In this document: positions 1 through 64,000 of the stretch, piece by piece
How the letters are laid out: every line of letters begins with the position of its first letter
Numbering within the stretch: position 1 is the first letter of the stretch
Origin: a virus
Length of the DNA: 64,000 bases
Virus record (IMG/VR): IMGVR_UViG_3300032222_000151
Location: 54,810-118,809 of that record
Direction: 5' to 3' (one strand)
Translations under genes and position numbers: made by a program
The notes under the pieces: generated by a model
The model's database searches: none
Seen by the model: only the letters and a program-made list of their open reading frames with translations
Told to the model about the DNA's origin: nothing

Positions 1-1
1 T

Positions 2-298
2 AATTGGTGTTGCAGTTACCACAGGTGCGAATTTAAAGTCCGTTGGGAAGTCATAGGAGAATGACTGAGAGGATCCAGCGGTCTGGGTTGTACTTGTAGT
101 TACCTGAACGTATCCACCGATTATACGGGCCTCTGAAGCCTTTACACTCTGCTTTCCAGAAGTAGGGGTGTCAACAGTTACATACTTATATGTTGAAGGT
201 GATACCTGAACAGACAGATCATTAATAGCCTTAACAATCTGGTAGATGTATGTAACATCTAAGGGCTGTCCTCTTTCTGGTACGGGTAGAATTGCCAT
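2..298 (-). CDS. Partial virion/tail-tip protein (MAILPVPERGQPLDV...), truncated at window edge
   Basis: Own translation from ATG at 298, open to the window start; TGGTATAAT 6 nt upstream; lies in the baseplate gene run. Confidence 0.75.
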   Translation of the reverse strand, partial: MAILPVPERGQPLDVTYIYQIVKAINDLSVQVSPSTYKYVTVDTPTSGKQSVKASEARIIGGYVQVTTSTTQTAGSSQSFSYDFPTDFKFAPVVTATPI

Positions 299-305
299 AT
301 TATAA

Positions 306-737
306 TTATACCAGAGACCTTACTCCAGAATCATAAACCTTAATTGATGAGTTTATTTCTGGCTTAATCGAAGATATCTGTACAACAACTCTTACTGAGG
401 CTGTACCATTTTTTAAAAATGAATAACTTGAGGTGTTCGATGTTCCAACATACGATGGGGCTGCACCATCAAATCCAGCAAAAACATCATACTGAACTTG
501 GATTGCGACATCTGAACCATTTGACCAGTTTACAAGAATTGTATTTCCAATAACATTTAAATCTCCTGGCAAGACCAATACGGGCTGAGATCCAACTAAA
601 AATATTTGAGACCACGCAGACTTTCTGTTTTTATCTTCTGCAACAAGTCTAAATCTTGCCACTCTACCATTTTCAGATGTTACTTTTCCTAAGAACTCTT
701 TCTTTACGATAACATTCTTTATTCCTGGATCAGCCAT
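306..737 (-). CDS. Hypothetical baseplate/tail protein, beta-rich
   Basis: 143-aa ORF coupled to the upstream gene; position in tail module. Confidence 0.6.
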   Translation of the reverse strand: MADPGIKNVIVKKEFLGKVTSENGRVARFRLVAEDKNRKSAWSQIFLVGSQPVLVLPGDLNVIGNTILVNWSNGSDVAIQVQYDVFAGFDGAAPSYVGTSNTSSYSFLKNGTASVRVVVQISSIKPEINSSIKVYDSGVRSLV

Positions 738-2086
738 TATAGAACATCCAAAGAGAATCTAAACTCTATATAGTTTGTTGTGTTTGCTGACTTAATGATT
801 GTTTTTGCATCTGCATTTTTAATTACAGAGTATCCAGTTAATCCGTAGACAGAGTTTGTTGATGTAACATTTTCTAGTCTAACCGCATCTAAACATACAT
901 AGAAATCTGATGTAGGCTCTTCGTCCTTAATTACGCATGCATATATTCTTACAGTATTGATTTCTGACCAAGAGAAGTCTGTGCTCTTGTACAAATCCTG
1001 AAGTTCTTTTGATACAACAAAATATCTATTTTCAGAAAAATCATTGTCTTCTCCAGAAACAACTGCCTCAAACCTAGCCCATTTTCCAGTTCCAAATGTT
1101 CCAGTTGATGAAAACTCTATCATGATTCGAACCTCATCTGGAATTGTTACTGCTTCTCCATTTTTATTTATAACAGAAAAAGCAAGCCGTAGTTCATCTG
1201 TTGGAGAGTTTTTGCTAAAGTCAATTGTTGTGTCGCTGAGTTGAATAAAGTTTGATCCAGTCTCTGCTATCAAATGATTTTCAGAGTTTATGGTTATGTC
1301 AGAATTGTTTCCTGATATTGCAAAAATATTATTTAAAAATCTACATCTTTCATATCGTGCAACTCTATCAGAGTTAGTAAAAACTTTATTGTCTGCATTG
1401 GTTTGAAAAACTGGATATATTTGATTTATTATGTTTGTTTCAACATCATTAATTAAATAGCCAGCAGACACAAAAGTACCAGTAACTGATGACGGGGCAG
1501 TTGATATAGTAAACGTAGTTGGCGTTGGCACTGTTGCAATGTTTTTGTTTGATAAATTAAATACAACTGGAGATATCTCAGATATTGAAATCTCAGTTCC
1601 TACAGATAGTCCGTGTGCTGCGTCAGTTGTGTATGTTATTGTTGTTCCAGATGCTACGGCATTTATTATTCTTACAACTCTATCATCTAGTGGCTCATAA
1701 ATAGAAGGAATTTCTGTTCCCTGTGATGAGTATTTCCATCCTTCTGAATCAGAAAATGAATAAACATTCTTGCTATCAAACGATCCAGCAGCAGGATTTG
1801 AGGCTGCAGAAAATATTCCTACCTCTGTTATCTCATATCTTTCCTGAGTTGGTAACTCTGCTGTAAGAACAACCTTTGATACCCCGCCCTCATTGACGAA
1901 TCCACGAGATATGATTGGCACACGAAACATTTCAAAGTCAAGTGATTTCTTGTCTGAGTAATCTCCTAGTGTTCCGTCTAGCGGTATAGGAGATGGTCCA
2001 CAGCCGACTGCAATATGGGAGGCATAAGATGGTGTTTGACCTACAAGGTACTTTGCTAGGATATTCTTACCTGTATTAGTTATCAT
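737..2086 (-). CDS. Baseplate/tail protein
   Basis: 449 aa; N-terminus MITNTGKNILAKYL..HIAVG resembles phage baseplate/tail-collar proteins; internal beta-barrel-like insert (ITYTTDAAHGLSVG). Confidence 0.6.
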   Translation of the reverse strand: MITNTGKNILAKYLVGQTPSYASHIAVGCGPSPIPLDGTLGDYSDKKSLDFEMFRVPIISRGFVNEGGVSKVVLTAELPTQERYEITEVGIFSAASNPAAGSFDSKNVYSFSDSEGWKYSSQGTEIPSIYEPLDDRVVRIINAVASGTTITYTTDAAHGLSVGTEISISEISPVVFNLSNKNIATVPTPTTFTISTAPSSVTGTFVSAGYLINDVETNIINQIYPVFQTNADNKVFTNSDRVARYERCRFLNNIFAISGNNSDITINSENHLIAETGSNFIQLSDTTIDFSKNSPTDELRLAFSVINKNGEAVTIPDEVRIMIEFSSTGTFGTGKWARFEAVVSGEDNDFSENRYFVVSKELQDLYKSTDFSWSEINTVRIYACVIKDEEPTSDFYVCLDAVRLENVTSTNSVYGLTGYSVIKNADAKTIIKSANTTNYIEFRFSLDVL

Positions 2087-2602
2087 TTAATTTCCTCCAC
2101 TATATATTGTACCATCATAGACATCTCCACTTGTCAACACCTGAACCTCTGCCTGCTCGCCATCTTTTATATTTATAAGGTTAATTATTAAGTCTCCACT
2201 TATTGGATCTATATATACAGACTTGCAATTTGGAACCTTCACACCGTCGACCAAATCATAACCATTTCCACATTCTGGCAAGTGATCTAATATAGAAAGA
2301 GATAAAGACTTAAAGAATGAGTCTGAAGACTGAAGCCTCAGAACATTGTTAGGATTATATTGCAAGTATAAATCTGTTAAGTTTTTGATTGGTGTGTATA
2401 TAATCTTTTGACCATTAACCAAGTCGTGTCTAGAGATTGTTGCTAGTTCGTGTCCACCAATATCTTCAAATATTAGGTCTGTCATTATATCGATAGACAT
2501 AACATCTTGATCTTGAAGAATTAAATCAGGAGTAGCAATTTTTACTGAATCATCATCTTCTGATGCTTTTGGATCTGGAAGATCTGCTGTTGCATTAACC
2601 AT
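2087..2602 (-). CDS. Hypothetical tail protein
   Basis: 171-aa acidic ORF abutting both neighbours in the tail operon. Confidence 0.6.
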   Translation of the reverse strand: MVNATADLPDPKASEDDDSVKIATPDLILQDQDVMSIDIMTDLIFEDIGGHELATISRHDLVNGQKIIYTPIKNLTDLYLQYNPNNVLRLQSSDSFFKSLSLSILDHLPECGNGYDLVDGVKVPNCKSVYIDPISGDLIINLINIKDGEQAEVQVLTSGDVYDGTIYSGGN

Positions 2603-2604
2603 TA

Positions 2605-5600
2605 CTATACCACCTCACTTAAGAACAATGTCATGTCTGGCCCATCTGGACCTTTTGTATAATCTATATTATATACTACAAACCTACTTGATGGTGATGA
2701 CACCATGCTTACACCCTTTTCTTCATAGTCAAGTGTAACGATATCTCCAAGTTGTATTGTTGGTATTGCAAAAATCTTAACTCCTACAGACCTTCTAGGC
2801 TTGGTTATTTTTTCAACAAGCCACTTCATCAAGGTGTTTGCTTCATCATAAGACTGAATATATGGTGTGTCTAAAGCAAAATCCATTTTACCGTATGTCA
2901 TTCTGCTTAACTTTATGTCCTGATAGTCTTGTTTAAATTTATATGGATTAGATATTAATTTTTCTGCAGCAAACTCAGGATTTGACAACATACTATTTCT
3001 ATTAAAATATTCATCAAGAGTTATCTTGTTTTCAGACTCCTGAGTAAATGTAACGCCCTGAACTCTAAGATAGTTTCCAGTTGTCTCATCTAGACTTATG
3101 GCTGTGTCTGTTGCATTAAATATTATGAACTCTGCGCCGTATGAGCCAGCCCTGAATCCTGATACAACATACCCCTTTATTTTATTAAAGGTTGGAGATA
3201 TTTTTGCTGTTAAGGCTGGGAAGGCTTTGTCATACTTAAAGTTAAATGTTGCTGCTTCTCTCATTATGCTTCCAAACTCTTCAAAATATATTTTATACTT
3301 TGGTGCTTCGGAAGTTCCAATTCCAGATAGATATGTGTTTTGAATTAGTCCGCTAAGAGCATACTTTCTGAAAGATTCATTGACATCAATATCTGAGTCT
3401 CCAAAAACTGAGTTGACTGGCGCACCAAGAGAGAATGTGGTGTTCTGTGAATAGTTGTTGCACAGAGCATAGACATTTTCAAACATAGCCCTTGATGATC
3501 CTCGTGAGAACAAAGCAATGTTTGAGTATACTGGCAGTGGCTCAAGGTCATCTACAGTCTTAATTAGTCTGCCATTCATGTATAGGTAGAATCTTCTTGT
3601 TCTCCCTATGTCTTCATATTCTACTGCTAAATCGTATACCGTTGGATTTTCCTCAGCAACAATTCTTGACTGTCCTGTAAATCTTCCATCGTCAACAGTG
3701 ATCTGACCAAGACCATCCCACAACTTTACTGGGATTGCCTTTCCGTTTTCTGATTTAATCTTATAAAAGAAAACATTGCTTACAGTTTCTCTTTCTTCTT
3801 CAGAAAGATTTCCAACTCCTAGAGCAGCAATTTCAAAGTAGTATCCTACGTTTGTTGTTGGATTTAGCATGAAAGCAAGACCACCAGAACCTCCAGATAT
3901 ATTAATGTTTTTATCTGGTGTGCTACCCTTTACAACATAATATGTAGAAGATCCATTTGATGTTTGTCCTCTGTCAGCATTGTTTTCTATCTTGCCAACT
4001 AGTCTCATTCTTGTTCCAAAATGCTTGTATTTGTTTTCCTCTAACGATCTATGAACGTAAGAGATAAAGTCTCTTGGCTTTTCTTTAGTGGTAAAGTTTG
4101 GTCCAGTAAGAGAGAGCGCTGAAGACTGAAGTGTTCCACTTTGAACCTGGGTAGAAGTGTTAACCTCTTCTATAAAAGATGTTGACATAAAGTTTTTAAT
4201 AATTCCGCTTCTAGAAGAAGTTCGTGCTAGAGCATCTGAAGAAACTCCAGCCCCAGTTGTTTTACCTGCTGCAGAAATTGTTGTTGTTGGAATTGTCAAA
4301 TCTTTTTCAAATAGATATTCTGATGCCATAGAGCATCCCTTAACGTTATCGTCTGACTTCCAGTAATCTGCTATTCCAGCAGAGTGTGCAACAATCTGAG
4401 TTCCAAACTGACCACGACCATGCTTTTGAACATCTCCATTTTGTAAGGCGATGACTCCATCCTTCTCAAAATACTTTGGCTCAGAATATATTCTTACTAG
4501 GCCAGTTGGATATATCTTTCCATTAAATGGCAACTTTGCAAAATAGTTTTGATAATCTTCTGTAGATGTTATCCACACATTGCCAAACCCAGAAACATTA
4601 TATTGCACTGCATCATACTTTATAATTTCTCCTTGAGAGTAAAAGTATCCATTGTATCGTGTAATCCAGTAGGCTGCTTCTCCAAGACTAAGAGTATTGT
4701 TTATAACAATATTGTTTTTAACAACTGGAACATCTGCTGAAAGATCTGAGTTTAAAGGAATTGCACTTAGAACATATGCTGATTGAGTTCCTACTTCATT
4801 ATTGATAGACTTTGTATTTTGACTTCCAGAAACTTCCCATAGCAGTGATGGCTTATATGTGTAGTATCTTTCATTATCTACAAGGCTTGCTTGTCTTAAA
4901 GATCCAATAGATCTTTGAATATGTCTTACCTTATAATTTATTACTCCGTCATTATATACAGAGTTGGCTTGTGTTGATACAGAAATTATGTTAGCCAACT
5001 TTGTCTTTGTTGTTTTGTTTTTAAGTTCTCGATCTTCTATAAAATCTTGTGTTCCCTGGAGTGCAAAGGTGGCTGGTCTTTGTGCTGCAGTTGGCATAAT
5101 GTAGTCTTTACTCATCATTACAAAGTTGTTGTATTCGTCAAAAAACATTGCTGTCTGAGTTGATATAGCCAAATCCTGAAGAACCTGTGCAACACTTTTA
5201 TCTGGAGCAACAAAAAAATATGGAATAATTATTTCTTTTTCGTTCGCCACTCTTTTAAATGTATAGTTTGAAAATCCTATATGGTCTAAAAGCAAAGATA
5301 CTGCAGAACTTACTGACACTTCTGTCATTAAAATTTCTGGAGCAGTTAATGACTCAAGGTACCAATACATATCTCTAAGAGACATTGACACACGCTTTGA
5401 CATTAGATCTTGCTTTGGAAATGAGTCTGAGTATAGCGTCTTTATTGGAACATAATAATCCCAACCATCCACATCAACAATTACCTCATAAAACTTAAAC
5501 TGAGCATGCCTGTTAATATACTTTGAAATAATGCTAGTTGTATTATTAGAGTTAAAGGCTTGATCATAATCAAATAAAGTTATCTGTCCATTTGAAGCAA

Positions 5601-6894
5601 TCAACTGTCCTACTGGCAAACCAGATAGTCCAAGGTCTGATGCACTTTTGTTTATTGAGTAGTCAAGTGTTTTGTCAGAAACATTTAGAACAAGTCTAGG
5701 GGAGATCTCAATAAGATCAAAAGTGGAGTCCTTTACGTTCATAGTATCTACAACAATTCTTACGCCACTGATATATTCAAACTCTCTATACTGTGGCTTT
5801 GAATCTATCATTCTAATAAACATATTTGGAGATGTTGCATCTGTTACAAAGTTAGTTAATCTATCTACAGTCTCATCTTGTATATACCATCCATACTTTG
5901 GCACCTTCACTACATACTCTGTACCGTCCCAAATATGGTACTCACCGATATCATTTTCATTTTCTTTAATCAAATAAGCATATCCAACTACTGACTGCTC
6001 TGGAAGAAGTGCTGCGCTTGTGTAGGTTTCTGCTATAACAAAGTTAAGTCTCCAGTCTTCTGGGACAACTAGGCCATATGCAATTTCTACATACCCATCG
6101 CTTTTTATTATTGAAGAACCATCTCTTCTTCTTATCGCTGGATCAAAAGATATAACAGTCTCCCAATTTCCGTCTTTAAGAAATTGAATTTTCCATTTAC
6201 TAGGAGTTTTTTGATTTAATTCGCCAAAGAATGGATCTGCATAAGCGCCTGACGGTGATGAGAACGGACCAAGGTTTTCTGTACCAGTATGCGTCTGCAT
6301 TTTAACCACAACTCTGTTTGTTGGTATTTTTTCTTTATACACAACAAAAGGACAGGCATCCTCAATTGAGTACTGGGATCCACGAACCTTTGATGCAATG
6401 CCATACTCCTGACCTGACTCTGTTCTGTATGAGGTCCAATATTTAAACTTGTCATTTCTGTCTGGCATATAGTATCTTGGTCTGTCTGCCATTACAAGAT
6501 TTGGATGATGAACTTTTCCATTTTCAAAAAATACTGCCTTGTTGATTCCAGATCTTGGTCTAAACTGGCCAAAGCAATCCTCTAAAGAATATAGACTTTT
6601 TAATTTTTCTTTCTTTGTTAGAAGAGTTGTTGGAATTCCTTCGTCATCAATCGTTCCATCAACAAGCACATCTGCATCTGTTGCTCCTGTATAAAAGTTT
6701 CCAGCATCATTAATATCAAAACTTGTAGGTAGTGATGAGTATATTGAACCAGACTGCGTTGGCCTATATCTATAATTTCCTATCTGCTTAATGTTTGTTG
6801 GAATGTTCATGTTCCACTCAGCAGTTATGATTGACTTATTTCTTATTACCGATGAAGTTTCTAAGAAGTTTTGTAAATCTTTATCTTCAAACAT
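2605..6894 (-). CDS. Large minor tail protein (baseplate hub/Tal-like)
   Basis: 1429 aa, second gene after tape measure; C-terminal IQLGDIVTLDY..FVVYNIDY resembles hub/central-fibre ends. Confidence 0.65.
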   Translation of the reverse strand: MFEDKDLQNFLETSSVIRNKSIITAEWNMNIPTNIKQIGNYRYRPTQSGSIYSSLPTSFDINDAGNFYTGATDADVLVDGTIDDEGIPTTLLTKKEKLKSLYSLEDCFGQFRPRSGINKAVFFENGKVHHPNLVMADRPRYYMPDRNDKFKYWTSYRTESGQEYGIASKVRGSQYSIEDACPFVVYKEKIPTNRVVVKMQTHTGTENLGPFSSPSGAYADPFFGELNQKTPSKWKIQFLKDGNWETVISFDPAIRRRDGSSIIKSDGYVEIAYGLVVPEDWRLNFVIAETYTSAALLPEQSVVGYAYLIKENENDIGEYHIWDGTEYVVKVPKYGWYIQDETVDRLTNFVTDATSPNMFIRMIDSKPQYREFEYISGVRIVVDTMNVKDSTFDLIEISPRLVLNVSDKTLDYSINKSASDLGLSGLPVGQLIASNGQITLFDYDQAFNSNNTTSIISKYINRHAQFKFYEVIVDVDGWDYYVPIKTLYSDSFPKQDLMSKRVSMSLRDMYWYLESLTAPEILMTEVSVSSAVSLLLDHIGFSNYTFKRVANEKEIIIPYFFVAPDKSVAQVLQDLAISTQTAMFFDEYNNFVMMSKDYIMPTAAQRPATFALQGTQDFIEDRELKNKTTKTKLANIISVSTQANSVYNDGVINYKVRHIQRSIGSLRQASLVDNERYYTYKPSLLWEVSGSQNTKSINNEVGTQSAYVLSAIPLNSDLSADVPVVKNNIVINNTLSLGEAAYWITRYNGYFYSQGEIIKYDAVQYNVSGFGNVWITSTEDYQNYFAKLPFNGKIYPTGLVRIYSEPKYFEKDGVIALQNGDVQKHGRGQFGTQIVAHSAGIADYWKSDDNVKGCSMASEYLFEKDLTIPTTTISAAGKTTGAGVSSDALARTSSRSGIIKNFMSTSFIEEVNTSTQVQSGTLQSSALSLTGPNFTTKEKPRDFISYVHRSLEENKYKHFGTRMRLVGKIENNADRGQTSNGSSTYYVVKGSTPDKNINISGGSGGLAFMLNPTTNVGYYFEIAALGVGNLSEEERETVSNVFFYKIKSENGKAIPVKLWDGLGQITVDDGRFTGQSRIVAEENPTVYDLAVEYEDIGRTRRFYLYMNGRLIKTVDDLEPLPVYSNIALFSRGSSRAMFENVYALCNNYSQNTTFSLGAPVNSVFGDSDIDVNESFRKYALSGLIQNTYLSGIGTSEAPKYKIYFEEFGSIMREAATFNFKYDKAFPALTAKISPTFNKIKGYVVSGFRAGSYGAEFIIFNATDTAISLDETTGNYLRVQGVTFTQESENKITLDEYFNRNSMLSNPEFAAEKLISNPYKFKQDYQDIKLSRMTYGKMDFALDTPYIQSYDEANTLMKWLVEKITKPRRSVGVKIFAIPTIQLGDIVTLDYEEKGVSMVSSPSSRFVVYNIDYTKGPDGPDMTLFLSEVV

Positions 6895-7532
6895 TATACT
6901 TCTTCCAAGGTAACTGAGACATTCCAGTAATCAAACTTGGTGCCTCTCTTTTCAACAGAGTATGAAAACTCTGATATAAACATCTCTACTAGTTGATTGT
7001 ATTGTGAAAGGTGGTCGTACGGTGCTTCTGTGCCCTTAAAAATACCCTTCCTGTCATATGCAAGGAATACCCAGAAAGAACCTTTGTGACCGTCGTACCA
7101 TTCAAGCATGTCTGCTCCGCCTGCGCCTCCATCAGTTGTGTAGGCTTTGTATGGGGAAAGTCCAGTCTCCTGATTAAAACTAGGGATGTTTGCATGTGAC
7201 CTTGATGGAATCATATCCCAACTAGTACTGATCTTCATCTTGTCTGCAATATGATAAGATCTCATACGACCATTTATCATTCTCTCCCGCTTTTCAATAC
7301 GCTCATCTGAAAACTCAAGAGGAGATCTATTGTCGTCTGTAAGCATTAAGAATTGCTCTATTAGCGCTGGATCTGTTATATCTACAGGATCTGCGCCTAC
7401 CTCAAGACCGTAAGGTATATATAAACCATTAATCAGGGTGCCAGAGTTTTCAGACCAAAGCATTCCGCTTGGTCTATGATATTTCTTACGACTTTGCATG
7501 TATGTATACCTTGGATCAACTTCATCTGCCAT
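6894..7532 (-). CDS. Distal tail (Dit-like) minor tail protein
   Basis: 212 aa directly after tape measure; RERMINGRMRSY and WNVSVTLEEV ending typical of this position. Confidence 0.6.
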   Translation of the reverse strand: MADEVDPRYTYMQSRKKYHRPSGMLWSENSGTLINGLYIPYGLEVGADPVDITDPALIEQFLMLTDDNRSPLEFSDERIEKRERMINGRMRSYHIADKMKISTSWDMIPSRSHANIPSFNQETGLSPYKAYTTDGGAGGADMLEWYDGHKGSFWVFLAYDRKGIFKGTEAPYDHLSQYNQLVEMFISEFSYSVEKRGTKFDYWNVSVTLEEV

Positions 7533-10500
7533 TTATGTTTACCCCCCTAATTCTTCTATCATCTACCTGCTTGATTGTTGACATTACTGCCTGTGCAATT
7601 TCATTTGGATTAGCATTTGTCTTGGCATTAACAGTTAATGTATATGTATTATTATACACTGAACCGCCAATGGAATCGCCCTTATTAATCTTTCTCATGG
7701 TGTCTACTCCATAAGAGTCTACTGCGTACTTGCTCATTATGAATTCTCCAGGAGTTAACATTGCTGGAACTGTATCAGTCCCCTTGGCAAAACCACCGAA
7801 TGAGAAGTACTTAGGAATTAGTCCTCCAGTTGACCAGTTTCCAAATGCATTTGCTGCTGCTGCATTACCGCCAAACTTCTTTAATATTTCTTCTTGCTTT
7901 CTCTTTGCATCCTTTGCTGCTGCTGCTGCACGAGCAGAATCTGCTGAAGCATTTTCTTTTGCTTTTTTGGCTGCTGCTGCATCTCTTGCTGCTGCATCTC
8001 TTACTGCTTTTTCTTGTGCAAGCATTCCAGGAGTTGGCTTCATAGCATTTTGTATTGCTGCAGCATTTTGTTGATCATACAAACTCTTCAAGTGAAGTCC
8101 TGGAGTTGTTCCAGCATTTTTCATTACGTCTGCAACATTCATATTTTGTTCAAATAGCATTAAGTTCTTTTTTGCATCCAGTGCCATTCTGTCTAGATCT
8201 TCTCTATGCAAAAGTGAACTGTTGTAGAATGGATCAGATGTGTTATTGTTCTTTGCTGGAGTTGTACCACTATTATTTTTTGAGCCCCCAGTAGATCCAT
8301 CTGGTGTGCTTCCAGCATTTCCTCTAAACTCTGGATTAGTTCCTGTAGAACCATTACTGCCTGGGTTTATTTTAGGATCATCATCTCCGCCTGTATCGGT
8401 TCCTGTAGCAGTTCCTGTACCAGTTACAGTAGGAGTTCCTGTAGTAGTTCCTGTAGGGTTTATTGGATCAGTATTAACCTTTTGATTTTCATATGCTGTT
8501 ATTAGTTTTGGATATATATCTAATGCATCCTGCATTGCTTTAACAAACTGAGCGCTCTTAATTCTTGCAAGATCTACAAGGTTTTTAATTCCTTCCCATT
8601 CTGCTCTTGTCTTTCCAAGAACAGTTATGCCATCAATCTCTTTCTTTAACTGAATCTCTCTTAGTCTTATTAATTCTTGTGCTGGCTCTAACTTTTTTTC
8701 TTCTATGTCAAAGATCTCATCTTGAAGTTTTTTAATTTCTGCTTCAAGTTGCTTTCTTGTTTTTCCATCTTTTGTCTTAACTCCTGAGAGTTCAAACTCT
8801 CTTGACTTCTCTAAAGCGTCCTTTTGCTTTGTGGCAGCATCTGCAGCCTCTTTAGCCCTCATGTCTTGAGCAGCCCTTGCTGCTGCTGCGATATCTCCAG
8901 AGGTCAGGGCTTCCGCTAGTGTTAACTGACCCTTTTGCTGTTCAGAAATTGCTGCATTTGCTTTTTCTACCTGATCTAGGGCAGCAATTCTTTCATCATA
9001 TTTTTCATTAATCTTCTTTTCTTGCTCTTCTATCTGCTTTAGGCCTGCCTCTTTGTCATCTATGTCAAACTGTTTTTTTGCAATTTCATTTTGAGCGGCT
9101 TCAATGTCTTTGTTTGCCTGTTTTGTATCAATATCAAACTTTAGTTGGTATTTTTTTTCTTCAACATCAAAAGCCTCTGTTGCCTTATTGAATCCGTCTT
9201 GGAATATTTCTTCCATTCCAGGAATAGTCATCTTCTTAATTTTTAGTTCTACATTGGCCTTATCCAAAGTTAACTGTAGCAACTTCTTAAATCTTTCACT
9301 GTCTATTCCAAACTCAAGCATAACTGCTTGAAGTGCTGGACTATCTAAAATTGCTGCTATTGTGTCACTAGACAATCCAGAAAGATCTTTTGTCATCTTT
9401 GCTAAAATCTTTGCTCTATTTTCTAAGTCAGTAGTTTCACCAGTAGCCAACTGTATTGCAGCCATTTCTCTCTGAGCCTTAGTTGCTTTCTTCGCTGCTG
9501 CAGTTATCTTCTTTAATTCTGCATCTGTTAGTCTCTTATTAGCAACTGCTGCAGCAAAAGTAGCATCTGCTACTGCTTCTAGGGCTACAGACCCATCAAC
9601 TCCAGCAGCCTGAAGTCTCTTTAGTGCTGTAACCTGGTCACCAATTTGTCTTGACATTTTTTCTTGTTCGCTTACAAACTCTCCAAGTTTGACTGACTGA
9701 AGGGCATCTCCAATGCTTCTAGCATTATCTTTTATCTTTGTTATGTTGCCCTTTTTGTCAAACTCAAACAGAGATTTCTTTCTCTTTTCGTATTCTTTTG
9801 GATCCATACCAGTAATAAGATCAATTAGGTCTTCTCCTGCTCCTAATGATCTCATATCATTTTCTATACCGCTAAATATTTTAATAGTCTTGCTTCCACC
9901 AAACAAGTTGTTCAGTGCCTTTTGTGATGCTCCCCAGCCTTCTGTAACCTTGATCTGGTTCTTTCTTACATCTCTTAAACGCTTAACTAAATCGTCTAGT
10001 TCTGACGACTGAACCTTATTGCCACCACCACTACTGCTGCTACTTGATGTTGGTGCGTTTGCAGTAATTTGTGTGTTATTAGTTACAGCCTTAAATCCTT
10101 GTGCTTCCTTGTACTTTTGGATTTTAAATGCAACGCTTCCCTTAACTCCAGCACCACCTCGTGGTCCAGTCTCTTTCAACCAAGCCTGGTAGTCGTCATC
10201 TGCTACGATCTGTGGATCTGGAATATTTATAACTGAAGCAATTGTAGTTGTGTAGACCTGCTTTTGATCATCTGTTAATGATTTAAAGTATGTCTCATCA
10301 AAGGCTGCGCTACCTCTTAGTTCTGGAATGATATTGTATACAGCATCTATAGTCTTTGGTTTTTGAGTTTCAATTGCATCTAGAACTCTATTTAATTCAT
10401 CGTATGCAGCCTTGTTTTTAGGATCAATGTAAAAGCCTACAAGGAAGTCAGAAGGAATTACTGAATTAAGATTATTTAGTTTAATTATATTCTTTGTAAA

Positions 10501-13500
10501 GTCAAGAGCGTCTGAGTCTTTTTCAAATGCCTGAACCTTAGTAATGAAGTCTGTCTGTACTGTCTTGTTTATAACCTTGTCTGCTCCAAGAATATTTTGT
10601 GCTGCCACACCAATTGATTCAGATGTCGCACCACTAAACTTGGTAATTATGTTCATCATCTTTGGAGCAATATCTTTATTCTCTGTTGCCATTTGCAAAA
10701 GACTTCTAAATACTGACGGAGGTATATCTCCACTTGCCATCTTTGCTTGAATTAAAAATTCCTGTCCGCTATCAATTAGTCCAGACTTTCTCAGGTTTCC
10801 TGCCTGAGTATTAACAACATCTAGGTAGGCCAACTCATTAGGATTATTTTTGTATTTTGCACTAGTTGCCTTCTGCATTCCACTCATCATGGACTCTTGA
10901 AGACCTCCTGCGCTATTGTATTGAGAAACAATGTCTGCCTGTATAGCACCTTGTGCAGCAGTCAACTGATTTCTTTTATCAATTAACTTTTCTTGTAGTT
11001 CGTTTGCTTCATTAATTTTGCCCTGAAGTCTTAACTCTTCAACCTTCTTTTCCATATACATATCAAAAGAATCAAGCATTTGCTTGTTTTGCTCCATTGC
11101 AATCTTGGCATCAACGGCATATGCAGCACCTAGTTCTGCAGACTGATTTGCAAACTTCTTTGAAGCAAAGTATCCACCGATTGCTCCTGCTGCTGCACCA
11201 ATTCCTCCACCAATGATTGCTCCTACGGCATTTCCCAAAACTGGTACAACAGATCCTAGGGCTGCACCAATTGTTGCTCCGACTGCTGCGCCGCCTGCTG
11301 CTGATGCTCCAATACCAACCTTTTGCATAGTTTTTTGTCCAGCAAGTTTTTGTAGAGGGTTTGCATTTTCAATATTTGAAAAACTTGTCTGAAGGTTCTT
11401 TTTGTTTTGCTCAACCATCTTTACTCTAACTTCAAGAGGGCTGTTGACCAAGTTCTCTCCATTTGGACCTAGCAACTCTTCTATCTGTGCAATAACCTTG
11501 ATGCCCAAAGACATATCTCCTGCTTGTCTTGCAGCATTCATTGCTAAACTCTTTGCTTGACCAATATCCATTGCACCAGACATTACTGCTGTTGATAGTT
11601 GGTCTGTTAGATCTGATACCGCTTGACCACCCTTTCCTGCAGCATTTTGCTTTGAAAGTCTTTCTGTTAAAGCCTTTCCTTCTTTTGTCTGAACAAATGC
11701 TTCTCCGTATGTTGTCTTTCCTGTTGCTGGTCCTAGCATTGAGAAAGAGTTCTTTCTTCTTAAGTCCATTTGTTCTGAGGCTGTTGCTTTACCACTAAAC
11801 TTTGCTATTTCTTGAATTGCAGAAGCAGAACCCTTAAACTTTTCGCTTTCCTCTAAAACCTTCCTTTGTGCATTATCAAATGCCATTCTTAGGGCAACGA
11901 ATGCACCAACTGTTGCTGTCAGTCCAATTGCAACTGCTGCCATTGGGCTCTTTAGCATTGGCAAAACCATTGCAAGACCCATCAAAGGCATCATAACCTT
12001 TTGAGAAATTTCTCCAACCTTGCCTGGAGCCATTGATCCAATCATTGCAGCACCTGATGCGATACCAACTGCACCAGCCATGCCCATACCTGGGCTCTTT
12101 CCTGCTGCTATTTTTGCTTGTTTCTTTGCTTCTCTATTTTCAAAGTATGTTTTTGTTCTTCCAGAAAGAGTTCTCTTCTTTGCTTCTTCTGCTGCCTTTT
12201 GATCAATAATTGATTGTTTGTATGCTACCTTTTCTGCTAACTTACTTCTCTTCATTTCTTTTTGAGCATTGCGTCTCATAGACTTTGCATCTGCATCTAT
12301 TGGTCCCGTGCCGTAAAGCGCTGTTCTTGAGGCTGCTGCCTTTGCCTGTGTTTTTGCTTCAGCCTTTTGACGCTTCTCTAATTGACGACGTACAGACTTT
12401 GCATCTGCATCAACTGGACCAGTTCCATAGAGCATGGTTCTTGAGGCTGCTGCTGCAGACTGAGATATAGTTGTTCCAATATTTGCACCGACTGCTCTTG
12501 CTTCTGCAAGTGAACCCTTTGCGCCATTTACTAGTGCTGTTGCAACTGCACCTTGTGATTCTGGTGCATCAGCAAAACCAGCAACGGTTACTGATCCCTT
12601 TGGACCCTGTACGACCCTAGTGCCCTTCTTCGGCTTTGCAGTTATTCTAGTATCTTTTGAACTTCCAGAAGATGACTTAACGCCTTTAGGCTTTGGCTTT
12701 GTCTTTGGCTTCTTTAGGTTGCCCTTCTCATCTTCAATCATTTCATCTGGCTTTACCAAAATAGATGAATGCTTTGCATGGATGGCTCTCCAGTCAACCT
12801 TCTTTCCTTCTTCAAGTCGATCTATCATTGCCTGATAAACCTTTTGGTCTTCTGGTCCAAGACCGAAACTCTTTATAGTTTCTTTTAGTCTTGGTAGAAC
12901 TCTATCAATTTCATTAATCATTGATCTGTGGTATTCATCTGCTGTCATCTTCTTTGCAATGTCTGCAGTTGCATTACCAAACCAGAAAGGAGAGTTTCCT
13001 GCTGCTGGGCCCTTTACTCCACTTAAATTCTTTTCTGCCATTTCAAGCATTGAAGGTAACTTTGCTGCGTAATCTCTTGCTCCAGATGCTCTGTCAAATA
13101 CTCCAGCAGTTCCCACATCTGCAAGAATGTTTCCTCCAAGATTACCCTTCTTTAGATCTTTATCTGCACGAAGATTTGCTGCAACAAGTTGTCTAAAGTA
13201 TTGATCTTTATTAAACTTCTTATCCATTTGGTTTGGATCAAACTTTGAGTCAAATGCAGACTCAAGAGCATACATTAACTTTCCAGTGTAAGGATCTTTG
13301 ATGATTCTTAGTTCTTGCTTTGGTGCATCTAGACCGTGTACATCTCTTGCAATCTGTGTTGCTCTTTGTTCTGCAATTGCTGACTTCAAGTCAACCATTG
13401 GCTTTACATAAACCTTCTTACCATCTGCCGTTTCAAATACACCAGAGGCATCACGAGCAGCAACATTGCTGTATCCAGTTCCCTTTGAAATTTGCTTTCC

Positions 13501-16500
13501 ATAGGTTGTTACTGGCTTTCCATCTATGTCTTCTCCTGTAAGGCCCTGAAGAACTCCTCTTGCTGCTTTTAGTAGTGCAGGCTTTGATGTGTTTCCAATT
13601 TTAACTGCGCCTGTGTCTCCACCAGATCTTCCAGTAGCAAATCTATCTCCAACAAGGGATCCATTATTCTTTTTGTCTGTAAGAGTCCAGTCTTTTGGAT
13701 CTTTAGAATTTTTCTTTCCGCTAACTTCTGGTCTTTCGTATCCAATAAGTTTTCCATCTTTGTCAGTTAAAACATCAAGCATTATTCCTGGTGCTTTTAA
13801 CTTTAAATCTTCAATTGCAGAGATTGTTGCTCTATTGGTTTTAGGTCCGTCTTTCTTTATTTTTTCAATAAGATCTTCTACAGACATCTTGCCGTTATAC
13901 TTAACACTTGCCTTTGATCCACCGCCAACACCTGCTACTGCGTAGATGCTCTCAATTGCTGGAGCAAGTCTAGGGTCTCTTGCAAGTCCGCCAAGAATTC
14001 CTGTCTTAAGGTTACCCATTCTAGAGTAGATGGTTTTATCTCCAATTAAGGTTCCATCTGGCAAACCCTGTAGTGAAAGAATAAGGTTCTTGCGAATCCT
14101 GTTAGTAACCTTTGCTGCTTCTTCAGCAGTCAAACTGCTTGGTGGCTTCATTAAGTTTGCAGTCATTGTTTCTACTGCACGAGGCTTTCTTAGTTCTGCT
14201 TCGTATTCTCTTACTTCTACACGATTGTCTCTAAGTCTTGCATGTACATCACTTGCAATGTCAAACCCAAGACCACGGTATCCAAATGCTTTATCAATGC
14301 CTCTTGCACCAAGATCCTTAGCCTTTCCTTCAAACTCTGGCGGAACCTGTCCTACACCCATCACTTGTGGGCTTGTTGCATGTGCAAAATCTGTTTCTAC
14401 TTTTCTTCTTTTACCCTTTTTAGTTACTCCAGTTGTTCCTTCACTAAATCCTTGAATGGTTTCTCCTGCAACCATTCTGGCAATTACTGGTCTGTTTGCT
14501 GGATCCTGTGCAGCCTGTGCTGGGATTACTGCTTCTCCAGGAGTAAGCATTGTTGGAACTGTATCTTTATTACCTGTTCCTGGAACACTTGTTGTACCGT
14601 TTGAGTATTTCTTTAATCCCTTTCCACCTGCACCACCACGGACTGGGCCTGTAAATCCAACTTGTGCAGCAATTGCTCTTCTGTATGCTGCAGCCAAAGC
14701 ATTAACCGCTGTTGTCTCAGAGGTAAATGTTTGCTTAAGTCTTGTATGTACTTGATCTAGAGATGCTGCAACGGCAGATGCTTCTAACTGCTCTTTAGTT
14801 AAATAAGAAGTCTGCTCTCCTAATACCTTACTTGCTGATCCTGCTCGATTGTACATCGACTTCATGTTTGCAAATAGTTTGATTATGTTTGCAGCAGCGT
14901 TAGCAATTAAACCAAATGTCATCAGAAGAATCGGACCAATTCCTCCAACTGCAACAGTAAATATAGTTAAAAACTTTTTACTTCCATCGCCCAAGTTATT
15001 AAACTTTTCCAAAACCTTTGATGCAAACTCAACGATAGGTGTTAGGGCCTTTAGGAACTGCTCTCCAACTGGAGCAATAGTAACCTTTAAATCTTCGATT
15101 GCTTTCTTAAACTTGTATGTTGTTGTGTCTTCGATCTTATCTAATTCTCGTTGTGACAGGATTGCCAGTTCTTCTGTGGTTGCCTGTGCAAGTCCAAGGA
15201 CTCTGGAAGCCTGTGTTCCTTGTGCTGTAACGTTCTGGAACAATGTAGAAAGTCTTGAGAACTGGAACTTACCAAACAATTGTTCAATTGCACGAGCACG
15301 GTTTAGAGGATCAAGTGTATCTAGTGCCTGTGCGAACCCTACTACAGTCTTTGTTACATCTCCTTGATTTGCTTCTACAATACCCTTGATGTTTACGCCA
15401 AGACCTGCTAAAAACTTTGATGCCTTTTCGGATGGATTAATTAATGATGCAAGACCAGACTTAAGTGCGTTAGCACCTTCTGATGCATTAATTCCACCTT
15501 CCTTCATTGCTGTTAGGAAGAATGCTAAATCTTCTACATCTCCACCTAGTTGCTGAACAACTGGTCCAGCCTTTGGAATTGCAATCGTTAAGTCTTCAAT
15601 AGATACAACAGTTTGGTTTTCAACAGAGTTAAGGAAGTCAATCTTCTTTGCTAGATCTTCTGCTGCTATACCAAAAGCATTTGTAATTGAGATTGTGGTT
15701 TCTAGAGCCTGTGCTTGCTCAACTCCACCAAGAACAGCAAGTCTGGTTGCTTGTGCAACCTGTGCAGTTAGTTCTGCACCTTGCTTACCCATTGCTGCAG
15801 CATCTGCAGCCATCTTCATTGTCTCTTCTACTGCAACGCCGTACTTGGTATATTCTTTTGCAAGGGTTTGAATCTGCTTAACCATTGCATCTGTTTCTTC
15901 TTGCGTTGTAAACATTTCACCGTAAACACGCTTAAACCTAATTGCCTGCTCTTCAAGTTTCATAAATGTCTTGGCAGCAGTTGTTCCAAGCATTGCCAGT
16001 GGAACTGTAAAACCAACCATCAACTGACGACCAGCCCACTGAGTGTTCTTACCAAAGTTAAGTAGGTTTGTTGAGCCTTGCTTTAATAATTGATTAAGTA
16101 GTTGCTGTCTTTGTGCAGCAATTGCTGTTTGTGTTCCAAGATTTTTCATGTCAAGTGTAAGAGGTCTTACAGCAATTGACTCTAGGGCTCCGTTAGCGCC
16201 TCTGCCCAACTTAATGTATTGGGTCTGGATATCCTTAACACGCTCTCGTGCAACCTTGTTGATTGTTTCAAATTCAGATCTAAAAAGTCTTCCGAATGTC
16301 TTTGTTGCAGCACCTGTATATCTAAAGTACTCTCTAGAGGTTAACTTGTTTCTCTCTAGGGCATCTGTAAAGTGCTCTGTACTTGATGTAACTTTTCTAA
16401 GTGATGCTTGAAATTGTCCTGTAGCATTTATGCTGTTCATCAAGTTTTGTGCTTGATTTGCTGCTACCGCTGATGCTGACGCACCAGACTTTGCCATTTG

Positions 16501-16599
16501 TGTATGGAAGGCTGATATCTGACGTTGTAGAAGTTTTAGACTTGCTAAAGCATCGGACGTATCAATATTTACATGAATATTGGATTGAACATCAGCCAT
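7522..16599 (-). CDS. Tape measure protein with internal kinase-like insertion
   Basis: 3025 aa; TP901-type core (AGPVVQQLGGDVEDL..EGANALKSGL), coiled coils, hydrophobic segments, C-terminal DTVPAMLTPGEF motif; follows tail chaperones. Confidence 0.9.
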   Translation of the reverse strand: MADVQSNIHVNIDTSDALASLKLLQRQISAFHTQMAKSGASASAVAANQAQNLMNSINATGQFQASLRKVTSSTEHFTDALERNKLTSREYFRYTGAATKTFGRLFRSEFETINKVARERVKDIQTQYIKLGRGANGALESIAVRPLTLDMKNLGTQTAIAAQRQQLLNQLLKQGSTNLLNFGKNTQWAGRQLMVGFTVPLAMLGTTAAKTFMKLEEQAIRFKRVYGEMFTTQEETDAMVKQIQTLAKEYTKYGVAVEETMKMAADAAAMGKQGAELTAQVAQATRLAVLGGVEQAQALETTISITNAFGIAAEDLAKKIDFLNSVENQTVVSIEDLTIAIPKAGPVVQQLGGDVEDLAFFLTAMKEGGINASEGANALKSGLASLINPSEKASKFLAGLGVNIKGIVEANQGDVTKTVVGFAQALDTLDPLNRARAIEQLFGKFQFSRLSTLFQNVTAQGTQASRVLGLAQATTEELAILSQRELDKIEDTTTYKFKKAIEDLKVTIAPVGEQFLKALTPIVEFASKVLEKFNNLGDGSKKFLTIFTVAVGGIGPILLMTFGLIANAAANIIKLFANMKSMYNRAGSASKVLGEQTSYLTKEQLEASAVAASLDQVHTRLKQTFTSETTAVNALAAAYRRAIAAQVGFTGPVRGGAGGKGLKKYSNGTTSVPGTGNKDTVPTMLTPGEAVIPAQAAQDPANRPVIARMVAGETIQGFSEGTTGVTKKGKRRKVETDFAHATSPQVMGVGQVPPEFEGKAKDLGARGIDKAFGYRGLGFDIASDVHARLRDNRVEVREYEAELRKPRAVETMTANLMKPPSSLTAEEAAKVTNRIRKNLILSLQGLPDGTLIGDKTIYSRMGNLKTGILGGLARDPRLAPAIESIYAVAGVGGGSKASVKYNGKMSVEDLIEKIKKDGPKTNRATISAIEDLKLKAPGIMLDVLTDKDGKLIGYERPEVSGKKNSKDPKDWTLTDKKNNGSLVGDRFATGRSGGDTGAVKIGNTSKPALLKAARGVLQGLTGEDIDGKPVTTYGKQISKGTGYSNVAARDASGVFETADGKKVYVKPMVDLKSAIAEQRATQIARDVHGLDAPKQELRIIKDPYTGKLMYALESAFDSKFDPNQMDKKFNKDQYFRQLVAANLRADKDLKKGNLGGNILADVGTAGVFDRASGARDYAAKLPSMLEMAEKNLSGVKGPAAGNSPFWFGNATADIAKKMTADEYHRSMINEIDRVLPRLKETIKSFGLGPEDQKVYQAMIDRLEEGKKVDWRAIHAKHSSILVKPDEMIEDEKGNLKKPKTKPKPKGVKSSSGSSKDTRITAKPKKGTRVVQGPKGSVTVAGFADAPESQGAVATALVNGAKGSLAEARAVGANIGTTISQSAAAASRTMLYGTGPVDADAKSVRRQLEKRQKAEAKTQAKAAASRTALYGTGPIDADAKSMRRNAQKEMKRSKLAEKVAYKQSIIDQKAAEEAKKRTLSGRTKTYFENREAKKQAKIAAGKSPGMGMAGAVGIASGAAMIGSMAPGKVGEISQKVMMPLMGLAMVLPMLKSPMAAVAIGLTATVGAFVALRMAFDNAQRKVLEESEKFKGSASAIQEIAKFSGKATASEQMDLRRKNSFSMLGPATGKTTYGEAFVQTKEGKALTERLSKQNAAGKGGQAVSDLTDQLSTAVMSGAMDIGQAKSLAMNAARQAGDMSLGIKVIAQIEELLGPNGENLVNSPLEVRVKMVEQNKKNLQTSFSNIENANPLQKLAGQKTMQKVGIGASAAGGAAVGATIGAALGSVVPVLGNAVGAIIGGGIGAAAGAIGGYFASKKFANQSAELGAAYAVDAKIAMEQNKQMLDSFDMYMEKKVEELRLQGKINEANELQEKLIDKRNQLTAAQGAIQADIVSQYNSAGGLQESMMSGMQKATSAKYKNNPNELAYLDVVNTQAGNLRKSGLIDSGQEFLIQAKMASGDIPPSVFRSLLQMATENKDIAPKMMNIITKFSGATSESIGVAAQNILGADKVINKTVQTDFITKVQAFEKDSDALDFTKNIIKLNNLNSVIPSDFLVGFYIDPKNKAAYDELNRVLDAIETQKPKTIDAVYNIIPELRGSAAFDETYFKSLTDDQKQVYTTTIASVINIPDPQIVADDDYQAWLKETGPRGGAGVKGSVAFKIQKYKEAQGFKAVTNNTQITANAPTSSSSSSGGGNKVQSSELDDLVKRLRDVRKNQIKVTEGWGASQKALNNLFGGSKTIKIFSGIENDMRSLGAGEDLIDLITGMDPKEYEKRKKSLFEFDKKGNITKIKDNARSIGDALQSVKLGEFVSEQEKMSRQIGDQVTALKRLQAAGVDGSVALEAVADATFAAAVANKRLTDAELKKITAAAKKATKAQREMAAIQLATGETTDLENRAKILAKMTKDLSGLSSDTIAAILDSPALQAVMLEFGIDSERFKKLLQLTLDKANVELKIKKMTIPGMEEIFQDGFNKATEAFDVEEKKYQLKFDIDTKQANKDIEAAQNEIAKKQFDIDDKEAGLKQIEEQEKKINEKYDERIAALDQVEKANAAISEQQKGQLTLAEALTSGDIAAAARAAQDMRAKEAADAATKQKDALEKSREFELSGVKTKDGKTRKQLEAEIKKLQDEIFDIEEKKLEPAQELIRLREIQLKKEIDGITVLGKTRAEWEGIKNLVDLARIKSAQFVKAMQDALDIYPKLITAYENQKVNTDPINPTGTTTGTPTVTGTGTATGTDTGGDDDPKINPGSNGSTGTNPEFRGNAGSTPDGSTGGSKNNSGTTPAKNNNTSDPFYNSSLLHREDLDRMALDAKKNLMLFEQNMNVADVMKNAGTTPGLHLKSLYDQQNAAAIQNAMKPTPGMLAQEKAVRDAAARDAAAAKKAKENASADSARAAAAAKDAKRKQEEILKKFGGNAAAANAFGNWSTGGLIPKYFSFGGFAKGTDTVPAMLTPGEFIMSKYAVDSYGVDTMRKINKGDSIGGSVYNNTYTLTVNAKTNANPNEIAQAVMSTIKQVDDRRIRGVNINGR

Positions 16600-16617
16600 C
16601 CATTAACACCTCTTTAT

Positions 16618-16941
16618 TTAGTTATTTACAAGATTGCCAATTAAAGATGCGTCTGAAAGTTTGATTCCAGATGCTTCTTCAACGATCTTGTATACAGTTG
16701 GAAGGTCTAGATTTTCTTCTAGGGCTTCCTTGTCATCTGCCAATTCTGGCTTGTATTGTTGCATTGCAATTTGAACACAGTCAATAAGTAGATCCATTGA
16801 CTTTTCGTTATCTTCTGCTACCTTTGCGATATCTTCAAACTTCTTCATAAATGGACGAAGTAGAGATATCTTTAGTGGTCTTACCTTGATCTTTGTTCCG
16901 TCGATCAGAGTTACTGTTTTTTCTTCAGTGGCGGTTGCCAT
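16618..16941 (-). CDS. Tail assembly chaperone, short form
   Basis: 107 aa immediately upstream of tape measure; SD AGGAGG; paralogous to N-terminus of 16998-17678. Confidence 0.7.
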   Translation of the reverse strand: MATATEEKTVTLIDGTKIKVRPLKISLLRPFMKKFEDIAKVAEDNEKSMDLLIDCVQIAMQQYKPELADDKEALEENLDLPTVYKIVEEASGIKLSDASLIGNLVNN

Positions 16942-16997
16942 TTATTCCTCCTTATAAGGTTTAGTCAATTATACCATAGCGCAGGCTTATTTTTTTA

Positions 16998-17678
16998 TTA
17001 TTCATAAACTTCGTAATCAAGCCCCATGCCTATTCCAAAACCAGCCTTTTCAGCATTTACACCCTGTAAGGCTAGAATATCATTACCATCTGTGGTTTTA
17101 CCCTTGCTAAAAACTCTAGCCTTCATGTCTTCCCACTCGTTGCCACTGCCTGAGTTTTTATCCAGATCTACACCTTGCATAGCAGCGGAGAACTTCTTAT
17201 CGCTATAATCCAATTCTCTTTTTATCTTTAAAGTTGCTGTTAGTTCTTGCATAGACATTGACGACTCCAGTTCATCATAGTCTTTCCATATTCCAAGAAG
17301 GAATGCTTCTGACTCTAGTTTTGCCAAGTCCAATGTTTCCCATGATGAACCGCTATCTACCGCCTGATCTTTAACAGTATCATCTGACTTTTGATTAATT
17401 TTAATTCCTGCTGCGATATCTATAACCTCATAAATTGTTGGCAAGTCCAGACTGTCTTCAACATCTTCTGTAGTTTTAATTGATGGGCAGTACTGCTTCA
17501 TTGCGATTCTGGCACAGTCAACAAGAACAGCAATAGACTCATCATCTGTTTTTGCATTTTTAATACTTTCAAATACTTCTAGGAATTCTCTTAAATATTT
17601 TATTTTTAATGGTACAGCAGTAACGACTTGACCGTCTACTAAATAAAAATCTTTTTTGTCATAAATTCTTGTTGCCAT
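16998..17678 (-). CDS. Tail assembly chaperone, long (G-T-like) form
   Basis: Start moved to MATRIY (ATG 17678, 6 nt after TGGTATACT); between tail tube and tape measure. Confidence 0.7.
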   Translation of the reverse strand: MATRIYDKKDFYLVDGQVVTAVPLKIKYLREFLEVFESIKNAKTDDESIAVLVDCARIAMKQYCPSIKTTEDVEDSLDLPTIYEVIDIAAGIKINQKSDDTVKDQAVDSGSSWETLDLAKLESEAFLLGIWKDYDELESSMSMQELTATLKIKRELDYSDKKFSAAMQGVDLDKNSGSGNEWEDMKARVFSKGKTTDGNDILALQGVNAEKAGFGIGMGLDYEVYE

Positions 17679-17697
17679 AATATAAGTATACCAAACA

Positions 17698-17729
17698 GAA
17701 AGGCCCAACCCCGAAGGATTGAGCCTCTC
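17698..17729 (-). terminator. Hairpin with C(UUCG)G loop downstream of major tail gene
   Basis: Minus strand GAGAGGCTCAATCC-TTCG-GGGTTGGGCCTTTC, then TGTTT. Confidence 0.7.
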
Positions 17730-17744
17730 GTATATTAAGTTGTA

Positions 17745-18428
17745 TTATGGTGTTACTGATGTCAATGAGCGGTCTACGATCTTACCGTATGATGCGTCAT
17801 CGTTTGGAAGAAGACGGAATGAAACTTCAAACATTGAAGCCTCGTCACGCTTAGCAGATACTGTAACATTCTCAATTGAGAGTGCACGGTATGCAACATA
17901 AATTCTTTCCTTTGGTGTTAGCGCAGAACCAGATCCTGGTCCTACTGCTACAAGGCCACGCTCTAGTGGAACGTCGCCAATATCGCCAGCAGACATCTTA
18001 AGAGTTGTTGCTCCTGATGCTGTTGACTTGTCTGAGTCATCTCCTGCAATTGCTACTAGAAGATTTTCTAGTGTTGCCTCTGCAAAAGCAGTATTTAGAT
18101 TAACTGTCATACCTTGCTTGAATAAACGAGCAACGTCAAGAAGTTGATCTACTGCTACTTCACCAAAATCTGGCTGAAAAGCAAGTTCCAAACCATTAGA
18201 TGTGTATCCAATGTTTGTGTAATCTTCTGTCCAGTCTGGTGTCAGAGTATCGTCTGACAACGTTTCCTTTATAGAAGTTGTTGACTGTGCGAATGAAGGT
18301 AGATCTAATGCTGCTTGAGCATCGGTAATCTTTCCATCTTCATCAAGTCCGATTGGGCCTGCATTATGTGTGAAAAGTGCTGCTGCACCCACGATAATGT
18401 TACTACTTGAACCACGGCTATATGCCAT
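17745..18428 (-). CDS. Major tail (tube) protein
   Basis: NIIVGAAALF, IGYTSNGLEL, AEATLENL motifs typical of siphovirus tail tubes; SD GAGGTG before MAYSRG. Confidence 0.8.
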   Translation of the reverse strand: MAYSRGSSSNIIVGAAALFTHNAGPIGLDEDGKITDAQAALDLPSFAQSTTSIKETLSDDTLTPDWTEDYTNIGYTSNGLELAFQPDFGEVAVDQLLDVARLFKQGMTVNLNTAFAEATLENLLVAIAGDDSDKSTASGATTLKMSAGDIGDVPLERGLVAVGPGSGSALTPKERIYVAYRALSIENVTVSAKRDEASMFEVSFRLLPNDDASYGKIVDRSLTSVTP

Positions 18429-18491
18429 ATTTCTCACCTCTTTCATTTTATTAAAAGGGGGTTGTTTCCTCGCTTTAATTATACTACCCGT

Positions 18492-19010
18492 TTATGATGG
18501 GTTTATTGGGTGCCAATCGTAGTCTATGATGATCTTATTCCCCGCATAAGTACGGGCTGTTCCAAAGTCTACTATATCTCTGGTTTCTTCTAGTTGGTAG
18601 ATCTTAAAGTTGTGGAAGAATAGTGGCAAAGAGTTTGTGTCCCAATCACTCTCGTTTGCTGTGGCCCATTCATTTAGGTCTTTTGCTGAGTCGTCTCCGT
18701 TGTCAAGCAAATCGCTTATCTTTTGCTGAGTAATAATCATATTCTTTTGTGCATTCTCACCTACAGAATAAAAATAATATAGCAATTGCTCACACTTGAT
18801 ATATGGGAATGGAGTTCTTCTCATTTTAAACATTCTGTCATATACGCCAAAGACTCCGTTGCTAAGTGGGAATGTTTCAGTTAAAGAGTCAATTTGTGTT
18901 GGAAGGGTTGGAAAAAAATAAGTCACTCCAGAAGAACCAAAACTTGGACCTATCTTGTCTGCCAAGTAAGCGTTGATAATTGTTGGAGGATGATGAATTA
19001 CTGCAGTCAT
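18492..19010 (-). CDS. Putative tail terminator/completion protein
   Basis: 172 aa; synteny just upstream of tail tube. Confidence 0.5.
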   Translation of the reverse strand: MTAVIHHPPTIINAYLADKIGPSFGSSGVTYFFPTLPTQIDSLTETFPLSNGVFGVYDRMFKMRRTPFPYIKCEQLLYYFYSVGENAQKNMIITQQKISDLLDNGDDSAKDLNEWATANESDWDTNSLPLFFHNFKIYQLEETRDIVDFGTARTYAGNKIIIDYDWHPINPS

Positions 19011-19684
19011 TATGCACCTACCCCTGCGTTAGCAATCCAGCGATAGCCAGTTGACACACCTTTTGTCTTGCCCATCTTTTTGCCTGCCTGCATATCTTTT
19101 CTATAAACCTGTGGATTTTCAAGATACTGTGCAACACCGCTTACTCTTAAGAACGCTTGTGAAAAATATCTGTTAAAGAACATATCGAAAACCTTTTCAA
19201 ATCCGCCTTGAACTTCTGTTCCTCCAGGATTATCTACTCTTACTTCATTTTTTGTAAACACCATTTCTCCATTTTCTTCAAATGCTAAAGCCTGTGCAAC
19301 TCTTGGTCTAATTACAACTGGAATACCTTCTTCCATAATTCTTGCTTTGTCATAAAAAGGAACTCTTGATCCATTCTTTATTGATGTGGACTGGCTAAAC
19401 GATGATCTAAAAGAGAGTCCTAAGTTACTTGTTGTATATGATATGTCATACAGTCTTGCGCTTGGGCTTCCAGTTTGATTCCATTCGTATATGTGGTGAA
19501 GCATATCTGGATTAACTCTTGCGTTTGAATCAATAAATTGCTTCATTACCTCAACAGTTTCCATGCCCAGAGTTTTTAAAAATATAGTCTTTCCTTTTTG
19601 AACACCTTCTAAAAAACCAACTGAATAATCAATTATGTTATTCATTTCTTTTTTAAACTGATTAGAATTAAATACAGTCCTCAT
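19010..19684 (-). CDS. Putative neck/tail completion protein
   Basis: 224 aa; synteny. Confidence 0.5.
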   Translation of the reverse strand: MRTVFNSNQFKKEMNNIIDYSVGFLEGVQKGKTIFLKTLGMETVEVMKQFIDSNARVNPDMLHHIYEWNQTGSPSARLYDISYTTSNLGLSFRSSFSQSTSIKNGSRVPFYDKARIMEEGIPVVIRPRVAQALAFEENGEMVFTKNEVRVDNPGGTEVQGGFEKVFDMFFNRYFSQAFLRVSGVAQYLENPQVYRKDMQAGKKMGKTKGVSTGYRWIANAGVGA

Positions 19685-20130
19685 ACGTCACCTGTCTGAT
19701 TCTCTGATCTTCTAATTACTACCTTATACGATTCAACCACTCCGAATGGGCCTACGAATGGCTCATATGTGGCTATTTCAAATAGTGTACCCTTTCCAGA
19801 TCGTGGGCCAGAGGTTTCTATGTATACAAGATTTCCTTCTTGATCTTTGATATCTGTTATCAATATATTTGTTAAAGAGTTTTTGTTATCACGAGAAGAT
19901 ATTCTTAGATCAGACTTTACTCTACCGATGAGAATTGAGTTCTGTGTTATATTTACATTTGGCTTTACTTCTTCTTTAAATGCTGATCCTCCTGATGAAA
20001 AACTACAGGCAAAAACCCTATCTAATATCCATTGCTTTTTAATTGCACCAAAATCACCTTGCTCAACTATTGGGTGATATACAGACGCTTGCATTGGAAA
20101 CATGAAGTCTGGGGTTTCGCAAACAGTCAT
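19681..20130 (-). CDS. Putative head-closure protein
   Basis: 149 aa; synteny after adaptor. Confidence 0.5.
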   Translation of the reverse strand: MTVCETPDFMFPMQASVYHPIVEQGDFGAIKKQWILDRVFACSFSSGGSAFKEEVKPNVNITQNSILIGRVKSDLRISSRDNKNSLTNILITDIKDQEGNLVYIETSGPRSGKGTLFEIATYEPFVGPFGVVESYKVVIRRSENQTGDV

Positions 20131-21026
20131 TATAGTACCCCAAGTTTTGTAATAGACTTAACATACTTTGAAAGTATCTTGTCTACAATTATGTTTCCTG
20201 TTCCTTCAAAAAGACCCTTATCAAACTGAATTCTATATTGATCTGTATTATAAGAAGAAATAAATCTCTTGTAATAATCTAGTTTACCGCACTCAATGTC
20301 ATGAATGAGCATCTCTGTTGCTCGAACAATATCTGATGGAACTACTGTGTGGCCATATTCTACTGTTATTAAATAATCCCAGCCTCTTCCAAAACCTCTA
20401 TAAACAAACTGAGGATCAAGTGAGTCAGATGATGCTGCTGGAAGAACTAGTGGTGCAGATTCTGCACGGTTAATATTGTCTACAGACTTTTCAACAATTG
20501 CTGTCTTGTCTGATGTTACCTCATACTGTCTATCTTCAACTAATTGATTGTTTTCGTAAACAGACAAAACCTTTTTTACATCGTCCCAGATTGGCAAAAA
20601 GTCTGATCCACTTCCTTCAAAGTGCAAGACTTTCTTCTTATAATAAAATCCTTCTGGCACTATTGAGTCAATAATTGCTCTTGCAATTTCTTCATTGAGT
20701 GCATATGCTGCTATATCTGATGCTGTTGTTGCCTTTGTTGATGGGTCAACATATGGTCTAAAGATCTCATAGGTTTCATCCTGAAGAATTCTTTCTTCCT
20801 CAGTTCCTAAATCTGCAACAATTTCAACTCTGTATGAAGAGTCGTATTTGCCAGGAAGGGATATCTCTAAGACATCTGTAGATGAAGAATCTAAAAACGT
20901 TAATGTAGAAATTGAAAGGTCCGCCATATCCGTTATGGTAACAGTTATATCTGCATCTGTAACTCCCGCTGGAATTACAAAATTAACAGGTACTTCTGCA
21001 TATGGCGAAACTCTCAATATTTCCAT
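20130..21026 (-). CDS. Head-tail adaptor protein
   Basis: 298 aa; ITVEYGHTVVPSDIVRATEMLI and TGNIIVDKILSKY resemble adaptor C-termini. Confidence 0.65.
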   Translation of the reverse strand: MEILRVSPYAEVPVNFVIPAGVTDADITVTITDMADLSISTLTFLDSSSTDVLEISLPGKYDSSYRVEIVADLGTEEERILQDETYEIFRPYVDPSTKATTASDIAAYALNEEIARAIIDSIVPEGFYYKKKVLHFEGSGSDFLPIWDDVKKVLSVYENNQLVEDRQYEVTSDKTAIVEKSVDNINRAESAPLVLPAASSDSLDPQFVYRGFGRGWDYLITVEYGHTVVPSDIVRATEMLIHDIECGKLDYYKRFISSYNTDQYRIQFDKGLFEGTGNIIVDKILSKYVKSITKLGVL

Positions 21027-21032
21027 ACTTAT

Positions 21033-21467
21033 TTACCCTAGAACCTTTTTGACTTCTTCAGGTGTTGCAAGGCGAACATGTGAGCGAGTTAGCCACTTGT
21101 CTGCCTGTGCCTGTGTAACAATGTTGTATCCTCTAGAAACTGATCCAACCTCTGACCAGTTAACATTCTTTGTAGAATAAATAGCGACCTTGTTTCCAAG
21201 TTCTGACTCTGGCTTAATTTTTCTCTTTGGGCCGTCTGCTGCTACTGATCCAATTGCGCCTGTCTCTGTAAACCCTAGTGCTTGCTCTGGTTCTGATGCA
21301 GCAGGTGCTTCGACAACTGGTGTCTCTACTACTGGTGCCTCAACAACTGATTCGACTACTGGCTCTGCTACATGCTCTACTGGTGCCTCTACCGCTGGGG
21401 CTTCGACATGGGCTTGCTCTTCTGCATTTTCTACTGAAAACGGATTGTTATAATTATTATTTTCCAT
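21033..21467 (-). CDS. Hypothetical protein with acidic E/P/V/A low-complexity N-terminus
   Basis: 144 aa, SD AAGGAGG, after capsid terminator. Confidence 0.6.
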   Translation of the reverse strand: MENNNYNNPFSVENAEEQAHVEAPAVEAPVEHVAEPVVESVVEAPVVETPVVEAPAASEPEQALGFTETGAIGSVAADGPKRKIKPESELGNKVAIYSTKNVNWSEVGSVSRGYNIVTQAQADKWLTRSHVRLATPEEVKKVLG

Positions 21468-21506
21468 TGTATCCTCCTTGTTTGTATTATATCATTAAAG
21501 TATTAA

Positions 21507-21536
21507 GGGGGACAGGAGAGTGAACTCCCGCCCCCC
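21507..21536 (-). terminator. GC-rich hairpin after major capsid gene
   Basis: Minus strand GGGGGCGGGAG-TTCA-CTCTCCTGTCCCCC followed by TTAATACTTT. Confidence 0.7.
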
Positions 21537-21557
21537 ATTAAAGGTACTGTTTACAGA

Positions 21558-22691
21558 TTACTCATCTGCTGCAGCGTCAGCGAATGCAATTGCATCCTCT
21601 TCTTCCCACTGAATACCAAAGCGGACGAATACTGTGTACTCAATTGTGTCCTTCTTTGCTACGTATTCACGGTTTACTGTGATATCGCGCTGGAATCCCC
21701 ATACACGGTTTGCAGGGAATGTCAAATCGATATAGCCTGCTGGGTAGTAAGGAACTTCCTGAACTTCAATTCCGAGAACACGAGTTGTACGTGCTCCACC
21801 GAATGTCTGTCCGATACCATCAAGGTATGACTGGCGATTTGCCTGGGTTGATCCTGGCATCTGGCCTGCGAATGCTTCTGCAACTGCATCAGCAAGTGTA
21901 CCGTTGTTCTTAACGATTCCACCGAATGCGTCTGTACCTGCGTAGAACTTAAGATTGTTCTTAAGTGCACGGTACTTACGTGGCATTGCATTGATGATGC
22001 CCTGCATTACATCAGGTGTCCAAGCATTATCTGCTACGGTCACTACTGACTCATGTGCATCTCCGTTTGTCTTTACCTTGTTGATAAAGCCTGGCATGAT
22101 TGACAAGAATGCTCCTGTTGAACCATCACCATTGATAGCGAGATCTTCGATATCATTTGCGAATGCGTTTGTCATCAAGCGTACCAAGTGATCTTCTAGA
22201 GCGTCACCTTCTACACCATCTTCCAATGATTCTGCTGTTACTTCCCAATCAAGACGAATCTTCTTGGTAGTAAGTTCGACCTTAGAGAATGTTGCACCTG
22301 TGTTTGTGTATGTACCAACTGCTTGCGCTGCTGCACGGATTACACGCTCACCGACGTTTACCTTCTCAAGTTCCATAGAATTAGCCTTCATTGTTACACG
22401 ACGGCCATCCTTTGCTAATACTGTTGCATCCCAAACATAGTCGATAAAACGACGTGCCTGCTCAGGGCGCAAAATTCCAGAAGCCGCTGAACCACTAGGG
22501 TTAACAGCGTTTGCTCCGCTTGTAGATCCAAGAGTTGCTGTTGGAATGTTACCAAGTGTATCTGCACCTGGGTTTGTTACTCCACCAATTCCACCTGATG
22601 CGAAAGCACCTTGGCCCTGGTAAAGTCCTGGTGCTGTTCCACCTAGATCTCCAGATGCGCCTGGCTGGTTTTTGATTATTTCTTCTGACAT
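21558..22691 (-). CDS. Major capsid protein (HK97 fold)
   Basis: GILRPEQARRFIDYV, ESLEDGVEG, FANDIEDLAINGD motifs; SD AGGAGGT before MSEE; follows protease. Confidence 0.9.
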   Translation of the reverse strand: MSEEIIKNQPGASGDLGGTAPGLYQGQGAFASGGIGGVTNPGADTLGNIPTATLGSTSGANAVNPSGSAASGILRPEQARRFIDYVWDATVLAKDGRRVTMKANSMELEKVNVGERVIRAAAQAVGTYTNTGATFSKVELTTKKIRLDWEVTAESLEDGVEGDALEDHLVRLMTNAFANDIEDLAINGDGSTGAFLSIMPGFINKVKTNGDAHESVVTVADNAWTPDVMQGIINAMPRKYRALKNNLKFYAGTDAFGGIVKNNGTLADAVAEAFAGQMPGSTQANRQSYLDGIGQTFGGARTTRVLGIEVQEVPYYPAGYIDLTFPANRVWGFQRDITVNREYVAKKDTIEYTVFVRFGIQWEEEDAIAFADAAADE

Positions 22692-22714
22692 ATTGTCACC
22701 TCCTAGTGATTTGT

Positions 22715-23293
22715 TCATTTGAATAGATCGGCTGTTTTGAGGAAACTACCGCCCCATAGGGATTTTTCAACCATTTCAGGTTGAGACTGAAAGATATCGC
22801 CGATATCTCCAGACTTTCGGAATGCGGTGTCTGCTTCCACAGCGTCTACTCGTTTTCCAAATTCATTAAACTCGCTTGATACTGCTGCAATATCTTTTGC
22901 AACTGCTGCAAACGAATCCTTTACTGTCTCAACATCTACCTTTGAAGACTTAAGAAGTTCTACTTCTGCTTGCAAAGATTTTACTGTTGATAATAGATCG
23001 CTAAAGGCTGATGTTAGATTATTCTTGATTTCTGCAATTGCTTCTACAACTACATCATCTGACTTAGATACATCTGCGTCTGTGTCTGCTACCTTTTCAA
23101 CTTCTTCTGCAACTGGTGCATCTTCAGTTTCTGCTGCTGGTGCTTCGTCTGACTTAACAACATCTGCTGTTTCTGTCTCTTCTGCCTTTGCAACTTCTTC
23201 GGTAACTTCTTCAACCACGGCATCTGCCTCTGGAGCGACCACAACATCTTCAACTACATCTGTCTTTTCAACTTGTGTTTTTGATTTTGTCAT
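22715..23293 (-). CDS. Probable nested in-frame scaffold protein (MTKSKTQVEK...)
   Basis: AAGGAGGT SD just upstream of in-frame ATG 23293, at the boundary of the acidic/coiled-coil region. Confidence 0.6.
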   Translation of the reverse strand: MTKSKTQVEKTDVVEDVVVAPEADAVVEEVTEEVAKAEETETADVVKSDEAPAAETEDAPVAEEVEKVADTDADVSKSDDVVVEAIAEIKNNLTSAFSDLLSTVKSLQAEVELLKSSKVDVETVKDSFAAVAKDIAAVSSEFNEFGKRVDAVEADTAFRKSGDIGDIFQSQPEMVEKSLWGGSFLKTADLFK

Positions 23294-24049
23294 AGGTTGT
23301 ACCTCCTTGTTAATCTTAGAAGTATTAATGCCTTTAGCACTATCAACTAAGAATTTTATCATTGTTGTTTTTTCATCATCCGTTTTTTCAACGAACCCTA
23401 TATTTTCCATCTGCTCTCCAGTAACGGGGCTAAGTTCTGACTCGTTTTCAGATGATATAACAATTCCATTTTCTTTATCGTAAAAAACATTTTCTAATAC
23501 TGTTGAGTCTGCCTTGATAACATCTACGCCATCAACCTTTTCAACTGAAACAATATTTGCAAACTGATTTGCTGGGGAATCTACAAGACTCAACTCAACC
23601 AAATCATAATCCTTAATAATTCTAATCTGTGAGTCTGACTTCTCGTCATAACCGTCATCCCACTTATTCATTCGTCCACCAATAGAAAAACCAGTGAGCG
23701 TTCCATCTAGAACTTTCTCCCAAGTATCTTGTGCACCCTTTGAAACATATGCAGAAACAAATACGCCCTTGTAGAACTTCTTTGTCTCTGGATCGAAATA
23801 CTTATCTTCTTTAAAGTTAACCATCTTGCCAACTGCTAGTGGCTGGTGCATTTCTCTAATGTTCCCACGGAACTTTGCAAATGCGTTCATAGATGCTTCT
23901 GATGTAACAATGTCCATCTGCTTGTCAAGGTTGTCTAGTGATGCAAAACCTGAAACGATACGACGCTCTTTGTCTACCTTGTTAAAAGGCATTGAAAGAC
24001 GAAGATTTTCCCCATCTGAATTCCAATGGGCTTTGGATATATTGCTCAC
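22715..24049 (-). CDS. Prohead protease fused to acidic scaffold domain
   Basis: IREMH, GFSIGG and ELSLVDSPAN HK97-type protease motifs; start at GTG 24049 or ATG 24052. Confidence 0.85.
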   Translation of the reverse strand: MSNISKAHWNSDGENLRLSMPFNKVDKERRIVSGFASLDNLDKQMDIVTSEASMNAFAKFRGNIREMHQPLAVGKMVNFKEDKYFDPETKKFYKGVFVSAYVSKGAQDTWEKVLDGTLTGFSIGGRMNKWDDGYDEKSDSQIRIIKDYDLVELSLVDSPANQFANIVSVEKVDGVDVIKADSTVLENVFYDKENGIVISSENESELSPVTGEQMENIGFVEKTDDEKTTMIKFLVDSAKGINTSKINKEVQPMTKSKTQVEKTDVVEDVVVAPEADAVVEEVTEEVAKAEETETADVVKSDEAPAAETEDAPVAEEVEKVADTDADVSKSDDVVVEAIAEIKNNLTSAFSDLLSTVKSLQAEVELLKSSKVDVETVKDSFAAVAKDIAAVSSEFNEFGKRVDAVEADTAFRKSGDIGDIFQSQPEMVEKSLWGGSFLKTADLFK

Positions 24050-24104
24050 CATTATATTATAAACCCCCTTTTGTACATATATCACATATTGGACATATTG
24101 GACA

Positions 24105-25697
24105 TTAAGGAGTTCTTCTTCCCTCTCCCTTTGGGGCTCTTCCAGCAACTGTTGAAGTGCTGTCAGAGTTGTTATTTGTTCTCTCTGCATCTCTGGCTCT
24201 TGTTGTAGTTGCCTCTGCTGCTGATGGTGCCTTAAGATCTAGAACCTCATCACCGCCATCTCTTTGAGGCATATCCAAAACAACTCTTGCCTCGTTAGGA
24301 GTCATGATCTGATTCTTAACATATCTTTCAAGAATTTGAGACTGTGCTATTTCGTCAGTCAGAGTTAACTCGTTAAACACAAACTCAATAATGTCTGTCT
24401 TTTCACGAATGATCTTATTGATCATTTTTTCTAACTGTCTTTGTGCTGGTCTTGCAACCTGCTCCTTAAAGGTGCGATCCTGTGCAAGTGCTGCTGCAAT
24501 AGATCCAGAATCGCCACCTCCAAGTTTAGATAGTGGCACTTGATGTGCTACAAGGATATCATCACGGTTTTGCTTACGATACTCTTTAAATGAGCCGTCC
24601 TGTATCCCGTCTTCGATGGGCTCCATCTTAAATTCTACCTTGTTGTTTTCGCTATCACCTGGAAGTGGAATATATAGCGTTCTGTGCGATTGCCCCCTGA
24701 GATTTGTCTGTAAGAATCGGAACATCTTATCTTCTGCATCTCCAGAAAGTTTTGCACCCTTTAACGTTACAACATAACGTGGCACTGCTTTATTTGCAAA
24801 ATAATCAATATTGTATTGTGAGGCAAGTGAGTCTCCATGTAGTGAGTTAATAGCCGACATTATGTCTGGCACTCCGTAGAATGTGTTGAGAGGTGAGTAC
24901 TGCTTAAAGTGAATAATCTCGTTTGGTCTAGCGTCTGTTGTTAGTGGATTTTGATTCTTTGCTCCAAAGTTACGGAAGTACACAATCTTGTTTCCAATAA
25001 TCTGTACGTACCCATCCTTGATTCTTCGTACTCGCATTGTTGTTGCTGGTATATGTCCAACGTATCCAATTTCTCCACGAGTGGTTCTTCCGATTTCTAA
25101 GTATCCATTGCCAGTTGACTGTAGGTCTGTATAAACCTTTTCCATTGTTGCTGTGAAAGAGTCGTCATCGTTAAGTGACTCTAGCCAATCACGCATTTCA
25201 ATCTTCGCTCTTTCAATTCTCTTTCGTGCCTTCTGTGTTGCACTGTTATCTTCTGAGGACTCAAGTCTCATCATTGTTCTTGGAGAAACCTTAAACTCAT
25301 AGCCAAGTCCAACAATGTTTTCTACCTTTGCATCAATTGCTGCATGGTTTGCAAAAGAGGTGTCGTAGTAATTTGCTAATTCGTAAAGATTCCATGGTGG
25401 TGTAATAACGTCAAACATTCCATAGCCGTTTACATATACTAGGCCTGGGTTTATTTCTTTTGACTGTGCTCCATCAATACCGCTTTTCCCTGCAAGTGCT
25501 GCGGTTGTGTATTGTGTTGTTGGCTCAACCATCTTGGTTGACATTCTGCTTGTTCTTCTTTTAAAGTTTGCATCTAAACCATCTAAAGTTTTTAGGGTTT
25601 CCCAATTACCATTGAAAGGATCTGACTTAGAAAAGGTGTCATCCTTTTTTAATGCTTCATCAATTCTTGCACCGATTTCATACTCACGATCTTCCAT
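24105..25697 (-). CDS. Portal protein
   Basis: 530 aa; TGNGYLEI, EIIHFKQYSPLNTFYGVP, YFANKAVP, ILVAHQVP, MTPNEAR portal motifs. Confidence 0.92.
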   Translation of the reverse strand: MEDREYEIGARIDEALKKDDTFSKSDPFNGNWETLKTLDGLDANFKRRTSRMSTKMVEPTTQYTTAALAGKSGIDGAQSKEINPGLVYVNGYGMFDVITPPWNLYELANYYDTSFANHAAIDAKVENIVGLGYEFKVSPRTMMRLESSEDNSATQKARKRIERAKIEMRDWLESLNDDDSFTATMEKVYTDLQSTGNGYLEIGRTTRGEIGYVGHIPATTMRVRRIKDGYVQIIGNKIVYFRNFGAKNQNPLTTDARPNEIIHFKQYSPLNTFYGVPDIMSAINSLHGDSLASQYNIDYFANKAVPRYVVTLKGAKLSGDAEDKMFRFLQTNLRGQSHRTLYIPLPGDSENNKVEFKMEPIEDGIQDGSFKEYRKQNRDDILVAHQVPLSKLGGGDSGSIAAALAQDRTFKEQVARPAQRQLEKMINKIIREKTDIIEFVFNELTLTDEIAQSQILERYVKNQIMTPNEARVVLDMPQRDGGDEVLDLKAPSAAEATTTRARDAERTNNNSDSTSTVAGRAPKGEGRRTP

Positions 25698-25699
25698 AA

Positions 25700-26092
25700 T
25701 TACTCCTCATCGCCATACAAAGCAATTGTGTCTTTTGCTGCTTGAACAGCGCCGAGATCGTTTAGGTTTGGAATTAATCCAGCCTTCATTCTGTCAACCT
25801 GTTCAGAATACTCTTCTTCAGAAACTCTTGTTAGTCCTGGAACAAACACACAAGTGCCGTCTCCTGGATCTCCATAATGCATGGCAGTCTTTTTTAGTTC
25901 TGCTATTTTAGATATATCGTTCTTGTCTGAAGGAATGTTTAGTACAGAGCCAGTACCGTCTGTAAACCACTTTCCATTTGCCTTCTTATAGACATAAAGG
26001 CCCCAGTCATAGTTCTTTTCAATGACTTGTCGTCTAACATTTTTTACAATTGGTTGACCAGTTTTTGGGTCTATTAGCGAATCCATATCCAT
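25700..26092 (-). CDS. Hypothetical protein upstream of portal
   Basis: 130-aa ORF; probable start ATG 26086, 7 nt after TGGTATACT. Confidence 0.65.
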   Translation of the reverse strand: MDMDSLIDPKTGQPIVKNVRRQVIEKNYDWGLYVYKKANGKWFTDGTGSVLNIPSDKNDISKIAELKKTAMHYGDPGDGTCVFVPGLTRVSEEEYSEQVDRMKAGLIPNLNDLGAVQAAKDTIALYGDEE

Positions 26093-26104
26093 AAGTATAC
26101 CATA

Positions 26105-29100
26105 TCATACTGGGTCAACGACTATTTGATTCCAATTTACATCTGAGTATGCGGTATAAGCATATCCTCCAAACTGGAGAACCCTGTCATCATCTACAAC
26201 TATTTTGTTTGTTCCAGTATAACTCTTATAGACTTCTGAAGGGTTTACGCCGTAATAACTTGTTTCGGATAAAACCAAAACCTTGTTCCAGATAAATGAT
26301 CCTCCCCAGAAAGACCAGTCTAACTCATAAGCGCCCAAAACCTTGACTCTAAACCATGGTCTTTCTGCAACGTTCTGGACTTCTTGGAGATTTGTAGACT
26401 GATAAAATGAGATACTATTAAATAGAACTGGGCCAGTAAGTCTGATTGCACCCTCAAAATATGAAAAGTCAAGGCTGCTTGCAAAGTTTATACCTAGGAA
26501 GCCCCACTCCTGAAGCGTAAGAACTGGCTCCTTGACAACTTTTCCATTCCAATAAAAACCAATGCCATCTTGAACAAGTCCAGTCCTTGTATCAATTGCA
26601 TAGATCTTTGCTCTTCTTCCAGTAGGGTCACTTGCTACCATATAGAACTTTATGTATGATCCCTTGCTTTCTACCTCAAAAATTTCTGTTGGAGCGTATG
26701 GGAAATAATCCCCATCAAACCTAATTGCCATTTGCATAGCAATAACCTTAAACCCATCTGCTCTGCTTGGATTTACTGGAATCATTAGGCCACGGTTTAT
26801 GAGTGGATCATACTTCCCCTTAAGTTGTATTCCGCTTGTTTTTGTTAGATAAAGATATGGCGACGAAGCATTATAAATTGAGAATGGATTGTTCTTTTTA
26901 AAATCATAATATATACCAGACTTGGTGTATGGATATATTGGAGTTCCAAACCTTGTTCCAATAGGACTTGCATCTGATTCATTTAATGCCTGAGAAGCAT
27001 AAGAAAGTTTTTTAATGTTTACATTATTTATTAATGAGTTTTTTACATTTAGTTCAATATGTGTTACTATTGACAAATCGTTAAAGTCTACTCCCGATGG
27101 TGGATAAATAATCATATTATCAACAACTTCATATTTTGTTCTCATCCAGTCAGTACCTGGAATCAAAACACCATTTCTTGAAGGCCTTTCAATTTTTATA
27201 AAATACTCTGATGGTGCGTTAGCACCAAGTTCTGTGTACTGAAATGTTACGTAAGTCTTAACCAATGCGCCATCGGTATCATATCTGTAGTCTTTTGCAA
27301 CCTTATTCTTTAAGTCTTCGTAATCATTATAACCAGTAAAAAGATAATTATCTAGAGAAGTATAACTTCTTTGAACTGGTATTCCATATTCATTGGCAAG
27401 TTCTGCATATGTCCAATCAACTGGGTCTGTTTCTATTGCAATTGTTTTTGATGGTATTGGGTAGTTTACATTAAACTGGATAAAATCAAGGTCAAAATAT
27501 TGATCCCCTCTTTTATCAAAAACAGATTCTGCAAAATAGGTAAGAGGAATATTATCTTCCCAGTAAGCGCTAGAAGATACTGCAAGACTATAGGTCTCAA
27601 ACAGCAATTCTGGAACAAGCGTATAACTTGCAATGTGCTCAATTAAAAAGTCTTCTTCTAAAAGAAATACTCCTCCTCCAGATATTCCGCCATTTACTAC
27701 GTCTGTTAATCCTCCAGATGGTGGCTGAGATGTTGTGTCAAGTCCCGCATCTATATCTATGAGTTGATTGCTTTGATAAGCAAAAAACAAATCTTCGTTT
27801 AGTTTGGGTACTCCGTACTCGTTAAACAAGTTTTTTATTTTTTGGAAATTATACTTAGTCGTAAATCCAACATTATATATCTTTCCAGTAAATGTTGAGT
27901 TTGAAGATTTATCTCCTCCAAGGTATATTCTTAAATCAGACAATGATCCAAAAAATTCAGATGTTGGGTTTCCAAAACGCTCAACAAATCTAGAGATATT
28001 TACGCCAGCCTCAAAGAAATCATTTACATCTAAAATTCCAGAAGAGTAAAGAATTTCCGACTGACCATTTGTATGAATAACATACTCAATCTTATTATTT
28101 TTAATCTGTACTAAAAAGTAGTTACTTGTGTTTTCTTTTTCAACTTTAAATATTGTTTGGGGTGTTGAAGATACGTTTTCCTTTAACTGGAAACATCCGT
28201 AAAAAGAAGATATAGGCGTTTGAAGAATATCGAACTTTTCAAAAAACATGTAACCGTTTACGCTGTCCCAAGATGAGTTGGGCCTAAAAGAAAAGTACTC
28301 TCTGTCGTCATAAAGAAAAGCAACGGGGTTGTCTGTATTGTTTGCTTCAAGATTATCGTCAAATAGTTCTGCCTCTGTCTTAGAGGAAAGTACTATCTCT
28401 GGAAGTGGATGATTAATTACAGAAATAGATTTGTTTGAGGTAGACAGGTTATCGCTAAACCCCTGAGTCCATGATCCAGTCTTTGGGTAGGAGTAGTTTG
28501 ATGTATAGTCTGCAAAAGAGTAGTCAATTGCTACAGATGTTCCACTGTAAGAGGTATTAATATTTTCTGGAACCTCTACGCCTTGACCAAAAACAAACCT
28601 TCTTTTTGCAACTTGAGATGCCACAAGATATGGATATATTCCAACACAATCAATATCTATTGGGTACACATCTTCGTATGCATAAAAACCTATCCAGTCT
28701 TGGTCTTTTCCTTGAGAATTAAACTTTGATGGCAAACTCATTGTGCTTGTAGAATATGTCAAAGATATAACTTCTTCTCCATTAATTAAAAGAGATGCTA
28801 TATCTTTTCCTATCTTAAGATGAACAAGCATTGGCCTTGTCCACTCACCAACATAATGCGTCTTATATTCGTCGTTAATCTTTAAACCTATTGATGGTCC
28901 ATCAACATATATTCCATCATTAGAGGATATTGGGCCAATGATTCTTTTTCTATCATTTGTATAAGAGTTAACTCTAAGCCATGTTTCTAATGTGTACTGC
29001 TTAAACTGCCCAGCCTCGTTTAACATTCCAACTCCAGGAATTATTAATGATGGAAGGTTTTGATTTTCATACAATGTAGTATGGCTGTCCGTTCCGTAAA

Positions 29101-29845
29101 CCATTGGGATTCCTGAATTTTTTGCTTTTAGCATATTGTCAGAAACAAGGTAGTATCCGTTTAATTCTTGAAGTCCATAGCAAGTTGCTACTACACCTTT
29201 TTGTGGTGCAATTGAAATTGTTGATGGTATGTCTATTGGCTGCAAACCTAGAGAGGTTGAAGAAAACTCTTCTGACCACTGGCCAAAACTAATTCCGTTT
29301 ATTCTAAAAGCATCTTCTGTGTCAGACCCTCCAATAAAGTTTATCTTGAATACAAGCCTGATCTTTGTATCATCTGGTGGGGTATCAAAAGTTTCTGAAA
29401 TAAAGATCCAATTACTATTAATGACAGTATCGAAATTCTTTAAATGAGTTATATTCTCTCCGCTTGTGGTGTCTGTATATTGATAACCAATTTCAAATCC
29501 CGCAATATATGCGCTTTCTGAATAAAAATAACCACCAACAGAAAATGTTCTTAGGTAGGCATTTAAATCTTTTATGTCAATAATGTCATTGCTTATGGCA
29601 AGTATTGATGCTGACTCATTAGATGTTGGGGTTGCAACAATTCTTCCTACATAACTATCTATAAATGGCTCGCCTATTGACTGTGAATATGTAGAAAATG
29701 TTCCACCAGTTACTGTCCAATTAGAAAGGTTTCTTTGCTGCTCTGATACTAAAGAAATATAGTCAGCATTATCGTCAAGTGCCCACAGCCCTGTTGGATG
29801 TTCAGCAAAAACTTTTTCAGCATATAGGTTTGATGGAATAGACAT
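26105..29845 (-). CDS. Large virion protein with LamG/ConA-like domains
   Basis: 1246 aa; AEHPTGLWALDD start, YTLETWLR..LLINGEEV and FTGKIYNVGF lectin-like signatures. Confidence 0.6.
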   Translation of the reverse strand: MSIPSNLYAEKVFAEHPTGLWALDDNADYISLVSEQQRNLSNWTVTGGTFSTYSQSIGEPFIDSYVGRIVATPTSNESASILAISNDIIDIKDLNAYLRTFSVGGYFYSESAYIAGFEIGYQYTDTTSGENITHLKNFDTVINSNWIFISETFDTPPDDTKIRLVFKINFIGGSDTEDAFRINGISFGQWSEEFSSTSLGLQPIDIPSTISIAPQKGVVATCYGLQELNGYYLVSDNMLKAKNSGIPMVYGTDSHTTLYENQNLPSLIIPGVGMLNEAGQFKQYTLETWLRVNSYTNDRKRIIGPISSNDGIYVDGPSIGLKINDEYKTHYVGEWTRPMLVHLKIGKDIASLLINGEEVISLTYSTSTMSLPSKFNSQGKDQDWIGFYAYEDVYPIDIDCVGIYPYLVASQVAKRRFVFGQGVEVPENINTSYSGTSVAIDYSFADYTSNYSYPKTGSWTQGFSDNLSTSNKSISVINHPLPEIVLSSKTEAELFDDNLEANNTDNPVAFLYDDREYFSFRPNSSWDSVNGYMFFEKFDILQTPISSFYGCFQLKENVSSTPQTIFKVEKENTSNYFLVQIKNNKIEYVIHTNGQSEILYSSGILDVNDFFEAGVNISRFVERFGNPTSEFFGSLSDLRIYLGGDKSSNSTFTGKIYNVGFTTKYNFQKIKNLFNEYGVPKLNEDLFFAYQSNQLIDIDAGLDTTSQPPSGGLTDVVNGGISGGGVFLLEEDFLIEHIASYTLVPELLFETYSLAVSSSAYWEDNIPLTYFAESVFDKRGDQYFDLDFIQFNVNYPIPSKTIAIETDPVDWTYAELANEYGIPVQRSYTSLDNYLFTGYNDYEDLKNKVAKDYRYDTDGALVKTYVTFQYTELGANAPSEYFIKIERPSRNGVLIPGTDWMRTKYEVVDNMIIYPPSGVDFNDLSIVTHIELNVKNSLINNVNIKKLSYASQALNESDASPIGTRFGTPIYPYTKSGIYYDFKKNNPFSIYNASSPYLYLTKTSGIQLKGKYDPLINRGLMIPVNPSRADGFKVIAMQMAIRFDGDYFPYAPTEIFEVESKGSYIKFYMVASDPTGRRAKIYAIDTRTGLVQDGIGFYWNGKVVKEPVLTLQEWGFLGINFASSLDFSYFEGAIRLTGPVLFNSISFYQSTNLQEVQNVAERPWFRVKVLGAYELDWSFWGGSFIWNKVLVLSETSYYGVNPSEVYKSYTGTNKIVVDDDRVLQFGGYAYTAYSDVNWNQIVVDPV

Positions 29846-29870
29846 TATAGGTCTATTTTACCACAGAAGA

Positions 29871-31904
29871 CTACTTGTTTATTTTAATTTCACAGTAGTC
29901 TGTTGTGCAGTATGCCTCACCTTGAGCCTCAAGATTGTCTACACCGTCGTAGATTGCACCAAAGTCAATGTGCTTCAACTTACCGATATATGACTCATAC
30001 TGCTCTTCAGTAATCTGAGTATATGGCTGCTGTGGATAAACAGTATTTCCCATTGGTAGGAATGAGACTGCCTTTAGTTGTCCCTCGTACATATGTAGTG
30101 CTGGAACAACATGCTTTGACTCTGTTTCCTTATCAAATGAAAGTGTTACAGAAACACCGTTGTCAGACCAGTACTTCTGAGCAGTTGCAGCAAGTGCAAT
30201 CTTCTCAAACAATGTAACATCTTTTTCAGATCTTGGATGGCCTGACTTAATTGGGAAGTATACAACTGATGTGTTTGCTGATACTACGTCGTCTTCAATT
30301 GTGTACCCTGCTGCTTTGAACAAGTGCATCATTGGATCTGTGTTTCCAAATCGAACTGCACGAAGGAAGAAGTTTCCTCCAGGACCCCAGTGAACTCCAG
30401 GGGTTGCACCAGAAAGAATTGATACCGATCCTGATGGCTTAACCGTTGTTACACGAATTGACTCACGAACACATAGCCATTCTGAATACTGATTATCATA
30501 GTGACGAATCTTGTTGTATCCTTCATCCATCCATTCACGAACAATTGGCAAGCCCTTTTGATCTGCAAAAGATGCAATACCAGTAAGCGATGTACCAATA
30601 CGACGATTGCGTTGCATGATACCGTTTGTTTGCTGCCAATGTGTTGGAACAAGTGTTACGGTCTTTCCATAAAGGTATGCAAACTTAAGGGTACGCAAGA
30701 AGTCCTCCTTGGATTCATGACGATTCAAGTGCACTTCTACAAGTGTACATAATTCGTATGATTCCAATGGCTGCTCCGCACATGGGTTGAATCCCATCAC
30801 ACGATAGTCCTTACCGTCTGGCGCATCCTTTAGTCGTCCATAATTACGAGCAACGTCAAGCCAAATAAAACCTGGTTCTCCGTTTTCTGTAATTAAATCT
30901 ACATAGTCTTCGTACTTTGTTCCTACTTCTGCTGAAATAGAATTATTAGACATCCAAGCCCAACCTGGATTTTCTGGATCAAATGAGTTACGCTCTGGGA
31001 ACATCTCTGAGTTCTTTAGATTCATGAATGTTTCATCCCCTGCGTTACCCAAAGCAAGTGTTGCTGAGCGACGAACGTTACCTGATACCACGCAGGTACC
31101 AATAAGGTTTACAAGGTCTACGATAGCACGAGAGTCTAGTGTTTCTCCACCTCTGGAGCCGATTACACGGTCTATCTGGTCATGCAACTTGATAAGGGGT
31201 GCAGGACCTGATGCAACGCCTCCAAAGCCCTTAATGGGTGCTCCAAGAGGTCTGATCAAATCATAATTAAACTTCTGAATACTCTGGTTTGCTCTCAAAT
31301 AAGAATTGATTAGAAGTCGTACTGATTCTACCCAACCTTCACGAGTGTCTGGAATTTCGAACACCTGTTCTGGTTCTGTTGGGGTATAGATTGAGAAATT
31401 CTTATCCTGTCCCACTGTGTCAAACCCTACACCAATTCCAAGCATCAATGCATCCATAACCCAAGCAAATAATGCTCCTGGATCATTCTTGTCAAGGTCC
31501 TTTGTAGATACCATTGCACAGTTCTGTAGCGCTGCTGAGTTCTTCTTCTCCATGGTCATAGGAGTTCCAAATGCCCACATGCCTCGTCCTGGTGGTGTCC
31601 ACTTTAATTCAAACATTCTTTGGAATGCTTCTTGTGCAGACTTCTGAGCCTTGTAGTCATTCCATGGTAAACGGTTTTCTTTAGCATGATTCTTCTGAAC
31701 TGAATACATACCCTCGATTACACGACGACAAACTTCATGCCATCTTTCCTTAGTTCCATCTTCCTTCATGCGAGAATATGTACGAATAAAAGTAATTTCT
31801 CCAAGTGAATTTTCTGCTGCATCTTTGAATCCAAATGGGCTTTCTACATTTTTGTACTTTTCTACAAAATCTTCTGGAAGCCTAAAACTAAAAAAATCTG
31901 ACAT
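29871..31904 (-). CDS. nrdJ: Class II (adenosylcobalamin-dependent) ribonucleotide reductase, monomeric type
   Basis: RTYSR, PPGRG, ALQNC, VVSGNVRRSA, NPCAEQ, TVKPSG and C-terminal CxxxxC motifs. Confidence 0.92.
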   Translation of the reverse strand: MSDFFSFRLPEDFVEKYKNVESPFGFKDAAENSLGEITFIRTYSRMKEDGTKERWHEVCRRVIEGMYSVQKNHAKENRLPWNDYKAQKSAQEAFQRMFELKWTPPGRGMWAFGTPMTMEKKNSAALQNCAMVSTKDLDKNDPGALFAWVMDALMLGIGVGFDTVGQDKNFSIYTPTEPEQVFEIPDTREGWVESVRLLINSYLRANQSIQKFNYDLIRPLGAPIKGFGGVASGPAPLIKLHDQIDRVIGSRGGETLDSRAIVDLVNLIGTCVVSGNVRRSATLALGNAGDETFMNLKNSEMFPERNSFDPENPGWAWMSNNSISAEVGTKYEDYVDLITENGEPGFIWLDVARNYGRLKDAPDGKDYRVMGFNPCAEQPLESYELCTLVEVHLNRHESKEDFLRTLKFAYLYGKTVTLVPTHWQQTNGIMQRNRRIGTSLTGIASFADQKGLPIVREWMDEGYNKIRHYDNQYSEWLCVRESIRVTTVKPSGSVSILSGATPGVHWGPGGNFFLRAVRFGNTDPMMHLFKAAGYTIEDDVVSANTSVVYFPIKSGHPRSEKDVTLFEKIALAATAQKYWSDNGVSVTLSFDKETESKHVVPALHMYEGQLKAVSFLPMGNTVYPQQPYTQITEEQYESYIGKLKHIDFGAIYDGVDNLEAQGEAYCTTDYCEIKINK

Positions 31905-31960
31905 ATGTATCGTCCTTTCAAAAACGGAATAGTGTTAAGTATAGCAGAGTTTTATAAAAA

Positions 31961-31997
31961 GTAAAACTCTCCCTAATCTACTACTTGAGAGTTTTGC
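31961..31997 (-). terminator. Hairpin terminating the oxygenase cluster
   Basis: Minus strand GCAAAACTCTC..GAGAGTTTTAC followed by TTTTT. Confidence 0.5.
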
Positions 31998-31998
31998 T

Positions 31999-32790
31999 TT
32001 ATGCGTACTTGTTACCTTTTGCCCACTCTTCTTTTTGAATGGCTTGTTGCCTTCTTACTTCTTTTTCTTGCTCATCCCACTTATCAAGAGTTTCTTGATC
32101 ATACTCTATTTCTTCAAAATCCCAAAAAGAAACCATTGTATATCTTGTTCCATCTAAAATTTCTGTAACACCGTGGATATTTTCCACACCGCCAGGAAAA
32201 ACATAATAGGAATATGCATTTGGCTTAAAGGATAGATATGGCTCGTTCCATACTGGGACTGGAACCCCGTCCATATCTAAACTGTCTGACTTTTTTCCAG
32301 AGTCTTCAACAAAGTATAACTCTCCTCCATCATAATTATCATTTAAATATAATATCCCAACATATTTGTTAATTTCAAAAGCATTTGGAACTCCAGAAAA
32401 ATCTGAATTGTCTGAGTGGGGTGAAGCAAATCCCCCAACATCCCACTTCTGTGCATGAGATGTGTTTGGCCTTACTTTTCTTTCAAAAACTAACTCTACC
32501 GCTTCCTTAAACTTTTCTCTCAGATCTTCAAAAAAGTTTCCATCTAGACCATGCTCAGCAAGACCTGGATCGTTTGGGGCTAACCCCATTCCTAATGAAC
32601 CATAAAAAGCAATATCTCCCCAGTCATCACCTTTAGACTCTACATAGGAGATCATAGACTTTGCTGTCTTTTCATCCAAGAAGTTTGGAATTTCAACAAT
32701 TCTATTGTGTGTTATTCCAAGCACACCTTTTGTATTTTCTTCATCCTTTATATATTTAAAGTTTGATTTATCAAGTTTATCAATTATCAT
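31999..32790 (-). CDS. 2OG-Fe(II) oxygenase, prolyl 4-hydroxylase-like
   Basis: HSD, LYLNDNYDGGEL, HGV and RY motifs. Confidence 0.85.
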   Translation of the reverse strand: MIIDKLDKSNFKYIKDEENTKGVLGITHNRIVEIPNFLDEKTAKSMISYVESKGDDWGDIAFYGSLGMGLAPNDPGLAEHGLDGNFFEDLREKFKEAVELVFERKVRPNTSHAQKWDVGGFASPHSDNSDFSGVPNAFEINKYVGILYLNDNYDGGELYFVEDSGKKSDSLDMDGVPVPVWNEPYLSFKPNAYSYYVFPGGVENIHGVTEILDGTRYTMVSFWDFEEIEYDQETLDKWDEQEKEVRRQQAIQKEEWAKGNKYA

Positions 32791-33628
32791 TTTTTATAGT
32801 AAGCCTTTCAACGTTATTTCTCAAATACTCTTGATTCATCTTTAAGTATTCTTCCATTTGCTTTTCTACTCTTTCTGACTCCATCTTCATCCAAAGTTCT
32901 TCTCCATACTGATCTCTTTTTTCTAACCACTCTGGATTTCCTTCAAATGGCTTTTGATAAAAACATCTAATGAGGTACTTATCTTCTTTTTCAACCTGCT
33001 TAACACCATGGAGATACTTCCCATTATCTGAGAGGAGATCTGGATGCCCTGAAGGGAAAACAAGAACATCCCCAGCAACTGGCTTATAATCTAATATTCC
33101 TTTTCCTGGAATAAGGAATGTTATATCTCCGCCTTCATAATCATCGTTTAAATACATTGTGCATGTTAGTATAAACTTATTTCCTGGCCAATCACCTTCT
33201 AAGGTTACGTAGTCTGTGTGATAAACCATATCTAGTCCATCTCCACCACCATTTCTTTCTGAGTTTTTCCAATCATACTTAGATATAGATGGTCCCATTA
33301 TTACCCAGTCATCTCCAACAGACATTCCGTGAGTTTCTAGATATGTCTGCGTAGCATAACTAAATGCATTAGTTATTTCGTCCATAAAAGATTGTTCTTT
33401 TGCATATACATCGTTATTTAAGTTTTTGTCTTTTTCTTCTGCGCCTTTGCCAATTTCCCAAACATAAGTTCCAAATCTGCTCCACTTCTTCCAGTCTTTA
33501 AATAAAACTGAAGACTCTGGATCTTTTTCTGATGACTTAAATGTATCAACCATCTCTTTGTGTTGTGGCAACAAACCTTTGTATACGTAAATGTTTGTAT
33601 CAATTTCTGTAAATGTTACATTATTCAT
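32780..33628 (-). CDS. 2OG-Fe(II) oxygenase, prolyl 4-hydroxylase-like
   Basis: HTD, YLNDDYEGGDI, HGV and KY; start MNNVTF. Confidence 0.85.
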   Translation of the reverse strand: MNNVTFTEIDTNIYVYKGLLPQHKEMVDTFKSSEKDPESSVLFKDWKKWSRFGTYVWEIGKGAEEKDKNLNNDVYAKEQSFMDEITNAFSYATQTYLETHGMSVGDDWVIMGPSISKYDWKNSERNGGGDGLDMVYHTDYVTLEGDWPGNKFILTCTMYLNDDYEGGDITFLIPGKGILDYKPVAGDVLVFPSGHPDLLSDNGKYLHGVKQVEKEDKYLIRCFYQKPFEGNPEWLEKRDQYGEELWMKMESERVEKQMEEYLKMNQEYLRNNVERLTIKNDN

Positions 33629-34304
33629 CTTTACTCTTTTCCTTATGAGAAAGAATTGTAAAGAAGAATGGTATAACATATCTTATTCCACTTTTAATCT
33701 CTGTTACTCCGTGTATATAGTTTAAGTCCCCTGGGAAAAAGTATGCAGCGCCTGCCTTTGGCTTAAACTGAATTTCTTGGTTAGGAAAATATAACTCTCC
33801 ACCCTCATACTCGTCATTTAAATAAAACAGACCAGCAATATCGTACCAAGGGAAGTCATTTGGCTTGCCAGCATCATCCCCTTCGTGCAACTCTTTATCT
33901 GCATGAGGCATTTGAAGTTGTCCTGGTAGCCATCTAACAATTGCTGTACTGGTTGGCCAAGCATCTACTCCAAAAAACTCATCAACTTCAGACTTTAGTC
34001 TTGCCTGTAGTTCAGTAATCATTGGATTAATCTTTACATCGTTAAGGTCTAGTGTGTTTGATGTTGCAACTCTATCTTCCCAATACTTTGAGTCATAGAT
34101 CACTGTTCCTTCATCATTATAGTGGGTTTCTGTAACATCCCAAACTGATATATTCTTTGCTGCATTAGAAAGAAAATCAAGTTCTTCTGATGTCATAAAG
34201 TTTTCTCTTGCCTGAATCATTTCAGCGCTTTTTCCAAAATAACCAGAAGGGGTTATGGAAACTCTTTCATTTGCATAATTATTAGAATACTCTACGCTTT
34301 GCAT
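33621..34304 (-). CDS. 2OG-Fe(II) oxygenase, prolyl 4-hydroxylase-like
   Basis: HAD, YLNDEYEGGEL, HGV and RY; leaderless-type promoter. Confidence 0.88.
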   Translation of the reverse strand: MQSVEYSNNYANERVSITPSGYFGKSAEMIQARENFMTSEELDFLSNAAKNISVWDVTETHYNDEGTVIYDSKYWEDRVATSNTLDLNDVKINPMITELQARLKSEVDEFFGVDAWPTSTAIVRWLPGQLQMPHADKELHEGDDAGKPNDFPWYDIAGLFYLNDEYEGGELYFPNQEIQFKPKAGAAYFFPGDLNYIHGVTEIKSGIRYVIPFFFTILSHKEKSKDE

Positions 34305-34325
34305 ATTTTTATTATACCACCGAAT

Positions 34326-35060
34326 CTATTCATACTTTCTTTGTTCCCAAACCTCATTTTTGTAAATACCACCATCTGGCTTTCTATATATGTTGGCATT
34401 TTCTGTTGTTTGCCTAAACAGTTCTCTTGCATCATTTTCTTCTAAAACATCAGATACCCAGTTTTCTCTTTTAAACGGTATGACCTGTGCATAAGGAGTT
34501 CCTGCAGGAATGACTCCTTCAAAACCTTCAATAATAAAAAACGGAAGAGAACCAGGGAGGTGAACCTTGTCATTGTCAATGATTCCACTTGTAGTCAAAA
34601 ATGGAAGTTCATATCTATTAAATGGTTGGGCATAAAGTGCACTATAGCCTGGAGGCAACTTAACTTGCCAGTCGCAGGTCCAAGCAAAATGATTTTTGTA
34701 GTGTCCTCTTGGGTGTTCAAATTGTGGCATCTCTTGTCGATCATGAACAAAGTCTTGATACTTTGCATTTGCAATCTTATACTGCAGTCCATTTGGACCC
34801 TGGAAAAATTCAATGTCGCATGGAGTATTTAGAGAATATCCAGTTGCCATTATGTCAAAAATTGCTGGACATGCTTTCCAGGTTGGAATCTTTCCACCAT
34901 CTGGACCAATATCAAAATCACCATTTGGGTTTGTTTTTGCAAACCTATCAGCCTTTCTAAACCAGTCTGGTATTGTTTTAATTATTGGCTTTGGAGAAGA
35001 CTTGCTTTCTTTTGATAGCCAGATCTTGTTGGCAGTAAATGTTATTTTTTGTGTATCCAT
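34326..35060 (-). CDS. Conserved phage protein within oxygenase cluster (dUTPase-like beta fold suspected)
   Basis: WKACPAIFD, GIIDND, IPAGTPYAQVIPFKRE; no HxD/H triad. Confidence 0.55.
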   Translation of the reverse strand: MDTQKITFTANKIWLSKESKSSPKPIIKTIPDWFRKADRFAKTNPNGDFDIGPDGGKIPTWKACPAIFDIMATGYSLNTPCDIEFFQGPNGLQYKIANAKYQDFVHDRQEMPQFEHPRGHYKNHFAWTCDWQVKLPPGYSALYAQPFNRYELPFLTTSGIIDNDKVHLPGSLPFFIIEGFEGVIPAGTPYAQVIPFKRENWVSDVLEENDARELFRQTTENANIYRKPDGGIYKNEVWEQRKYE

Positions 35061-35767
35061 TAGACCATATCTCTTTTATCATTTACCTTAAGTTTTAAAC
35101 TCTTTAGTTCGTGACTGCCCATTGGTTCACCATTATGATTTACCGCATCTCTATAAAAGTTTGTCCAATTTCCAGACTTGCTAATTTCAAAAGATGCATT
35201 TCCATAATCAGACATTCCCTTGTAATATTCGTCTGGGAAGTTTTCTGTATAAAGATTTACTTCTGTGCCCTGTATTTCTGACAATCCTATCGGAATTATA
35301 GAAACAATAGGAGTATTTGCTGGAATAGTTATTACTTCATTTGCTTTAGTAATTTTCCATGCATAAGGAATTGGTGGCTCTAGTACTGATGTACTGATGA
35401 TTGTTGTAAATCCCTGAACACCCTCTATAAACTGATTTGGAACTGGCATCATTAACAAACTTACATTTTCTTCAGACTTAAAGGTTAAGCCACTATTAAA
35501 ACTTATAGTAGCATTTGCTCTGCTTGTAAAAACATAGTTTTCTCCAGAAAGAATCTTAACGTGACCGTCTGCTGATGAAGGATCCCCATCCCAGATAAAC
35601 GAAATATCTTCTGGGTATGAGAATGTCCATCCAAGAGTGTTTGCTAAAGAAACTGGAAAGCACCTGTAAGCATGCTTATCAAAAGTCTCATCCATCCAAT
35701 CTCTTTTTACTGACAGCGCAGAGAAAGAAACATCAAAGTTTTTCTTTTTAAATACAGAAATATTCAA
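35060..35767 (-). CDS. DUF6065-like protein
   Basis: RDWMDET..HAYRCFPVSLANTLGW motif; probable TTG start 35767. Confidence 0.6.
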   Translation of the reverse strand: MNISVFKKKNFDVSFSALSVKRDWMDETFDKHAYRCFPVSLANTLGWTFSYPEDISFIWDGDPSSADGHVKILSGENYVFTSRANATISFNSGLTFKSEENVSLLMMPVPNQFIEGVQGFTTIISTSVLEPPIPYAWKITKANEVITIPANTPIVSIIPIGLSEIQGTEVNLYTENFPDEYYKGMSDYGNASFEISKSGNWTNFYRDAVNHNGEPMGSHELKSLKLKVNDKRDMV

Positions 35768-35768
35768 A

Positions 35769-36452
35769 TTAATTGCCTGTTTCTTCATACATTTCAGGAG
35801 TGTGAAATTTTGCACTATAGTCAAGCATTGTCACAACCGAGTATTTTATTCCAGACTCGACTGGCATAGCACGATGAGGATACATGTAGTTTGATGGGAA
35901 TATGTAAAGATCTCCAGCCTTCGGCTTAACTTCTAGGTTTTGTATACTAAATGATAGTCCTCCACCTTCGTAGTCATCATTTGGATATCCTACTAAAGAT
36001 ACCGTGCAGTTGTAAGAATATCCGTGGTCATGGTGATACTGGAAGTGTTGTCCTGGACCATACTTAATAAAGTTCATTGCTTCCCAATATCTTAAATCTC
36101 CAAGTTGAAACCTTTTAACATAGTCATCTACTGCTGGTTTTTGTCTGTCATAACAATCTTGCCATAGTTGCTGAAGAGTTAGACCTTCAGGACTTTTATC
36201 CCACTCGATATCGGTTTTTTTAAATTTAAAATCAACACAATCTCTATAGTCTGGCATTCTTTCCATATAGCCAACATACGCTGGTTGCCAAGAGTGTTGC
36301 GGGTTTACTCCTAAAGATGATTCTAGTCTATTGATAATATCTAGTTCTTTTGTAAGAACATCTCTATATACTAATATTCCATTCCCAAGATCTTCTACTG
36401 AAGACCAGGTTTGTTTTGGTGCTCCTTCTGAGACAGAGTTTTGTTGCTCCAT
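35769..36452 (-). CDS. 2OG-Fe(II) oxygenase, prolyl 4-hydroxylase-like
   Basis: HHD, YPNDDYEGG, FPSNYMYPH, KYS. Confidence 0.88.
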   Translation of the reverse strand: MEQQNSVSEGAPKQTWSSVEDLGNGILVYRDVLTKELDIINRLESSLGVNPQHSWQPAYVGYMERMPDYRDCVDFKFKKTDIEWDKSPEGLTLQQLWQDCYDRQKPAVDDYVKRFQLGDLRYWEAMNFIKYGPGQHFQYHHDHGYSYNCTVSLVGYPNDDYEGGGLSFSIQNLEVKPKAGDLYIFPSNYMYPHRAMPVESGIKYSVVTMLDYSAKFHTPEMYEETGN

Positions 36453-36485
36453 TTTAGTGCCTTTCTCTATTGTTTATATTATACA

Positions 36486-37187
36486 CTATATATGGTCCTT
36501 ATGGTGTAGATCATTATAGTCTGTCATTATAACTACGGAATACTTTATTCCGTCAAAAACTTCACAAGATGCATGCTCATAAACAAAGTTGGATGGGAAA
36601 AGAACAATGTCTCCAGCATCAGGCTTAATCTTGAGACCGTGCCTTGGAAACTCAATTTCGCCACCAGTGTAATCTCCATTAAGATAAACAACTGCAGATA
36701 CTGTGCATGTGTAGTATGGCCCATGATCTCCGTGGATCTTAAAATATTCTCCTGGTAAATACTTAACAAAGTTAAATGCTTCCTTGTAGTTCATCTGTAG
36801 GTGCCAAAATGACTCGTAGTCTCTTAAGCAAATATCAAGGCTTTCTTCAACATCTTTATGTATGTCAAAAAGATTTTGGTTGAACTCTAAAGACTTTCCA
36901 AGGTGCTCTCTTCTATACTTAAGATCAAAACAATTTCTAAGGTCATTAATGTCTTCCTTATCATTAACTTGAGCACCAGACCACTCAAACGAGTTCTTGT
37001 CTTCTATAACAGACTCTAATTTTGATATTATAGATTTTCCCTGTAAATCAGAAAAAACATTCTTATATAAATTAATTCCGTAGGCAAGATTAATAACCTC
37101 TATGCCACCAGGCAGTGATCTTGTCTGCAAACGCTCTTGAGACTTTTCAATTCTTGGAAGATCAAACCACTTATATTCTTGCTGCAC
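36486..37187 (-). CDS. 2OG-Fe(II) oxygenase, paralog of 35769-36452
   Basis: HGD, YLNGDYTGGEI, FPSNFVYEH, KYS. Confidence 0.88.
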   Translation of the reverse strand: MQQEYKWFDLPRIEKSQERLQTRSLPGGIEVINLAYGINLYKNVFSDLQGKSIISKLESVIEDKNSFEWSGAQVNDKEDINDLRNCFDLKYRREHLGKSLEFNQNLFDIHKDVEESLDICLRDYESFWHLQMNYKEAFNFVKYLPGEYFKIHGDHGPYYTCTVSAVVYLNGDYTGGEIEFPRHGLKIKPDAGDIVLFPSNFVYEHASCEVFDGIKYSVVIMTDYNDLHHKDHI

Positions 37188-37243
37188 AAAATCTCCTTTT
37201 GTTATTTAAATTATACCATAGAGAAATATGCTATACTTGACAA

Positions 37244-37936
37244 ATGAATGAAAGACTAATAGCCCTAACAAAAAATCCAAACTTTGAACAACTTTGTGAT
37301 GATGTCTGGGTTATTCATGATTTTACGTCAGTAGATGAGCGTAACTTTTATATAGCCCTTGCAGAAAATGCTTTAGAAGATGAGTGGTGGCAAAGAGAGC
37401 CTGGTTGGTGGAATGGAAAGTTTTTGCCAGTACCAAAAGATTCGAGTGTTCCCTCTCAAATTGTAGAAAAAATAAAAAATGCAATAGGAAACCCAGACCA
37501 TTGGGCATGGGGTAGCCCTGCATCTGTTCATAGAATAAAGCCTGGTGAAAAAATGTTTTTACATGCAGACAATCCAAATGAAAAAAGTGGTCTAAATAAT
37601 TGGGTAGATCTTAGTTTTGTTTTATATCATAATGAGTTTAATGGTGGGGAAATTATATATCCTCAATTAAATTTTGAGTACCATCCAAAACCTGGAGACT
37701 TGCTCATGCACCCAGGATCGCAAAATTATTTACATGGAACAAATGAAGTTTTGCCAGGGCCAAATAGATATAATTCAACGATGTGGGCTTATGACAATAG
37801 GGCTAAAAAACTTCATGAAGAAGGACTTGTCTATGAAGGATATAAAACAAAGAATCAACTACTATCTATTTATAATGGAGAAAAGCCAAATGATATATTT
37901 TCTAGTGGCGAAAGAGAGCCTGGAAATAACGTTTAG
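37244..37936 (+). CDS. 2OG-Fe(II) oxygenase (inverted orientation)
   Basis: HAD, FNGGEI, HGT and RY; TGCTATACT 6 nt upstream of ATG. Confidence 0.85.
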   Translation: MNERLIALTKNPNFEQLCDDVWVIHDFTSVDERNFYIALAENALEDEWWQREPGWWNGKFLPVPKDSSVPSQIVEKIKNAIGNPDHWAWGSPASVHRIKPGEKMFLHADNPNEKSGLNNWVDLSFVLYHNEFNGGEIIYPQLNFEYHPKPGDLLMHPGSQNYLHGTNEVLPGPNRYNSTMWAYDNRAKKLHEEGLVYEGYKTKNQLLSIYNGEKPNDIFSSGEREPGNNV

Positions 37937-38443
37937 TTATATAAATTGAGCAAATAAATAAACGTCTGATGCACTGCCAAAATTATATACGGAGCCCAGA
38001 CTGCCTGGTTCTCTTATGTACACATTTTTTGGTATTGCAGTATAGGTGTTAGTATCAATAGATACTTGTGATTTACTAGTTGCCAATATTGGAAAAAAAC
38101 ATGTTGTAACCTTTTCCTCGTATTCTTCTAGCGAGTAGTACTGTCTTATTGGATATCCCTGTGGCCTTAATTTAATCACATACATTTTTACTACTTTTTT
38201 GTTATATTTTTTTTCAAATTCATCAGTAATTATTTTTGCTGCATTAAAGACTTTTGGATCTTTATAGGACTCAATAATATAGTCTTTACCTGATAAAAAC
38301 TTATCTTCATCTACATCAAGGATATGGTAAAAATCCATATAATGATTATACTGAAATAGGTCTGTTCTTGACTCCTGCTGAGTCCACTGAAACTCTCTTT
38401 TGTTCTTTACTAGTTCTGCTAGATTTTCTATATTATAATTCAT
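37937..38443 (-). CDS. Asp/Asn beta-hydroxylase-like cupin, metal ligands apparently lost
   Basis: VIKLRPQG, FPILAT, SVYNFGSASDVYL pattern without HxD/H; start MNYNIE. Confidence 0.45.
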   Translation of the reverse strand: MNYNIENLAELVKNKREFQWTQQESRTDLFQYNHYMDFYHILDVDEDKFLSGKDYIIESYKDPKVFNAAKIITDEFEKKYNKKVVKMYVIKLRPQGYPIRQYYSLEEYEEKVTTCFFPILATSKSQVSIDTNTYTAIPKNVYIREPGSLGSVYNFGSASDVYLFAQFI

Positions 38444-39164
38444 GATTTTCCTGATCAAAGTTATAAAAAAGATGCGAAGTATTGTATACCTCTGCATCAA
38501 TAGAGTTAAATTCAAGTATTTTTTCTTTTTCTTTTTCTGTTAGGCTTGCATAAATCCTTGTTGAATCTGGATTCCATGAGTTTGCTCTTGATTGTAATTT
38601 TTGATTGATTTCTGGTACTGGAATATTTAAATCAGTTAATATTTTGTTATATGCCTGTTTTGTATTTTTTAATGACAGTTCTTCAGATTTTATTAACAAA
38701 GAGACATCCTTTAGTCTATTAAAAATAATATCTTTTGTAACAATACAATCTCTTGTTTCTGGGCTATAGATAAAACCACCTTCTACTTTATTTATTAAAA
38801 AGTTTTTAGATTGTATATTTTTTACAGTATCGTTATTCTTTGTCATCCACTCAAACATTGTATCTTTATTGTATTCTTCTGCCCCAATTGGTATTTTGTG
38901 TTGTGCTCCGTCTCCCAATACAGAAAAATGAGAATACAAACTTACCATATATTGCACTGGATCTCTTAAAAGACTTACTACATAGGTGTTTTTATCTATA
39001 AAGTCTGCCCAGAATTGATGAGCAATATATGTATCTCTATTGTAATGGCTGTGAATTCCATGTTCTCTCATTGCTAGTGCTGCAGGAACTACAACATTAT
39101 GAGTAAAATATCTACCTGCGGTTTTTGGAACATGTAGAAAGTAGAAACTATCAAATTCTTTCAT
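38433..39164 (-). CDS. Sulfotransferase family protein
   Basis: FLHVPKTAG (5'-PSB loop) and LRDP..SLY (3'-PB) motifs. Confidence 0.8.
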   Translation of the reverse strand: MKEFDSFYFLHVPKTAGRYFTHNVVVPAALAMREHGIHSHYNRDTYIAHQFWADFIDKNTYVVSLLRDPVQYMVSLYSHFSVLGDGAQHKIPIGAEEYNKDTMFEWMTKNNDTVKNIQSKNFLINKVEGGFIYSPETRDCIVTKDIIFNRLKDVSLLIKSEELSLKNTKQAYNKILTDLNIPVPEINQKLQSRANSWNPDSTRIYASLTEKEKEKILEFNSIDAEVYNTSHLFYNFDQENHEL

Positions 39165-39194
39165 TTTATGATAGTTCCTACTCTCTACTAGACA

Positions 39195-40163
39195 TTACTC
39201 TGATTGTGTTTCTGGCTTTGGATCGTTGTAACCCATAGACTCTGGATTTACTCTACCCCAGTTTGATGAGAAGTATGGAGGTGGGAAGTAAGGTCCAGCA
39301 AATCTTGGTGGGAAGAACGGACAGAATGCTGGTGGGAAGAACGGACCGAATCTTGGTGGGAAGAACGGGAATGATGGACAGAATGACGGTGGGAAGAACG
39401 GACCGAATCTTGGTGGGAAGAACGGGAATGCTGGTGGGAAGAACGGTGGGAAGAACGGAAATGCTGGTGGGAAGAACGGTGGGAAGAACGGTGGGAAGAA
39501 CGGTGGGAAGAACGGGAATGCTGGTGGGAAAAATGGAGGGAAGAATGGTGGGAAGAACGGTGAAGTTGTTGTAACTGAACCAGAACTTGCTGAATATACT
39601 CCATCTCCATTATCATTAACAGCAAGAACCTGATAGGTCTGAGACGTTCCAGCAGTTTCTGCAACATCATAAGTTGTTACATTTCCAACATTATATACTG
39701 GACCATCAGAAGACTTTAACTTATATCCAGTTATAGACTTTCCACCAGTTGCTGGGACTGACCAGACAACTCTGTCTAAGTTTGCTGATGGAGATGTTGC
39801 TGAAGTAATTGATGGTTGTGCTGGTACTGTTGTTGCTGTTACTGCTGCAGATGCTGCTGAAGCAAGAGATGTTCCTGCTGCATTTGTTGCTGTAACAGTA
39901 AATGTGTAAGAAGTTGCAGATGCAAGACCTGTAACTACAATAGGAGAAGAAGATCCTGTTGCCGTAAATCCTCCAGGAGAGGAAGTTACGGTATAGGATG
40001 TCGCTGCTGGGGAATCTGCTGGCAATGTAAACGCAACGCTGATGGCTCCGTTATTATATGCACGAGATGTTCCTACATCTGTGCCTATACCAATTGTTGG
40101 TGCCTTTGGTTCCAAGAAGTCATTAGCCTGGGCTGAATGTCTACCTACTTTTTTAATTGCCAT
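39195..40163 (-). CDS. Fibronectin type III protein with C-terminal (PPFF)n tail
   Basis: Two FN3 repeats (GLASATSYTFTVTATNAAG; YQVLAVNDNGDG), then about 100 aa of Pro/Phe repeats. Confidence 0.85.
   Translation of the reverse strand: MAIKKVGRHSAQANDFLEPKAPTIGIGTDVGTSRAYNNGAISVAFTLPADSPAATSYTVTSSPGGFTATGSSSPIVVTGLASATSYTFTVTATNAAGTSLASAASAAVTATTVPAQPSITSATSPSANLDRVVWSVPATGGKSITGYKLKSSDGPVYNVGNVTTYDVAETAGTSQTYQVLAVNDNGDGVYSASSGSVTTTSPFFPPFFPPFFPPAFPFFPPFFPPFFPPFFPPAFPFFPPFFPPAFPFFPPRFGPFFPPSFCPSFPFFPPRFGPFFPPAFCPFFPPRFAGPYFPPPYFSSNWGRVNPESMGYNDPKPETQSE
39270..39560. repeat. Tandem 12-bp GGTGGGAAGAAC-type repeats encoding PPFF units
   Basis: Directly visible imperfect tandem array. Confidence 0.9.
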
Positions 40164-40194
40164 TTTTTATTCCCCTTTTCTTATTCTATTTTTT

Positions 40195-42141
40195 TTAAGC
40201 CTTTAGGTCGCCGTAGATCAACCATGTAGCCGAAGCAACCTTAATTGCTGTTGCTGAAGAGTAGGTTGTTCTCAATGCAAGTCCTGGTGTGTACTGTAAT
40301 GTCACTCCTGAGCCCTGGACAAATGTAGCACCTGTTCCTGAAGACTGATAGAAGTCGATTGATGAACCGATTGCATACTTTGCGTTTCCAGTTGTATCAA
40401 ATGTAACTGAATATGCTCCTGAGATTGGTACAAGAGTGTCTCTTGTATTTGCATCTGTTCCAAGTGCATCCAAAGTTGTATTTGCTGCAACTGCTGTTTT
40501 AATTGGTGTAAGTGATTGAACACCCTTCTTTAACTGTGCACCATCAGTAAATACTATTCCTGATGTAGATGCTGTGATTGAACCTGTTGCAGTTAAAGCA
40601 TCTACTGTTGCTGTGCCAGTAAATGTTGGGCTATCCTTTGGAGCCCTTAGATCAAGCGCTACTTGAGTGGCACTAGATACTGGCTTATTTGCATCTGAAG
40701 TGTTGTCTACGTTTCCAAGACCTACATGAGATTTTGTAACACCTGATACAGTACCAGTAAATGTTGGGTTATTTATTGGAGCAAGAACTGATGGATCTGC
40801 GCTAAACTGATTATCAACTAGTTGCAATCCATTTCCTGCTGTATATGTTCCTGTTCCTGAGAACTGGTATACGCTAATATTGTCAGTTCCTACAACAAAT
40901 GTTGCTGGATCTGCTACAGATAGTATCCAGCCAGAACCTGCTGTTAGTCCACCCTGCACAAATATGTATGCGCCTGGAATCTCATCTGCTTCATCACAGA
41001 ATCCACAACGAGTAAGTACCCAAGGAGTTCCTGCATCTCCAAGTGTTGAAACAAAATATCTACCGTTATGCGCTTTATTAGTCTGATTCTTTACAAGAAC
41101 ACCAGAGTAAAGGGCCCATCCACTTGCATTTCCAGCACCAAGTGAGAATGCTCCATTTGATGTTGAGGTAAGTGTTGCTCCGACTCCTGCTGTTCCATTT
41201 GAATATGTTGCATTTAGGTTTGCAGTTGTTGCTGCTAATACTGATGGCTTTGCAATGATTCCTGATGCAGTATTATCTACATACTGCTTAGTTGCTGCAC
41301 CCATCGCTGCTGAAGGATCTGCATTTAATACAAGATTTCCAGTCATTGTTCCACCAGACTTTAAAAGTCTATCGTCTAGTTGTGTTTGAATAGGACCTGT
41401 AACATCTTCTAGATAGGAGATTTCTTCTGCACTAACATTTCCAATTGATGTAGTTCCTGACAAAACTACAGTACCTGTTAGATTTGCATCTGCAAGTGGA
41501 GCATATGTTGATGCTGCTGTTGTAGATGCTAACTTTAGATCAAGTGCTGCTTGAGTTGCAATTGAAATTTCCTTGTCTTCGTCTGATGTATTATCAACAT
41601 TTCCAAGACCAACCATAGACTGTGTGATTCCAGTTGTGTTACCTGAGAATGCTGCATTAGAAATTGATGGTGTTGTAATTGTTGGCTCTGTAAGTGTCTT
41701 ACCTGTAAGAGTCTGTGTAGCAGCAAGGTATACTAGGTTTGCTGTATCTGAGATACCGTGAACAGATGTTGAATCTGATGTGTGTGCAGATAGGTCTGTT
41801 GTTGTAACCAAAACTGATGTATCTGCGATACCGTGAATTCCTGTGGTATCTGCTGCGTGATTTGAAAGGTTTGTTGCAATTGTTGTGAAGAATGTTGGGT
41901 CATCTCCCATTGCTGCAGCAAGTTCATTTAGAGTATTTAGAGCATCTGGTGCTCCATCAAGGAGGTCTGAAATAGCCTGTGAGTTAGCAAAGTAGTCAAG
42001 GGATGCCCAGGCAGTTGCTCCATCACCAATCTTAAATCTATTGTTATCAGTTTCAAAACCAATTTCACCTGCTGCTAGTGTTGGGTTTGCTGATGTCCAT
42101 TGTGCTGCAGTTCCTCTGCGCTGTTGCATTCTTGTTGCCAT
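40195..42141 (-). CDS. Tail fibre-like protein with Mtd-type N-terminal domain
   Basis: MQQRRGTAAQWTSANPTLAAGEIGFETD start; APDALNTLNELAAA, VGLGNVDNTSD and AATKQYVD fibre repeats; ends WLIYGDLKA. Confidence 0.8.
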   Translation of the reverse strand: MATRMQQRRGTAAQWTSANPTLAAGEIGFETDNNRFKIGDGATAWASLDYFANSQAISDLLDGAPDALNTLNELAAAMGDDPTFFTTIATNLSNHAADTTGIHGIADTSVLVTTTDLSAHTSDSTSVHGISDTANLVYLAATQTLTGKTLTEPTITTPSISNAAFSGNTTGITQSMVGLGNVDNTSDEDKEISIATQAALDLKLASTTAASTYAPLADANLTGTVVLSGTTSIGNVSAEEISYLEDVTGPIQTQLDDRLLKSGGTMTGNLVLNADPSAAMGAATKQYVDNTASGIIAKPSVLAATTANLNATYSNGTAGVGATLTSTSNGAFSLGAGNASGWALYSGVLVKNQTNKAHNGRYFVSTLGDAGTPWVLTRCGFCDEADEIPGAYIFVQGGLTAGSGWILSVADPATFVVGTDNISVYQFSGTGTYTAGNGLQLVDNQFSADPSVLAPINNPTFTGTVSGVTKSHVGLGNVDNTSDANKPVSSATQVALDLRAPKDSPTFTGTATVDALTATGSITASTSGIVFTDGAQLKKGVQSLTPIKTAVAANTTLDALGTDANTRDTLVPISGAYSVTFDTTGNAKYAIGSSIDFYQSSGTGATFVQGSGVTLQYTPGLALRTTYSSATAIKVASATWLIYGDLKA

Positions 42142-42196
42142 TTTATATTCTCCTTATGGGTGCTGCCCATTAACTTATCTTATTATAACCCCTGTT

Positions 42197-42652
42197 TTAA
42201 TTGAAGTTATCTACTACACTACCGCCATCAAATACTACTGTCCAAACTGATGTGTCTGGTCCGCCAGCATCTAATCCTGCACCCTGTGGGGCATTAAACG
42301 TTGATCCATCATAGAACTGAGATACTATGAAACCAGTTCCATCAATTGCTGTATCATGGATGTGCTGTGGAAGATTCTGCGTATCATCAATAGTTGCTTG
42401 GGTGTACCAGGCTCCATTGTAATAGAAGTTTACTCTGTTTGTTAGAGTATCTAACCACTGCATTCCATTTGTTGGTGAAGAAGGAGCAGTTGCAGAAACG
42501 GTCATTGATCCTGTTAATGAATCTACATACTCCTTGGTTGCTGCGTGACCAGCAAGAGTTGGTGCTCCCACTGTTACTGCATTTCCGAATGTACCGCCGT
42601 TTGCTACGACTAACCCATTCTTGACCTTGAAGTCTTTATCGACTGTTGCCAT
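42197..42652 (-). CDS. Small fibre/virion protein
   Basis: KDFKVKNGL start shared with neighbour; HAATKEYVD; APSSPTNGMQWLDT. Confidence 0.7.
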   Translation of the reverse strand: MATVDKDFKVKNGLVVANGGTFGNAVTVGAPTLAGHAATKEYVDSLTGSMTVSATAPSSPTNGMQWLDTLTNRVNFYYNGAWYTQATIDDTQNLPQHIHDTAIDGTGFIVSQFYDGSTFNAPQGAGLDAGGPDTSVWTVVFDGGSVVDNFN

Positions 42653-42687
42653 TTACTACTCCTTCTTCCAACTATTTTTATTTTTTA

Positions 42688-44262
42688 TTACGCTAGTAGT
42701 GTTCCATAAACATTGACTGTTGAGTCATTGTTTGCAGTTGTTACTAGAAGTTGTACGTTTGAACCTGAGATGCCTGCTGAGATTGTAGATGCTGAACCAT
42801 TAGTTCCAACAACTCCGTACTCTGTCATTGCAATGTTATCTGAAGAATCAAGTGTTACAAGAACCTTTGAGATTTCAGTGTGTGTTCCGTATGAAACCTT
42901 TACAAGGAATTCTGCTGAACGATAGTCAGCCTTAGCCCATGCATGTCCAACCTGAATACCTGCTGTTGCTGCTGTAAGTGTTGAAGCAACCTGCTTAGCA
43001 ACTGAGTTAACCTCAACTGCTGTGAAGTTTGGAACAACTGCTTCAAGGGCATCTACTGCACGAGAATTCTGGAAGTAAAGGTTTGTTGTACCTTCTGCAA
43101 GTTGATCAGTATTAGAATCTGCTACACCGTTTTCTGCAACGATGATAAGACCTGTAGTGCTGTTACCTGTAATTGCGATATTTGTTAGTGATGCACCAAG
43201 AATAAGATCTGCTGCTGAAGACTTAGCACGAGCATCTGTGAAGTACTCGTTTGTTTCACCTTCTGCTACATCATCTGTAGTAAGTGCATCTGCGTATGCT
43301 TCTGCATCTGTAAGAGCCTGTGCTGCTGCGCCAGCAATATCATATGCTGATGAAGTTGCATCAAGTGCTCTTTGGTTTGTGAAGTATAGTCGTGAAGCAT
43401 CTTCTGCAACATCTGCAGTGTCTAAACCAGTTACAGAGATTGTATCTGAAACAATAGAGATATTATCTCCTGCTGTAAGATTATTTTGCTTCTCAGCAAC
43501 TAAACCTGAGACTGTTGTTGCGAAGTTTTCGTCATCATTAATTGCTGCAGCCAATTCGTTAAGTGTATCCAGAAGTTCTGGAGCACCGTTAACAAGTGCT
43601 GCTACTGCTGCATCAGCGTATGCTGTTGTTGCAATCTGAGTGCTGTTTGTTCCTGCTGCTGCTGTTGGGGCAGTTGGTACACCAGTAAGATCTGGTGATG
43701 CAAGTGGTGCCTTGTCATCAAGTTGAGCCTGGATACCAGATGTTACTCCGCTTACATGGTTCAACTCTGCAGTTGTTGTAGTTACTCCATCAAGAAGGTT
43801 AAGTTCTGATGTGCTTGCAGTAATTCCATCAAGAGTGTTAAGTTCTGCTGCAGATGCTGTTAGATCTGAAACATTTGCAACCTGAACTGTAATTGTGTTA
43901 TCTACGTAAGAAATTGTCTTATTTGAAAGTGACTGTGTGTTAGTTGTTCCAACTACTGCGCCAGTTGCACCGTGTGCTTCTGTAGCATTTTCGTGATCTG
44001 TAAGATCTGATGCTACTGAGCCTGCAGCGCCTGCTGCATCGTAGTAAGCATCTACTACAGCACGATCAATTGAAAGTTCTCCACCTGCTGAAACATCAAA
44101 TTCGTTTGATACGGACTTGACTAGTGTTTCTCCACCAATGAGATCAAGGATGTATTGATCTCCTGCGTTTTCTGTAAGAATTGTTTCACCGTTGATAGTA
44201 CCTTGTAGGCCTTCAACGATTAACCCATGCTTTACTTTAAAATCTTTGTTATTTGTTGCCAT
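42688..44262 (-). CDS. Fibre/virion structural protein
   Basis: Repeated EGxxNLYFT units, APELLDTLNELAAA, C-terminal YRSAEFLV..EYG domain. Confidence 0.75.
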   Translation of the reverse strand: MATNNKDFKVKHGLIVEGLQGTINGETILTENAGDQYILDLIGGETLVKSVSNEFDVSAGGELSIDRAVVDAYYDAAGAAGSVASDLTDHENATEAHGATGAVVGTTNTQSLSNKTISYVDNTITVQVANVSDLTASAAELNTLDGITASTSELNLLDGVTTTTAELNHVSGVTSGIQAQLDDKAPLASPDLTGVPTAPTAAAGTNSTQIATTAYADAAVAALVNGAPELLDTLNELAAAINDDENFATTVSGLVAEKQNNLTAGDNISIVSDTISVTGLDTADVAEDASRLYFTNQRALDATSSAYDIAGAAAQALTDAEAYADALTTDDVAEGETNEYFTDARAKSSAADLILGASLTNIAITGNSTTGLIIVAENGVADSNTDQLAEGTTNLYFQNSRAVDALEAVVPNFTAVEVNSVAKQVASTLTAATAGIQVGHAWAKADYRSAEFLVKVSYGTHTEISKVLVTLDSSDNIAMTEYGVVGTNGSASTISAGISGSNVQLLVTTANNDSTVNVYGTLLA

Positions 44263-44279
44263 TTTTATATCTCCTTAGT

Positions 44280-44726
44280 TTATGCCTTAAGTCCAATACG
44301 AGCATATCGTACTGTGACTGGCCTGATCGCAGGATCTGGAGTGACTGAAATAGCCACGGTATTTCCAGTGCGAGAGACATTAATGGTGCCAATATTCCCA
44401 TCATTGTCGATTGTTCCATACTCGCTAACAGATACATTTGTACCGTCAACAAGAATTGTCATTTCAGTTGCGTAGAACTTATTGTCACCTGCTGAAGTCT
44501 TTGATATTGAAATAATATACTTCACCATACGCCAAACTGTAGCATCAAAGTTATCAATAACAGTTACGTTCTCAATACCAGTGATTGTGTTTTCATTGTT
44601 ACCTGCTGAACCCAACTCAGTTGCCTGAGCAGAAAGGGTGTCGATTAGGTCAACATAGTTTTCTTGAGTAGGTCTATCTCCAGTTTGGAATAGACTTTTA
44701 ACTGATGGGATTGATACTTTAGCCAT
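44280..44726 (-). CDS. Virion structural protein
   Basis: FQTGDRPTQENYVDLID; C-terminal VKYII..SEYG domain related to neighbour. Confidence 0.7.
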   Translation of the reverse strand: MAKVSIPSVKSLFQTGDRPTQENYVDLIDTLSAQATELGSAGNNENTITGIENVTVIDNFDATVWRMVKYIISISKTSAGDNKFYATEMTILVDGTNVSVSEYGTIDNDGNIGTINVSRTGNTVAISVTPDPAIRPVTVRYARIGLKA

Positions 44727-44759
44727 GTGGTAATTATAACACCCCTTTTAATAATACTA

Positions 44760-44966
44760 TTAAAGAATGTAGTTACTGTATCCAATAACCTGAAGTGGGA
44801 TTGGTGGTGGATTAGTTTTAGAGTATCCAAACACACTTACATTTATAAACTGAACTCTAAATGGCAAAACCTCTTCAATTCTTGCTTTTGGTTGTATATG
44901 GTCTATGCGAATTCGTCTTAAATCAAGATCTTGAATCTGTGCGTGTGCTAATTGATGTGTTGGCAT
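44760..44966 (-). CDS. Hypothetical protein
   Basis: 68 aa, overlapping start/stop with upstream gene. Confidence 0.55.
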   Translation of the reverse strand: MPTHQLAHAQIQDLDLRRIRIDHIQPKARIEEVLPFRVQFINVSVFGYSKTNPPPIPLQVIGYSNYIL

Positions 44967-45355
44967 TACTGGGTTACATCTTCAAGGATAACCATTGACC
45001 CTCTGGCTACCGTCCAAACTCTGCCTTCTGATAGAAGTTCTGTGAGTTGTATATCGAAGATGTCTCCTGTCTCAAGAAGTTGAGATTGTGCTGATGTTAA
45101 CGAAACCGTAAAACTTCCTTCTTCATCCTGAAACTCAATTGGTTCAGGGGATAAAGACAAAACAACATCATCAGTTGATGGTCTATAAATATCCATAGCA
45201 ACTTCCCAGTCTTCAAGAAGAAGAGGAACTCTTGCATCGTTAGTTACATAAACACGAAATGCTGCTGAGTCTCCACGAACAACCGTCCAGCGAATTTCTG
45301 GAGGCGCTGCACCAAGTGCATAAGAGTCTGTGGGTTGATTTCTGAAGGTAGCCAT
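44966..45355 (-). CDS. BppU-like adaptor domain protein
   Basis: WTVVRGDS..FDIQL..WTVARG; paralog of 53815-54210. Confidence 0.6.
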   Translation of the reverse strand: MATFRNQPTDSYALGAAPPEIRWTVVRGDSAAFRVYVTNDARVPLLLEDWEVAMDIYRPSTDDVVLSLSPEPIEFQDEEGSFTVSLTSAQSQLLETGDIFDIQLTELLSEGRVWTVARGSMVILEDVTQ

Positions 45356-45367
45356 AATGTTATTATA

Positions 45368-45904
45368 TCACGACAAACCGTCTTTTAGGGCTCCCCAAGT
45401 GCCGTTTCCTTTTGCTTGAACTATTAACAAACCTTCTGTTCCAGATATTGCAACAACTGCAACATATCTTCCTGGACCAGTTGCTGGTCTATCTGCAACA
45501 AGGTCTCCATTTGAATCTACATAAACCTTTGTTCCTACAGACCCAAGTGATGATGTGTTCATTTCTAGTACTCCAGATATAACTACAACACCGTCATTAT
45601 TATTTGCTATGTTGTTTTTTACAATTCCAAGTATTGGAGTATTTGGATTATGACTTGGGCTAGATGGATTATATTTTTCTACCGTTGTTTTTCCGCTAAT
45701 GCTTCCACTGATTGAAACTGGTGTTCCAATTGATAATAGACTTCCAGTTATATTTCTTACAGGAAGAGAGAAGGCAGAAACTCCTAGCGGTGGCAAAATA
45801 TCATTTAATGCATCAACTAAAACCTTAAAATCTCCATGGACATTTACGGGATCTGAGGCTAACGGGTACTTCATTGTTGCGTAATTAGATGATGATTGAG
45901 GCAT
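45368..45904 (-). CDS. Virion structural protein (decoration/fibre-base-like)
   Basis: YPLASDPVNVHGDF; IGTPVSISG..LGIV..GVVVISGVL pattern. Confidence 0.55.
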   Translation of the reverse strand: MPQSSSNYATMKYPLASDPVNVHGDFKVLVDALNDILPPLGVSAFSLPVRNITGSLLSIGTPVSISGSISGKTTVEKYNPSSPSHNPNTPILGIVKNNIANNNDGVVVISGVLEMNTSSLGSVGTKVYVDSNGDLVADRPATGPGRYVAVVAISGTEGLLIVQAKGNGTWGALKDGLS

Positions 45905-45930
45905 AATGTTTATTATACCACCCTCTAAAG

Positions 45931-45960
45931 TTGACTTTTGACAAATTTTTGTGTTATACT
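45931..45960 (+). promoter_or_regulatory. Sigma-70-type promoter for transglycosylase gene
   Basis: TTGACT-N18-TATACT with extended TG. Confidence 0.65.
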
Positions 45961-46007
45961 AGGTAGTAACACCTACCAGGGTGTTATTGTTTTCTAAGGA
46001 GGAAACT

Positions 46008-46571
46008 ATGATTAAATTTATCGAAAGAAACAAAGAGATCATTAGCACACTCAGTATCGTAGCACTAGTAACGGTTTTGTCAAACTCTGCTAATGCTATT
46101 TCAGATCTTGATACGAAGAACAATCTTAGCCTGGAACAGGCTCAGACATCGGAAACCACCTCGAAAGAGGTTTTTTTGGTTTCTAAGGCAAAAAAGTTAG
46201 AGAGTTTTGAGAATAAGACTTCTCTGACAGACTTAGAACTAAAGCAATTGCTTTCGCTTGTTGGCTTCAAGGGCAAAGACCTTGTTGTTGCTTGGGCAGT
46301 AGCAAAGAAAGAGTCTAATGGGCGACCATTGGCATTTAATGGAAATCATAAGACTGGAGACTCATCTTATGGAATGTTCCAAATCAATATGATCGACAAC
46401 CTTGGTCCTGATCGTAGAACCAAATTTGATCTTGAGTCCAACGCAGAACTATTTAATCCCGTTAAGAATGCAGAAATTGCATACTACATGACAAATGGCG
46501 GAGAAGATTGGTCCTCTTGGAAGGGTATTACCCCAAAGACCAGAATGTGGATGAATAAGTTTCCTAAGTAA
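46008..46571 (+). CDS. Lysozyme-like lytic transglycosylase with N-terminal signal/TM segment
   Basis: AVAKKES catalytic Glu, YGMFQIN, LFNPVKNA and WSSW motifs; SD AGGAGG. Confidence 0.8.
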   Translation: MIKFIERNKEIISTLSIVALVTVLSNSANAISDLDTKNNLSLEQAQTSETTSKEVFLVSKAKKLESFENKTSLTDLELKQLLSLVGFKGKDLVVAWAVAKKESNGRPLAFNGNHKTGDSSYGMFQINMIDNLGPDRRTKFDLESNAELFNPVKNAEIAYYMTNGGEDWSSWKGITPKTRMWMNKFPK

Positions 46572-46572
46572 T

Positions 46573-47604
46573 TTAGTGCTGGGGCTGTTCTATCTGACTC
46601 TTAATCCAAAGATAGGTTTTTTCAATTCCTTCTTTTAGAGTCATAGAGTAGTCCCAGCCTAATTCTTTTCTAACCAAATCATTGTTTGAGTTTCTACCCC
46701 TTACACCAAGTGGTCCAGGTATGTGGTGCTTAGTTAGTGTCTTTCCTTCAATTCCGCAAGCAATATCTACCAACTGATTAATTGTAACCATTTCTTCTGA
46801 TCCTATATTTACTGGTCCAGTGAAGTCTGACTCCATAAGCCTTCTTGTTGCCTCTATGCATTCATCTATGTAGAGGAATGATCGAGTTTGTTCTCCATCC
46901 CCCCAGATTTCTACAGAATCATCGGCCTGTATAACTTTTCTACACATTGCAGCAGGAGCCTTTTCTTTTCCACCATCCCAAGTTCCCTCTGGTCCATAAA
47001 TATTATGATATCTGGCAATGGCTACTGGGATCTTATTGTTTCTATTAAATGCCAAGAACATTCTTTCACTAAACAGTTTTTCCCAACCGTACTCGCTGTC
47101 AGGATCTGCAGGGTATGCATCAGACTCTTTCAATCCAGGATTATTAACATCTAACTGCTTATAGTCAGGATACATGCATGCAGAACTTGAGTAGAATATC
47201 TTGGTTTTATTAATATCATATTTTTCATTAAGTCTTGATTGTGCTCTTAGAAGATTAAGGTTTATTAGAGCAGAGTTTTCCATAATCTGAGAATCGTTAT
47301 CTCCAGTAAAGATATATCCCGCACCACCCATATCTGCTGCAAACTGATAAATTTCATCAAAGGTTGTTATGGAACGATAAGGAACTTCATGATAAAAGTT
47401 TCCCTGGTATCCTTTAAACTGAATTACTTTTTCAACATTTTCATATACAGATAAATCTCTTTCAATAAACTCATCTGCTTCTGTATTTGAAAAGTCTGGA
47501 TGTTTTAAGTCAACACCTCTAACCCAATAACCTTCTGCTTTTAATCTTTTAACCATGTGGCTTCCTATAAAGCCCCCTGCTCCCAATACCAGTGCTGTTT
47601 TCAT
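46573..47604 (-). CDS. NAD-dependent epimerase, GDP-mannose 3,5-epimerase-like
   Basis: GAGGFIG, FAADMGGAG, YSSSACMYP, YGWEK, GGKEKAPAAMCRK, GVRGRNS motifs. Confidence 0.85.
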   Translation of the reverse strand: MKTALVLGAGGFIGSHMVKRLKAEGYWVRGVDLKHPDFSNTEADEFIERDLSVYENVEKVIQFKGYQGNFYHEVPYRSITTFDEIYQFAADMGGAGYIFTGDNDSQIMENSALINLNLLRAQSRLNEKYDINKTKIFYSSSACMYPDYKQLDVNNPGLKESDAYPADPDSEYGWEKLFSERMFLAFNRNNKIPVAIARYHNIYGPEGTWDGGKEKAPAAMCRKVIQADDSVEIWGDGEQTRSFLYIDECIEATRRLMESDFTGPVNIGSEEMVTINQLVDIACGIEGKTLTKHHIPGPLGVRGRNSNNDLVRKELGWDYSMTLKEGIEKTYLWIKSQIEQPQH

Positions 47605-48620
47605 ATCTTTGATTCTTCCCATTCTCTCCACCATTGCTTTGTTAAAGAATCTTTAACATTATAACCATTCCAAGAATATTTGCCAGTAACTTTGTGATCT
47701 TGTTCTCCAAAAAGTTTAAATCCAATATTTGATTTTTGGTTTATATTTCTATGAATATATCCTGTATATGTGCTTCCAGGCGTTCCAATAAAATCTTTGC
47801 TGTGATGCATTACAAGGTTATTTATTATTCCGAATGAAACTTCTTCTTTAAATGGTAGATCTCTAAACTCTTTATAAAAATTTTTTAAAATGTATCTATC
47901 GAGAAGCAATGTTTTATAATCAGATCCTGACACAACATCACTTGTTGGCTCATCTGTTGATAAAACGATTGTCCTGTTACCTTTTAATCTAGAAAGACCA
48001 TAGTTAAAAGATTCTACTGTAGTGTTTATCATAGGCCGATGGTCTGTTAATCTTAAATGTGCTCCGTTAAAATCTCCTATTGACTTTGCAATATTTTCTG
48101 ATAATTCATAATATTCTTTTTTAAATTTTACTGATGAAATGTTTGAATTTAAATCTTCTGTCCTGTTGTTAAAAAATCTACTATAGTATCCCAAAGTCTT
48201 TCTTATATCCCAATCTTTTTCTTCATCCATAGAAAATAATTCTCTTCCTTCAGAAAACTCGTGGTCTTCTTTATCGGAATGATAAAAGTTCATTAAAACT
48301 TTTACATTGTCCGTATCTGAAGAAAAAACATCTACAATGTCGTCAATAAATATATGGTTTTCTTTATTGTTCCAGTCAAGCAATTCTGTTATCTTTGGAA
48401 AAACATCTGTATCAACTTTATTTCCACGATCATTAAATCTATAGTTTGCAGAATATATAGGAACTCTTCTATTATTATAGTTTCCATTTGGCGGGTTATT
48501 TATGTTATGCCAAACCATCTGTCTTCCACTTATGGCTGCCAACCCAACACCCAGTTCTACACTAGTTATTTGATTAAATAGTCCGCATGGGTTATATAGT
48601 TGAAAGAATATTTTTTTCAT
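47601..48620 (-). CDS. GDP-fucose protein O-fucosyltransferase-like glycosyltransferase
   Basis: GLFNQ, HLRLTD, LSTDE and FIGTPGSTYT motifs. Confidence 0.75.
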   Translation of the reverse strand: MKKIFFQLYNPCGLFNQITSVELGVGLAAISGRQMVWHNINNPPNGNYNNRRVPIYSANYRFNDRGNKVDTDVFPKITELLDWNNKENHIFIDDIVDVFSSDTDNVKVLMNFYHSDKEDHEFSEGRELFSMDEEKDWDIRKTLGYYSRFFNNRTEDLNSNISSVKFKKEYYELSENIAKSIGDFNGAHLRLTDHRPMINTTVESFNYGLSRLKGNRTIVLSTDEPTSDVVSGSDYKTLLLDRYILKNFYKEFRDLPFKEEVSFGIINNLVMHHSKDFIGTPGSTYTGYIHRNINQKSNIGFKLFGEQDHKVTGKYSWNGYNVKDSLTKQWWREWEESKI

Positions 48621-48621
48621 A

Positions 48622-49209
48622 CTACATTGACATCATTTCTTGACCAACATTATCTTTTTTCCTAATTGTGTTAAATAAATAGTCTGGTCCTTGCGTAAAA
48701 TACCAATGATCTGGCTCACAGTAAAAAAAGAAAGCATTGACAACTAAATTGTGCTTTGGGTCTGTGAAATCTTCTCTCCAGTGCTCTTGATCATTTCCAT
48801 AAGAAATAACTGCATCATTTTCTTCTGGACTAAATCTTTCTCCTTCTACAAAAAAATCCCAGGGAGTTTTATGAAATACTGTAAGATTTATGTGATATGT
48901 GCATGCATTATCATCAACATGTTTCCAAAGGTTTGCTTTGTCTCCCTCGTAAATACTTAAAAGGCACCACGAAGGTAGCATTGTTTCTGAACCAAACTCT
49001 TTTTTTGCAAGTGGTAAAAGCATTTCATGAAACCTTTGCAGTGGCTTCATATGTTCTGGTATATTATTTCCCCAGACAGTCCATTGGTGTCTTCCAAATG
49101 CCTCGCTATATGTGCTCTTATCGTTTGCCCACATATGAAGTGCGTAGTTTTGTAAACTTTTTAATTCATGATCTTCTAATACATTTTTAATCATGTACGC
49201 TTGCTTCAT
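48622..49209 (-). CDS. 2OG-Fe(II) oxygenase-like protein
   Basis: LWKHVDDNAC and EHWRE triad pattern. Confidence 0.7.
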   Translation of the reverse strand: MKQAYMIKNVLEDHELKSLQNYALHMWANDKSTYSEAFGRHQWTVWGNNIPEHMKPLQRFHEMLLPLAKKEFGSETMLPSWCLLSIYEGDKANLWKHVDDNACTYHINLTVFHKTPWDFFVEGERFSPEENDAVISYGNDQEHWREDFTDPKHNLVVNAFFFYCEPDHWYFTQGPDYLFNTIRKKDNVGQEMMSM

Positions 49210-49210
49210 A

Positions 49211-50788
49211 TTAATCCTTATTGTTTGTGTTTGTAGATATTGATGGATTTACTCTACCGCCCCAGTTTTCTGAGAAGTATGGTGGTGGGAAATATGGAGG
49301 GAAGAATGGGAAAGTTGGTGGGAAGAATGGAGTTCCTCCTCCTCCACCTGTTGGTGCTACTGGCTCAACTGGAACAAAAGATGGGAAAGTTGGTGGGAAA
49401 AATGGAAATGCTGGTGGGAAGAATGGTGGGAAGAATGGATTTGGTGCTGTTGGTGCAACTGGTGCTACAGGTGTAACTGGAGCGACAGGAGTTACAGGTG
49501 CTACAGGGGTAGGTCCTCCACCCCAGTTAGCAGAAAAGTATGGTGGTGGAAAATATGGAGGTGCTGTTGGTGTTGTAGTTGGAGCAACAGGAGTAACTGG
49601 AGTAACAGGTGCTACTGGTGCCACTGGATCTGCTGTTGGTGCTACTGGTGCTACGGGAGCAACAGGTTCAGCGGTAGGCCCTCCTCCCCATAGTGAAGAG
49701 AAATATGGAGGTGGGAAATATGGAGGTGCTACTGGTGTAGGTGCTACTGGCTCAACTGGAGTTGTAGGTCCTCCTCCCCATAGTGAAGAGAAATATGGTG
49801 GTGGGAAATATGGAGGGTCTGTAATTGGTGCTACAGGATCTGTTGTAGGGGCAACTGGATCTACAGTTGGAGCAACAGGTGAAACGGGAGTAACAGGTGA
49901 AACAGGAGCAACAGGTGCTACTGGCTCAACTGGTGCTACAGGTGTAGGTGTTGGAATAAAGTAAGGGAATGATGGAGGAAAGAATGGTGGTGCAACTGGT
50001 GTAGGAGTAGGCGCTACTGGATCAACATGTACTGGTGTTACTGGAGTAGGTGTTGGTGTTGGTGTTGGTGTTGGTGTTGGAGTAGGGGTTGGTGTTGAAA
50101 CATTTTCATAAATATCTCCATAAACAACCCAGTCATTTGTTCCAACCTTCAAAAATGTTGCTTTCCCATATTGAGTGTCAATGTACATCTGAGAGTTCTT
50201 GCTATTTAGTGTTACACCAGAAGTTGGTACAAAAGTTGTTCTCCCAGATCCAATCTCAACTACATGATATTGATACCCTACTGGAATTGCAACTGAAGAA
50301 TTTAGCGGGATAGTCAAAGACATTGACGATGATGTTGATAATAGTATTGTTTTTCCAGCATCTACTGAGTCTAATGTAAAACTTGATGACTTAGTTATTA
50401 CTGTTGTCTGTAGACCAATTTGAGAAGAAATATTTGTTATTTGAGCCTGAAGAGCAGTGTCTGCTGTATCAACATAAAGTTTTGTTGCTGCATGTAGATT
50501 TTCTGTTGGTGCACCAGATAGTGTTAGTGCTCCTGTCATTGTGTCGCCAGCCTTAGCAACCTTTGAAGATGTCAATGTTGCATCTGCATTTACAAGGTTT
50601 TGAAGGTGCTTTGCAATTGATGGGTTTACAAGGTTTGCAGGGTCTGTATTTGCCCCATCATAAGAATATGATCCATAATGATAAAGTCTGAGCGCTGCTT
50701 GAATGTCTGCTGCATCTCCAAGACCTGGGATTTTGGTATTGAAGAGTCCGCTACCTGATACGGTATTGTCAATATTCTCTTCTGCCAC
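49211..50788 (-). CDS. Fibre-like protein with long Pro-rich (PT, PVAP, PPYF, PPFF) tail
   Basis: [16 protein letters not shown] domain, then about 290 aa Pro-rich tail. Confidence 0.85.
49241..50097. repeat. Pro-rich coding repeats, including four [15 protein letters not shown] modules
   Basis: Repeats visible in both DNA and protein. Confidence 0.9.
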
Positions 50789-50807
50789 TATAAATCACCC
50801 TTTTTCA

Positions 50808-51428
50808 TTATACCACCGAAATAAAAAGATGAACTACCTTGGTTCCAGTTATTGGTCCCCAGGATCCATCTATATATTCTACTCCATTTATTTCAATAGG
50901 TACCGCTAAAACTCCAGAACTTGTAATAAACTCATTTATAACCATATTGCTTGCTACTGGGCCTCCATCTGGTGATGAGGCTATAGAATACTGTACATTT
51001 ATGTTTGATGCTGTAATAGGTCCTGATGCCAAATCATAAAAATATGTAATATTGATTGGGCTTAGTGTCAGTTTTCCATCTGCTGCAACTACTGTCTGAG
51101 TTCCAGAGTAAAAATTATTTTTTAGGCTTAAAAGTGGTTGCCACTCAAATGAATTTCCAGAACCACGAACATACTGAAACATTGTTTTGTATGTTGGAGA
51201 TCCTGCCAAGTAATCGATAACTATATCCAATGGACTTAATGATATATTAAGAGCGCTTAGTGCATCTGCTAAAGTTGTTGAAGCAACAGTTGCATCTCTT
51301 GGGTCTCCTTGCAAACCAATTATAAAATTTCCACGGTCTCCAGTTGGTCCAAAATCTAAATCAAGACTAACTGTTTCTGGTCCTCCAAAAACCGTAAGAT
51401 CTTCAGTTGACAATAAAATATCTGCCAT
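50808..51428 (-). CDS. Virion structural protein
   Basis: 206 aa; LDFGPTGDRG; coupled to neighbour. Confidence 0.6.
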   Translation of the reverse strand: MADILLSTEDLTVFGGPETVSLDLDFGPTGDRGNFIIGLQGDPRDATVASTTLADALSALNISLSPLDIVIDYLAGSPTYKTMFQYVRGSGNSFEWQPLLSLKNNFYSGTQTVVAADGKLTLSPINITYFYDLASGPITASNINVQYSIASSPDGGPVASNMVINEFITSSGVLAVPIEINGVEYIDGSWGPITGTKVVHLFISVV

Positions 51429-52111
51429 TAAATCATATCCTCATTTGTAGGTGCTGCCGTAGGAGTTGCTACTGGAGTTGGCTCAGCAATAGGTGCAGTA
51501 ATTGGAGTTGGTGCTATTGGTGTTGGCGATGCAACTGGCTCTGCTACTGGTGTAGGAGTTACTGGTGTAGGTGCAACTGGTGTAGGAGTTGGTGCTACAG
51601 GAGTAGGAGTTGGCGTTGGTGTAGGGGTAGGAGTTGGTGTAGGGGTAGGAGTTGGTGTAGGGGTAGGCTGTGTTGCAGATGTTGCTCCTGTAACCTGATC
51701 TGTAATTGTTATTGTTCCAGTAAGAAGTGTATGAACTATTTCATAACTTCCAATTCCTGATCCCATTGATGGCTTTCTTACTTCAACATCATAAACATAT
51801 TCTGTTCCAGCAACTAACGAATCTGAGTCTGTTGGTCTAATTGCACATTGAACAAAAGTTCCATCATCTGAAACTCTTGCAAAACATCTAATTGGAGTTC
51901 CTTCGGATCCACGAACTGTTGATATAGTAAATTGTGCACTATCGTATGGTGTTACAGTATCTGTGTAATCGTCTGGAGTATTGGCAAAATTTGTTGGCAC
52001 ATAATATTGGCTTAAATCAAAAACCGTTCCATCGTTCTTTTTCGGGTAGATACGAAACTCAAAGGTGTCACCCTTATAGTAATTAAAGTCGTAGGTTGCT
52101 GGAAATGCCAT
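51428..52111 (-). CDS. BppU-like domain protein with (PT)n/PVAP tail
   Basis: YYKGDTFEF..YVYDVEV..LLTGTITI then Pro/Thr repeats; start MAFPAT. Confidence 0.7.
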   Translation of the reverse strand: MAFPATYDFNYYKGDTFEFRIYPKKNDGTVFDLSQYYVPTNFANTPDDYTDTVTPYDSAQFTISTVRGSEGTPIRCFARVSDDGTFVQCAIRPTDSDSLVAGTEYVYDVEVRKPSMGSGIGSYEIVHTLLTGTITITDQVTGATSATQPTPTPTPTPTPTPTPTPTPTPTPVAPTPTPVAPTPVTPTPVAEPVASPTPIAPTPITAPIAEPTPVATPTAAPTNEDMI

Positions 52112-52118
52112 AGTTTTA

Positions 52119-52847
52119 TTATACCACGCTGACATATATAGATTTGAGTATTACTGATGCGTCATAGTCAGTACGGATTTGAGGAACTGCTCCATTACCC
52201 CAGATCTTTTGATTCTCAATAAAGATATGTTGCGTTACCGTGATTGGATAAGTATGCTGGTATTTTAGGGAACCGATAAACTGTGAAACATCTAAATCGC
52301 TGTTGGGAGAATATGTCCTGATCCAAACCTCAGTATTACTACTATATGTTGTTAGTTCAAAACTGTAGGTTATGAATACTTGGGCACCCTCTTCAAGTCC
52401 CCTGAAGTTAAAGGCTCTTGCGTGATCATTCCATAGTGGGGTACATCCTTTTGGAAGGTAGGATTCATTTGACTTGCCATCAGATAACAAGAAGGTTGTT
52501 ACCCATCCGTCATCTCCTTCTGATATTCCAAGTTTGAAGGGTTTTTCTACTTTGTTATGATATGAAGCCCAACCTGCTTGCTGTCCTGAAGATGATAGAG
52601 AACTTAAGCCATCTTTGCCTGCTGGTCCTTGTGCACCTTTTGGTCCCGCTTTTCCTTCTGGACCTTGTGGACCTTCTTTTCCATCTCTACCGTCTCTACC
52701 TGCAGGTCCTTGTGGTCCTACTGGTCCAGGTACTGGAAGAAAAGATAAAGTGTTATCTGGTAATCCAGTTGCCTGGCTCTGCTCTACTTGTGCAGCATAA
52801 GAAGACTTTTTTGCACCAGGAAAATCCATAGATTTAGATACGGCCAT
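52119..52847 (-). CDS. Collagen-like (Gly-X-Y) virion protein
   Basis: GPVGPQGPAGRDGRDGKEGPQG.. repeats. Confidence 0.8.
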   Translation of the reverse strand: MAVSKSMDFPGAKKSSYAAQVEQSQATGLPDNTLSFLPVPGPVGPQGPAGRDGRDGKEGPQGPEGKAGPKGAQGPAGKDGLSSLSSSGQQAGWASYHNKVEKPFKLGISEGDDGWVTTFLLSDGKSNESYLPKGCTPLWNDHARAFNFRGLEEGAQVFITYSFELTTYSSNTEVWIRTYSPNSDLDVSQFIGSLKYQHTYPITVTQHIFIENQKIWGNGAVPQIRTDYDASVILKSIYVSVV

Positions 52848-52867
52848 AAAGATATTATCTCACTCTA

Positions 52868-53815
52868 TTAAGCAGAAATATAAGTACCGTTAACATAAAT
52901 ATTTGTATTTGTTGTTAAGACTACTGGAGTATTTTGCTTTAGCATTGCTTCCATTACTGGAGAGTTTGCTCCACCTTGCTGCTTGATGTAGTGAAGATCA
53001 AGTGTCTGTGTATTAGGAAGGTGATCAGCATTTACAATTATGTGCCCTGCCAAATCTGGGTTTGCTGTTTCATCAACAAATACCCAACCTGAGAAGTGAT
53101 TCATTGTTCCTGCTAATGGAGCAAATGGTAGTTCTAGGTTTAGTTGTCCCGTTCCAAAATTTGTGACGGTAGAACAATCAACTGCAATCCAGAATGATAC
53201 TAGTTGTCCTTGCTTAACATAATGTGAATTATAAGTAGGATGTGTATCACCAGAGCCAGTAAATGTTAGACCAGTTGCAGTAAAGTTTGGTGTCCATCTA
53301 ACTGATTGAAAAGAAACATCTGCATCTGCTCCTGGTGCTGCAATGGTTGTCCAGTATTCAGTTCCTGGAGCATAACCTGCGTTTAATGGTAGAACTCTGT
53401 AATAGGTTCCACCATTGTAAGTTACAACATCTCCAATGTTATAGTCTGCTCCACCGTCGTATTCTCCAAGAAAATTCCAAAGTGCATCTGCTCCATTAGA
53501 GCCATCTGTTCCGTCTGCACCATTTGTACCATCTGCACCCTTTGCTGCAATTAAATCAAACTTAGATGTGTCGGTTGGTAGTGTCCCAGCAGTTGTTATT
53601 GCCTTTGCATAATAAAGTTGTCCTTGATAAGTTACAACGTCTCCAGTTGCGTAAGAAGAATTTAGTTGCCACTCTCCATTATAACTCCATAGGGCATCTG
53701 CACCTGCTGGGCCTTGCAAACCTTGTTCGCCTTGTAGACCTCTTGGTCCTACGGCTCCTTCGTCTCCCTTGTCTCCAACTGCGCCTGGCATTGGAACAAT
53801 CTTAATAACTGCCAT
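52868..53815 (-). CDS. Collagen-like fibre with carbohydrate-binding (CBM5/12-like) repeats
   Basis: GXY repeats; YATGDVVTYQGQLY and YNIGDVVTYNGGTY; start MAVIK. Confidence 0.75.
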   Translation of the reverse strand: MAVIKIVPMPGAVGDKGDEGAVGPRGLQGEQGLQGPAGADALWSYNGEWQLNSSYATGDVVTYQGQLYYAKAITTAGTLPTDTSKFDLIAAKGADGTNGADGTDGSNGADALWNFLGEYDGGADYNIGDVVTYNGGTYYRVLPLNAGYAPGTEYWTTIAAPGADADVSFQSVRWTPNFTATGLTFTGSGDTHPTYNSHYVKQGQLVSFWIAVDCSTVTNFGTGQLNLELPFAPLAGTMNHFSGWVFVDETANPDLAGHIIVNADHLPNTQTLDLHYIKQQGGANSPVMEAMLKQNTPVVLTTNTNIYVNGTYISA

Positions 53816-54210
53816 TATAGTGTACCCCCTGGTGTAATGTCGCCTAACACATGAATGGTTCCAATTACTGGAGTCCAAACAGTATCTTCGATTGGTTCTG
53901 GAATTGTTACTTGTATATCAAATGGTAGTTGAGCCACGATTGATGAGTATTTAGATCCCCAATTTTTTGTAACTGAAGGGTAGGCTGTAATATCAACAAA
54001 ACCTTCTCCAGGCTCACATTCTAGGGCATCTAGAACATTACCAGATTGATCATAAGCGGTTGCTCTAAATATCCAGCCAGAAGTATCGTAATAGTCTGTT
54101 TCATTATCTTCATAGAACTCTACTCTTAAAGTAGCCGTATCTCCTCTGACAACACTCCACTGCATGGATACTGGATCAGCACCAAAGGTCAGGGATGAAT
54201 GAATAGGCAT
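53815..54210 (-). CDS. BppU-like adaptor domain protein
   Basis: WSVVRGDT..FDIQV..WTPVIG; start MPIHSS. Confidence 0.6.
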   Translation of the reverse strand: MPIHSSLTFGADPVSMQWSVVRGDTATLRVEFYEDNETDYYDTSGWIFRATAYDQSGNVLDALECEPGEGFVDITAYPSVTKNWGSKYSSIVAQLPFDIQVTIPEPIEDTVWTPVIGTIHVLGDITPGGTL

Positions 54211-54474
54211 ATTGAGATTATACCATAAAAATTGACTAATACCAAGGTTGGTGGGTATAGGACAAACCAAGGTATTAGCCAATAATAAATTATACCATAA
54301 TGGACAAAACGGACATAATATTTAAAGTTATCAAATTGTTATAATAGCCAATGTCCGATTTGTTACTTTTAGAACCATATGCCAGGATTGGGATAGTGTA
54401 TACTTTTAAATATATAAGAGAAAAGAATATCCTTATAGTTTTAAAAACTATCTTTATATATAGTATATAGCAAA

Positions 54475-54741
54475 TTACTTCTTAGATTCGGTAATATGCT
54501 GAATTAGAATTTTATACAAATCTTCAAGTTTCTTTTCCTGTCGATCTCTAAATCTTTCAGAGTCTTGTCTTTGCTCTTCGATGGATTTTTCTAATCTTGA
54601 AACCTGGTCTTTTAGTGATGAGCCAGAATTCGGCTTAAGTTCGCTAAGATAATGTCTTACAAGCCACTTGATCGCAAAGGCTATTGATGATACAATTGTA
54701 AGTATTGCTACGATTAACGAAGCCCAGTCCTGGATTGTCAT
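54475..54741 (-). CDS. Small membrane protein, holin-like
   Basis: One N-terminal TM helix, ELKPNSGSSLKD, coiled-coil tail. Confidence 0.55.
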   Translation of the reverse strand: MTIQDWASLIVAILTIVSSIAFAIKWLVRHYLSELKPNSGSSLKDQVSRLEKSIEEQRQDSERFRDRQEKKLEDLYKILIQHITESKK

Positions 54742-54773
54742 AACTAGATTATTATAAGGGGTATTTTACAAAA

Positions 54774-55544
54774 ATGAAAACAGCCATACTTAAAACACTT
54801 GAGCATTCCAAGAATTTAATTATATCCCCTGACATGGATGGGTTTATGACCGCAAAATTATTAGAGCGTTTTAACGGTTCGAAAATAGTGGGTTCATATG
54901 ATAAAAATCTTTTATGTTTGGCCGACGGGATCAATCCAGAAGAATGTTTGTTTGTTGATTGCGATATGAATCGAGAAGGCTTTGTTTCTCTCGGAAACCA
55001 TATGCGCTTAATAGAAGACGGTATGTCAAGTAAGTCGTTTAATCCGAATGTTCACTTCGGCGTGACGACATATAGCGACAAGTTTCCTTACGCAACCGCT
55101 TTTTTGATAAGTTTCGCAACAGAGGTTCAAACCTCCGACTCTGACCTTATACGCATGGCTTTTGCTGATTCAACACTGAAGAATATGGAAAAATACAGCG
55201 ATAACATGCGAAACTGGTCAACACGGATGGATCATCCTGCAGTAAAGTACATAACGGACAATTCGGACATTGCAAGGGATAACGATAGACAGGCAAGGTT
55301 TGATTATATTGATCAAGCATTTGTATCAAAACGTTATGGCAAGCAAAGATATCTCGATACCCTTAATAAGGCCCTAGAAGCCCAGGGGATGAAGTTTGAA
55401 CCAATAACCAAGGGTAGCAAGTATGTCTGCGACAAAGTAGGTGTAAACACCGTTATACGGTATAATAGAGATATCATCTCTTATGCAGAGATATTTACAG
55501 GAGAGTATTCTGTAACTTACGACCAAGAGAAGGAATGGGTATGA
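54774..55544 (+). CDS. DHH-like phosphoesterase fold protein
   Basis: SPDMDG, FVDCD and GNH motifs. Confidence 0.45.
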   Translation: MKTAILKTLEHSKNLIISPDMDGFMTAKLLERFNGSKIVGSYDKNLLCLADGINPEECLFVDCDMNREGFVSLGNHMRLIEDGMSSKSFNPNVHFGVTTYSDKFPYATAFLISFATEVQTSDSDLIRMAFADSTLKNMEKYSDNMRNWSTRMDHPAVKYITDNSDIARDNDRQARFDYIDQAFVSKRYGKQRYLDTLNKALEAQGMKFEPITKGSKYVCDKVGVNTVIRYNRDIISYAEIFTGEYSVTYDQEKEWV

Positions 55545-55726
55545 ACAAAGAAGAAATTATTGATTTGATGCTGGATAGTATCAATACAGATAATAGAGAA
55601 ATGTGCAAACAGTCTGGAATGAGTGATGCAGATGCCGAAAAGCAGATTGCAGATTCGCAGCAAAGTCTAGTTTTCATTGTTTCAAATATGTACCAACGAC
55701 TAAAGGAGAGTGGAGCAATTGCCTAA
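55541..55726 (+). CDS. Hypothetical protein
   Basis: ATGA overlap with upstream gene. Confidence 0.6.
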   Translation: MNKEEIIDLMLDSINTDNREMCKQSGMSDADAEKQIADSQQSLVFIVSNMYQRLKESGAIA

Positions 55727-55925
55727 GTATATTTACACAGTAATTTTGGATGTTATGGAAAAGACTTATTCTGATAACGCCAAAACCCCGTTTTTTAAGA
55801 GCGATGAAGAGCGTAATGCTTTTAACGCAGAATTAGTTATTGATGCCGAAAATGAAGCACAGGCAGATCAGATTCGTATTGGTATGACAGATACTCGTAT
55901 GTGGGAACTTAATCGTACCGAGTAA
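55710..55925 (+). CDS. Hypothetical protein
   Basis: ORF in coupled run; start may be TTG 55719. Confidence 0.55.
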   Translation: MEQLPKYIYTVILDVMEKTYSDNAKTPFFKSDEERNAFNAELVIDAENEAQADQIRIGMTDTRMWELNRTE

Positions 55926-56095
55926 TGAGTTATAAAAACAAGGATTGGTTGATCGATCAATATATCTCCCAGCGAAAATCTGCTAGAAAGATTGCTGAAG
56001 AGTGTAAGGTCGATCACCAAACCATTGTTCATTATTTAAACGTTTATGAGATATACCGTCCGCTTCCGACAGAAAAACATCCTAAGCGTTGGTAA
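55925..56095 (+). CDS. Small helix-turn-helix DNA-binding protein (56 aa)
   Basis: Own translation MSYKNKDWLIDQYISQRKSARKIAEECKVDHQTIVHYL... Confidence 0.7.
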   Translation: MSYKNKDWLIDQYISQRKSARKIAEECKVDHQTIVHYLNVYEIYRPLPTEKHPKRW

Positions 56096-56106
56096 TTGAC
56101 AAACCT

Positions 56107-56268
56107 TTATTCTGGTTTGTGATCTAATTCAGATTTGCATGAACATCCATTGCAACACATTTCTGAAAATAATTTTACAGTCAGGTTTGGGTATTCTGGT
56201 TTGTATGTAGAACTTTCGAATTTGAAGTCATCATCCCAGGCGTTTTCTAGATTATCTAATATTCCCAT
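56107..56268 (-). CDS. Small Cys-rich protein (53 aa)
   Basis: MGILDNLENAWDDDF..CCNGCSC; TGATATAAT 7 nt upstream. Confidence 0.6.
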   Translation of the reverse strand: MGILDNLENAWDDDFKFESSTYKPEYPNLTVKLFSEMCCNGCSCKSELDHKPE

Positions 56269-56494
56269 ACCGTCCATTATATCAGAATCTGAAAAATTTT
56301 GTAAAACCCAAATACCCTAAAATCTGAATATTTTGTCCAGATGTACGATACATGCTACAAAGAAATTGCACACAAAATAATAGTGCGCCCATAGTTATGA
56401 CGATTTAACTACGATCTCAAACCTCAAACCCCAATGCCTTATGCATTGGCACTAGTACCATGATTTAGTTTGATACTAGTACCACGCAAAACTT

Positions 56495-56584
56495 TTAACA
56501 CTTGCAAGGGTCTATGCGGGTCTCTTTCTCACTAAAGATGATGATACCTGTATCCCCGCAAAACTCGCAGGTGTGTGCGTACAT
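56495..56584 (-). CDS. 29-aa zinc-ribbon mini-protein
   Basis: MYAHTCEFCGDTGIIIFSEKETRIDPCKC. Confidence 0.55.
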   Translation of the reverse strand: MYAHTCEFCGDTGIIIFSEKETRIDPCKC

Positions 56585-56589
56585 AGCGT

Positions 56590-56784
56590 TCATTCGTTGT
56601 CCTCGTTTTCTGTTACTGCATCTTGGAAGTCTAACAATGCCTCATTGTAGGCAATAGGGTCACACTCTTTTAGAATCTGTGACGGATAGAAAGTTAATTG
56701 ACCCATAGTAACAACAGGATAGGATTCATCTAACATCTCATCAAATAATTGCTTAGTAGCAAACGCAATCTCAAAGTCTAACAC
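56590..56784 (-). CDS. Hypothetical acidic protein
   Basis: GTG 56784 with SD GAGGT; SQILKECDPIAY. Confidence 0.65.
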   Translation of the reverse strand: MLDFEIAFATKQLFDEMLDESYPVVTMGQLTFYPSQILKECDPIAYNEALLDFQDAVTENEDNE

Positions 56785-56945
56785 TATGCGACCTCTTTCT
56801 CTTTTAGTATTCCTAGAATTAACTGTAACTGTTCTGTTGTTAGTAGGGCTGTTGCACAACCCCATGACCATGCAAGTGCCATGTCATCATAGTGTGTTTT
56901 AGCAAGAGAGTTAATCTCTGCAATTACTTCGTTATTGCTTATCAT
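56784..56945 (-). CDS. Hypothetical protein (53 aa)
   Basis: MISNNEVIAEIN..KEVA, coupled to both neighbours. Confidence 0.6.
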   Translation of the reverse strand: MISNNEVIAEINSLAKTHYDDMALAWSWGCATALLTTEQLQLILGILKEKEVA

Positions 56946-57091
56946 TAGTTTTCTACTTTCTTTAATTCGTAATCGTTATTTAATGGACGAGGATTGTTTG
57001 AGAACATAGCCTCAATTACTTTCTTATCCTTGATTGATTGTAATGCTCTAGCCTCTTGCTGAGCCTTTAGTATTCTGTCAAATGTGCTCAC
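56945..57091 (-). CDS. Hypothetical protein (48 aa)
   Basis: GTG start, SD GAAAGGT, coupled. Confidence 0.55.
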   Translation of the reverse strand: MSTFDRILKAQQEARALQSIKDKKVIEAMFSNNPRPLNNDYELKKVEN

Positions 57092-57183
57092 TTATTAGCA
57101 CCTTTCTTTAGTAGGGATAGGGCTTGCGCTAGGCTTTCCTTGCGCTGGGCTTCTACATAAGCCTTGTATTCATCTAGTGTCAT
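57088..57183 (-). CDS. Hypothetical protein (31 aa)
   Basis: MTLDEYKAYVEAQRKES..; SD GAAAGGT; promoter at 57219-57240. Confidence 0.6.
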   Translation of the reverse strand: MTLDEYKAYVEAQRKESLAQALSLLKKGANK

Positions 57184-57218
57184 TTATCTGACCTTTCTTG
57201 TTTAATCTTTATACTGGA

Positions 57219-57557
57219 AGTCTATCAGAGGGGACTGACAAATTAGCCTGTTTCTCGGGTGTGTCGGGAAAGTATTTTTGTGATTTACACCACACCAATT
57301 AGGCTACTATTTAATTGTTATAGGAGTATCCTATCACATACCCTGCCAAAAGTCAAGCACCAACACGGCGTGTCGCATGTGATTTGCATCACAAAAAAAT
57401 CGCACGTGCCGTTTTTGTCAAATCGACACACCGACAATCATGGTCATTTTTTAAGTATGACCATTTAAGTGTGACCTACCTCTCATGTGACCTACCTCAC
57501 AATGTCCGTTTTGGTAGTATTTGTACCCTCCAATTTGTCACACCCCCCTGCTACACT
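57219..57557. promoter_or_regulatory. Divergent early control region
   Basis: Minus promoters (TGTCA-N11-TAGACT; TTGACT-N17-TAGGAT), plus promoter TGTCA-N11-TACACT, four CRP-type boxes, CACGTG, GACAC motifs. Confidence 0.75.
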
Positions 57558-57612
57558 TACAGTATAAAGAAAAACAAGCGGTAAAGAAATCCGCTAAAGA
57601 AAGGTGGTCACT

Positions 57613-57789
57613 ATGACTACACTAAACACACTATGTAAAGACCATAAGCCTATGGTTTCCGCTATCTCCGAAATTGGAGATGACCAATTCACTTTCTGCA
57701 TGGATTGTGAACAAAACATTGAGCGTTGGTATAACGATACCGACCCTGAGCGTTTGCCTATGTGGACAGATTGGAAGGTGTCAGCATGA
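57613..57789 (+). CDS. Small Cys/His protein
   Basis: CKDH and CMDC; SD GAAAGGTGG. Confidence 0.65.
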   Translation: MTTLNTLCKDHKPMVSAISEIGDDQFTFCMDCEQNIERWYNDTDPERLPMWTDWKVSA

Positions 57790-57968
57790 ACGACACTATG
57801 CAATTTATAGATGAGCAAGGCTTATGCGCTATGGATAACATTTGTGCATTTTGCATAACACTATTTGATGGGTGGAATAGATTTTGCCCAGCGTGTAAAG
57901 ACTACAAGGGCGTAATGGCTCTCCCTGATTTTATTAACACTTATGGAAAGGAAGGACTCAAGAGATGA
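57786..57968 (+). CDS. Small zinc-finger protein
   Basis: CAFC and CPAC; ATGA overlap. Confidence 0.65.
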   Translation: MNDTMQFIDEQGLCAMDNICAFCITLFDGWNRFCPACKDYKGVMALPDFINTYGKEGLKR

Positions 57969-58129
57969 GTACCTATGTAAACCTCGCCTCAGTATGTGGC
58001 GCAACATCAGCAAGCGTTGATGTCTATGACCTAGACCTTAACCCTCATGGGGTTATCTGTTGTGACAATTGCAAATCAATTGTGTTATGCCGTAAGGCTT
58101 GGGATTTTCTATACAAGAAAGGAGAATAA
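57965..58129 (+). CDS. Small Cys-rich protein (54 aa)
   Basis: MSTYVNLASVCG..CCDNC; ATGA overlap. Confidence 0.6.
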   Translation: MSTYVNLASVCGATSASVDVYDLDLNPHGVICCDNCKSIVLCRKAWDFLYKKGE

Positions 58130-58133
58130 CTAA

Positions 58134-58271
58134 ATGGCTATTTTTAATTTTGAGTTATTCGTTGATGTCGAAGCAGATGATTTTGAGTCTGCTCTATCAT
58201 GGCTAAAGGCTATGCCCCTTGAGAGACAATTAGACTTTCATGTCATTGACTATAAGCAATTGGAGGCTTAA
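58134..58271 (+). CDS. Hypothetical protein (45 aa)
   Basis: MAIFNFELFVDVEADDFESA..; SD AGGAG. Confidence 0.6.
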   Translation: MAIFNFELFVDVEADDFESALSWLKAMPLERQLDFHVIDYKQLEA

Positions 58272-58274
58272 CAA

Positions 58275-58367
58275 ATGAAAACACTTCAAGAAAAATTAGA
58301 TTTGGTTTCTAAAGAATTAGAACCAATACTTTGGGATTTACTAAATGAAATTGAGGAAACTAAATGA
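58275..58367 (+). CDS. Hypothetical peptide (30 aa)
   Basis: MKTLQEKLDLVSKELEPILW..; SD GGAGG. Confidence 0.55.
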   Translation: MKTLQEKLDLVSKELEPILWDLLNEIEETK

Positions 58368-58453
58368 GTAATTTTTTCATAAGCGGAAACGCATTCTTTT
58401 GGTTTTCTTTTATTTGTTTATTTTATGGACTTTACTCTTTTGTAAAAGAATAA
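58364..58453 (+). CDS. Hydrophobic membrane peptide (29 aa)
   Basis: MSNFFISGNAFFWFSFICLFYGLYSFVKE; SD GAGG, ATGA overlap. Confidence 0.5.
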   Translation: MSNFFISGNAFFWFSFICLFYGLYSFVKE

Positions 58454-58466
58454 AATAAAAAAAAGG

Positions 58467-58496
58467 ATCGCAGAAATAAAAACTCTGCGATTTTTT
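58467..58496 (+). terminator. Intrinsic terminator
   Basis: ATCGCAGA..TCTGCGAT followed by T-run. Confidence 0.7.
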
Positions 58497-58497
58497 G

Positions 58498-58727
58498 CAC
58501 GTGGCGACTTATCCACAGGCTGTGTATAACTAATGTGTTTAAGGTCACACTTTTATTTCCCCGATTTACGGCGTGTCGCCTTGACTTTTTGAGATTTCTT
58601 TGCTATACTTCTAGGTATACAATTAAATAAGATAAATAAGCAATGAGCCTTAGCAAATAAATGTGACGAGTATCACAGTGAGCCTAAGCAAATAAGTGCC
58701 CAATTTGTCAGACCCCCATGCTAGACT
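58498..58727 (+). promoter_or_regulatory. Intergenic cassette with two DnaA boxes, two CRP-type boxes and tandem promoters
   Basis: CACGTG; TTATCCACA 58509; TGTGTATAA 58521; TTGACT-N17-TATACT; TGTCA-N11-TAGACT. Confidence 0.75.
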
Positions 58728-58760
58728 TACTATAACAAACAAACGAAAGGTAGTCACCAA

Positions 58761-58958
58761 ATGACATACACTATAACACTAGAAACCTTTTCAGGTTCTA
58801 CCAAAAAAATCAACTTCTCATCACGAGGTCAGGTTGCTCAATTCGTATCTCAATACCCTAACACTCTCCCTGTTGGCGTATCTGTCAAGGTTGCTTGCGA
58901 CTCTCTCGGAATTAGTGGCACACTTCGTGGCACTCAAACACTTACCCCCTCAAACTAA
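58761..58958 (+). CDS. Hypothetical protein
   Basis: 65 aa; SD GAAAGGT. Confidence 0.7.
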   Translation: MTYTITLETFSGSTKKINFSSRGQVAQFVSQYPNTLPVGVSVKVACDSLGISGTLRGTQTLTPSN

Positions 58959-58975
58959 GAATAGGAAATAAATAA

Positions 58976-59185
58976 ATGACAATTTCAATTGAACACTCAC
59001 TAAAATTCGTAACAGAGTTTGACGAAAATCATCCAATCGCTAAGCAGGCCCTTGCACTACCTCAATCAGATTTAATTGCAATGCTTGAAGGAATGCTAAA
59101 GGACCTACTCGTTCCCGCACTACTTCCAGAAATTAACAAGATAAACGAAAACGGCTCTTATGCAATTCTTAAGGTGGTTGCATAA
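58976..59185 (+). CDS. Hypothetical protein
   Basis: 69 aa; SD AGGA. Confidence 0.65.
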   Translation: MTISIEHSLKFVTEFDENHPIAKQALALPQSDLIAMLEGMLKDLLVPALLPEINKINENGSYAILKVVA

Positions 59186-59367
59186 TGATGACTCGTAAAG
59201 ACTACATCGAAACTGCAAAAATTCTAAATCAATTCGCAAATGAAATTGATTCAAAAACTTTTCAAGATTTAATTTTTGAATTTAGCGAATGGTTTACTGC
59301 TGACAATCCAAGATTTGACGAAAATAAATTTTGGGATGCTTGCGTTAAAGAGCCTGCACTAGTATAA
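59185..59367 (+). CDS. Hypothetical phage protein (MTRKDY..DNPRFD..F..AC family)
   Basis: 60 aa, coupled to upstream gene. Confidence 0.7.
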   Translation: MMTRKDYIETAKILNQFANEIDSKTFQDLIFEFSEWFTADNPRFDENKFWDACVKEPALV

Positions 59368-59370
59368 AAA

Positions 59371-59399
59371 AGATCCTGAGCATGATCTAAAACTGCTCA
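59371..59399 (+). ncRNA. Putative H-type pseudoknot element, copy 1
   Basis: AGATC-CTGAGCAT-GATCT-AAAAC-TGCTCA. Confidence 0.65.
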
Positions 59400-59407
59400 A
59401 AATTTTT

Positions 59408-59628
59408 CACGTGCCGTTTTCCACAGGTCAGACCAAGTTATCCACAGGTCATTTAAGATGTGAGATTAAACACACCCTCTGAGCGTCTCACTATTTAAGA
59501 TTACTCGAAAGTAACTTGAGATTTTTTGTCTAATAGGCTAGACTTACATAGTAAGAAAAAATAAATAAAAGAAAGTCTATTCTCTTACGGCGTGTCTAAC
59601 CGAAAATGTCAGACCCCCATGATAGGAT
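59408..59628 (+). promoter_or_regulatory. Intergenic cassette with DnaA boxes, CRP-type box and promoter
   Basis: CACGTG; TTTTCCACA 59417; TTATCCACA 59438; TGTGA-N6-ACACA 59459; ACGGCGTGTC 59587; TGTCA-N11-TAGGAT. Confidence 0.7.
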
Positions 59629-59659
59629 AGAATTATCAACAAAACGAAAGAGGTTGCTC

Positions 59660-59869
59660 ATGTCAGCAAATGTCTATACAATAGAAAACCTACTTGTAGG
59701 AAAAACTTATAAGTCCCGCACACTAACGGGAGAAATTATCTCAGCCGAAAAGTCTGATGTATGGTATACAGGTTGCGAGTCTTATCGTGTTCAGGTACGC
59801 CCACACTACTCAGCCCCACTTAACCTAAAAGATACATACCGCATACTTGCAGTAAGAATTGGAGACTAA
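59660..59869 (+). CDS. Hypothetical small beta-barrel protein
   Basis: Start MSANVY with SD GAGGT. Confidence 0.65.
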   Translation: MSANVYTIENLLVGKTYKSRTLTGEIISAEKSDVWYTGCESYRVQVRPHYSAPLNLKDTYRILAVRIGD

Positions 59870-59872
59870 TAA

Positions 59873-60049
59873 ATGAATACTTGGGATTGCATGGATTGCT
59901 ATGATGAGGGTGTCCTATTTTGGGGCAACAATAATGGCGAATACGATACAGATTTTTGTGAGTGCAACAAGGGCGTTACACTTTACAACGAATACACCGC
60001 ATGGTATGCTAGTAATGAATTAAACGAATACACATTGGAGAACGCATAA
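59873..60049 (+). CDS. Zinc-ribbon mini-protein (58 aa)
   Basis: MNTWDCMDCYDEG..FCEC; SD GGAG. Confidence 0.6.
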   Translation: MNTWDCMDCYDEGVLFWGNNNGEYDTDFCECNKGVTLYNEYTAWYASNELNEYTLENA

Positions 60050-60270
60050 TGGAAAAAGAATACCTATACTCAGTTACTATTGCCTATGACTCAGACCTTA
60101 AGCCTCGTTGGACAGGGCGTTACTCAGATGCTTTAACTGCCGTTGAAGTTTATCAGCGCTTTGTAGATGTAGGCTTTGCTAACGAGTATGTAACAGTTAA
60201 TCTGTCTGAACCTTCAGGCAAGATGCACACAAAAATTATTGACCGCATGGGAAAGGTAACAACACGATAA
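60049..60270 (+). CDS. Hypothetical protein
   Basis: 73 aa, coupled. Confidence 0.65.
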   Translation: MEKEYLYSVTIAYDSDLKPRWTGRYSDALTAVEVYQRFVDVGFANEYVTVNLSEPSGKMHTKIIDRMGKVTTR

Positions 60271-60593
60271 TGGGAAACAATTTTGCACAAGACTTAGCAG
60301 AAAACATTGACATAAGCCTTGAACAGGCTATCGGTTATCACTTACAGGGTAATCACTATCCACCAGTACCACTAAGCATGGTAGCCCCTTGCATTGAAGC
60401 GTTAGATGCTGCACGAGAAATGGACGCTATGCGTCAAATTGAAATGCCTGAAGGCGTATTCTATAAGGGAAAGACTACTGCACCAGCATGGGCTATCATT
60501 GAGCAACACCACTTAGATGCATGGTTGCCACAAGATGAAAATGAATACTATGGTGAAGATGCAGGCTATGAACTAGGGTTAGGATTAGAATAA
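60270..60593 (+). CDS. Hypothetical phage protein
   Basis: HLQGNHYPPVP and IIEQHHLDAWL motifs. Confidence 0.7.
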   Translation: MGNNFAQDLAENIDISLEQAIGYHLQGNHYPPVPLSMVAPCIEALDAAREMDAMRQIEMPEGVFYKGKTTAPAWAIIEQHHLDAWLPQDENEYYGEDAGYELGLGLE

Positions 60594-60835
60594 TGTCTGA
60601 TACAATGGTAAACATGGAATTGTTACACGCTGATAACTTAACACCAGATCAGATCATGCTTGGTGATTTAATTAAAATTGCTGATGACATTGTTGAAGTT
60701 ATTTTTATTGAAAGTGATTCAACAGGTGATAACTATGACATACAAACGCAAAATGAGTTTGGTGAAAAAGAAGTTACACAGTATGCATACACTGATTTAA
60801 TTCCGTTATATGTTTTTATTGATGAAGATGAATAG
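60593..60835 (+). CDS. Hypothetical acidic protein
   Basis: 80 aa, coupled. Confidence 0.65.
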   Translation: MSDTMVNMELLHADNLTPDQIMLGDLIKIADDIVEVIFIESDSTGDNYDIQTQNEFGEKEVTQYAYTDLIPLYVFIDEDE

Positions 60836-60844
60836 TTAAAAGTA

Positions 60845-60870
60845 TTTTTGTGTGCTTCCCCGCACAAAAA
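60845..60870. terminator. Hairpin flanked by T and A runs
   Basis: TTTTTGTGTGC-TTCCCC-GCACAAAAA. Confidence 0.5.
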
Positions 60871-60945
60871 TGCACGTGGCCCATATGTGAGATTTATCAC
60901 ATTTAAGAAATTGACATTTTTACCCCTGTATGATAAGATTAATTT

Positions 60946-61098
60946 ATGAAGAAAAATGCAGAGGAATTACGCAGGCTTATGGAATTGCGCCGTAGCAATG
61001 CAGCCTCTGCCGTACCCAATAAGAAAAAGTATGACAGAAAAAAATGTCAGTCCTTAATGCTAGAATTGAAGAAAGAAAGAGGGCCCCACTATGACTAA
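60946..61098 (+). CDS. Small basic protein (50 aa), leaderless
   Basis: MKKNAEELRRLMELRRSNAASAVPNKKKYDRKK..; TTGACA-N17-TAAGAT 6 nt upstream. Confidence 0.65.
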   Translation: MKKNAEELRRLMELRRSNAASAVPNKKKYDRKKCQSLMLELKKERGPHYD

Positions 61099-61813
61099 AC
61101 TCCTACGCTCAAAAGATAGAAAGGTTGCTAACCTTGTCACACCTAATGGAAAACAAGCAAGTATCGCTAACACATTCGGACTACCTGCAGGAAAGAACTA
61201 TTCATGTCCTGGCGCAACGAGTGTCTGCGAGAGTGTTTGCTATGCAGGCAAATTGGAAAAAGTATTCCCAACAGTAAAGAAAAACCTATTGCACAATTGG
61301 GCATTGCTTAAAGACGCAGACGGCGAAACCATGGTTCGCTTACTTAATGAAATGATCACAGAATTTAAGGCTGATTGCGTAAAGCGTGAGGCACCTATGC
61401 TATTCCGCATTCATTGGGACGGTGACTTCTTTAATGATACCTACGCATACGCATGGAAAGTGGTTATTGATAAGCACCCTGACATTCAATTCTGGGTATA
61501 CACTCGTGTGAAGAGTGCTGCACTTATTCTTAAGGATGTATCTAATCTATCATTGTATTTTTCTGCAGACAGTGAGAATGTTAAAACTGCCGTTGATCTA
61601 AAAATTAACAGTGGCGTACGCATGGCATACCTTGCTAAGAATTTTGCTATTGGTCAAGCCGATGTAAAAGAAATGATCGGACGACCTGCTGCTAAGTGTC
61701 CTGAGAATAATAAACAGATTCCACTTATCTCTCAACAAGGATCCGCTTGCGTTTCGTGCTCACTTTGTGTATACTCTAAGAGTGACATAATTTTTTCTGC
61801 AACTAAGAAATGA
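61091..61813 (+). CDS. Gp88-like phage protein (Cys-cluster, radical-SAM-like fold)
   Basis: FGLPAG..CPGATSVCESVCYA, FRIHWDGDF, FWVYTR, C-terminal CxxCxxC. Confidence 0.75.
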   Translation: MTKLLRSKDRKVANLVTPNGKQASIANTFGLPAGKNYSCPGATSVCESVCYAGKLEKVFPTVKKNLLHNWALLKDADGETMVRLLNEMITEFKADCVKREAPMLFRIHWDGDFFNDTYAYAWKVVIDKHPDIQFWVYTRVKSAALILKDVSNLSLYFSADSENVKTAVDLKINSGVRMAYLAKNFAIGQADVKEMIGRPAAKCPENNKQIPLISQQGSACVSCSLCVYSKSDIIFSATKK

Positions 61814-61819
61814 GATGAG

Positions 61820-61882
61820 ATGAACACAATGCAAGTTATATTTTTATTTTGGTTATTGTTCTTTTTATTTTTATTGCAATGA
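61820..61882 (+). CDS. Possible hydrophobic peptide (20 aa)
   Basis: MNTMQVIFLFWLLFFLFLLQ; weak start context. Confidence 0.3.
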   Translation: MNTMQVIFLFWLLFFLFLLQ

Positions 61883-62050
61883 TTTGAAAAGGGGCCACGT
61901 CCGCAAAATCTGGTTTGTCAAGTTGCGACACGCCTTTAAGATGTGATTAAGGTCACACCCCAAAACCCCCGCTGAATTGGTATTTCTGACATTTTTCTGC
62001 TAAAATTATACTATAAGCAATTAACCCCCACAACGAAAGGCAAGACCCAA

Positions 62051-62221
62051 ATGTCAATTAACGGATACACATACCAAATCGGTGATTTATTCACAACAAG
62101 CAAAACAGGCGTTACAGGTCGTATCGCAGGTTTCTCACCAATCAATAATAAGGTTACTAGAGTTAGCCTAGTCCTAGCAAACGGCTCTCGTCGCTTGGCT
62201 ATGGTCAAGACATCTAAGTAA
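62051..62221 (+). CDS. Small SH3/KOW-like protein (56 aa)
   Basis: MSINGYTYQIGDLFTTSKTGVTGRI..; SD GAAAGG. Confidence 0.7.
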   Translation: MSINGYTYQIGDLFTTSKTGVTGRIAGFSPINNKVTRVSLVLANGSRRLAMVKTSK

Positions 62222-62327
62222 TCTCACATTGTGAGAAATGTCAGGTTTCGATTTGACATTTTTATCCCCAAAATGTTATACTTAGGTATAACCAAATAAC
62301 AACCCCTAAACAGAAAAGAGAAAACAA

Positions 62328-62492
62328 ATGGCAGTAGCAACAGCAACTTACAAGGTAGGCGACACTTTCACAACTCAGAAGTCAAAGGTCACAGGAGTAA
62401 TCACAGAGATTAACCCACAGGCTAATGGTAATGTTCGTGTAAAGTTAGATGTCAATGGACAGGCTCGCTATACAACTTGGACGGCTAAGTAA
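62328..62492 (+). CDS. Small SH3/KOW-like protein (54 aa), paralog of 62051-62221
   Basis: MAVATATYKVGDTFTTQKSKVTGVI..; promoter TTGACA-N18-TATACT. Confidence 0.7.
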   Translation: MAVATATYKVGDTFTTQKSKVTGVITEINPQANGNVRVKLDVNGQARYTTWTAK

Positions 62493-62503
62493 TACAATTA
62501 GTA

Positions 62504-62531
62504 ATTCCTGAGCATGAATACAAACTGCTCA
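62504..62531 (+). ncRNA. Putative H-type pseudoknot element, copy 2
   Basis: ATTC-CTGAGCAT-GAAT-ACAAAC-TGCTCA. Confidence 0.65.
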
Positions 62532-62565
62532 AACAAACCCCCTAACAGTAAAGGAACAGACCCAC

Positions 62566-62988
62566 ATGGCAAGAGGAAAAGCAATCTCAGTAAAAATCGC
62601 AACACCAAAGGTAATCAAGGCACTTGAGACAAAGTTAGCAGAAGTTAATGCTAACTATGCTAATCAAGAAGCAAACGAAGCAAAGTATAAGAAGCAATAC
62701 GAAAAGTATCAGAAGGAACTTACTGCTTATGCCGTTGCTAACATCAAGAAAGCAGAGAACTTTCGTACCAACTTCCGCTCATGGAATAATCAGTTAAACA
62801 TTGACTTTGACCTAACAGTTTCAGAGGCAGACCTACCAAAAGAGCCAACTAAGGACTTTGAGGTTATGTCACAATGGAACTACAAGGAAATCGTAGATGA
62901 GATTGAGAACGCAATTCGTATTCTCAAGATGACAGATGAGGAAGTAGTTAATACTTCCACATACAATGCGGTTGCTCGTTATCTCTAA
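62566..62988 (+). CDS. Hypothetical coiled-coil protein
   Basis: 140 aa; SD AAGGA. Confidence 0.75.
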   Translation: MARGKAISVKIATPKVIKALETKLAEVNANYANQEANEAKYKKQYEKYQKELTAYAVANIKKAENFRTNFRSWNNQLNIDFDLTVSEADLPKEPTKDFEVMSQWNYKEIVDEIENAIRILKMTDEEVVNTSTYNAVARYL

Positions 62989-63038
62989 TTAAATCAACAC
63001 GACCACAGAAATGCGTGTATAAATAAATAAAGTGGAAA

Positions 63039-63066
63039 CCACCTGAGTATGTGGCTAAACTGCTCA
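63039..63066 (+). ncRNA. Putative H-type pseudoknot element, copy 3
   Basis: CCAC-CTGAGTAT-GTGG-CTAAAC-TGCTCA. Confidence 0.65.
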
Positions 63067-63185
63067 CCCCTCTCCCCTTGTGTTTCACGCTATGGTTAGC
63101 AAGGATCCCCTAGAGGAGTGGGACTAAATTTGTCAGCGGTACCCAGTACAATTGAATTAATCAACCAAACAGAAAGAGGGCCCCC

Positions 63186-63605
63186 ATGGACCAGGTAACA
63201 AAAGTAGACAATCACTACATGACACGAGAGTTTTTAGAAACTCAATTAGTAGAAAACAAGAAGCGCATCCAGCAACTTGAAGAACACATTCAAACAGTAA
63301 CACAACGTTCATATGGAGAAGCCGCAGAGCGCAACCGTATGCGTAATGAAATGCAAGAGTGGACCTTGGAAGCAATGGAGCACGGTACCATTGATGAAAG
63401 CACTGCAGAAGAAATTGCAAACATTTGCGGTTTTGAATTATCAAAAGAATTTGAACTAGAGGTAACCGTTCAATATTCAATTACAGTTAATGCTCGTGAT
63501 GAGGAATCTGCACAGAATGCAATTCATGACATTGATTTTGATTCAGTCTCATATGGTGAAGAAGTAACTTACTTGTCATCCAGTGTTGACAGAATAGAAA
63601 TTTAG
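63186..63605 (+). CDS. Hypothetical acidic protein
   Basis: 139 aa; promoter TGTCA-N11-TACAAT upstream. Confidence 0.75.
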   Translation: MDQVTKVDNHYMTREFLETQLVENKKRIQQLEEHIQTVTQRSYGEAAERNRMRNEMQEWTLEAMEHGTIDESTAEEIANICGFELSKEFELEVTVQYSITVNARDEESAQNAIHDIDFDSVSYGEEVTYLSSSVDRIEI

Positions 63606-63622
63606 TAGGGGGCTACTAATAC

Positions 63623-63650
63623 GGACCTGAGCATGTCTTTTAAACTGCTC
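63623..63650 (+). ncRNA. Putative H-type pseudoknot element, copy 4
   Basis: GGAC-CTGAGCAT-GTCT-TTTAAAC-TGCTC. Confidence 0.65.
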
Positions 63651-63670
63651 CTCTGTTTCCTCAAAAAATG

Positions 63671-63799
63671 CACGTGGGGCCTGTGGATAACTTTGTGGAT
63701 AACTTTAAGATTGTGTGAATTTAATCACATTACGGAATGTCCGATTTATCCCATCTTTAACTATCCCGATTTGCATTTGTCAGACCCTCCCTGTATACT
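63671..63799 (+). promoter_or_regulatory. Intergenic cassette with DnaA boxes, CRP box and promoter
   Basis: CACGTG; TGTGGATAA at 63682 and 63694; TGTGA-ATTTAA-TCACA 63714; TGTCA-N11-TATACT. Confidence 0.75.
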
Positions 63800-63830
63800 T
63801 AAATTATCAACAACAAAAAGGAGAAAACTC

Positions 63831-64000
63831 ATGGCACATGAACTAGAATCACAAAATGGTAAGGCTTCATTCGCTTCATTTCGTGAACCTGCTTGGCATG
63901 GATTGGGTACCGTATTTACAGAAGAAAAAACAACAAGCGAAATGCTTGCTGCTGCCAATCTAAATAATTGGAATGTTCGTCTGGAAGATTTGGAAACCCC
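63831..64000 (+). CDS. DUF932-family phage/plasmid protein, partial
   Basis: MAHELE..REPAWHGLGTV N-terminal signature; SD AGGAG. Confidence 0.8.
   Translation, partial: MAHELESQNGKASFASFREPAWHGLGTVFTEEKTTSEMLAAANLNNWNVRLEDLET

Follow-up and report, generated by a model that had tools for sequence, protein, structure and literature searches.

Analysing a 64,000-nucleotide window of the IMG/VR virus record IMGVR_UViG_3300032222_000151 (positions 54,810 to 118,809), we found a protein-kinase-like (PKL) domain embedded in the giant tape measure protein (TMP) of a 118.8-kb siphovirus genome, set between hydrophobic blocks and in a slot where some relatives carry unrelated cassettes. We lean, with slightly better than even confidence, towards reading this domain as an active protein-kinase-like phosphotransferase of a new sequence family, borne as modular cargo by the TMP and delivered at infection. 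TMPs are known as tail-length rulers, sometimes endowed with cell-wall-degrading domains; no kinase-like domain in a TMP was found in the full-text literature, the coverage of which leaves out most subscription journals.

Tape measure protein and genomic context

The 3025-aa open reading frame harbouring the domain was identified as a TMP from its matches to PF10145 (E 2.3e-25, 90.1 bits for a cut-off of 33.2), phrog_10030 (E 6e-101) and TIGR01760 (111.9 bits for a cut-off of 28.8), in agreement with the synteny of the tail module, so that the embedding of the domain in a TMP, as proposed by the initial annotation, is borne out. As in TP901-type TMPs, an N-terminal TMP domain goes together with a gene position flanked on one side by putative tail chaperone genes and on the other by distal tail genes (Table 1). 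This N-terminal domain is found at 81-100% identity in at least 120 giant TMPs and is 30% identical to that of the Streptomyces phage BillNye, in which the gene order around the TMP is the same. The two upstream genes would, by their position, encode the tail assembly chaperones, and the gene of BillNye syntenic with the Ig-domain protein is annotated as a major tail protein, while the 1429-aa minor tail protein downstream matches phrog_10359 (E 9.7e-60). A frame artefact or a gene fusion was ruled out by the occurrence of the same long open reading frame in more than 100 relatives.

A low-GC aquatic actinobacterium probably serves as the host. The phage genome also encodes WhiB (40.4 bits), the model of which matched only Corynebacterium among 14 control genomes; its major capsid protein is ~41% identical to those of Streptomyces phages, and its structural module is syntenic with that of BillNye. 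In addition, a profile search of genome contigs returned a single contig from a metagenome-assembled genome, binned as Acidimicrobiaceae.

Table 1. Features of the TMP and its neighbouring genes (positions in the 64,000-nucleotide window; all on the minus strand).
Feature	Residues (aa)	Positions	Strand	Remarks
Ig-domain protein, major tail protein position		17745..18446	-	phrog_2175, E 2.6e-31
Two genes upstream of the TMP		16618..17708	-	both match phrog_10504; position of tail assembly chaperones
Giant TMP gene (P0001)	3025 in total	7522..16599	-	single open frame, no internal stop
TP901-type TMP N-terminal domain	201-544	14968..15999	-	PF10145 core aa 246-443
Hydrophobic block 1	541-577	14869..14979	-	
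Internal copy of the TMP C-terminal motif, DTVPTMLTPGE...	679-717	14449..14565	-	BLASTP against aa 2942-2979, E 7e-7
Upstream cargo domain X	735-1026	13522..14397	-	globular, no fold recognised
PKL domain	1027-1287	12739..13521	-	approximate limits
beta3-Lys motif SGVFETADGKKVYVKP	1052-1067	13399-13446	-	
K1066, predicted ATP-phosphate-binding Lys	1066	13402..13404	-	beta3-equivalent; 131/131 copies; model strand 42-47; codon confirmed
AIAEQRA motif	1074-1080	13360-13380	-	
E1077, predicted helix-C Glu	1077	13369..13371	-	predicted salt bridge to K1066; 131/131 copies; model helix 51-66
HGLDAP motif	1088-1093	13321-13338	-	
LRADKDLKKGN motif	1143-1153	13141-13173	-	
Predicted catalytic loop D1148-x4-N1153	1148-1153	13141..13158	-	D 130/131, N 131/131; after model helix 111-123
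ILADVG motif	1158-1163	13111-13128	-	
D1161-V-G1163, DFG-equivalent	1161-1163	13111..13119	-	predicted metal-binding; D 131/131, G 128/131
Basic linker, two 20-aa repeats SRTxLYGTGPxDADAKSxRR	1386-1405 and 1424-1443	12271..12444	-	
Hydrophobic block 2	1539-1574	11878..11985	-	
Hydrophobic glycine-zipper block 3	1767-1809	11173..11301	-	PF13488 E 1.5e-4, below its cut-off
C-terminal TMP motif, DTVPAMLTPGE...	2942-2979	7663..7776	-	
Tail-tip genes downstream, 212 aa and 1429 aa (minor tail protein)		2605..7532	-	

Domain family and residue conservation

The limits of the PKL domain were set from the extent of the homologue matches and from the alignment, and are slightly wider than the interval initially annotated (12780-13470, equivalent to aa 1044-1273). 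All five motifs that had been reported in order are present at their places in the minus-strand frame. The family is represented by 167 clusters, defined at 50% identity, in a library of 1.84 billion proteins (E <= 1e-3); among the 150 listed representatives, 115 reach at least 2000 aa, 100-114 have the TMP N-terminus in common (BLAST) and 82-85 the TMP C-terminus. When 131 domain copies, 23-63% identical to the copy of the window, were aligned with MAFFT, only 13 of the 275 columns reached an invariance of 98.5% or more, and all five residues previously named as catalytic fall in these. The hypergeometric chance that five blind picks would all fall within these columns is ~1e-7, ruling out a motif pattern arising by chance. 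The proposed catalytic DLKxxN stood in part: D-x-x-x-x-N is conserved but the Lys of DLK is not, this position being held by K in 10 of the 131 copies, S in 53, Q in 28 and G in 22. Such scarcity of the loop Lys, together with the lack of any Pkinase match at E <= 1, sets the domain apart from the Hanks-type Ser/Thr kinases, whose catalytic loop reads HRD-L-K-x-x-N.

The PKL domain constitutes a sequence family without earlier description, matched by none of the Pfam, NCBIfam and PHROG models, kinase models included (E <= 1 for Pfam and NCBIfam). Neither a kinase nor CtkA was retrieved from the PDB sequences at E <= 10 by phmmer and two profile searches, the only matches of the latter, to designed helical proteins, an S-layer protein and parvovirus capsids, being no better than chance. 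Furthermore, PF07804 (HipA_C) is absent from the TMP at E <= 1 and from the whole phage genome at E <= 10, with control genomes matched, and the 131-sequence profile aligned to E. coli HipA with a non-significant hhalign probability of 0.24%. The HipA/CtkA type first attributed to the domain is therefore not recovered at the level of sequence.

Among 50,697 records of cultured phages, no match was obtained by blastn of a 2.5-kb segment or by tblastn of the domain, nor by tblastn with the distant member P0145, while the distant member P0149 matched only through its linker (aa 303-438), in TMP genes. The domain likewise went undetected in the BillNye TMP in two profile searches, run without a positive control.

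Predicted fold

AlphaFold2, run without templates, gave a confident model of the PKL domain (pLDDT 89.2, pTM 0.88), with strands within residues 9-47 and 76-95 and helices at residues 51-66, 111-123 and 164-258. The invariant Lys is located in a strand and the Glu in the next helix, while the D..N pair follows a helix and precedes the DxG. Model and alignment together display the hallmarks of the PKL fold, namely an N-lobe beta-sheet with a helix C, a helical C-lobe, a K-E pair, D-x4-N and D-x-G; judging by the secondary structure of the model, the five conserved residues would be gathered in a cleft.

The kinase fold claimed in the initial annotation is further corroborated by Foldseek, since the PDB matches listed (ranks 1-50, with a few ranks missing) are all kinases or kinase-like enzymes. 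CtkA comes first (E 3.8e-4, prob 1.00, TM 0.38-0.41), followed by CK2 and HipA, and the other matches listed include WNK3, lanthipeptide-synthetase kinases and PI3K-gamma. Solved kinases are matched with low TM-scores (0.2-0.41, with rmsd of 12-20 Å) and modest E-values. Against BFVD, 11 matches were obtained at E <= 0.001 with TMq up to 0.52, including phage proteins labelled PI3K/PI4K and phage proteins of 1200-1340 aa labelled as ADP-ribosyltransferase or portal. Language-model leads were weak, with HipA_2, LepB_N and PI3_PI4_kinase clusters at 0.92. As a negative control, the neighbouring domain X of the same protein, also confidently modelled (pLDDT 84.7, pTM 0.74), had PDB matches only above E 0.001, none of them a kinase.

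Loop architecture and variable cargo slot

Three hydrophobic blocks were delineated from Kyte-Doolittle 19-aa windows >= 1.5, and the stretch between the first two is strongly basic (aa 610-1480: pI 9.8, net charge +47), in keeping with the basic insert initially described. Its distal part is a basic linker (aa 1288-1480: pI 10.3, net charge +22). This layout extends to the family: of 102 full-length-like representatives, 91 have the domain flanked by hydrophobic blocks, and in 88 of these 91 the loop bears a net positive charge (median +35). Upstream of the PKL domain, domain X recurs in 18 of 21 related loci, where it is 49-68% identical; its best PDB fold match has an E-value of 0.27, and Pfam, NCBIfam and the language-model atlas gave no lead.

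The loop contains a variable cargo slot that starts just past the internal copy of the C-terminal motif, and resemblance to the relatives devoid of the kinase-like domain stops at aa 694-727. Among 117 close TMP relatives, 111 have the kinase-like domain, and the remaining six have, in the same place, three unrelated cassettes of ~330-390 aa; the domain is thus indeed swapped among relatives, a point the initial annotation had singled out for verification. These cassettes have no Pfam match, and hmmsearch --max scores below 0 rule them out as hidden kinases. The repeat motif of the basic linker also occurs after the alternative cassettes. Additional variations were observed, for instance an extra cytidylyltransferase-like domain in P0229 (aa 728-856), an M23 peptidase accompanying the kinase-like domain in P0140, and a kinase-like domain at other positions in P0115 and P0140. 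As six close relatives lack it, the kinase-like domain is dispensable for tail assembly and infection as such.

Comparison with known systems

CtkA of Helicobacter pylori (3akj, 3akk, 3akl) is the best solved-structure match across its entries (E 3.8e-4 to 3e-3, prob 0.94-1.00, TM 0.33-0.41) and shares with the PKL domain a compact kinase-like fold and a similar size (~275-296 aa). However, the likeness is structural only, with 12-14% identity and neither sequence nor profile searches finding a match at E <= 10, and CtkA is a free-standing bacterial protein whereas the PKL domain is part of a phage TMP. HipA of E. coli (3dnv, 3dnu, 3hzi, 3tpb; prob 0.66-0.94) likewise has a kinase-like fold with D-x4-N followed by a metal-binding Asp, and D1148 and N1153 align with its D..N loop in the non-significant hhalign alignment; unlike HipA, the PKL domain is found without the HipA N-terminal domain, without a HipB partner and in a different context.

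The best structural neighbours overall are phage proteins of BFVD (E 6.5e-6 to 6.6e-4), from Mycobacterium phage Onyinye, Gordonia phages GodonK and Sixama, haloviruses HHTV-1 and HSTV-2 and uncultured Caudovirales. They resemble the present case as kinase-like domains in large multidomain phage proteins, several of them of actinophages, but differ by their low identity (13-17%) and by carriers that, compared by their automatic labels, are of portal or ADP-ribosyltransferase type rather than TMPs. In our phage, the 1246-aa open reading frame adjoining the portal gene was matched by neither Pfam nor PHROG models and thus provides no link to these carriers.

In phage polyvalent proteins, kinase domains have been described for which entry into the host alongside the DNA and modification of host proteins are predicted (Iyer, Burroughs, Anand, de Souza, Aravind 2017; PMC5512222). 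According to that description, they share with the PKL case a kinase domain in a huge multidomain phage protein and a cassette-like variability, but their kinase family, reported from (pro)phages of Verrucomicrobia-Chlamydia and Bacteroidetes, has lost the whole C-terminal subdomain and bears specific Glu/Gln/insert signatures. The helical C-terminal half retained in our model (residues 164-258) differs from that description and would argue against membership of the PKL domain in that family; the term 'tape measure' does not occur in PMC5512222. The T7 protein kinase gp0.7, which phosphorylates host proteins early in infection (as cited in PMC5512222), differs in being expressed from the entering genome rather than carried by the virion.

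Muralytic TMP cargo offers a parallel in location, as an enzymatic or binding domain inside a TMP, and is represented among the relatives by M23 in P0140 and LysM in P0155. Such cargo acts on peptidoglycan outside the membrane without ATP, whereas a kinase-like domain needs nucleotide, which would imply cytoplasmic exposure.

Discussion

The substrate of the kinase-like domain could be a protein or a lipid, and the matches bear on both. Protein kinases (CtkA, CK2 and HipA) head the solved-structure matches, which speaks against a lipid or small-molecule kinase of PI3K/PI4K or LepB type acting on a membrane or envelope component, an explanation that we judge rather unlikely. It would nevertheless account for the PI3K/PI4K catalytic-domain annotations of BFVD neighbours, automatic though these are, for PI3K-gamma among the PDB matches, for the LepB_N and PI3_PI4_kinase leads, and for the lack of conservation of the Ser/Thr-type catalytic-loop Lys. 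PF00454 is matched in one of 25 family members (E 0.0082), but neither in the TMP at E <= 1 nor in the whole phage genome at E <= 10. The domain is also tethered between blocks expected to insert into the membrane, the host is probably actinobacterial, and actinobacteria make phosphatidylinositol; phosphatidylinositol lipids at the insertion site would then be an example of a target, the modification of which might help to open or stabilise the DNA conduit. The more precise proposal, that the swappable slot of an injector TMP carries a PI3K/PI4K-like kinase phosphorylating actinobacterial phosphatidylinositol-type lipids at the entry site, seems improbable to us. If it were true, a virion-borne protein would enzymatically remodel host membrane lipids to open or protect the DNA channel.

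The time and the very nature of the activity can also be construed otherwise. TMPs are made in many copies late in infection, in a cell where ATP is certainly present, and a domain acting there within unassembled TMP, by phosphorylating phage or host proteins, would need no passage of a folded module through the tail lumen; it might regulate tail assembly, TMP processing or lysis timing, or block late-acting defences. The present sequence and model results fit either the producing or the newly infected cell. A free-standing gene could however do the same job, relatives lacking the domain evidently still build tails, and both the consistent placement within an ejected protein, between blocks expected to enter the membrane (91 of 102 representatives), and a slot shared with other swappable cassettes look like those of delivered cargo, and we therefore see action in the producing cell as a poor candidate. 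Less probable still is a non-catalytic or non-kinase module, either a pseudokinase scaffold or spacer binding nucleotide or a host or tail protein, or an enzyme of AMPylation-type chemistry. The kinase fold does support other chemistries and pseudokinase roles, and the low TM-scores against solved structures would suit them, but pseudokinases typically lose the K, D, N or D, yet all five residues are kept in 130-131 of the 131 copies, and the matches listed include no kinase-fold enzyme that AMPylates or glutamylates.

For the favoured reading of a delivered phosphotransferase, we propose the following course. At infection, the TMP would be expelled from the tail and its three hydrophobic blocks would build the DNA conduit by entering the cytoplasmic membrane, the basic loop thereby reaching the cytoplasmic side with domain X and the kinase-like domain. 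Since the lumen of a siphovirus tail would have no room for three ~29-kDa modules in the folded state, the domain must travel unfolded or sit elsewhere. Once refolded, it would bind ATP-Mg through the K1066-E1077 pair, N1153 and D1161, and D1148 would act as the catalytic base, such that a host target may be phosphorylated ahead of any phage gene expression. Host takeover or anti-defence, the roles put forward in the initial annotation, would be possible purposes of this modification.

If kinase-like cargo in an ejected TMP is real, part of the TMP would reach the cytoplasm, and the phage could chemically modify host components before its genome is expressed, with a bearing on the role of TMPs after ejection and on how phages pre-empt host defences. 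The family concerned is large, with its 167 clusters and its presence in 111 of 117 close relatives, and the exchange of unrelated cassettes in the same slot suggests that this tail protein incorporates a polymorphic effector system.

Results and discussion

Genomic context and probable host

The viral record (118,809 bp) carries direct terminal repeats, and the window covers its bases 54810-118809. Its giant open reading frame encodes a tape measure protein (TMP), with a TP901-type tape measure domain at the N-terminus (PF10145, 2.3e-25; phrog_10030, 6e-101; TIGR01760, 111.9 bits). This gene lies within a standard siphovirus late module, ordered as portal, maturation protease, major capsid protein, Ig-domain protein (at the major-tail-protein position), two small phrog_10504 genes, the giant frame, a 212-aa gene and a 1429-aa minor tail protein. 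Gene order is identical in Streptomyces phage BillNye, in which the equivalent gene is annotated as the tape measure protein. The two small genes may represent a chaperone pair related by duplication or by frameshifting. The 1246-aa ORF, whose syntenic counterpart in BillNye is an 810-aa hypothetical protein, might encode a protein that resides inside the head or is ejected (Table).

The host is likely a low-GC aquatic actinobacterium. The major capsid protein shows ~41% identity to its counterparts in Streptomyces phages of the BillNye group, one related contig was binned with an Acidimicrobiaceae MAG, and the G+C content of the window is 35-42%. The virus also encodes a WhiB-family protein, whose model matched only Corynebacterium among 14 control genomes; whiB serves as an actinophage marker (PMC10914622).

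Features of the tape measure protein and of its genomic surroundings
Feature	Position	TMP residues	Strand	Remarks
TMP ORF	7522-16599		minus	single open frame, 3025 codons
End motif DTVPAMLTPGE... (~40 aa)	7663-7776	2942-2979	minus	at TMP end
Thr/Gly/Ser/Asn-rich low-complexity stretch	7900-8360	about 2745-2900	minus	near TMP C-terminus
20-aa repeat SRTxLYGTGPxDADAKSxRR, two copies	12271-12444	1386-1405 and 1424-1443	minus	in very basic linker
Domain X	13522-14397	735-1026	minus	directly upstream of kinase-like domain
Internal copy of end motif	14449-14565	679-717	minus	BLASTP E 7e-7
Hydrophobic blocks		541-577, 1539-1574, 1767-1809		
Two small genes upstream of TMP	16618-17708		minus	both match phrog_10504; longer also phrog_10474
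1246-aa ORF	26105-29845		minus	between ribonucleotide reductase and portal genes; without match in Pfam or PHROGs
Second tail-fibre-like gene block	39195-54282		minus	far from main tail module; fn3, collagen-repeat, CBM_5_12 domains
Nucleotide-sugar epimerase gene	46573-47634			in second tail-fibre-like block
WhiB-family protein L023	G000:C1:24271-24444			outside window; PF02467, 40.4 bits

A kinase-like domain with an invariant catalytic signature

The initial annotation had proposed a HipA/CtkA-type kinase in the TMP, and its five motifs were all recovered in the expected order at aa 1052-1163. Searching 1.84 billion cluster representatives with TMP aa 1000-1330 (phmmer) returned 167 proteins at E<=1e-3 (133 at E<=1e-30), with matches always spanning query residues ~28-288, i.e. 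TMP aa ~1027-1287. Lengths of 2000 aa or more are seen in 115 of the 150 matches listed, and 100-114 of the 150 share the TMP N-terminus (BLAST). We aligned 130 domain-spanning representative copies, 23-63% identical to that of the window, with the latter (131 rows). Only 13 of 275 columns were at least 98.5% invariant, and these include every residue previously picked as catalytic: K1066, E1077, N1153 and D1161 (131/131 each) and D1148 (130/131). G1042, G1053, P1093 and Q1137 are also invariant. By contrast, the "DLK" lysine, quoted as part of the catalytic motif, is kept in only 10 of 131 copies, so the family signature is D-x4-N and not the D-L-K-x-x-N of Ser/Thr kinases.

An AlphaFold2 model of aa 1021-1295, built from a 25-row alignment without templates, was confident (mean pLDDT 89.2, pTM 0.88). 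In it, K1066 falls within the strand at model residues 42-47 and E1077 within the helix that follows (51-66); the D..N loop comes after helix 111-123, the DxG lies eight residues past this loop, and the C-terminal half beyond is helical (164-258). Foldseek matches listed from the PDB (ranks 1-50) comprised only kinase-like entries, giving good support to a kinase fold. The best was CtkA (E 3.8e-4, prob 1.00, TM 0.38-0.41), followed by CK2, HipA ("HipA(S150A)" and "MDT protein", which we take to be HipA), WNK3, lanthipeptide-synthetase kinases and PI3K-gamma; in complex and synthetase entries, the matched chains are presumably the kinase parts. Among viral structures (BFVD), 11 matches at E<=0.001 included halovirus proteins, phage proteins bearing the label PI3K/PI4K catalytic domain, and proteins of 1200-1340 aa annotated as ADP-ribosyltransferase (Mycobacterium phage Onyinye) or portal. 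Next came proteins of the Gordonia phages GodonK (E 2.8e-3) and Sixama (E 3.9e-3). As an internal control we used the adjoining domain X, present in 18 of 21 related loci at 49-68% identity. Its model (aa 730-1030) was also confident (pLDDT 84.7), but it matched no family, no solved fold at E<=0.001 (best E 0.27) and no kinase in the structure search.

The HipA/CtkA designation thus holds for structural resemblance and not for sequence-family membership. TM-scores against solved kinases are low, and neither Pfam, NCBIfam, PHROGs, PDB phmmer, a PDB profile search nor hhalign against E. coli HipA recognised a kinase in the domain; membership in the HipA, CtkA, Hanks-type or PI3K/PI4K families was therefore rejected. 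We consequently describe the domain as kinase-like in fold, with its catalytic signature intact, and by sequence criteria as a new family.

An exchangeable slot on a basic loop

As previously noted, the domain sits in a basic insert between hydrophobic blocks: aa 610-1480, between the first two, have a pI of 9.8 and a net charge of +47 and hold both domain X and the kinase-like domain, along with the repeat-bearing basic linker. This position is kept in 91 of 102 full-length-like representatives, with a net positive loop in 88 of these 91. The initial annotation had also suggested checking whether relatives swap the domain, and they do. It is present in 111 of 117 further giant TMPs, whose N-terminal 700 aa are 81-100% identical; the remaining six carry, at the equivalent place, three unrelated cassettes of ~330-390 aa, with no Pfam match and no hidden kinase signal. 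In relatives P0262-P0265, the repeat motif also follows alternative cassettes. Relative P0229 has a cytidylyltransferase-like domain in the same slot (aa 728-856), P0140 combines the kinase-like domain with an M23 peptidase located outside the slot, P0155 ends in LysM, and in P0149 (652 aa), which may be a fragment, a HAD phosphatase domain comes after the kinase-like one. In two representatives the domain lies much further along the TMP.

The slot starts just after the internal copy of the end motif, and this copy sits exactly where similarity to cassette-swapped relatives stops. It may be a site of processing or docking, or the trace of an ancestral event that fused a short TMP to an extension. 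Swapped cassettes, added domains, shifted positions and this boundary together indicate that the domain is exchangeable cargo rather than part of the ruler. The Thr/Gly/Ser/Asn-rich stretch was common to only one of the 150 representatives listed. Similarity to the BillNye TMP (2102 aa) is confined to aa 66-585 (30% identity), two profile searches did not find the domain in that protein, and 50,697 phage genome records contained no BLAST-detectable copy.

Proposed function

Enzymatic cargo in TMPs and kinases in giant phage proteins are already known. Iyer et al. 2017 (PMC5512222) describe kinase domains in phage "polyvalent proteins", predicted to be delivered with the DNA; this family is said to lack the C-terminal subdomain, and the paper nowhere mentions tape measure proteins. 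Full-text literature searches, which took in few subscription journals, and passages of PMC7824862, PMC8876498 and a 2026 PKL-survey preprint yielded no report of a TMP with a kinase-like domain.

That the residues for nucleotide binding, metal binding and catalysis stay invariant among copies of 23-63% identity speaks for an active phosphotransferase, and a non-catalytic role or another chemistry appears very improbable. PI3K/PI4K-like leads hint at a lipid or small-molecule kinase, which we regard as unlikely though the most credible of the alternatives; action in the producing cell seems less probable still. Membranes are negative on their inner side, where basic loops are often retained or to which they are attracted. 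The location of the domain on a strongly basic loop, in a protein that would be ejected and inserted in the membrane, suggests that it becomes exposed on the cytoplasmic side as the TMP forms the conduit for DNA. The delivered-kinase function previously proposed is plausible, and such a domain could act in the host before any phage gene is expressed.

Follow-up and report, generated by a model that had tools for sequence, protein, structure and literature searches.

In bacteria, the mRNA upstream of REP elements and of terminator-type 3′ hairpins is stabilised by these structures, and phage T7 carries RNase III sites between its early genes. The RNA motif described here resembles these as a repeated structured element of 3′ untranslated or intercistronic regions that is present in several copies in an early gene region, and the presumed role that it shares with them is to set and protect mRNA ends. 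However, those elements are long hairpins that are mostly defined by structure and belong to one host lineage, unlike the phage motif, which is a pseudoknot of 27–28 nt with near-invariant loop letters found across phyla. The closest known fold is that of coremin. In PMC10520033 and PMC10321173, coremin (xrRNA-C) and its Watson-Crick variant (xrRNA-WCC) are described as Xrn1-resistant RNAs of plant and other RNA viruses. In the coremin reference sequence, a conserved spacer of 8–10 nt (GUUAAACUAC in BNYVV) comes after a first hairpin (hp1) of about 4 bp; the loop lp1 has the consensus YGAD or YGNNAD with the G fixed at loop position 2, and octaloops that follow no single rule are reported as well (PMC10520033). 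A second hairpin (hp2) directly after the spacer is given as strictly necessary for the Xrn1 resistance of coremin, and for xrRNA-WCC an S2 of GAG-CUC is given, together with an L1 nucleotide that is essential and adenines in L2 for which contacts to the minor groove of S1 are predicted (PMC10321173).

We analyzed a window of 64,000 nucleotides (positions 54,810 to 118,809 of the IMG/VR virus record IMGVR_UViG_3300032222_000151), which harbors four copies of an H-type pseudoknot of 27–28 nt, all on the + strand. Copy 1 (59371–59398, +) reads AGATC-CTGAGCAT-GATCT-AAAAC-TGCTC, whereby helix P1 pairs 59371–59375 with 59384–59388, helix P2 pairs 59378–59382 (GAGCA) with 59394–59398 (UGCUC), loop L3 is AAAAC and AAAATTTTT follows directly 3′. 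In copy 2 (62504–62530, +; ATTC-CTGAGCAT-GAAT-ACAAAC-TGCTC), P1 joins 62504–62507 to 62516–62519 and P2 62510–62514 to 62526–62530, and a gap of 35 nt separates it from the next start codon at 62566. Copy 3 (63039–63065, +; CCAC-CTGAGTAT-GTGG-CTAAAC-TGCTC) forms P1 from 63039–63042 and 63051–63054 and P2 from 63045–63049 (GAGUA) and 63061–63065, while in copy 4 (63623–63650, +; GGAC-CTGAGCAT-GTCT-TTTAAAC-TGCTC) the partners are 63623–63626 and 63635–63638 for P1 and 63629–63633 and 63646–63650 for P2, with an L3 (UUUAAAC) that is 1 nt longer. The pattern CTGAGYAT-N3-12-AAACTGCTC matches the window four times and none of 100 dinucleotide-preserving shuffles. A covariance model built from relatives and run on the window with filters off scored the four copies at 32–47 bits (47.4, 41.9, 46.9 and 32.4 for copies 1 to 4), the next best match reaching 11 bits.

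The sequence-only reading had placed four + strand copies at these positions just 3′ of stop codons, and both the copies and the stops (59367, 62492, 62988 and 63605, all true ends in the ORF list) are borne out, with P1 starting 3, 11, 50 and 17 nt after the respective stop. The stop of a 60-aa ORF (59185–59367, +) precedes copy 1 with 7 nt up to the invariant closing C, and that of a 54-aa ORF (62328–62492, +), whose family adjoins the motif in 8 loci, precedes copy 2. A 140-aa ORF (62566–62988, +) between copies 2 and 3 belongs to the commonest neighbor family of the motif (22 members in 17 loci), and a 139-aa ORF (63186–63605, +) ends ahead of copy 4. The whole 118.8-kb phage genome contains seven copies; the three outside the window were absent from the sequence-only reading. 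The window copies are dispersed, with gaps of 3132, 535 and 584 nt, and each lies behind a different ORF. The earlier idea of a decoy akin to a type III antitoxin (ToxI-like) is not supported by this arrangement, as antitoxin RNAs of that type are encoded as tandem repeats just ahead of an endoribonuclease toxin gene. The ToxN Pfam family had no match in the genome, a result of little weight since control genomes gave none either. Moreover, type III antitoxin RNAs are system-specific, whereas the motif keeps nearly one and the same sequence in many phyla.

Across the family, P1 has 4–5 bp with a closing pair that is nearly always C-G, L1 is C or CU, P2 is GAGCA/UGCUC, perhaps extended by a sixth pair (U-A), the junction is 1 nt, usually U, and L3 consists of N2 followed by AAAC, giving the majority consensus a-GUC-CU-GAGCA-U-GAC-g-UU-AAAC-UGCUC. 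Across phyla, the C, U and AAAC of the loops do not vary or hardly do so, with U at loop position 2 in 99%, and P2 is nearly invariant. Covariation was assessed in 88 and 90 distinct sequences, which make up two sets of model matches, P2 having been left out of the search model. P1 is paired in 96.8% and 97.2% and P2 in 99.8% and 99.3%, with compensatory changes on both sides in 8 of 10 pairs in each set; for four of five measures the observed value was reached by 0 of 500 shuffles, and slid controls pair in only 22–44%. Both deviations in the window are G-U wobbles on the + strand, as first noticed, namely a U-G pair in P2 of copy 3 and a G-U pair at the outer P1 position of copy 4. At the former position, relatives carry C-G 63 + 68 times and U-G 24 + 18 times but never the A·C that a structure on the opposite strand would need. 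The H-type pseudoknot is thus real, covaries in both helices and resides on the sense-strand RNA, in full agreement with the structural reading made from the four copies.

The motif occurs in at least 120 IMG/VR contigs, in the genomes of at least 100 GTDB species that span many phyla, and in cultured phages of Staphylococcus, Streptococcus, Lactobacillus, Mycobacterium, Arthrobacter and cyanobacteria. Rfam 15 yielded no match in the whole window at gathering score, and a cmscan of 59300–63700 with E up to 10 returned three unrelated weak matches, none on a copy. The family that the sequence-only reading did not recognize is hence a small, very widespread RNA pseudoknot so far uncatalogued in Rfam 15. 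Its suggested kinship to the preQ1-I riboswitch is confined to topology, i.e. a small H-type pseudoknot with an A-rich 3′ tail along P1. No Rfam preQ1-I model matched at E up to 10, L2 of the motif is 1 nt, the ribosome-binding site lies outside the 3′ strand of P2, and the many copies follow stop codons beside functionally unrelated genes rather than forming 5′ leaders of queuosine-related genes with a ribosome-binding-site or terminator platform.

When compared to coremin as given in PMC10520033, the majority consensus coincides with it in the stem of hp1, in the C that opens the loop and in the spacer GUUAAACU (GUC...GAC-g-UU-AAAC-U); all 15 shared positions are matched by 13 of 184 distinct instances, and the GUC/GAC stem is present in 51 of the 184. 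Both RNAs consist of a short hairpin closed by C-G with an adjoining W pair, a loop that opens with C and a spacer ending in UUAAAC-U whose pairing with the loop yields a small H-type pseudoknot, and both occur in 3′ UTRs and intergenic regions. They differ in that the phage loop has 8 nt (CUGAGCAU, C-U-G-A-G-C/U-A-U) with U in place of the G at the second position of YGAD or YGNNAD, that the phage P2 has 5–6 Watson-Crick pairs whereas coremin has a non-canonical or 3-bp contact, and that the hosts of the phage motif are dsDNA phages and prokaryotic mobile elements, which lack Xrn1. A counterpart of hp2 is absent, as the stretch of 26 nt behind P2 has less structure than controls (mean MFE of positions +1 to +26, −1.71 vs −2.15 to −2.38 at control stretches) and a hairpin that begins no more than 3 nt from P2 is seen in 35 of 273 instances compared to 44 of 273 at the control offset.

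The position of the motif points to an RNA module that acts in cis and forms part of the 3′ end of the mRNA from the upstream gene. Among 211 intergenic instances, the upstream gene lies on the same strand in 195 and on the opposite strand in only 16; the downstream gene of those 195 is on the same strand in 164 and on the opposite strand in 31. Between the stop codon and the start of the motif there are always about 5 nt or more, with a pile-up at this limit. The distance from the stop to the closing C has its minimum at 8 nt (36 instances at 8, 16 at 9 and 14 at 10; 3 at 7 and 2 below 7), and the distance to the next start codon has a matching lower bound of about 15–20 nt. Such spacing limits are the pattern expected of a module that needs to stay folded between ribosomes. 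Luteovirus-type frameshift pseudoknots likewise keep a spacing of at least 5 nt from the A-site codon; unlike the phage motif, which follows a stop codon, they follow a slippery site. As described in PMC10321173, those of BWYV and PLRV further resemble it in size, H-type topology, short L1, one-nt junction and an A-rich loop crossing S1. Programmed recoding was rejected, since the 0, −1 and +1 frames close soon beyond the stop (112 instances, median of 9.5, 4 and 13 codons to the next stop) and the frame of the downstream ORF is uniformly distributed (18/12/13).

We tentatively favor the interpretation, to which we assign a probability of about 0.4, that the pseudoknot is a compact 3′ cap or punctuation mark that marks and protects the ends of phage mRNA. 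From the observed structure, strand, placement and neighbors, we infer that 3′ ends form at the motif and that the fold blocks nucleases. The pseudoknot would fold just past the footprint of the ribosome on the stop codon, and the transcript 3′ end would then be made a few nt downstream by release at a U-tract, by RNase P cleavage where an adjacent tRNA begins or by an endonuclease cut in a G-poor unstructured linker. The pseudoknot would remain as a terminal cap that shields the coding region from 3′-to-5′ exonucleases. If true, polycistronic phage transcripts would be punctuated into units of differing stability.

The likeness to coremin would also fit a roadblock that acts from the 5′ side, stalling an RNase J-type 5′-to-3′ exonuclease or ribosomes moving on after termination and thereby protecting or insulating the downstream cistron. 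xrRNA-WCC stalls Xrn1, and its stimulation of frameshifting does not need hp2 (PMC10321173); bacterial RNase J1 is also stopped by a flaviviral xrRNA (PMC5760640). In phages of Staphylococcus, Streptococcus and Lactobacillus and in phage D6E, the motif lies directly upstream of scaffold and major capsid genes, a position that fits protection of the downstream message equally well. We nevertheless consider this alternative unlikely. Apart from the missing hp2 and the differing second loop letter, the motif keeps close to the upstream stop rather than to the downstream start in intergenic regions of 150–800 nt (near the stop only in 27 and near the start only in 4 on viral contigs; 20 and 6 in genomes). 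A same-strand tRNA gene starts 3–14 nt after the motif in 15 instances from 7 separate contexts, including 2 of the 7 copies of this genome, while a tRNA ends within 20 nt upstream in only 1. RNase J was above the cut-off in 29 of 50 carrier genomes and 8 of 14 control genomes, so that no enrichment is apparent.

The near-invariance of the loop letters, the closing C-G pair and P2 across phyla goes beyond the needs of a passive structure and argues for recognition by a specific factor. The motif could hence be a binding site, in which case it would act as an aptamer and control the flanking genes through a conserved protein or a small molecule. In favor of this, its topology resembles that of small pseudoknot aptamers, and its marginal stability on its own is as expected of a ligand-stabilised fold. 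We judge this quite unlikely, as the most frequent protein family in the flanks covered reaches at most 22 of 239 loci, the neighboring genes differ widely in function (28 Pfam families upstream and 45 downstream, DUF932, Hsp20, DUF3768 and scaffold genes among them), up to seven copies occur per genome, P2 does not overlap the ribosome-binding site and none of the riboswitch models in Rfam matches.

A U-tract (at least 5 T in 8) begins 0–2 nt after P2 in 28.3% of 276 instances compared to 5.1–8.3% at control offsets, and at least 6 T in 8 in 15.6% compared to 0.7–3.6%, an overall enrichment of 4- to 10-fold; A-tracts show no enrichment in the same comparison. Six U follow the seventh copy of the genome, which forms the end of an ORF-less unit (at genome positions 22466–22500; about 110 nt) located behind a promoter-like site. 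Both observations would suit a pseudoknot that is itself the RNA structure of an intrinsic terminator or attenuator, as would the stacked P1 and P2, which would amount to 10–11 bp and thus to about the length of a terminator stem, and the four window copies, at which no canonical intrinsic terminator was seen on the + strand. An intrinsic terminator consists, however, of a stable G+C-rich structure followed by a U-tract of 7–9 nt, while 72% of the instances lack a U-tract and the predicted nested MFE is only −3.9 to −4.7 kcal/mol. The next start codon within 45 nt (62 of 165 instances) or a tRNA within 14 nt (15 instances) leaves no room for a promoter, and in Staphylococcus phages the motif lies within the morphogenesis gene block ahead of genes needed in large amounts. 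We therefore regard a terminator as highly unlikely.

The adjacent tRNA genes bear on a further idea, according to which the motif imitates the acceptor arm of a tRNA in minimal form or cleaves itself. Cut by RNase P, by RNase Z or by itself, it would serve as a processing signal like the tRNA punctuation of organelle transcripts. The gaps of 3–8 nt between motif and following tRNA resemble those between arrayed tRNA genes, which in this genome lie 3 and 17 nt apart, and the wide spread over phyla fits a universal enzyme. The terminal P2 pair is G-C and the first nucleotide after P2 is A in 75% of the instances, which resembles G1-C72 and the A73 discriminator of tRNA; in topology, the motif corresponds to the pseudoknotted acceptor arms found at the tRNA-like ends of plant viruses. 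Yet a T-loop-like element is missing, ACCA follows P2 in only 7 of 289 instances, ARAGORN called no tRNA at the copies, and no Rfam ribozyme or tRNA-like family matches. An enclosing helix was likewise not detected (flank duplex energy −6.46 vs −6.07 for controls), and therefore no larger ribozyme fold is present. We give this idea the slimmest chance.

Among the three functions initially envisaged, nuclease blocking or processing fits best, given that the motif hugs the stop and resembles coremin and that U-tracts and neighboring tRNA genes are enriched. Several observations speak against the 3′ cap. Some assembled RNA-library contigs continue past copy 3 (record 7 spans 63032–63174, and another contig, with its joint at 63036, runs on for at least 61 nt past the joint). 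The predicted nested stability is far below that of usual 3′ stabilisers, and the conserved letters exceed what a passive cap would need. Most instances lack a U-tract, and its link to operon ends is weak (13 of 62 with a close next gene vs 36 of 103 without, p = 0.078); coremin, moreover, blocks a 5′-to-3′ and not a 3′-to-5′ enzyme. The 167-nt bin with copy 3 has the highest depth in all four RNA-library runs, a weak hint as depth is flat per contig.

The U-tracts, the adjacent tRNA genes and the ORF-less unit with its six U make it likely that 3′ ends arise right after the motif. A 3′ cap is further consistent with the attachment to the upstream gene, the spacing limit at the stop, the lack of terminator-like sites at the window copies and the linker, which at positions +1 to +10 has only 2–11% G and is less structured than control stretches. 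It also agrees with the upstream genes, which include those of abundant proteins such as Hsp20, SSB (including the SSB of phage Molivia), HU and a major head subunit.

The four plus-strand copies of a 27–28-nt H-type RNA pseudoknot proposed from the sequence alone were all recovered when positions 59200-64000 of the window were read, at 59371-59398, 62504-62530, 63039-63065 and 63623-63650, and the list of open reading frames (ORFs) confirmed that the stop of a plus-strand ORF precedes every one of them. The copies follow the pattern [P1 5′]-CTGAG(C/T)AT-[P1 3′]-N1-3-AAAC-TGCTC, in which P1 is the first stem, and this composite pattern has four matches in the window and none in each of 100 shuffles. 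Its halves are not unusual when taken alone: CTGAGYAT matches 11 times in the window (5.3 expected), and the AAACTGCTC half with one mismatch 26 times (21.3 expected). The window copies reach a nested minimum free energy of only −3.9 to −4.7 kcal/mol, the corresponding structure being the second stem, P2. The whole virus record, of which the window represents bases 54810-118809, comprises 118,809 bp with a 123-bp terminal repeat. A covariance model of the motif, R1, detects seven copies in it with 21.7-47.4 bits, the next match scoring 10.2 bits. The three copies outside the window lie, in record coordinates, at 974-1006 (+), where tRNA-Asp (1009) begins 5 nt after the motif and a stop is found 9 nt before the closing C, i.e. 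the first letter of the C-G pair of P1 next to the loop; at 19653-19685 (+), where tRNA-Arg (19688) begins 5 nt after, a stop is found 8 nt before the closing C and P2 is fully covaried (GGGUA/UACCC); and at 22466-22500 (−), a 35-bit match with a 10-nt loop. The minus-strand copy ends an ORF-less stretch of about 110 nt that starts downstream of a promoter-like TTGAAA-17-TATAAT site; the copy is followed by TCATTTTTTG, including six U. Judged by its sequence, this unit looks like a small non-coding RNA gene ending in the pseudoknot and a U-tract.

R1 was built from 100 sequences with P1 as the sole structure and used to search all retrieved loci, and pairs were then counted in both alignments thus obtained, P2 being entered as a pseudoknot. 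Both proposed stems covary: P1 is paired in 96.8% and 97.2% of cases in the two alignments with four of four pairs changed on both sides, and P2 in 99.8% and 99.3% with four of five pairs so changed, values to be read with the caveats that the seed was picked for pairing and that the majority of hits come from a scan with fixed P2 letters. None of 500 shuffles equalled the observed percentage paired, compensated-pair count, compensated-cell count or covariation score, while the measure 'further pair types' was reached by 1 and 93 of 500 shuffles in the two alignments; slid controls were 22–44% paired. P2 was unknown to R1, and the sequences departing at P2 positions 1-3 all show the matching change, including 9 of 9 partner changes for G to A at position 1. 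A relaxed regular expression yielded the additional P2 variants GGACA/UGUCC, AGACA/UGUCU, GAACA/UGUUC, GGGCA/UGCCC and AAAUA/UAUUU. At the C/U position of P2, U-G occurs 42 times and A.C, as a fold on the opposite strand would require, never, which places the fold on the sense strand and upholds the wobble argument put forward in the sequence-only reading.

Among 184 distinct instances of canonical length, the C-G pair closing P1 is invariant, loop L1 consists of C followed by U (99%), UGCUC pairs with GAG(C/U)A to form P2, the one-nucleotide junction is a U in 88%, and loop L3 consists of N2 followed by an invariant AAAC. Next to the closing pair, P1 has A-U or U-A in 84 of 87 sequences of one alignment and 81 of 90 of the other. 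An A directly follows P2 in 75% of instances and could form a sixth P2 pair with U, this U-A being paired in 74–76% in the two alignments. Positions +1 to +10 after the motif contain 2–11% G versus 22% in the background. A larger ribozyme fold with a helix around the motif was rejected, the flank duplex energy being −6.46 versus −6.07 in mismatched controls. Two deviating forms were seen. One variant (L045:3082-3144, minus strand) carries an insertion of about 30 nt between the P2 5′ strand and the P1 3′ strand that is predicted to be able to fold its own hairpin, so the junction can accommodate an extra domain. In a recurrent variant class (L009:11346-11378, L049:4520-4552, L043:1974-2006, L098:6206-6238), the end AAAAGGCUC replaces AAACUGCUC and leaves a P2 of 4 bp; these score 18-24 bits and may be a subtype or decayed copies.

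The family had not been recognised from the sequence, and in agreement with this no Rfam 15 family reached its gathering score anywhere in the window or matched a copy even with E values as high as 10. The searched literature contains no description of the motif and no paper with two of the four motif strings. Searched by term, neither the candidate-RNA surveys PMC10690425 and PMC8040213 nor two preprints from 2026 mention the motif in their main texts; it may be listed unnamed in the survey supplementary catalogues, which hold thousands of unnamed IMG/VR candidates. We conclude that the motif represents a new RNA family, built as a variant of the small H-type knot typified by coremin, the Xrn1-resistant RNA of plant viruses, in a new realm of hosts. 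To our knowledge, small structured RNAs conserved at the level of single letters across many phyla are rare. Those known are mostly riboswitches, ribozymes or nuclease blocks.

The motif is abundant, with at least 120 contigs in an exact-pattern scan of IMG/VR and at least 119 contigs of GTDB species genomes under a stricter pattern. Among the IMG/VR matches listed, 128 of 138 instances possess a P1 of at least three contiguous pairs directly next to the loop, the sequence of this stem differing widely. Beyond the fixed C-G, the 125 GTDB instances listed show at least three P1 pairs in 79 cases, two in 30 and none or one in 16, the latter being largely chance matches in coding sequence, e.g. 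of Pseudomonas. Carriers among the GTDB matches listed include many Candidatus Saccharibacteria and other Patescibacteria, and further Anaerolineae, Lachnospiraceae, Selenomonadaceae, Clostridium, Bacteroidia, Saprospira, Ktedonospora, Nocardia and Methanobrevibacter. Among cultured phages, 140 records matched a 33-nt query resembling the consensus, 21 of them with at least 80% cover, and R1 confirmed 9 of 9 cultured-phage loci checked (32-49 bits); carriers include Mycobacterium phage Labelle, Synechococcus phage S-EIVl and crAss-like phage cr7_1. As cultured and genetically tractable phages, e.g. of Mycobacterium smegmatis and Arthrobacter, carry the motif, its function is directly testable. 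The plasmid collection contained 11 weak matches only, two with at least 80% query cover. The motif region of the source phage had no megablast match among cultured phages, and neither did the 140-aa ORF between copies 2 and 3 (62566-62988) by tblastn. By portal (46-47% identity), the nearest cultured relatives are the Streptomyces phages Coruscant, Starbow and Mandalore (Stanwilliamsviridae), which score at most 12 bits with R1 and thus lack the motif. The source phage looks like a siphovirus: the first ~1000 residues of a 3025-aa ORF (7522-16599, minus strand) match tape measure protein families, a length that implies an unusually long tail. Its DNA is present in freshwater, lake, river and estuary metagenomes from several studies. 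Part of the set may have actinobacterial hosts, as 18 viral loci contain WhiB-like genes.

The motif is intergenic and oriented like the genes around it, and its position is tied to the gene upstream. For 133 viral instances, the nearest same-strand ORF stop lies a median of 21 nt upstream, compared with 264 nt for an ORF on the opposite strand. A greedy gene call across all loci found both flanking genes co-directional with the motif in 164 cases, a same-strand upstream and an opposite downstream gene in 31, the reverse arrangement in 12 and both genes opposite in 4; 58 instances fell within called ORFs, mostly short or over-extended ones and chance matches, and 25 at locus edges. Within long intergenic regions the motif stands beside the upstream stop (27 versus 4 and 20 versus 6). 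An abrupt floor limits the spacing between the stop and the closing C, with 36 instances at 8 nt, 16 at 9 nt, 14 at 10 nt, three at 7 nt and two below 7 nt, so that P1 starts about 5 nt beyond the stop. We take this to be roughly where the mRNA channel ends in a ribosome whose A site holds the stop codon. The next starts pile up from about 20 nt downstream of the motif. The stop codons ahead of it are TAA (102), TAG (53) and TGA (15), counts for which the ORF background is too crude for comparison. Recoding was excluded.

Directly behind the motif there is a 4- to 10-fold enrichment of U-tracts and none of A-tracts; the link of the U-tracts to operon ends is weak (p = 0.078). Fifteen instances have a tRNA gene that begins 3-14 nt behind the motif; ten of these instances represent one conserved DUF932-motif-tRNA-Asp arrangement and the others tRNA-Gly, tRNA-Ser, tRNA-Gln, tRNA-Arg and Arthrobacter phage Molivia (SSB, motif, tRNA), and only one instance has a tRNA within 20 nt upstream. 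In Nostoc phage NMeng1, an annotated pseudo-tRNA begins 2 nt after the match. Contigs from RNA libraries cover the early region in four runs, and one loose contig end at 62992 bears a relative's motif copy. Their depth per 167-nt bin drops from 124 and 273 to 0.4 and 13 after copy 1 and from 414, 926, 64 and 8 to 30, 35, 0 and 0 after copy 3, a hint at most because depth is flat per contig and the contigs show no ends.

A module of the 3′ end of the upstream message fits these observations best, given the constant upstream gene, the floor at the ribosome edge, the U-tracts and tRNA 5′ ends that come right after the motif, the 15-to-1 preponderance of adjacent tRNA genes on its downstream side and the unstructured, G-poor tail. 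Such a module would stay folded between ribosomes, and 3′ ends formed just behind it would leave the motif as a terminal cap. We assign this reading a probability of about 40%; the low predicted stability of the motif speaks against it, as does its letter-level conservation, which hints at a specific partner. Less probable, and in our view rather unlikely, is a coremin-like block that acts at the 5′ side or on ribosomes, which the location ahead of structural genes suits equally well: Staphylococcus phages show the order minor head, motif, scaffold, major head, with a spacer common to 51 records, and in Lactobacillus phage phiEF-1.1, Streptococcus phage Javan271 and the thermophilic phage D6E the motif lies directly ahead of the scaffold and capsid genes. 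The remaining probability is shared by a specific binding site, an actual terminator, and a signal for RNase P/Z or for self-cleavage. If the motif caps or blocks RNA ends, it would explain mRNA boundaries and expression ratios in phages without canonical intergenic terminators, link tRNA genes to mRNA end formation and offer synthetic biology a 28-nt host-independent insulator or stabiliser. A dependence on RNase J was rejected: 29 of 50 carrier genomes, many of them incomplete MAGs, have RNase J above the cut-off versus 8 of 14 control genomes, i.e. no enrichment.

Coremin (xrRNA-C; Watson-Crick variant xrRNA-WCC) consists of the hairpins hp1 and hp2 and a loop-spacer pairing, S2. Compared with its sequence as printed in the Methods of PMC10520033, the motif consensus a-GUC-CU-GAGCA-U-GAC-g-UU-AAAC-UGCUC is identical over the hp1 stem, the first loop C and the spacer. 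According to PMC10321173, Xrn1 and scanning ribosomes stall at coremin, and its Watson-Crick variant has GAG-CUC as S2, requires the L1 nucleotide and stimulates frameshifting without hp2, whereas Xrn1 resistance strictly requires hp2. Unlike coremin, the phage motif has no hp2, and its loop violates the YGAD/YGNNAD rule; it is therefore built like a coremin-type knot yet falls outside the published membership. By analogy it may work like such a knot, or is at least built like one. This likeness raises the question whether the same minimal fold has arisen twice. Doubtful, in our estimation, is the wider proposal of a protein-independent 27-28 nt knot of coremin design in dsDNA phages and prokaryotic mobile elements, which, sitting exactly where the footprint of the terminating ribosome ends, would act as a minimal mechanical block to RNA-threading enzymes (exonucleases, ribosomes, perhaps helicases) and divide polycistronic messages into segments with lifetimes of their own. 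If true, it would constitute the first prokaryotic exonuclease-resistant RNA class known and imply either deep convergence or a fold common to eukaryotic RNA viruses and phages.

The genes around the motif are diverse. Just upstream (150 of 164 distinct genes scanned) are DUF932 (17), Hsp20 (7), DUF3768 (6), DUF7249 (6) and singletons including SSB, HU, RadC and a Mu-type major head subunit, and just downstream (124 scanned) Zn-ribbon (8), SNase (6), DnaB (3), ArdC-N (3) and many others. A linked protein partner was rejected, with no family in more than 22 of 239 loci. Candidatus Saccharibacteria carry the motif in two loci with conserved flanks (L126, L150, L157, L168, L177, L228 and L202; also L127, L154, L167, L232 and L236). 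It lies upstream of a gene in one, with a putative pentapeptide-repeat-like product in L150, judged by its translation, and between DUF7249 and DUF3768 genes with a large ATPase alongside in the other, which looks like a mobile or defence island.

Within the window, tandem paralogous small genes of 56 aa (62051-62221) and 54 aa (62328-62492) each have their own TTGACA/TATACT-type promoter-like site; the palindrome TCTCACATTGTGAGA directly follows the former and pseudoknot copy 2 the latter. A CACGTG-centred box, AAATGCACGTGG(C/G), is repeated at 57398-57410, ~59409-59418, 60868-60880 and 63666-63678 and also after tRNA-Asp (record position ~1090), in non-coding stretches just ahead of early-gene promoter-like sites. 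Its degenerate pattern has three matches versus 0.04 expected, and the box probably serves as operator to a regulator of the phage or the host. By reading, TTTAAGAT was found beside a TGTGA-N-TCACA-type inverted repeat at ~59453-59478, 60885-60910, 61936-61961 and 63703-63731, upstream of four early transcription units, and this combination likewise has the appearance of an operator.
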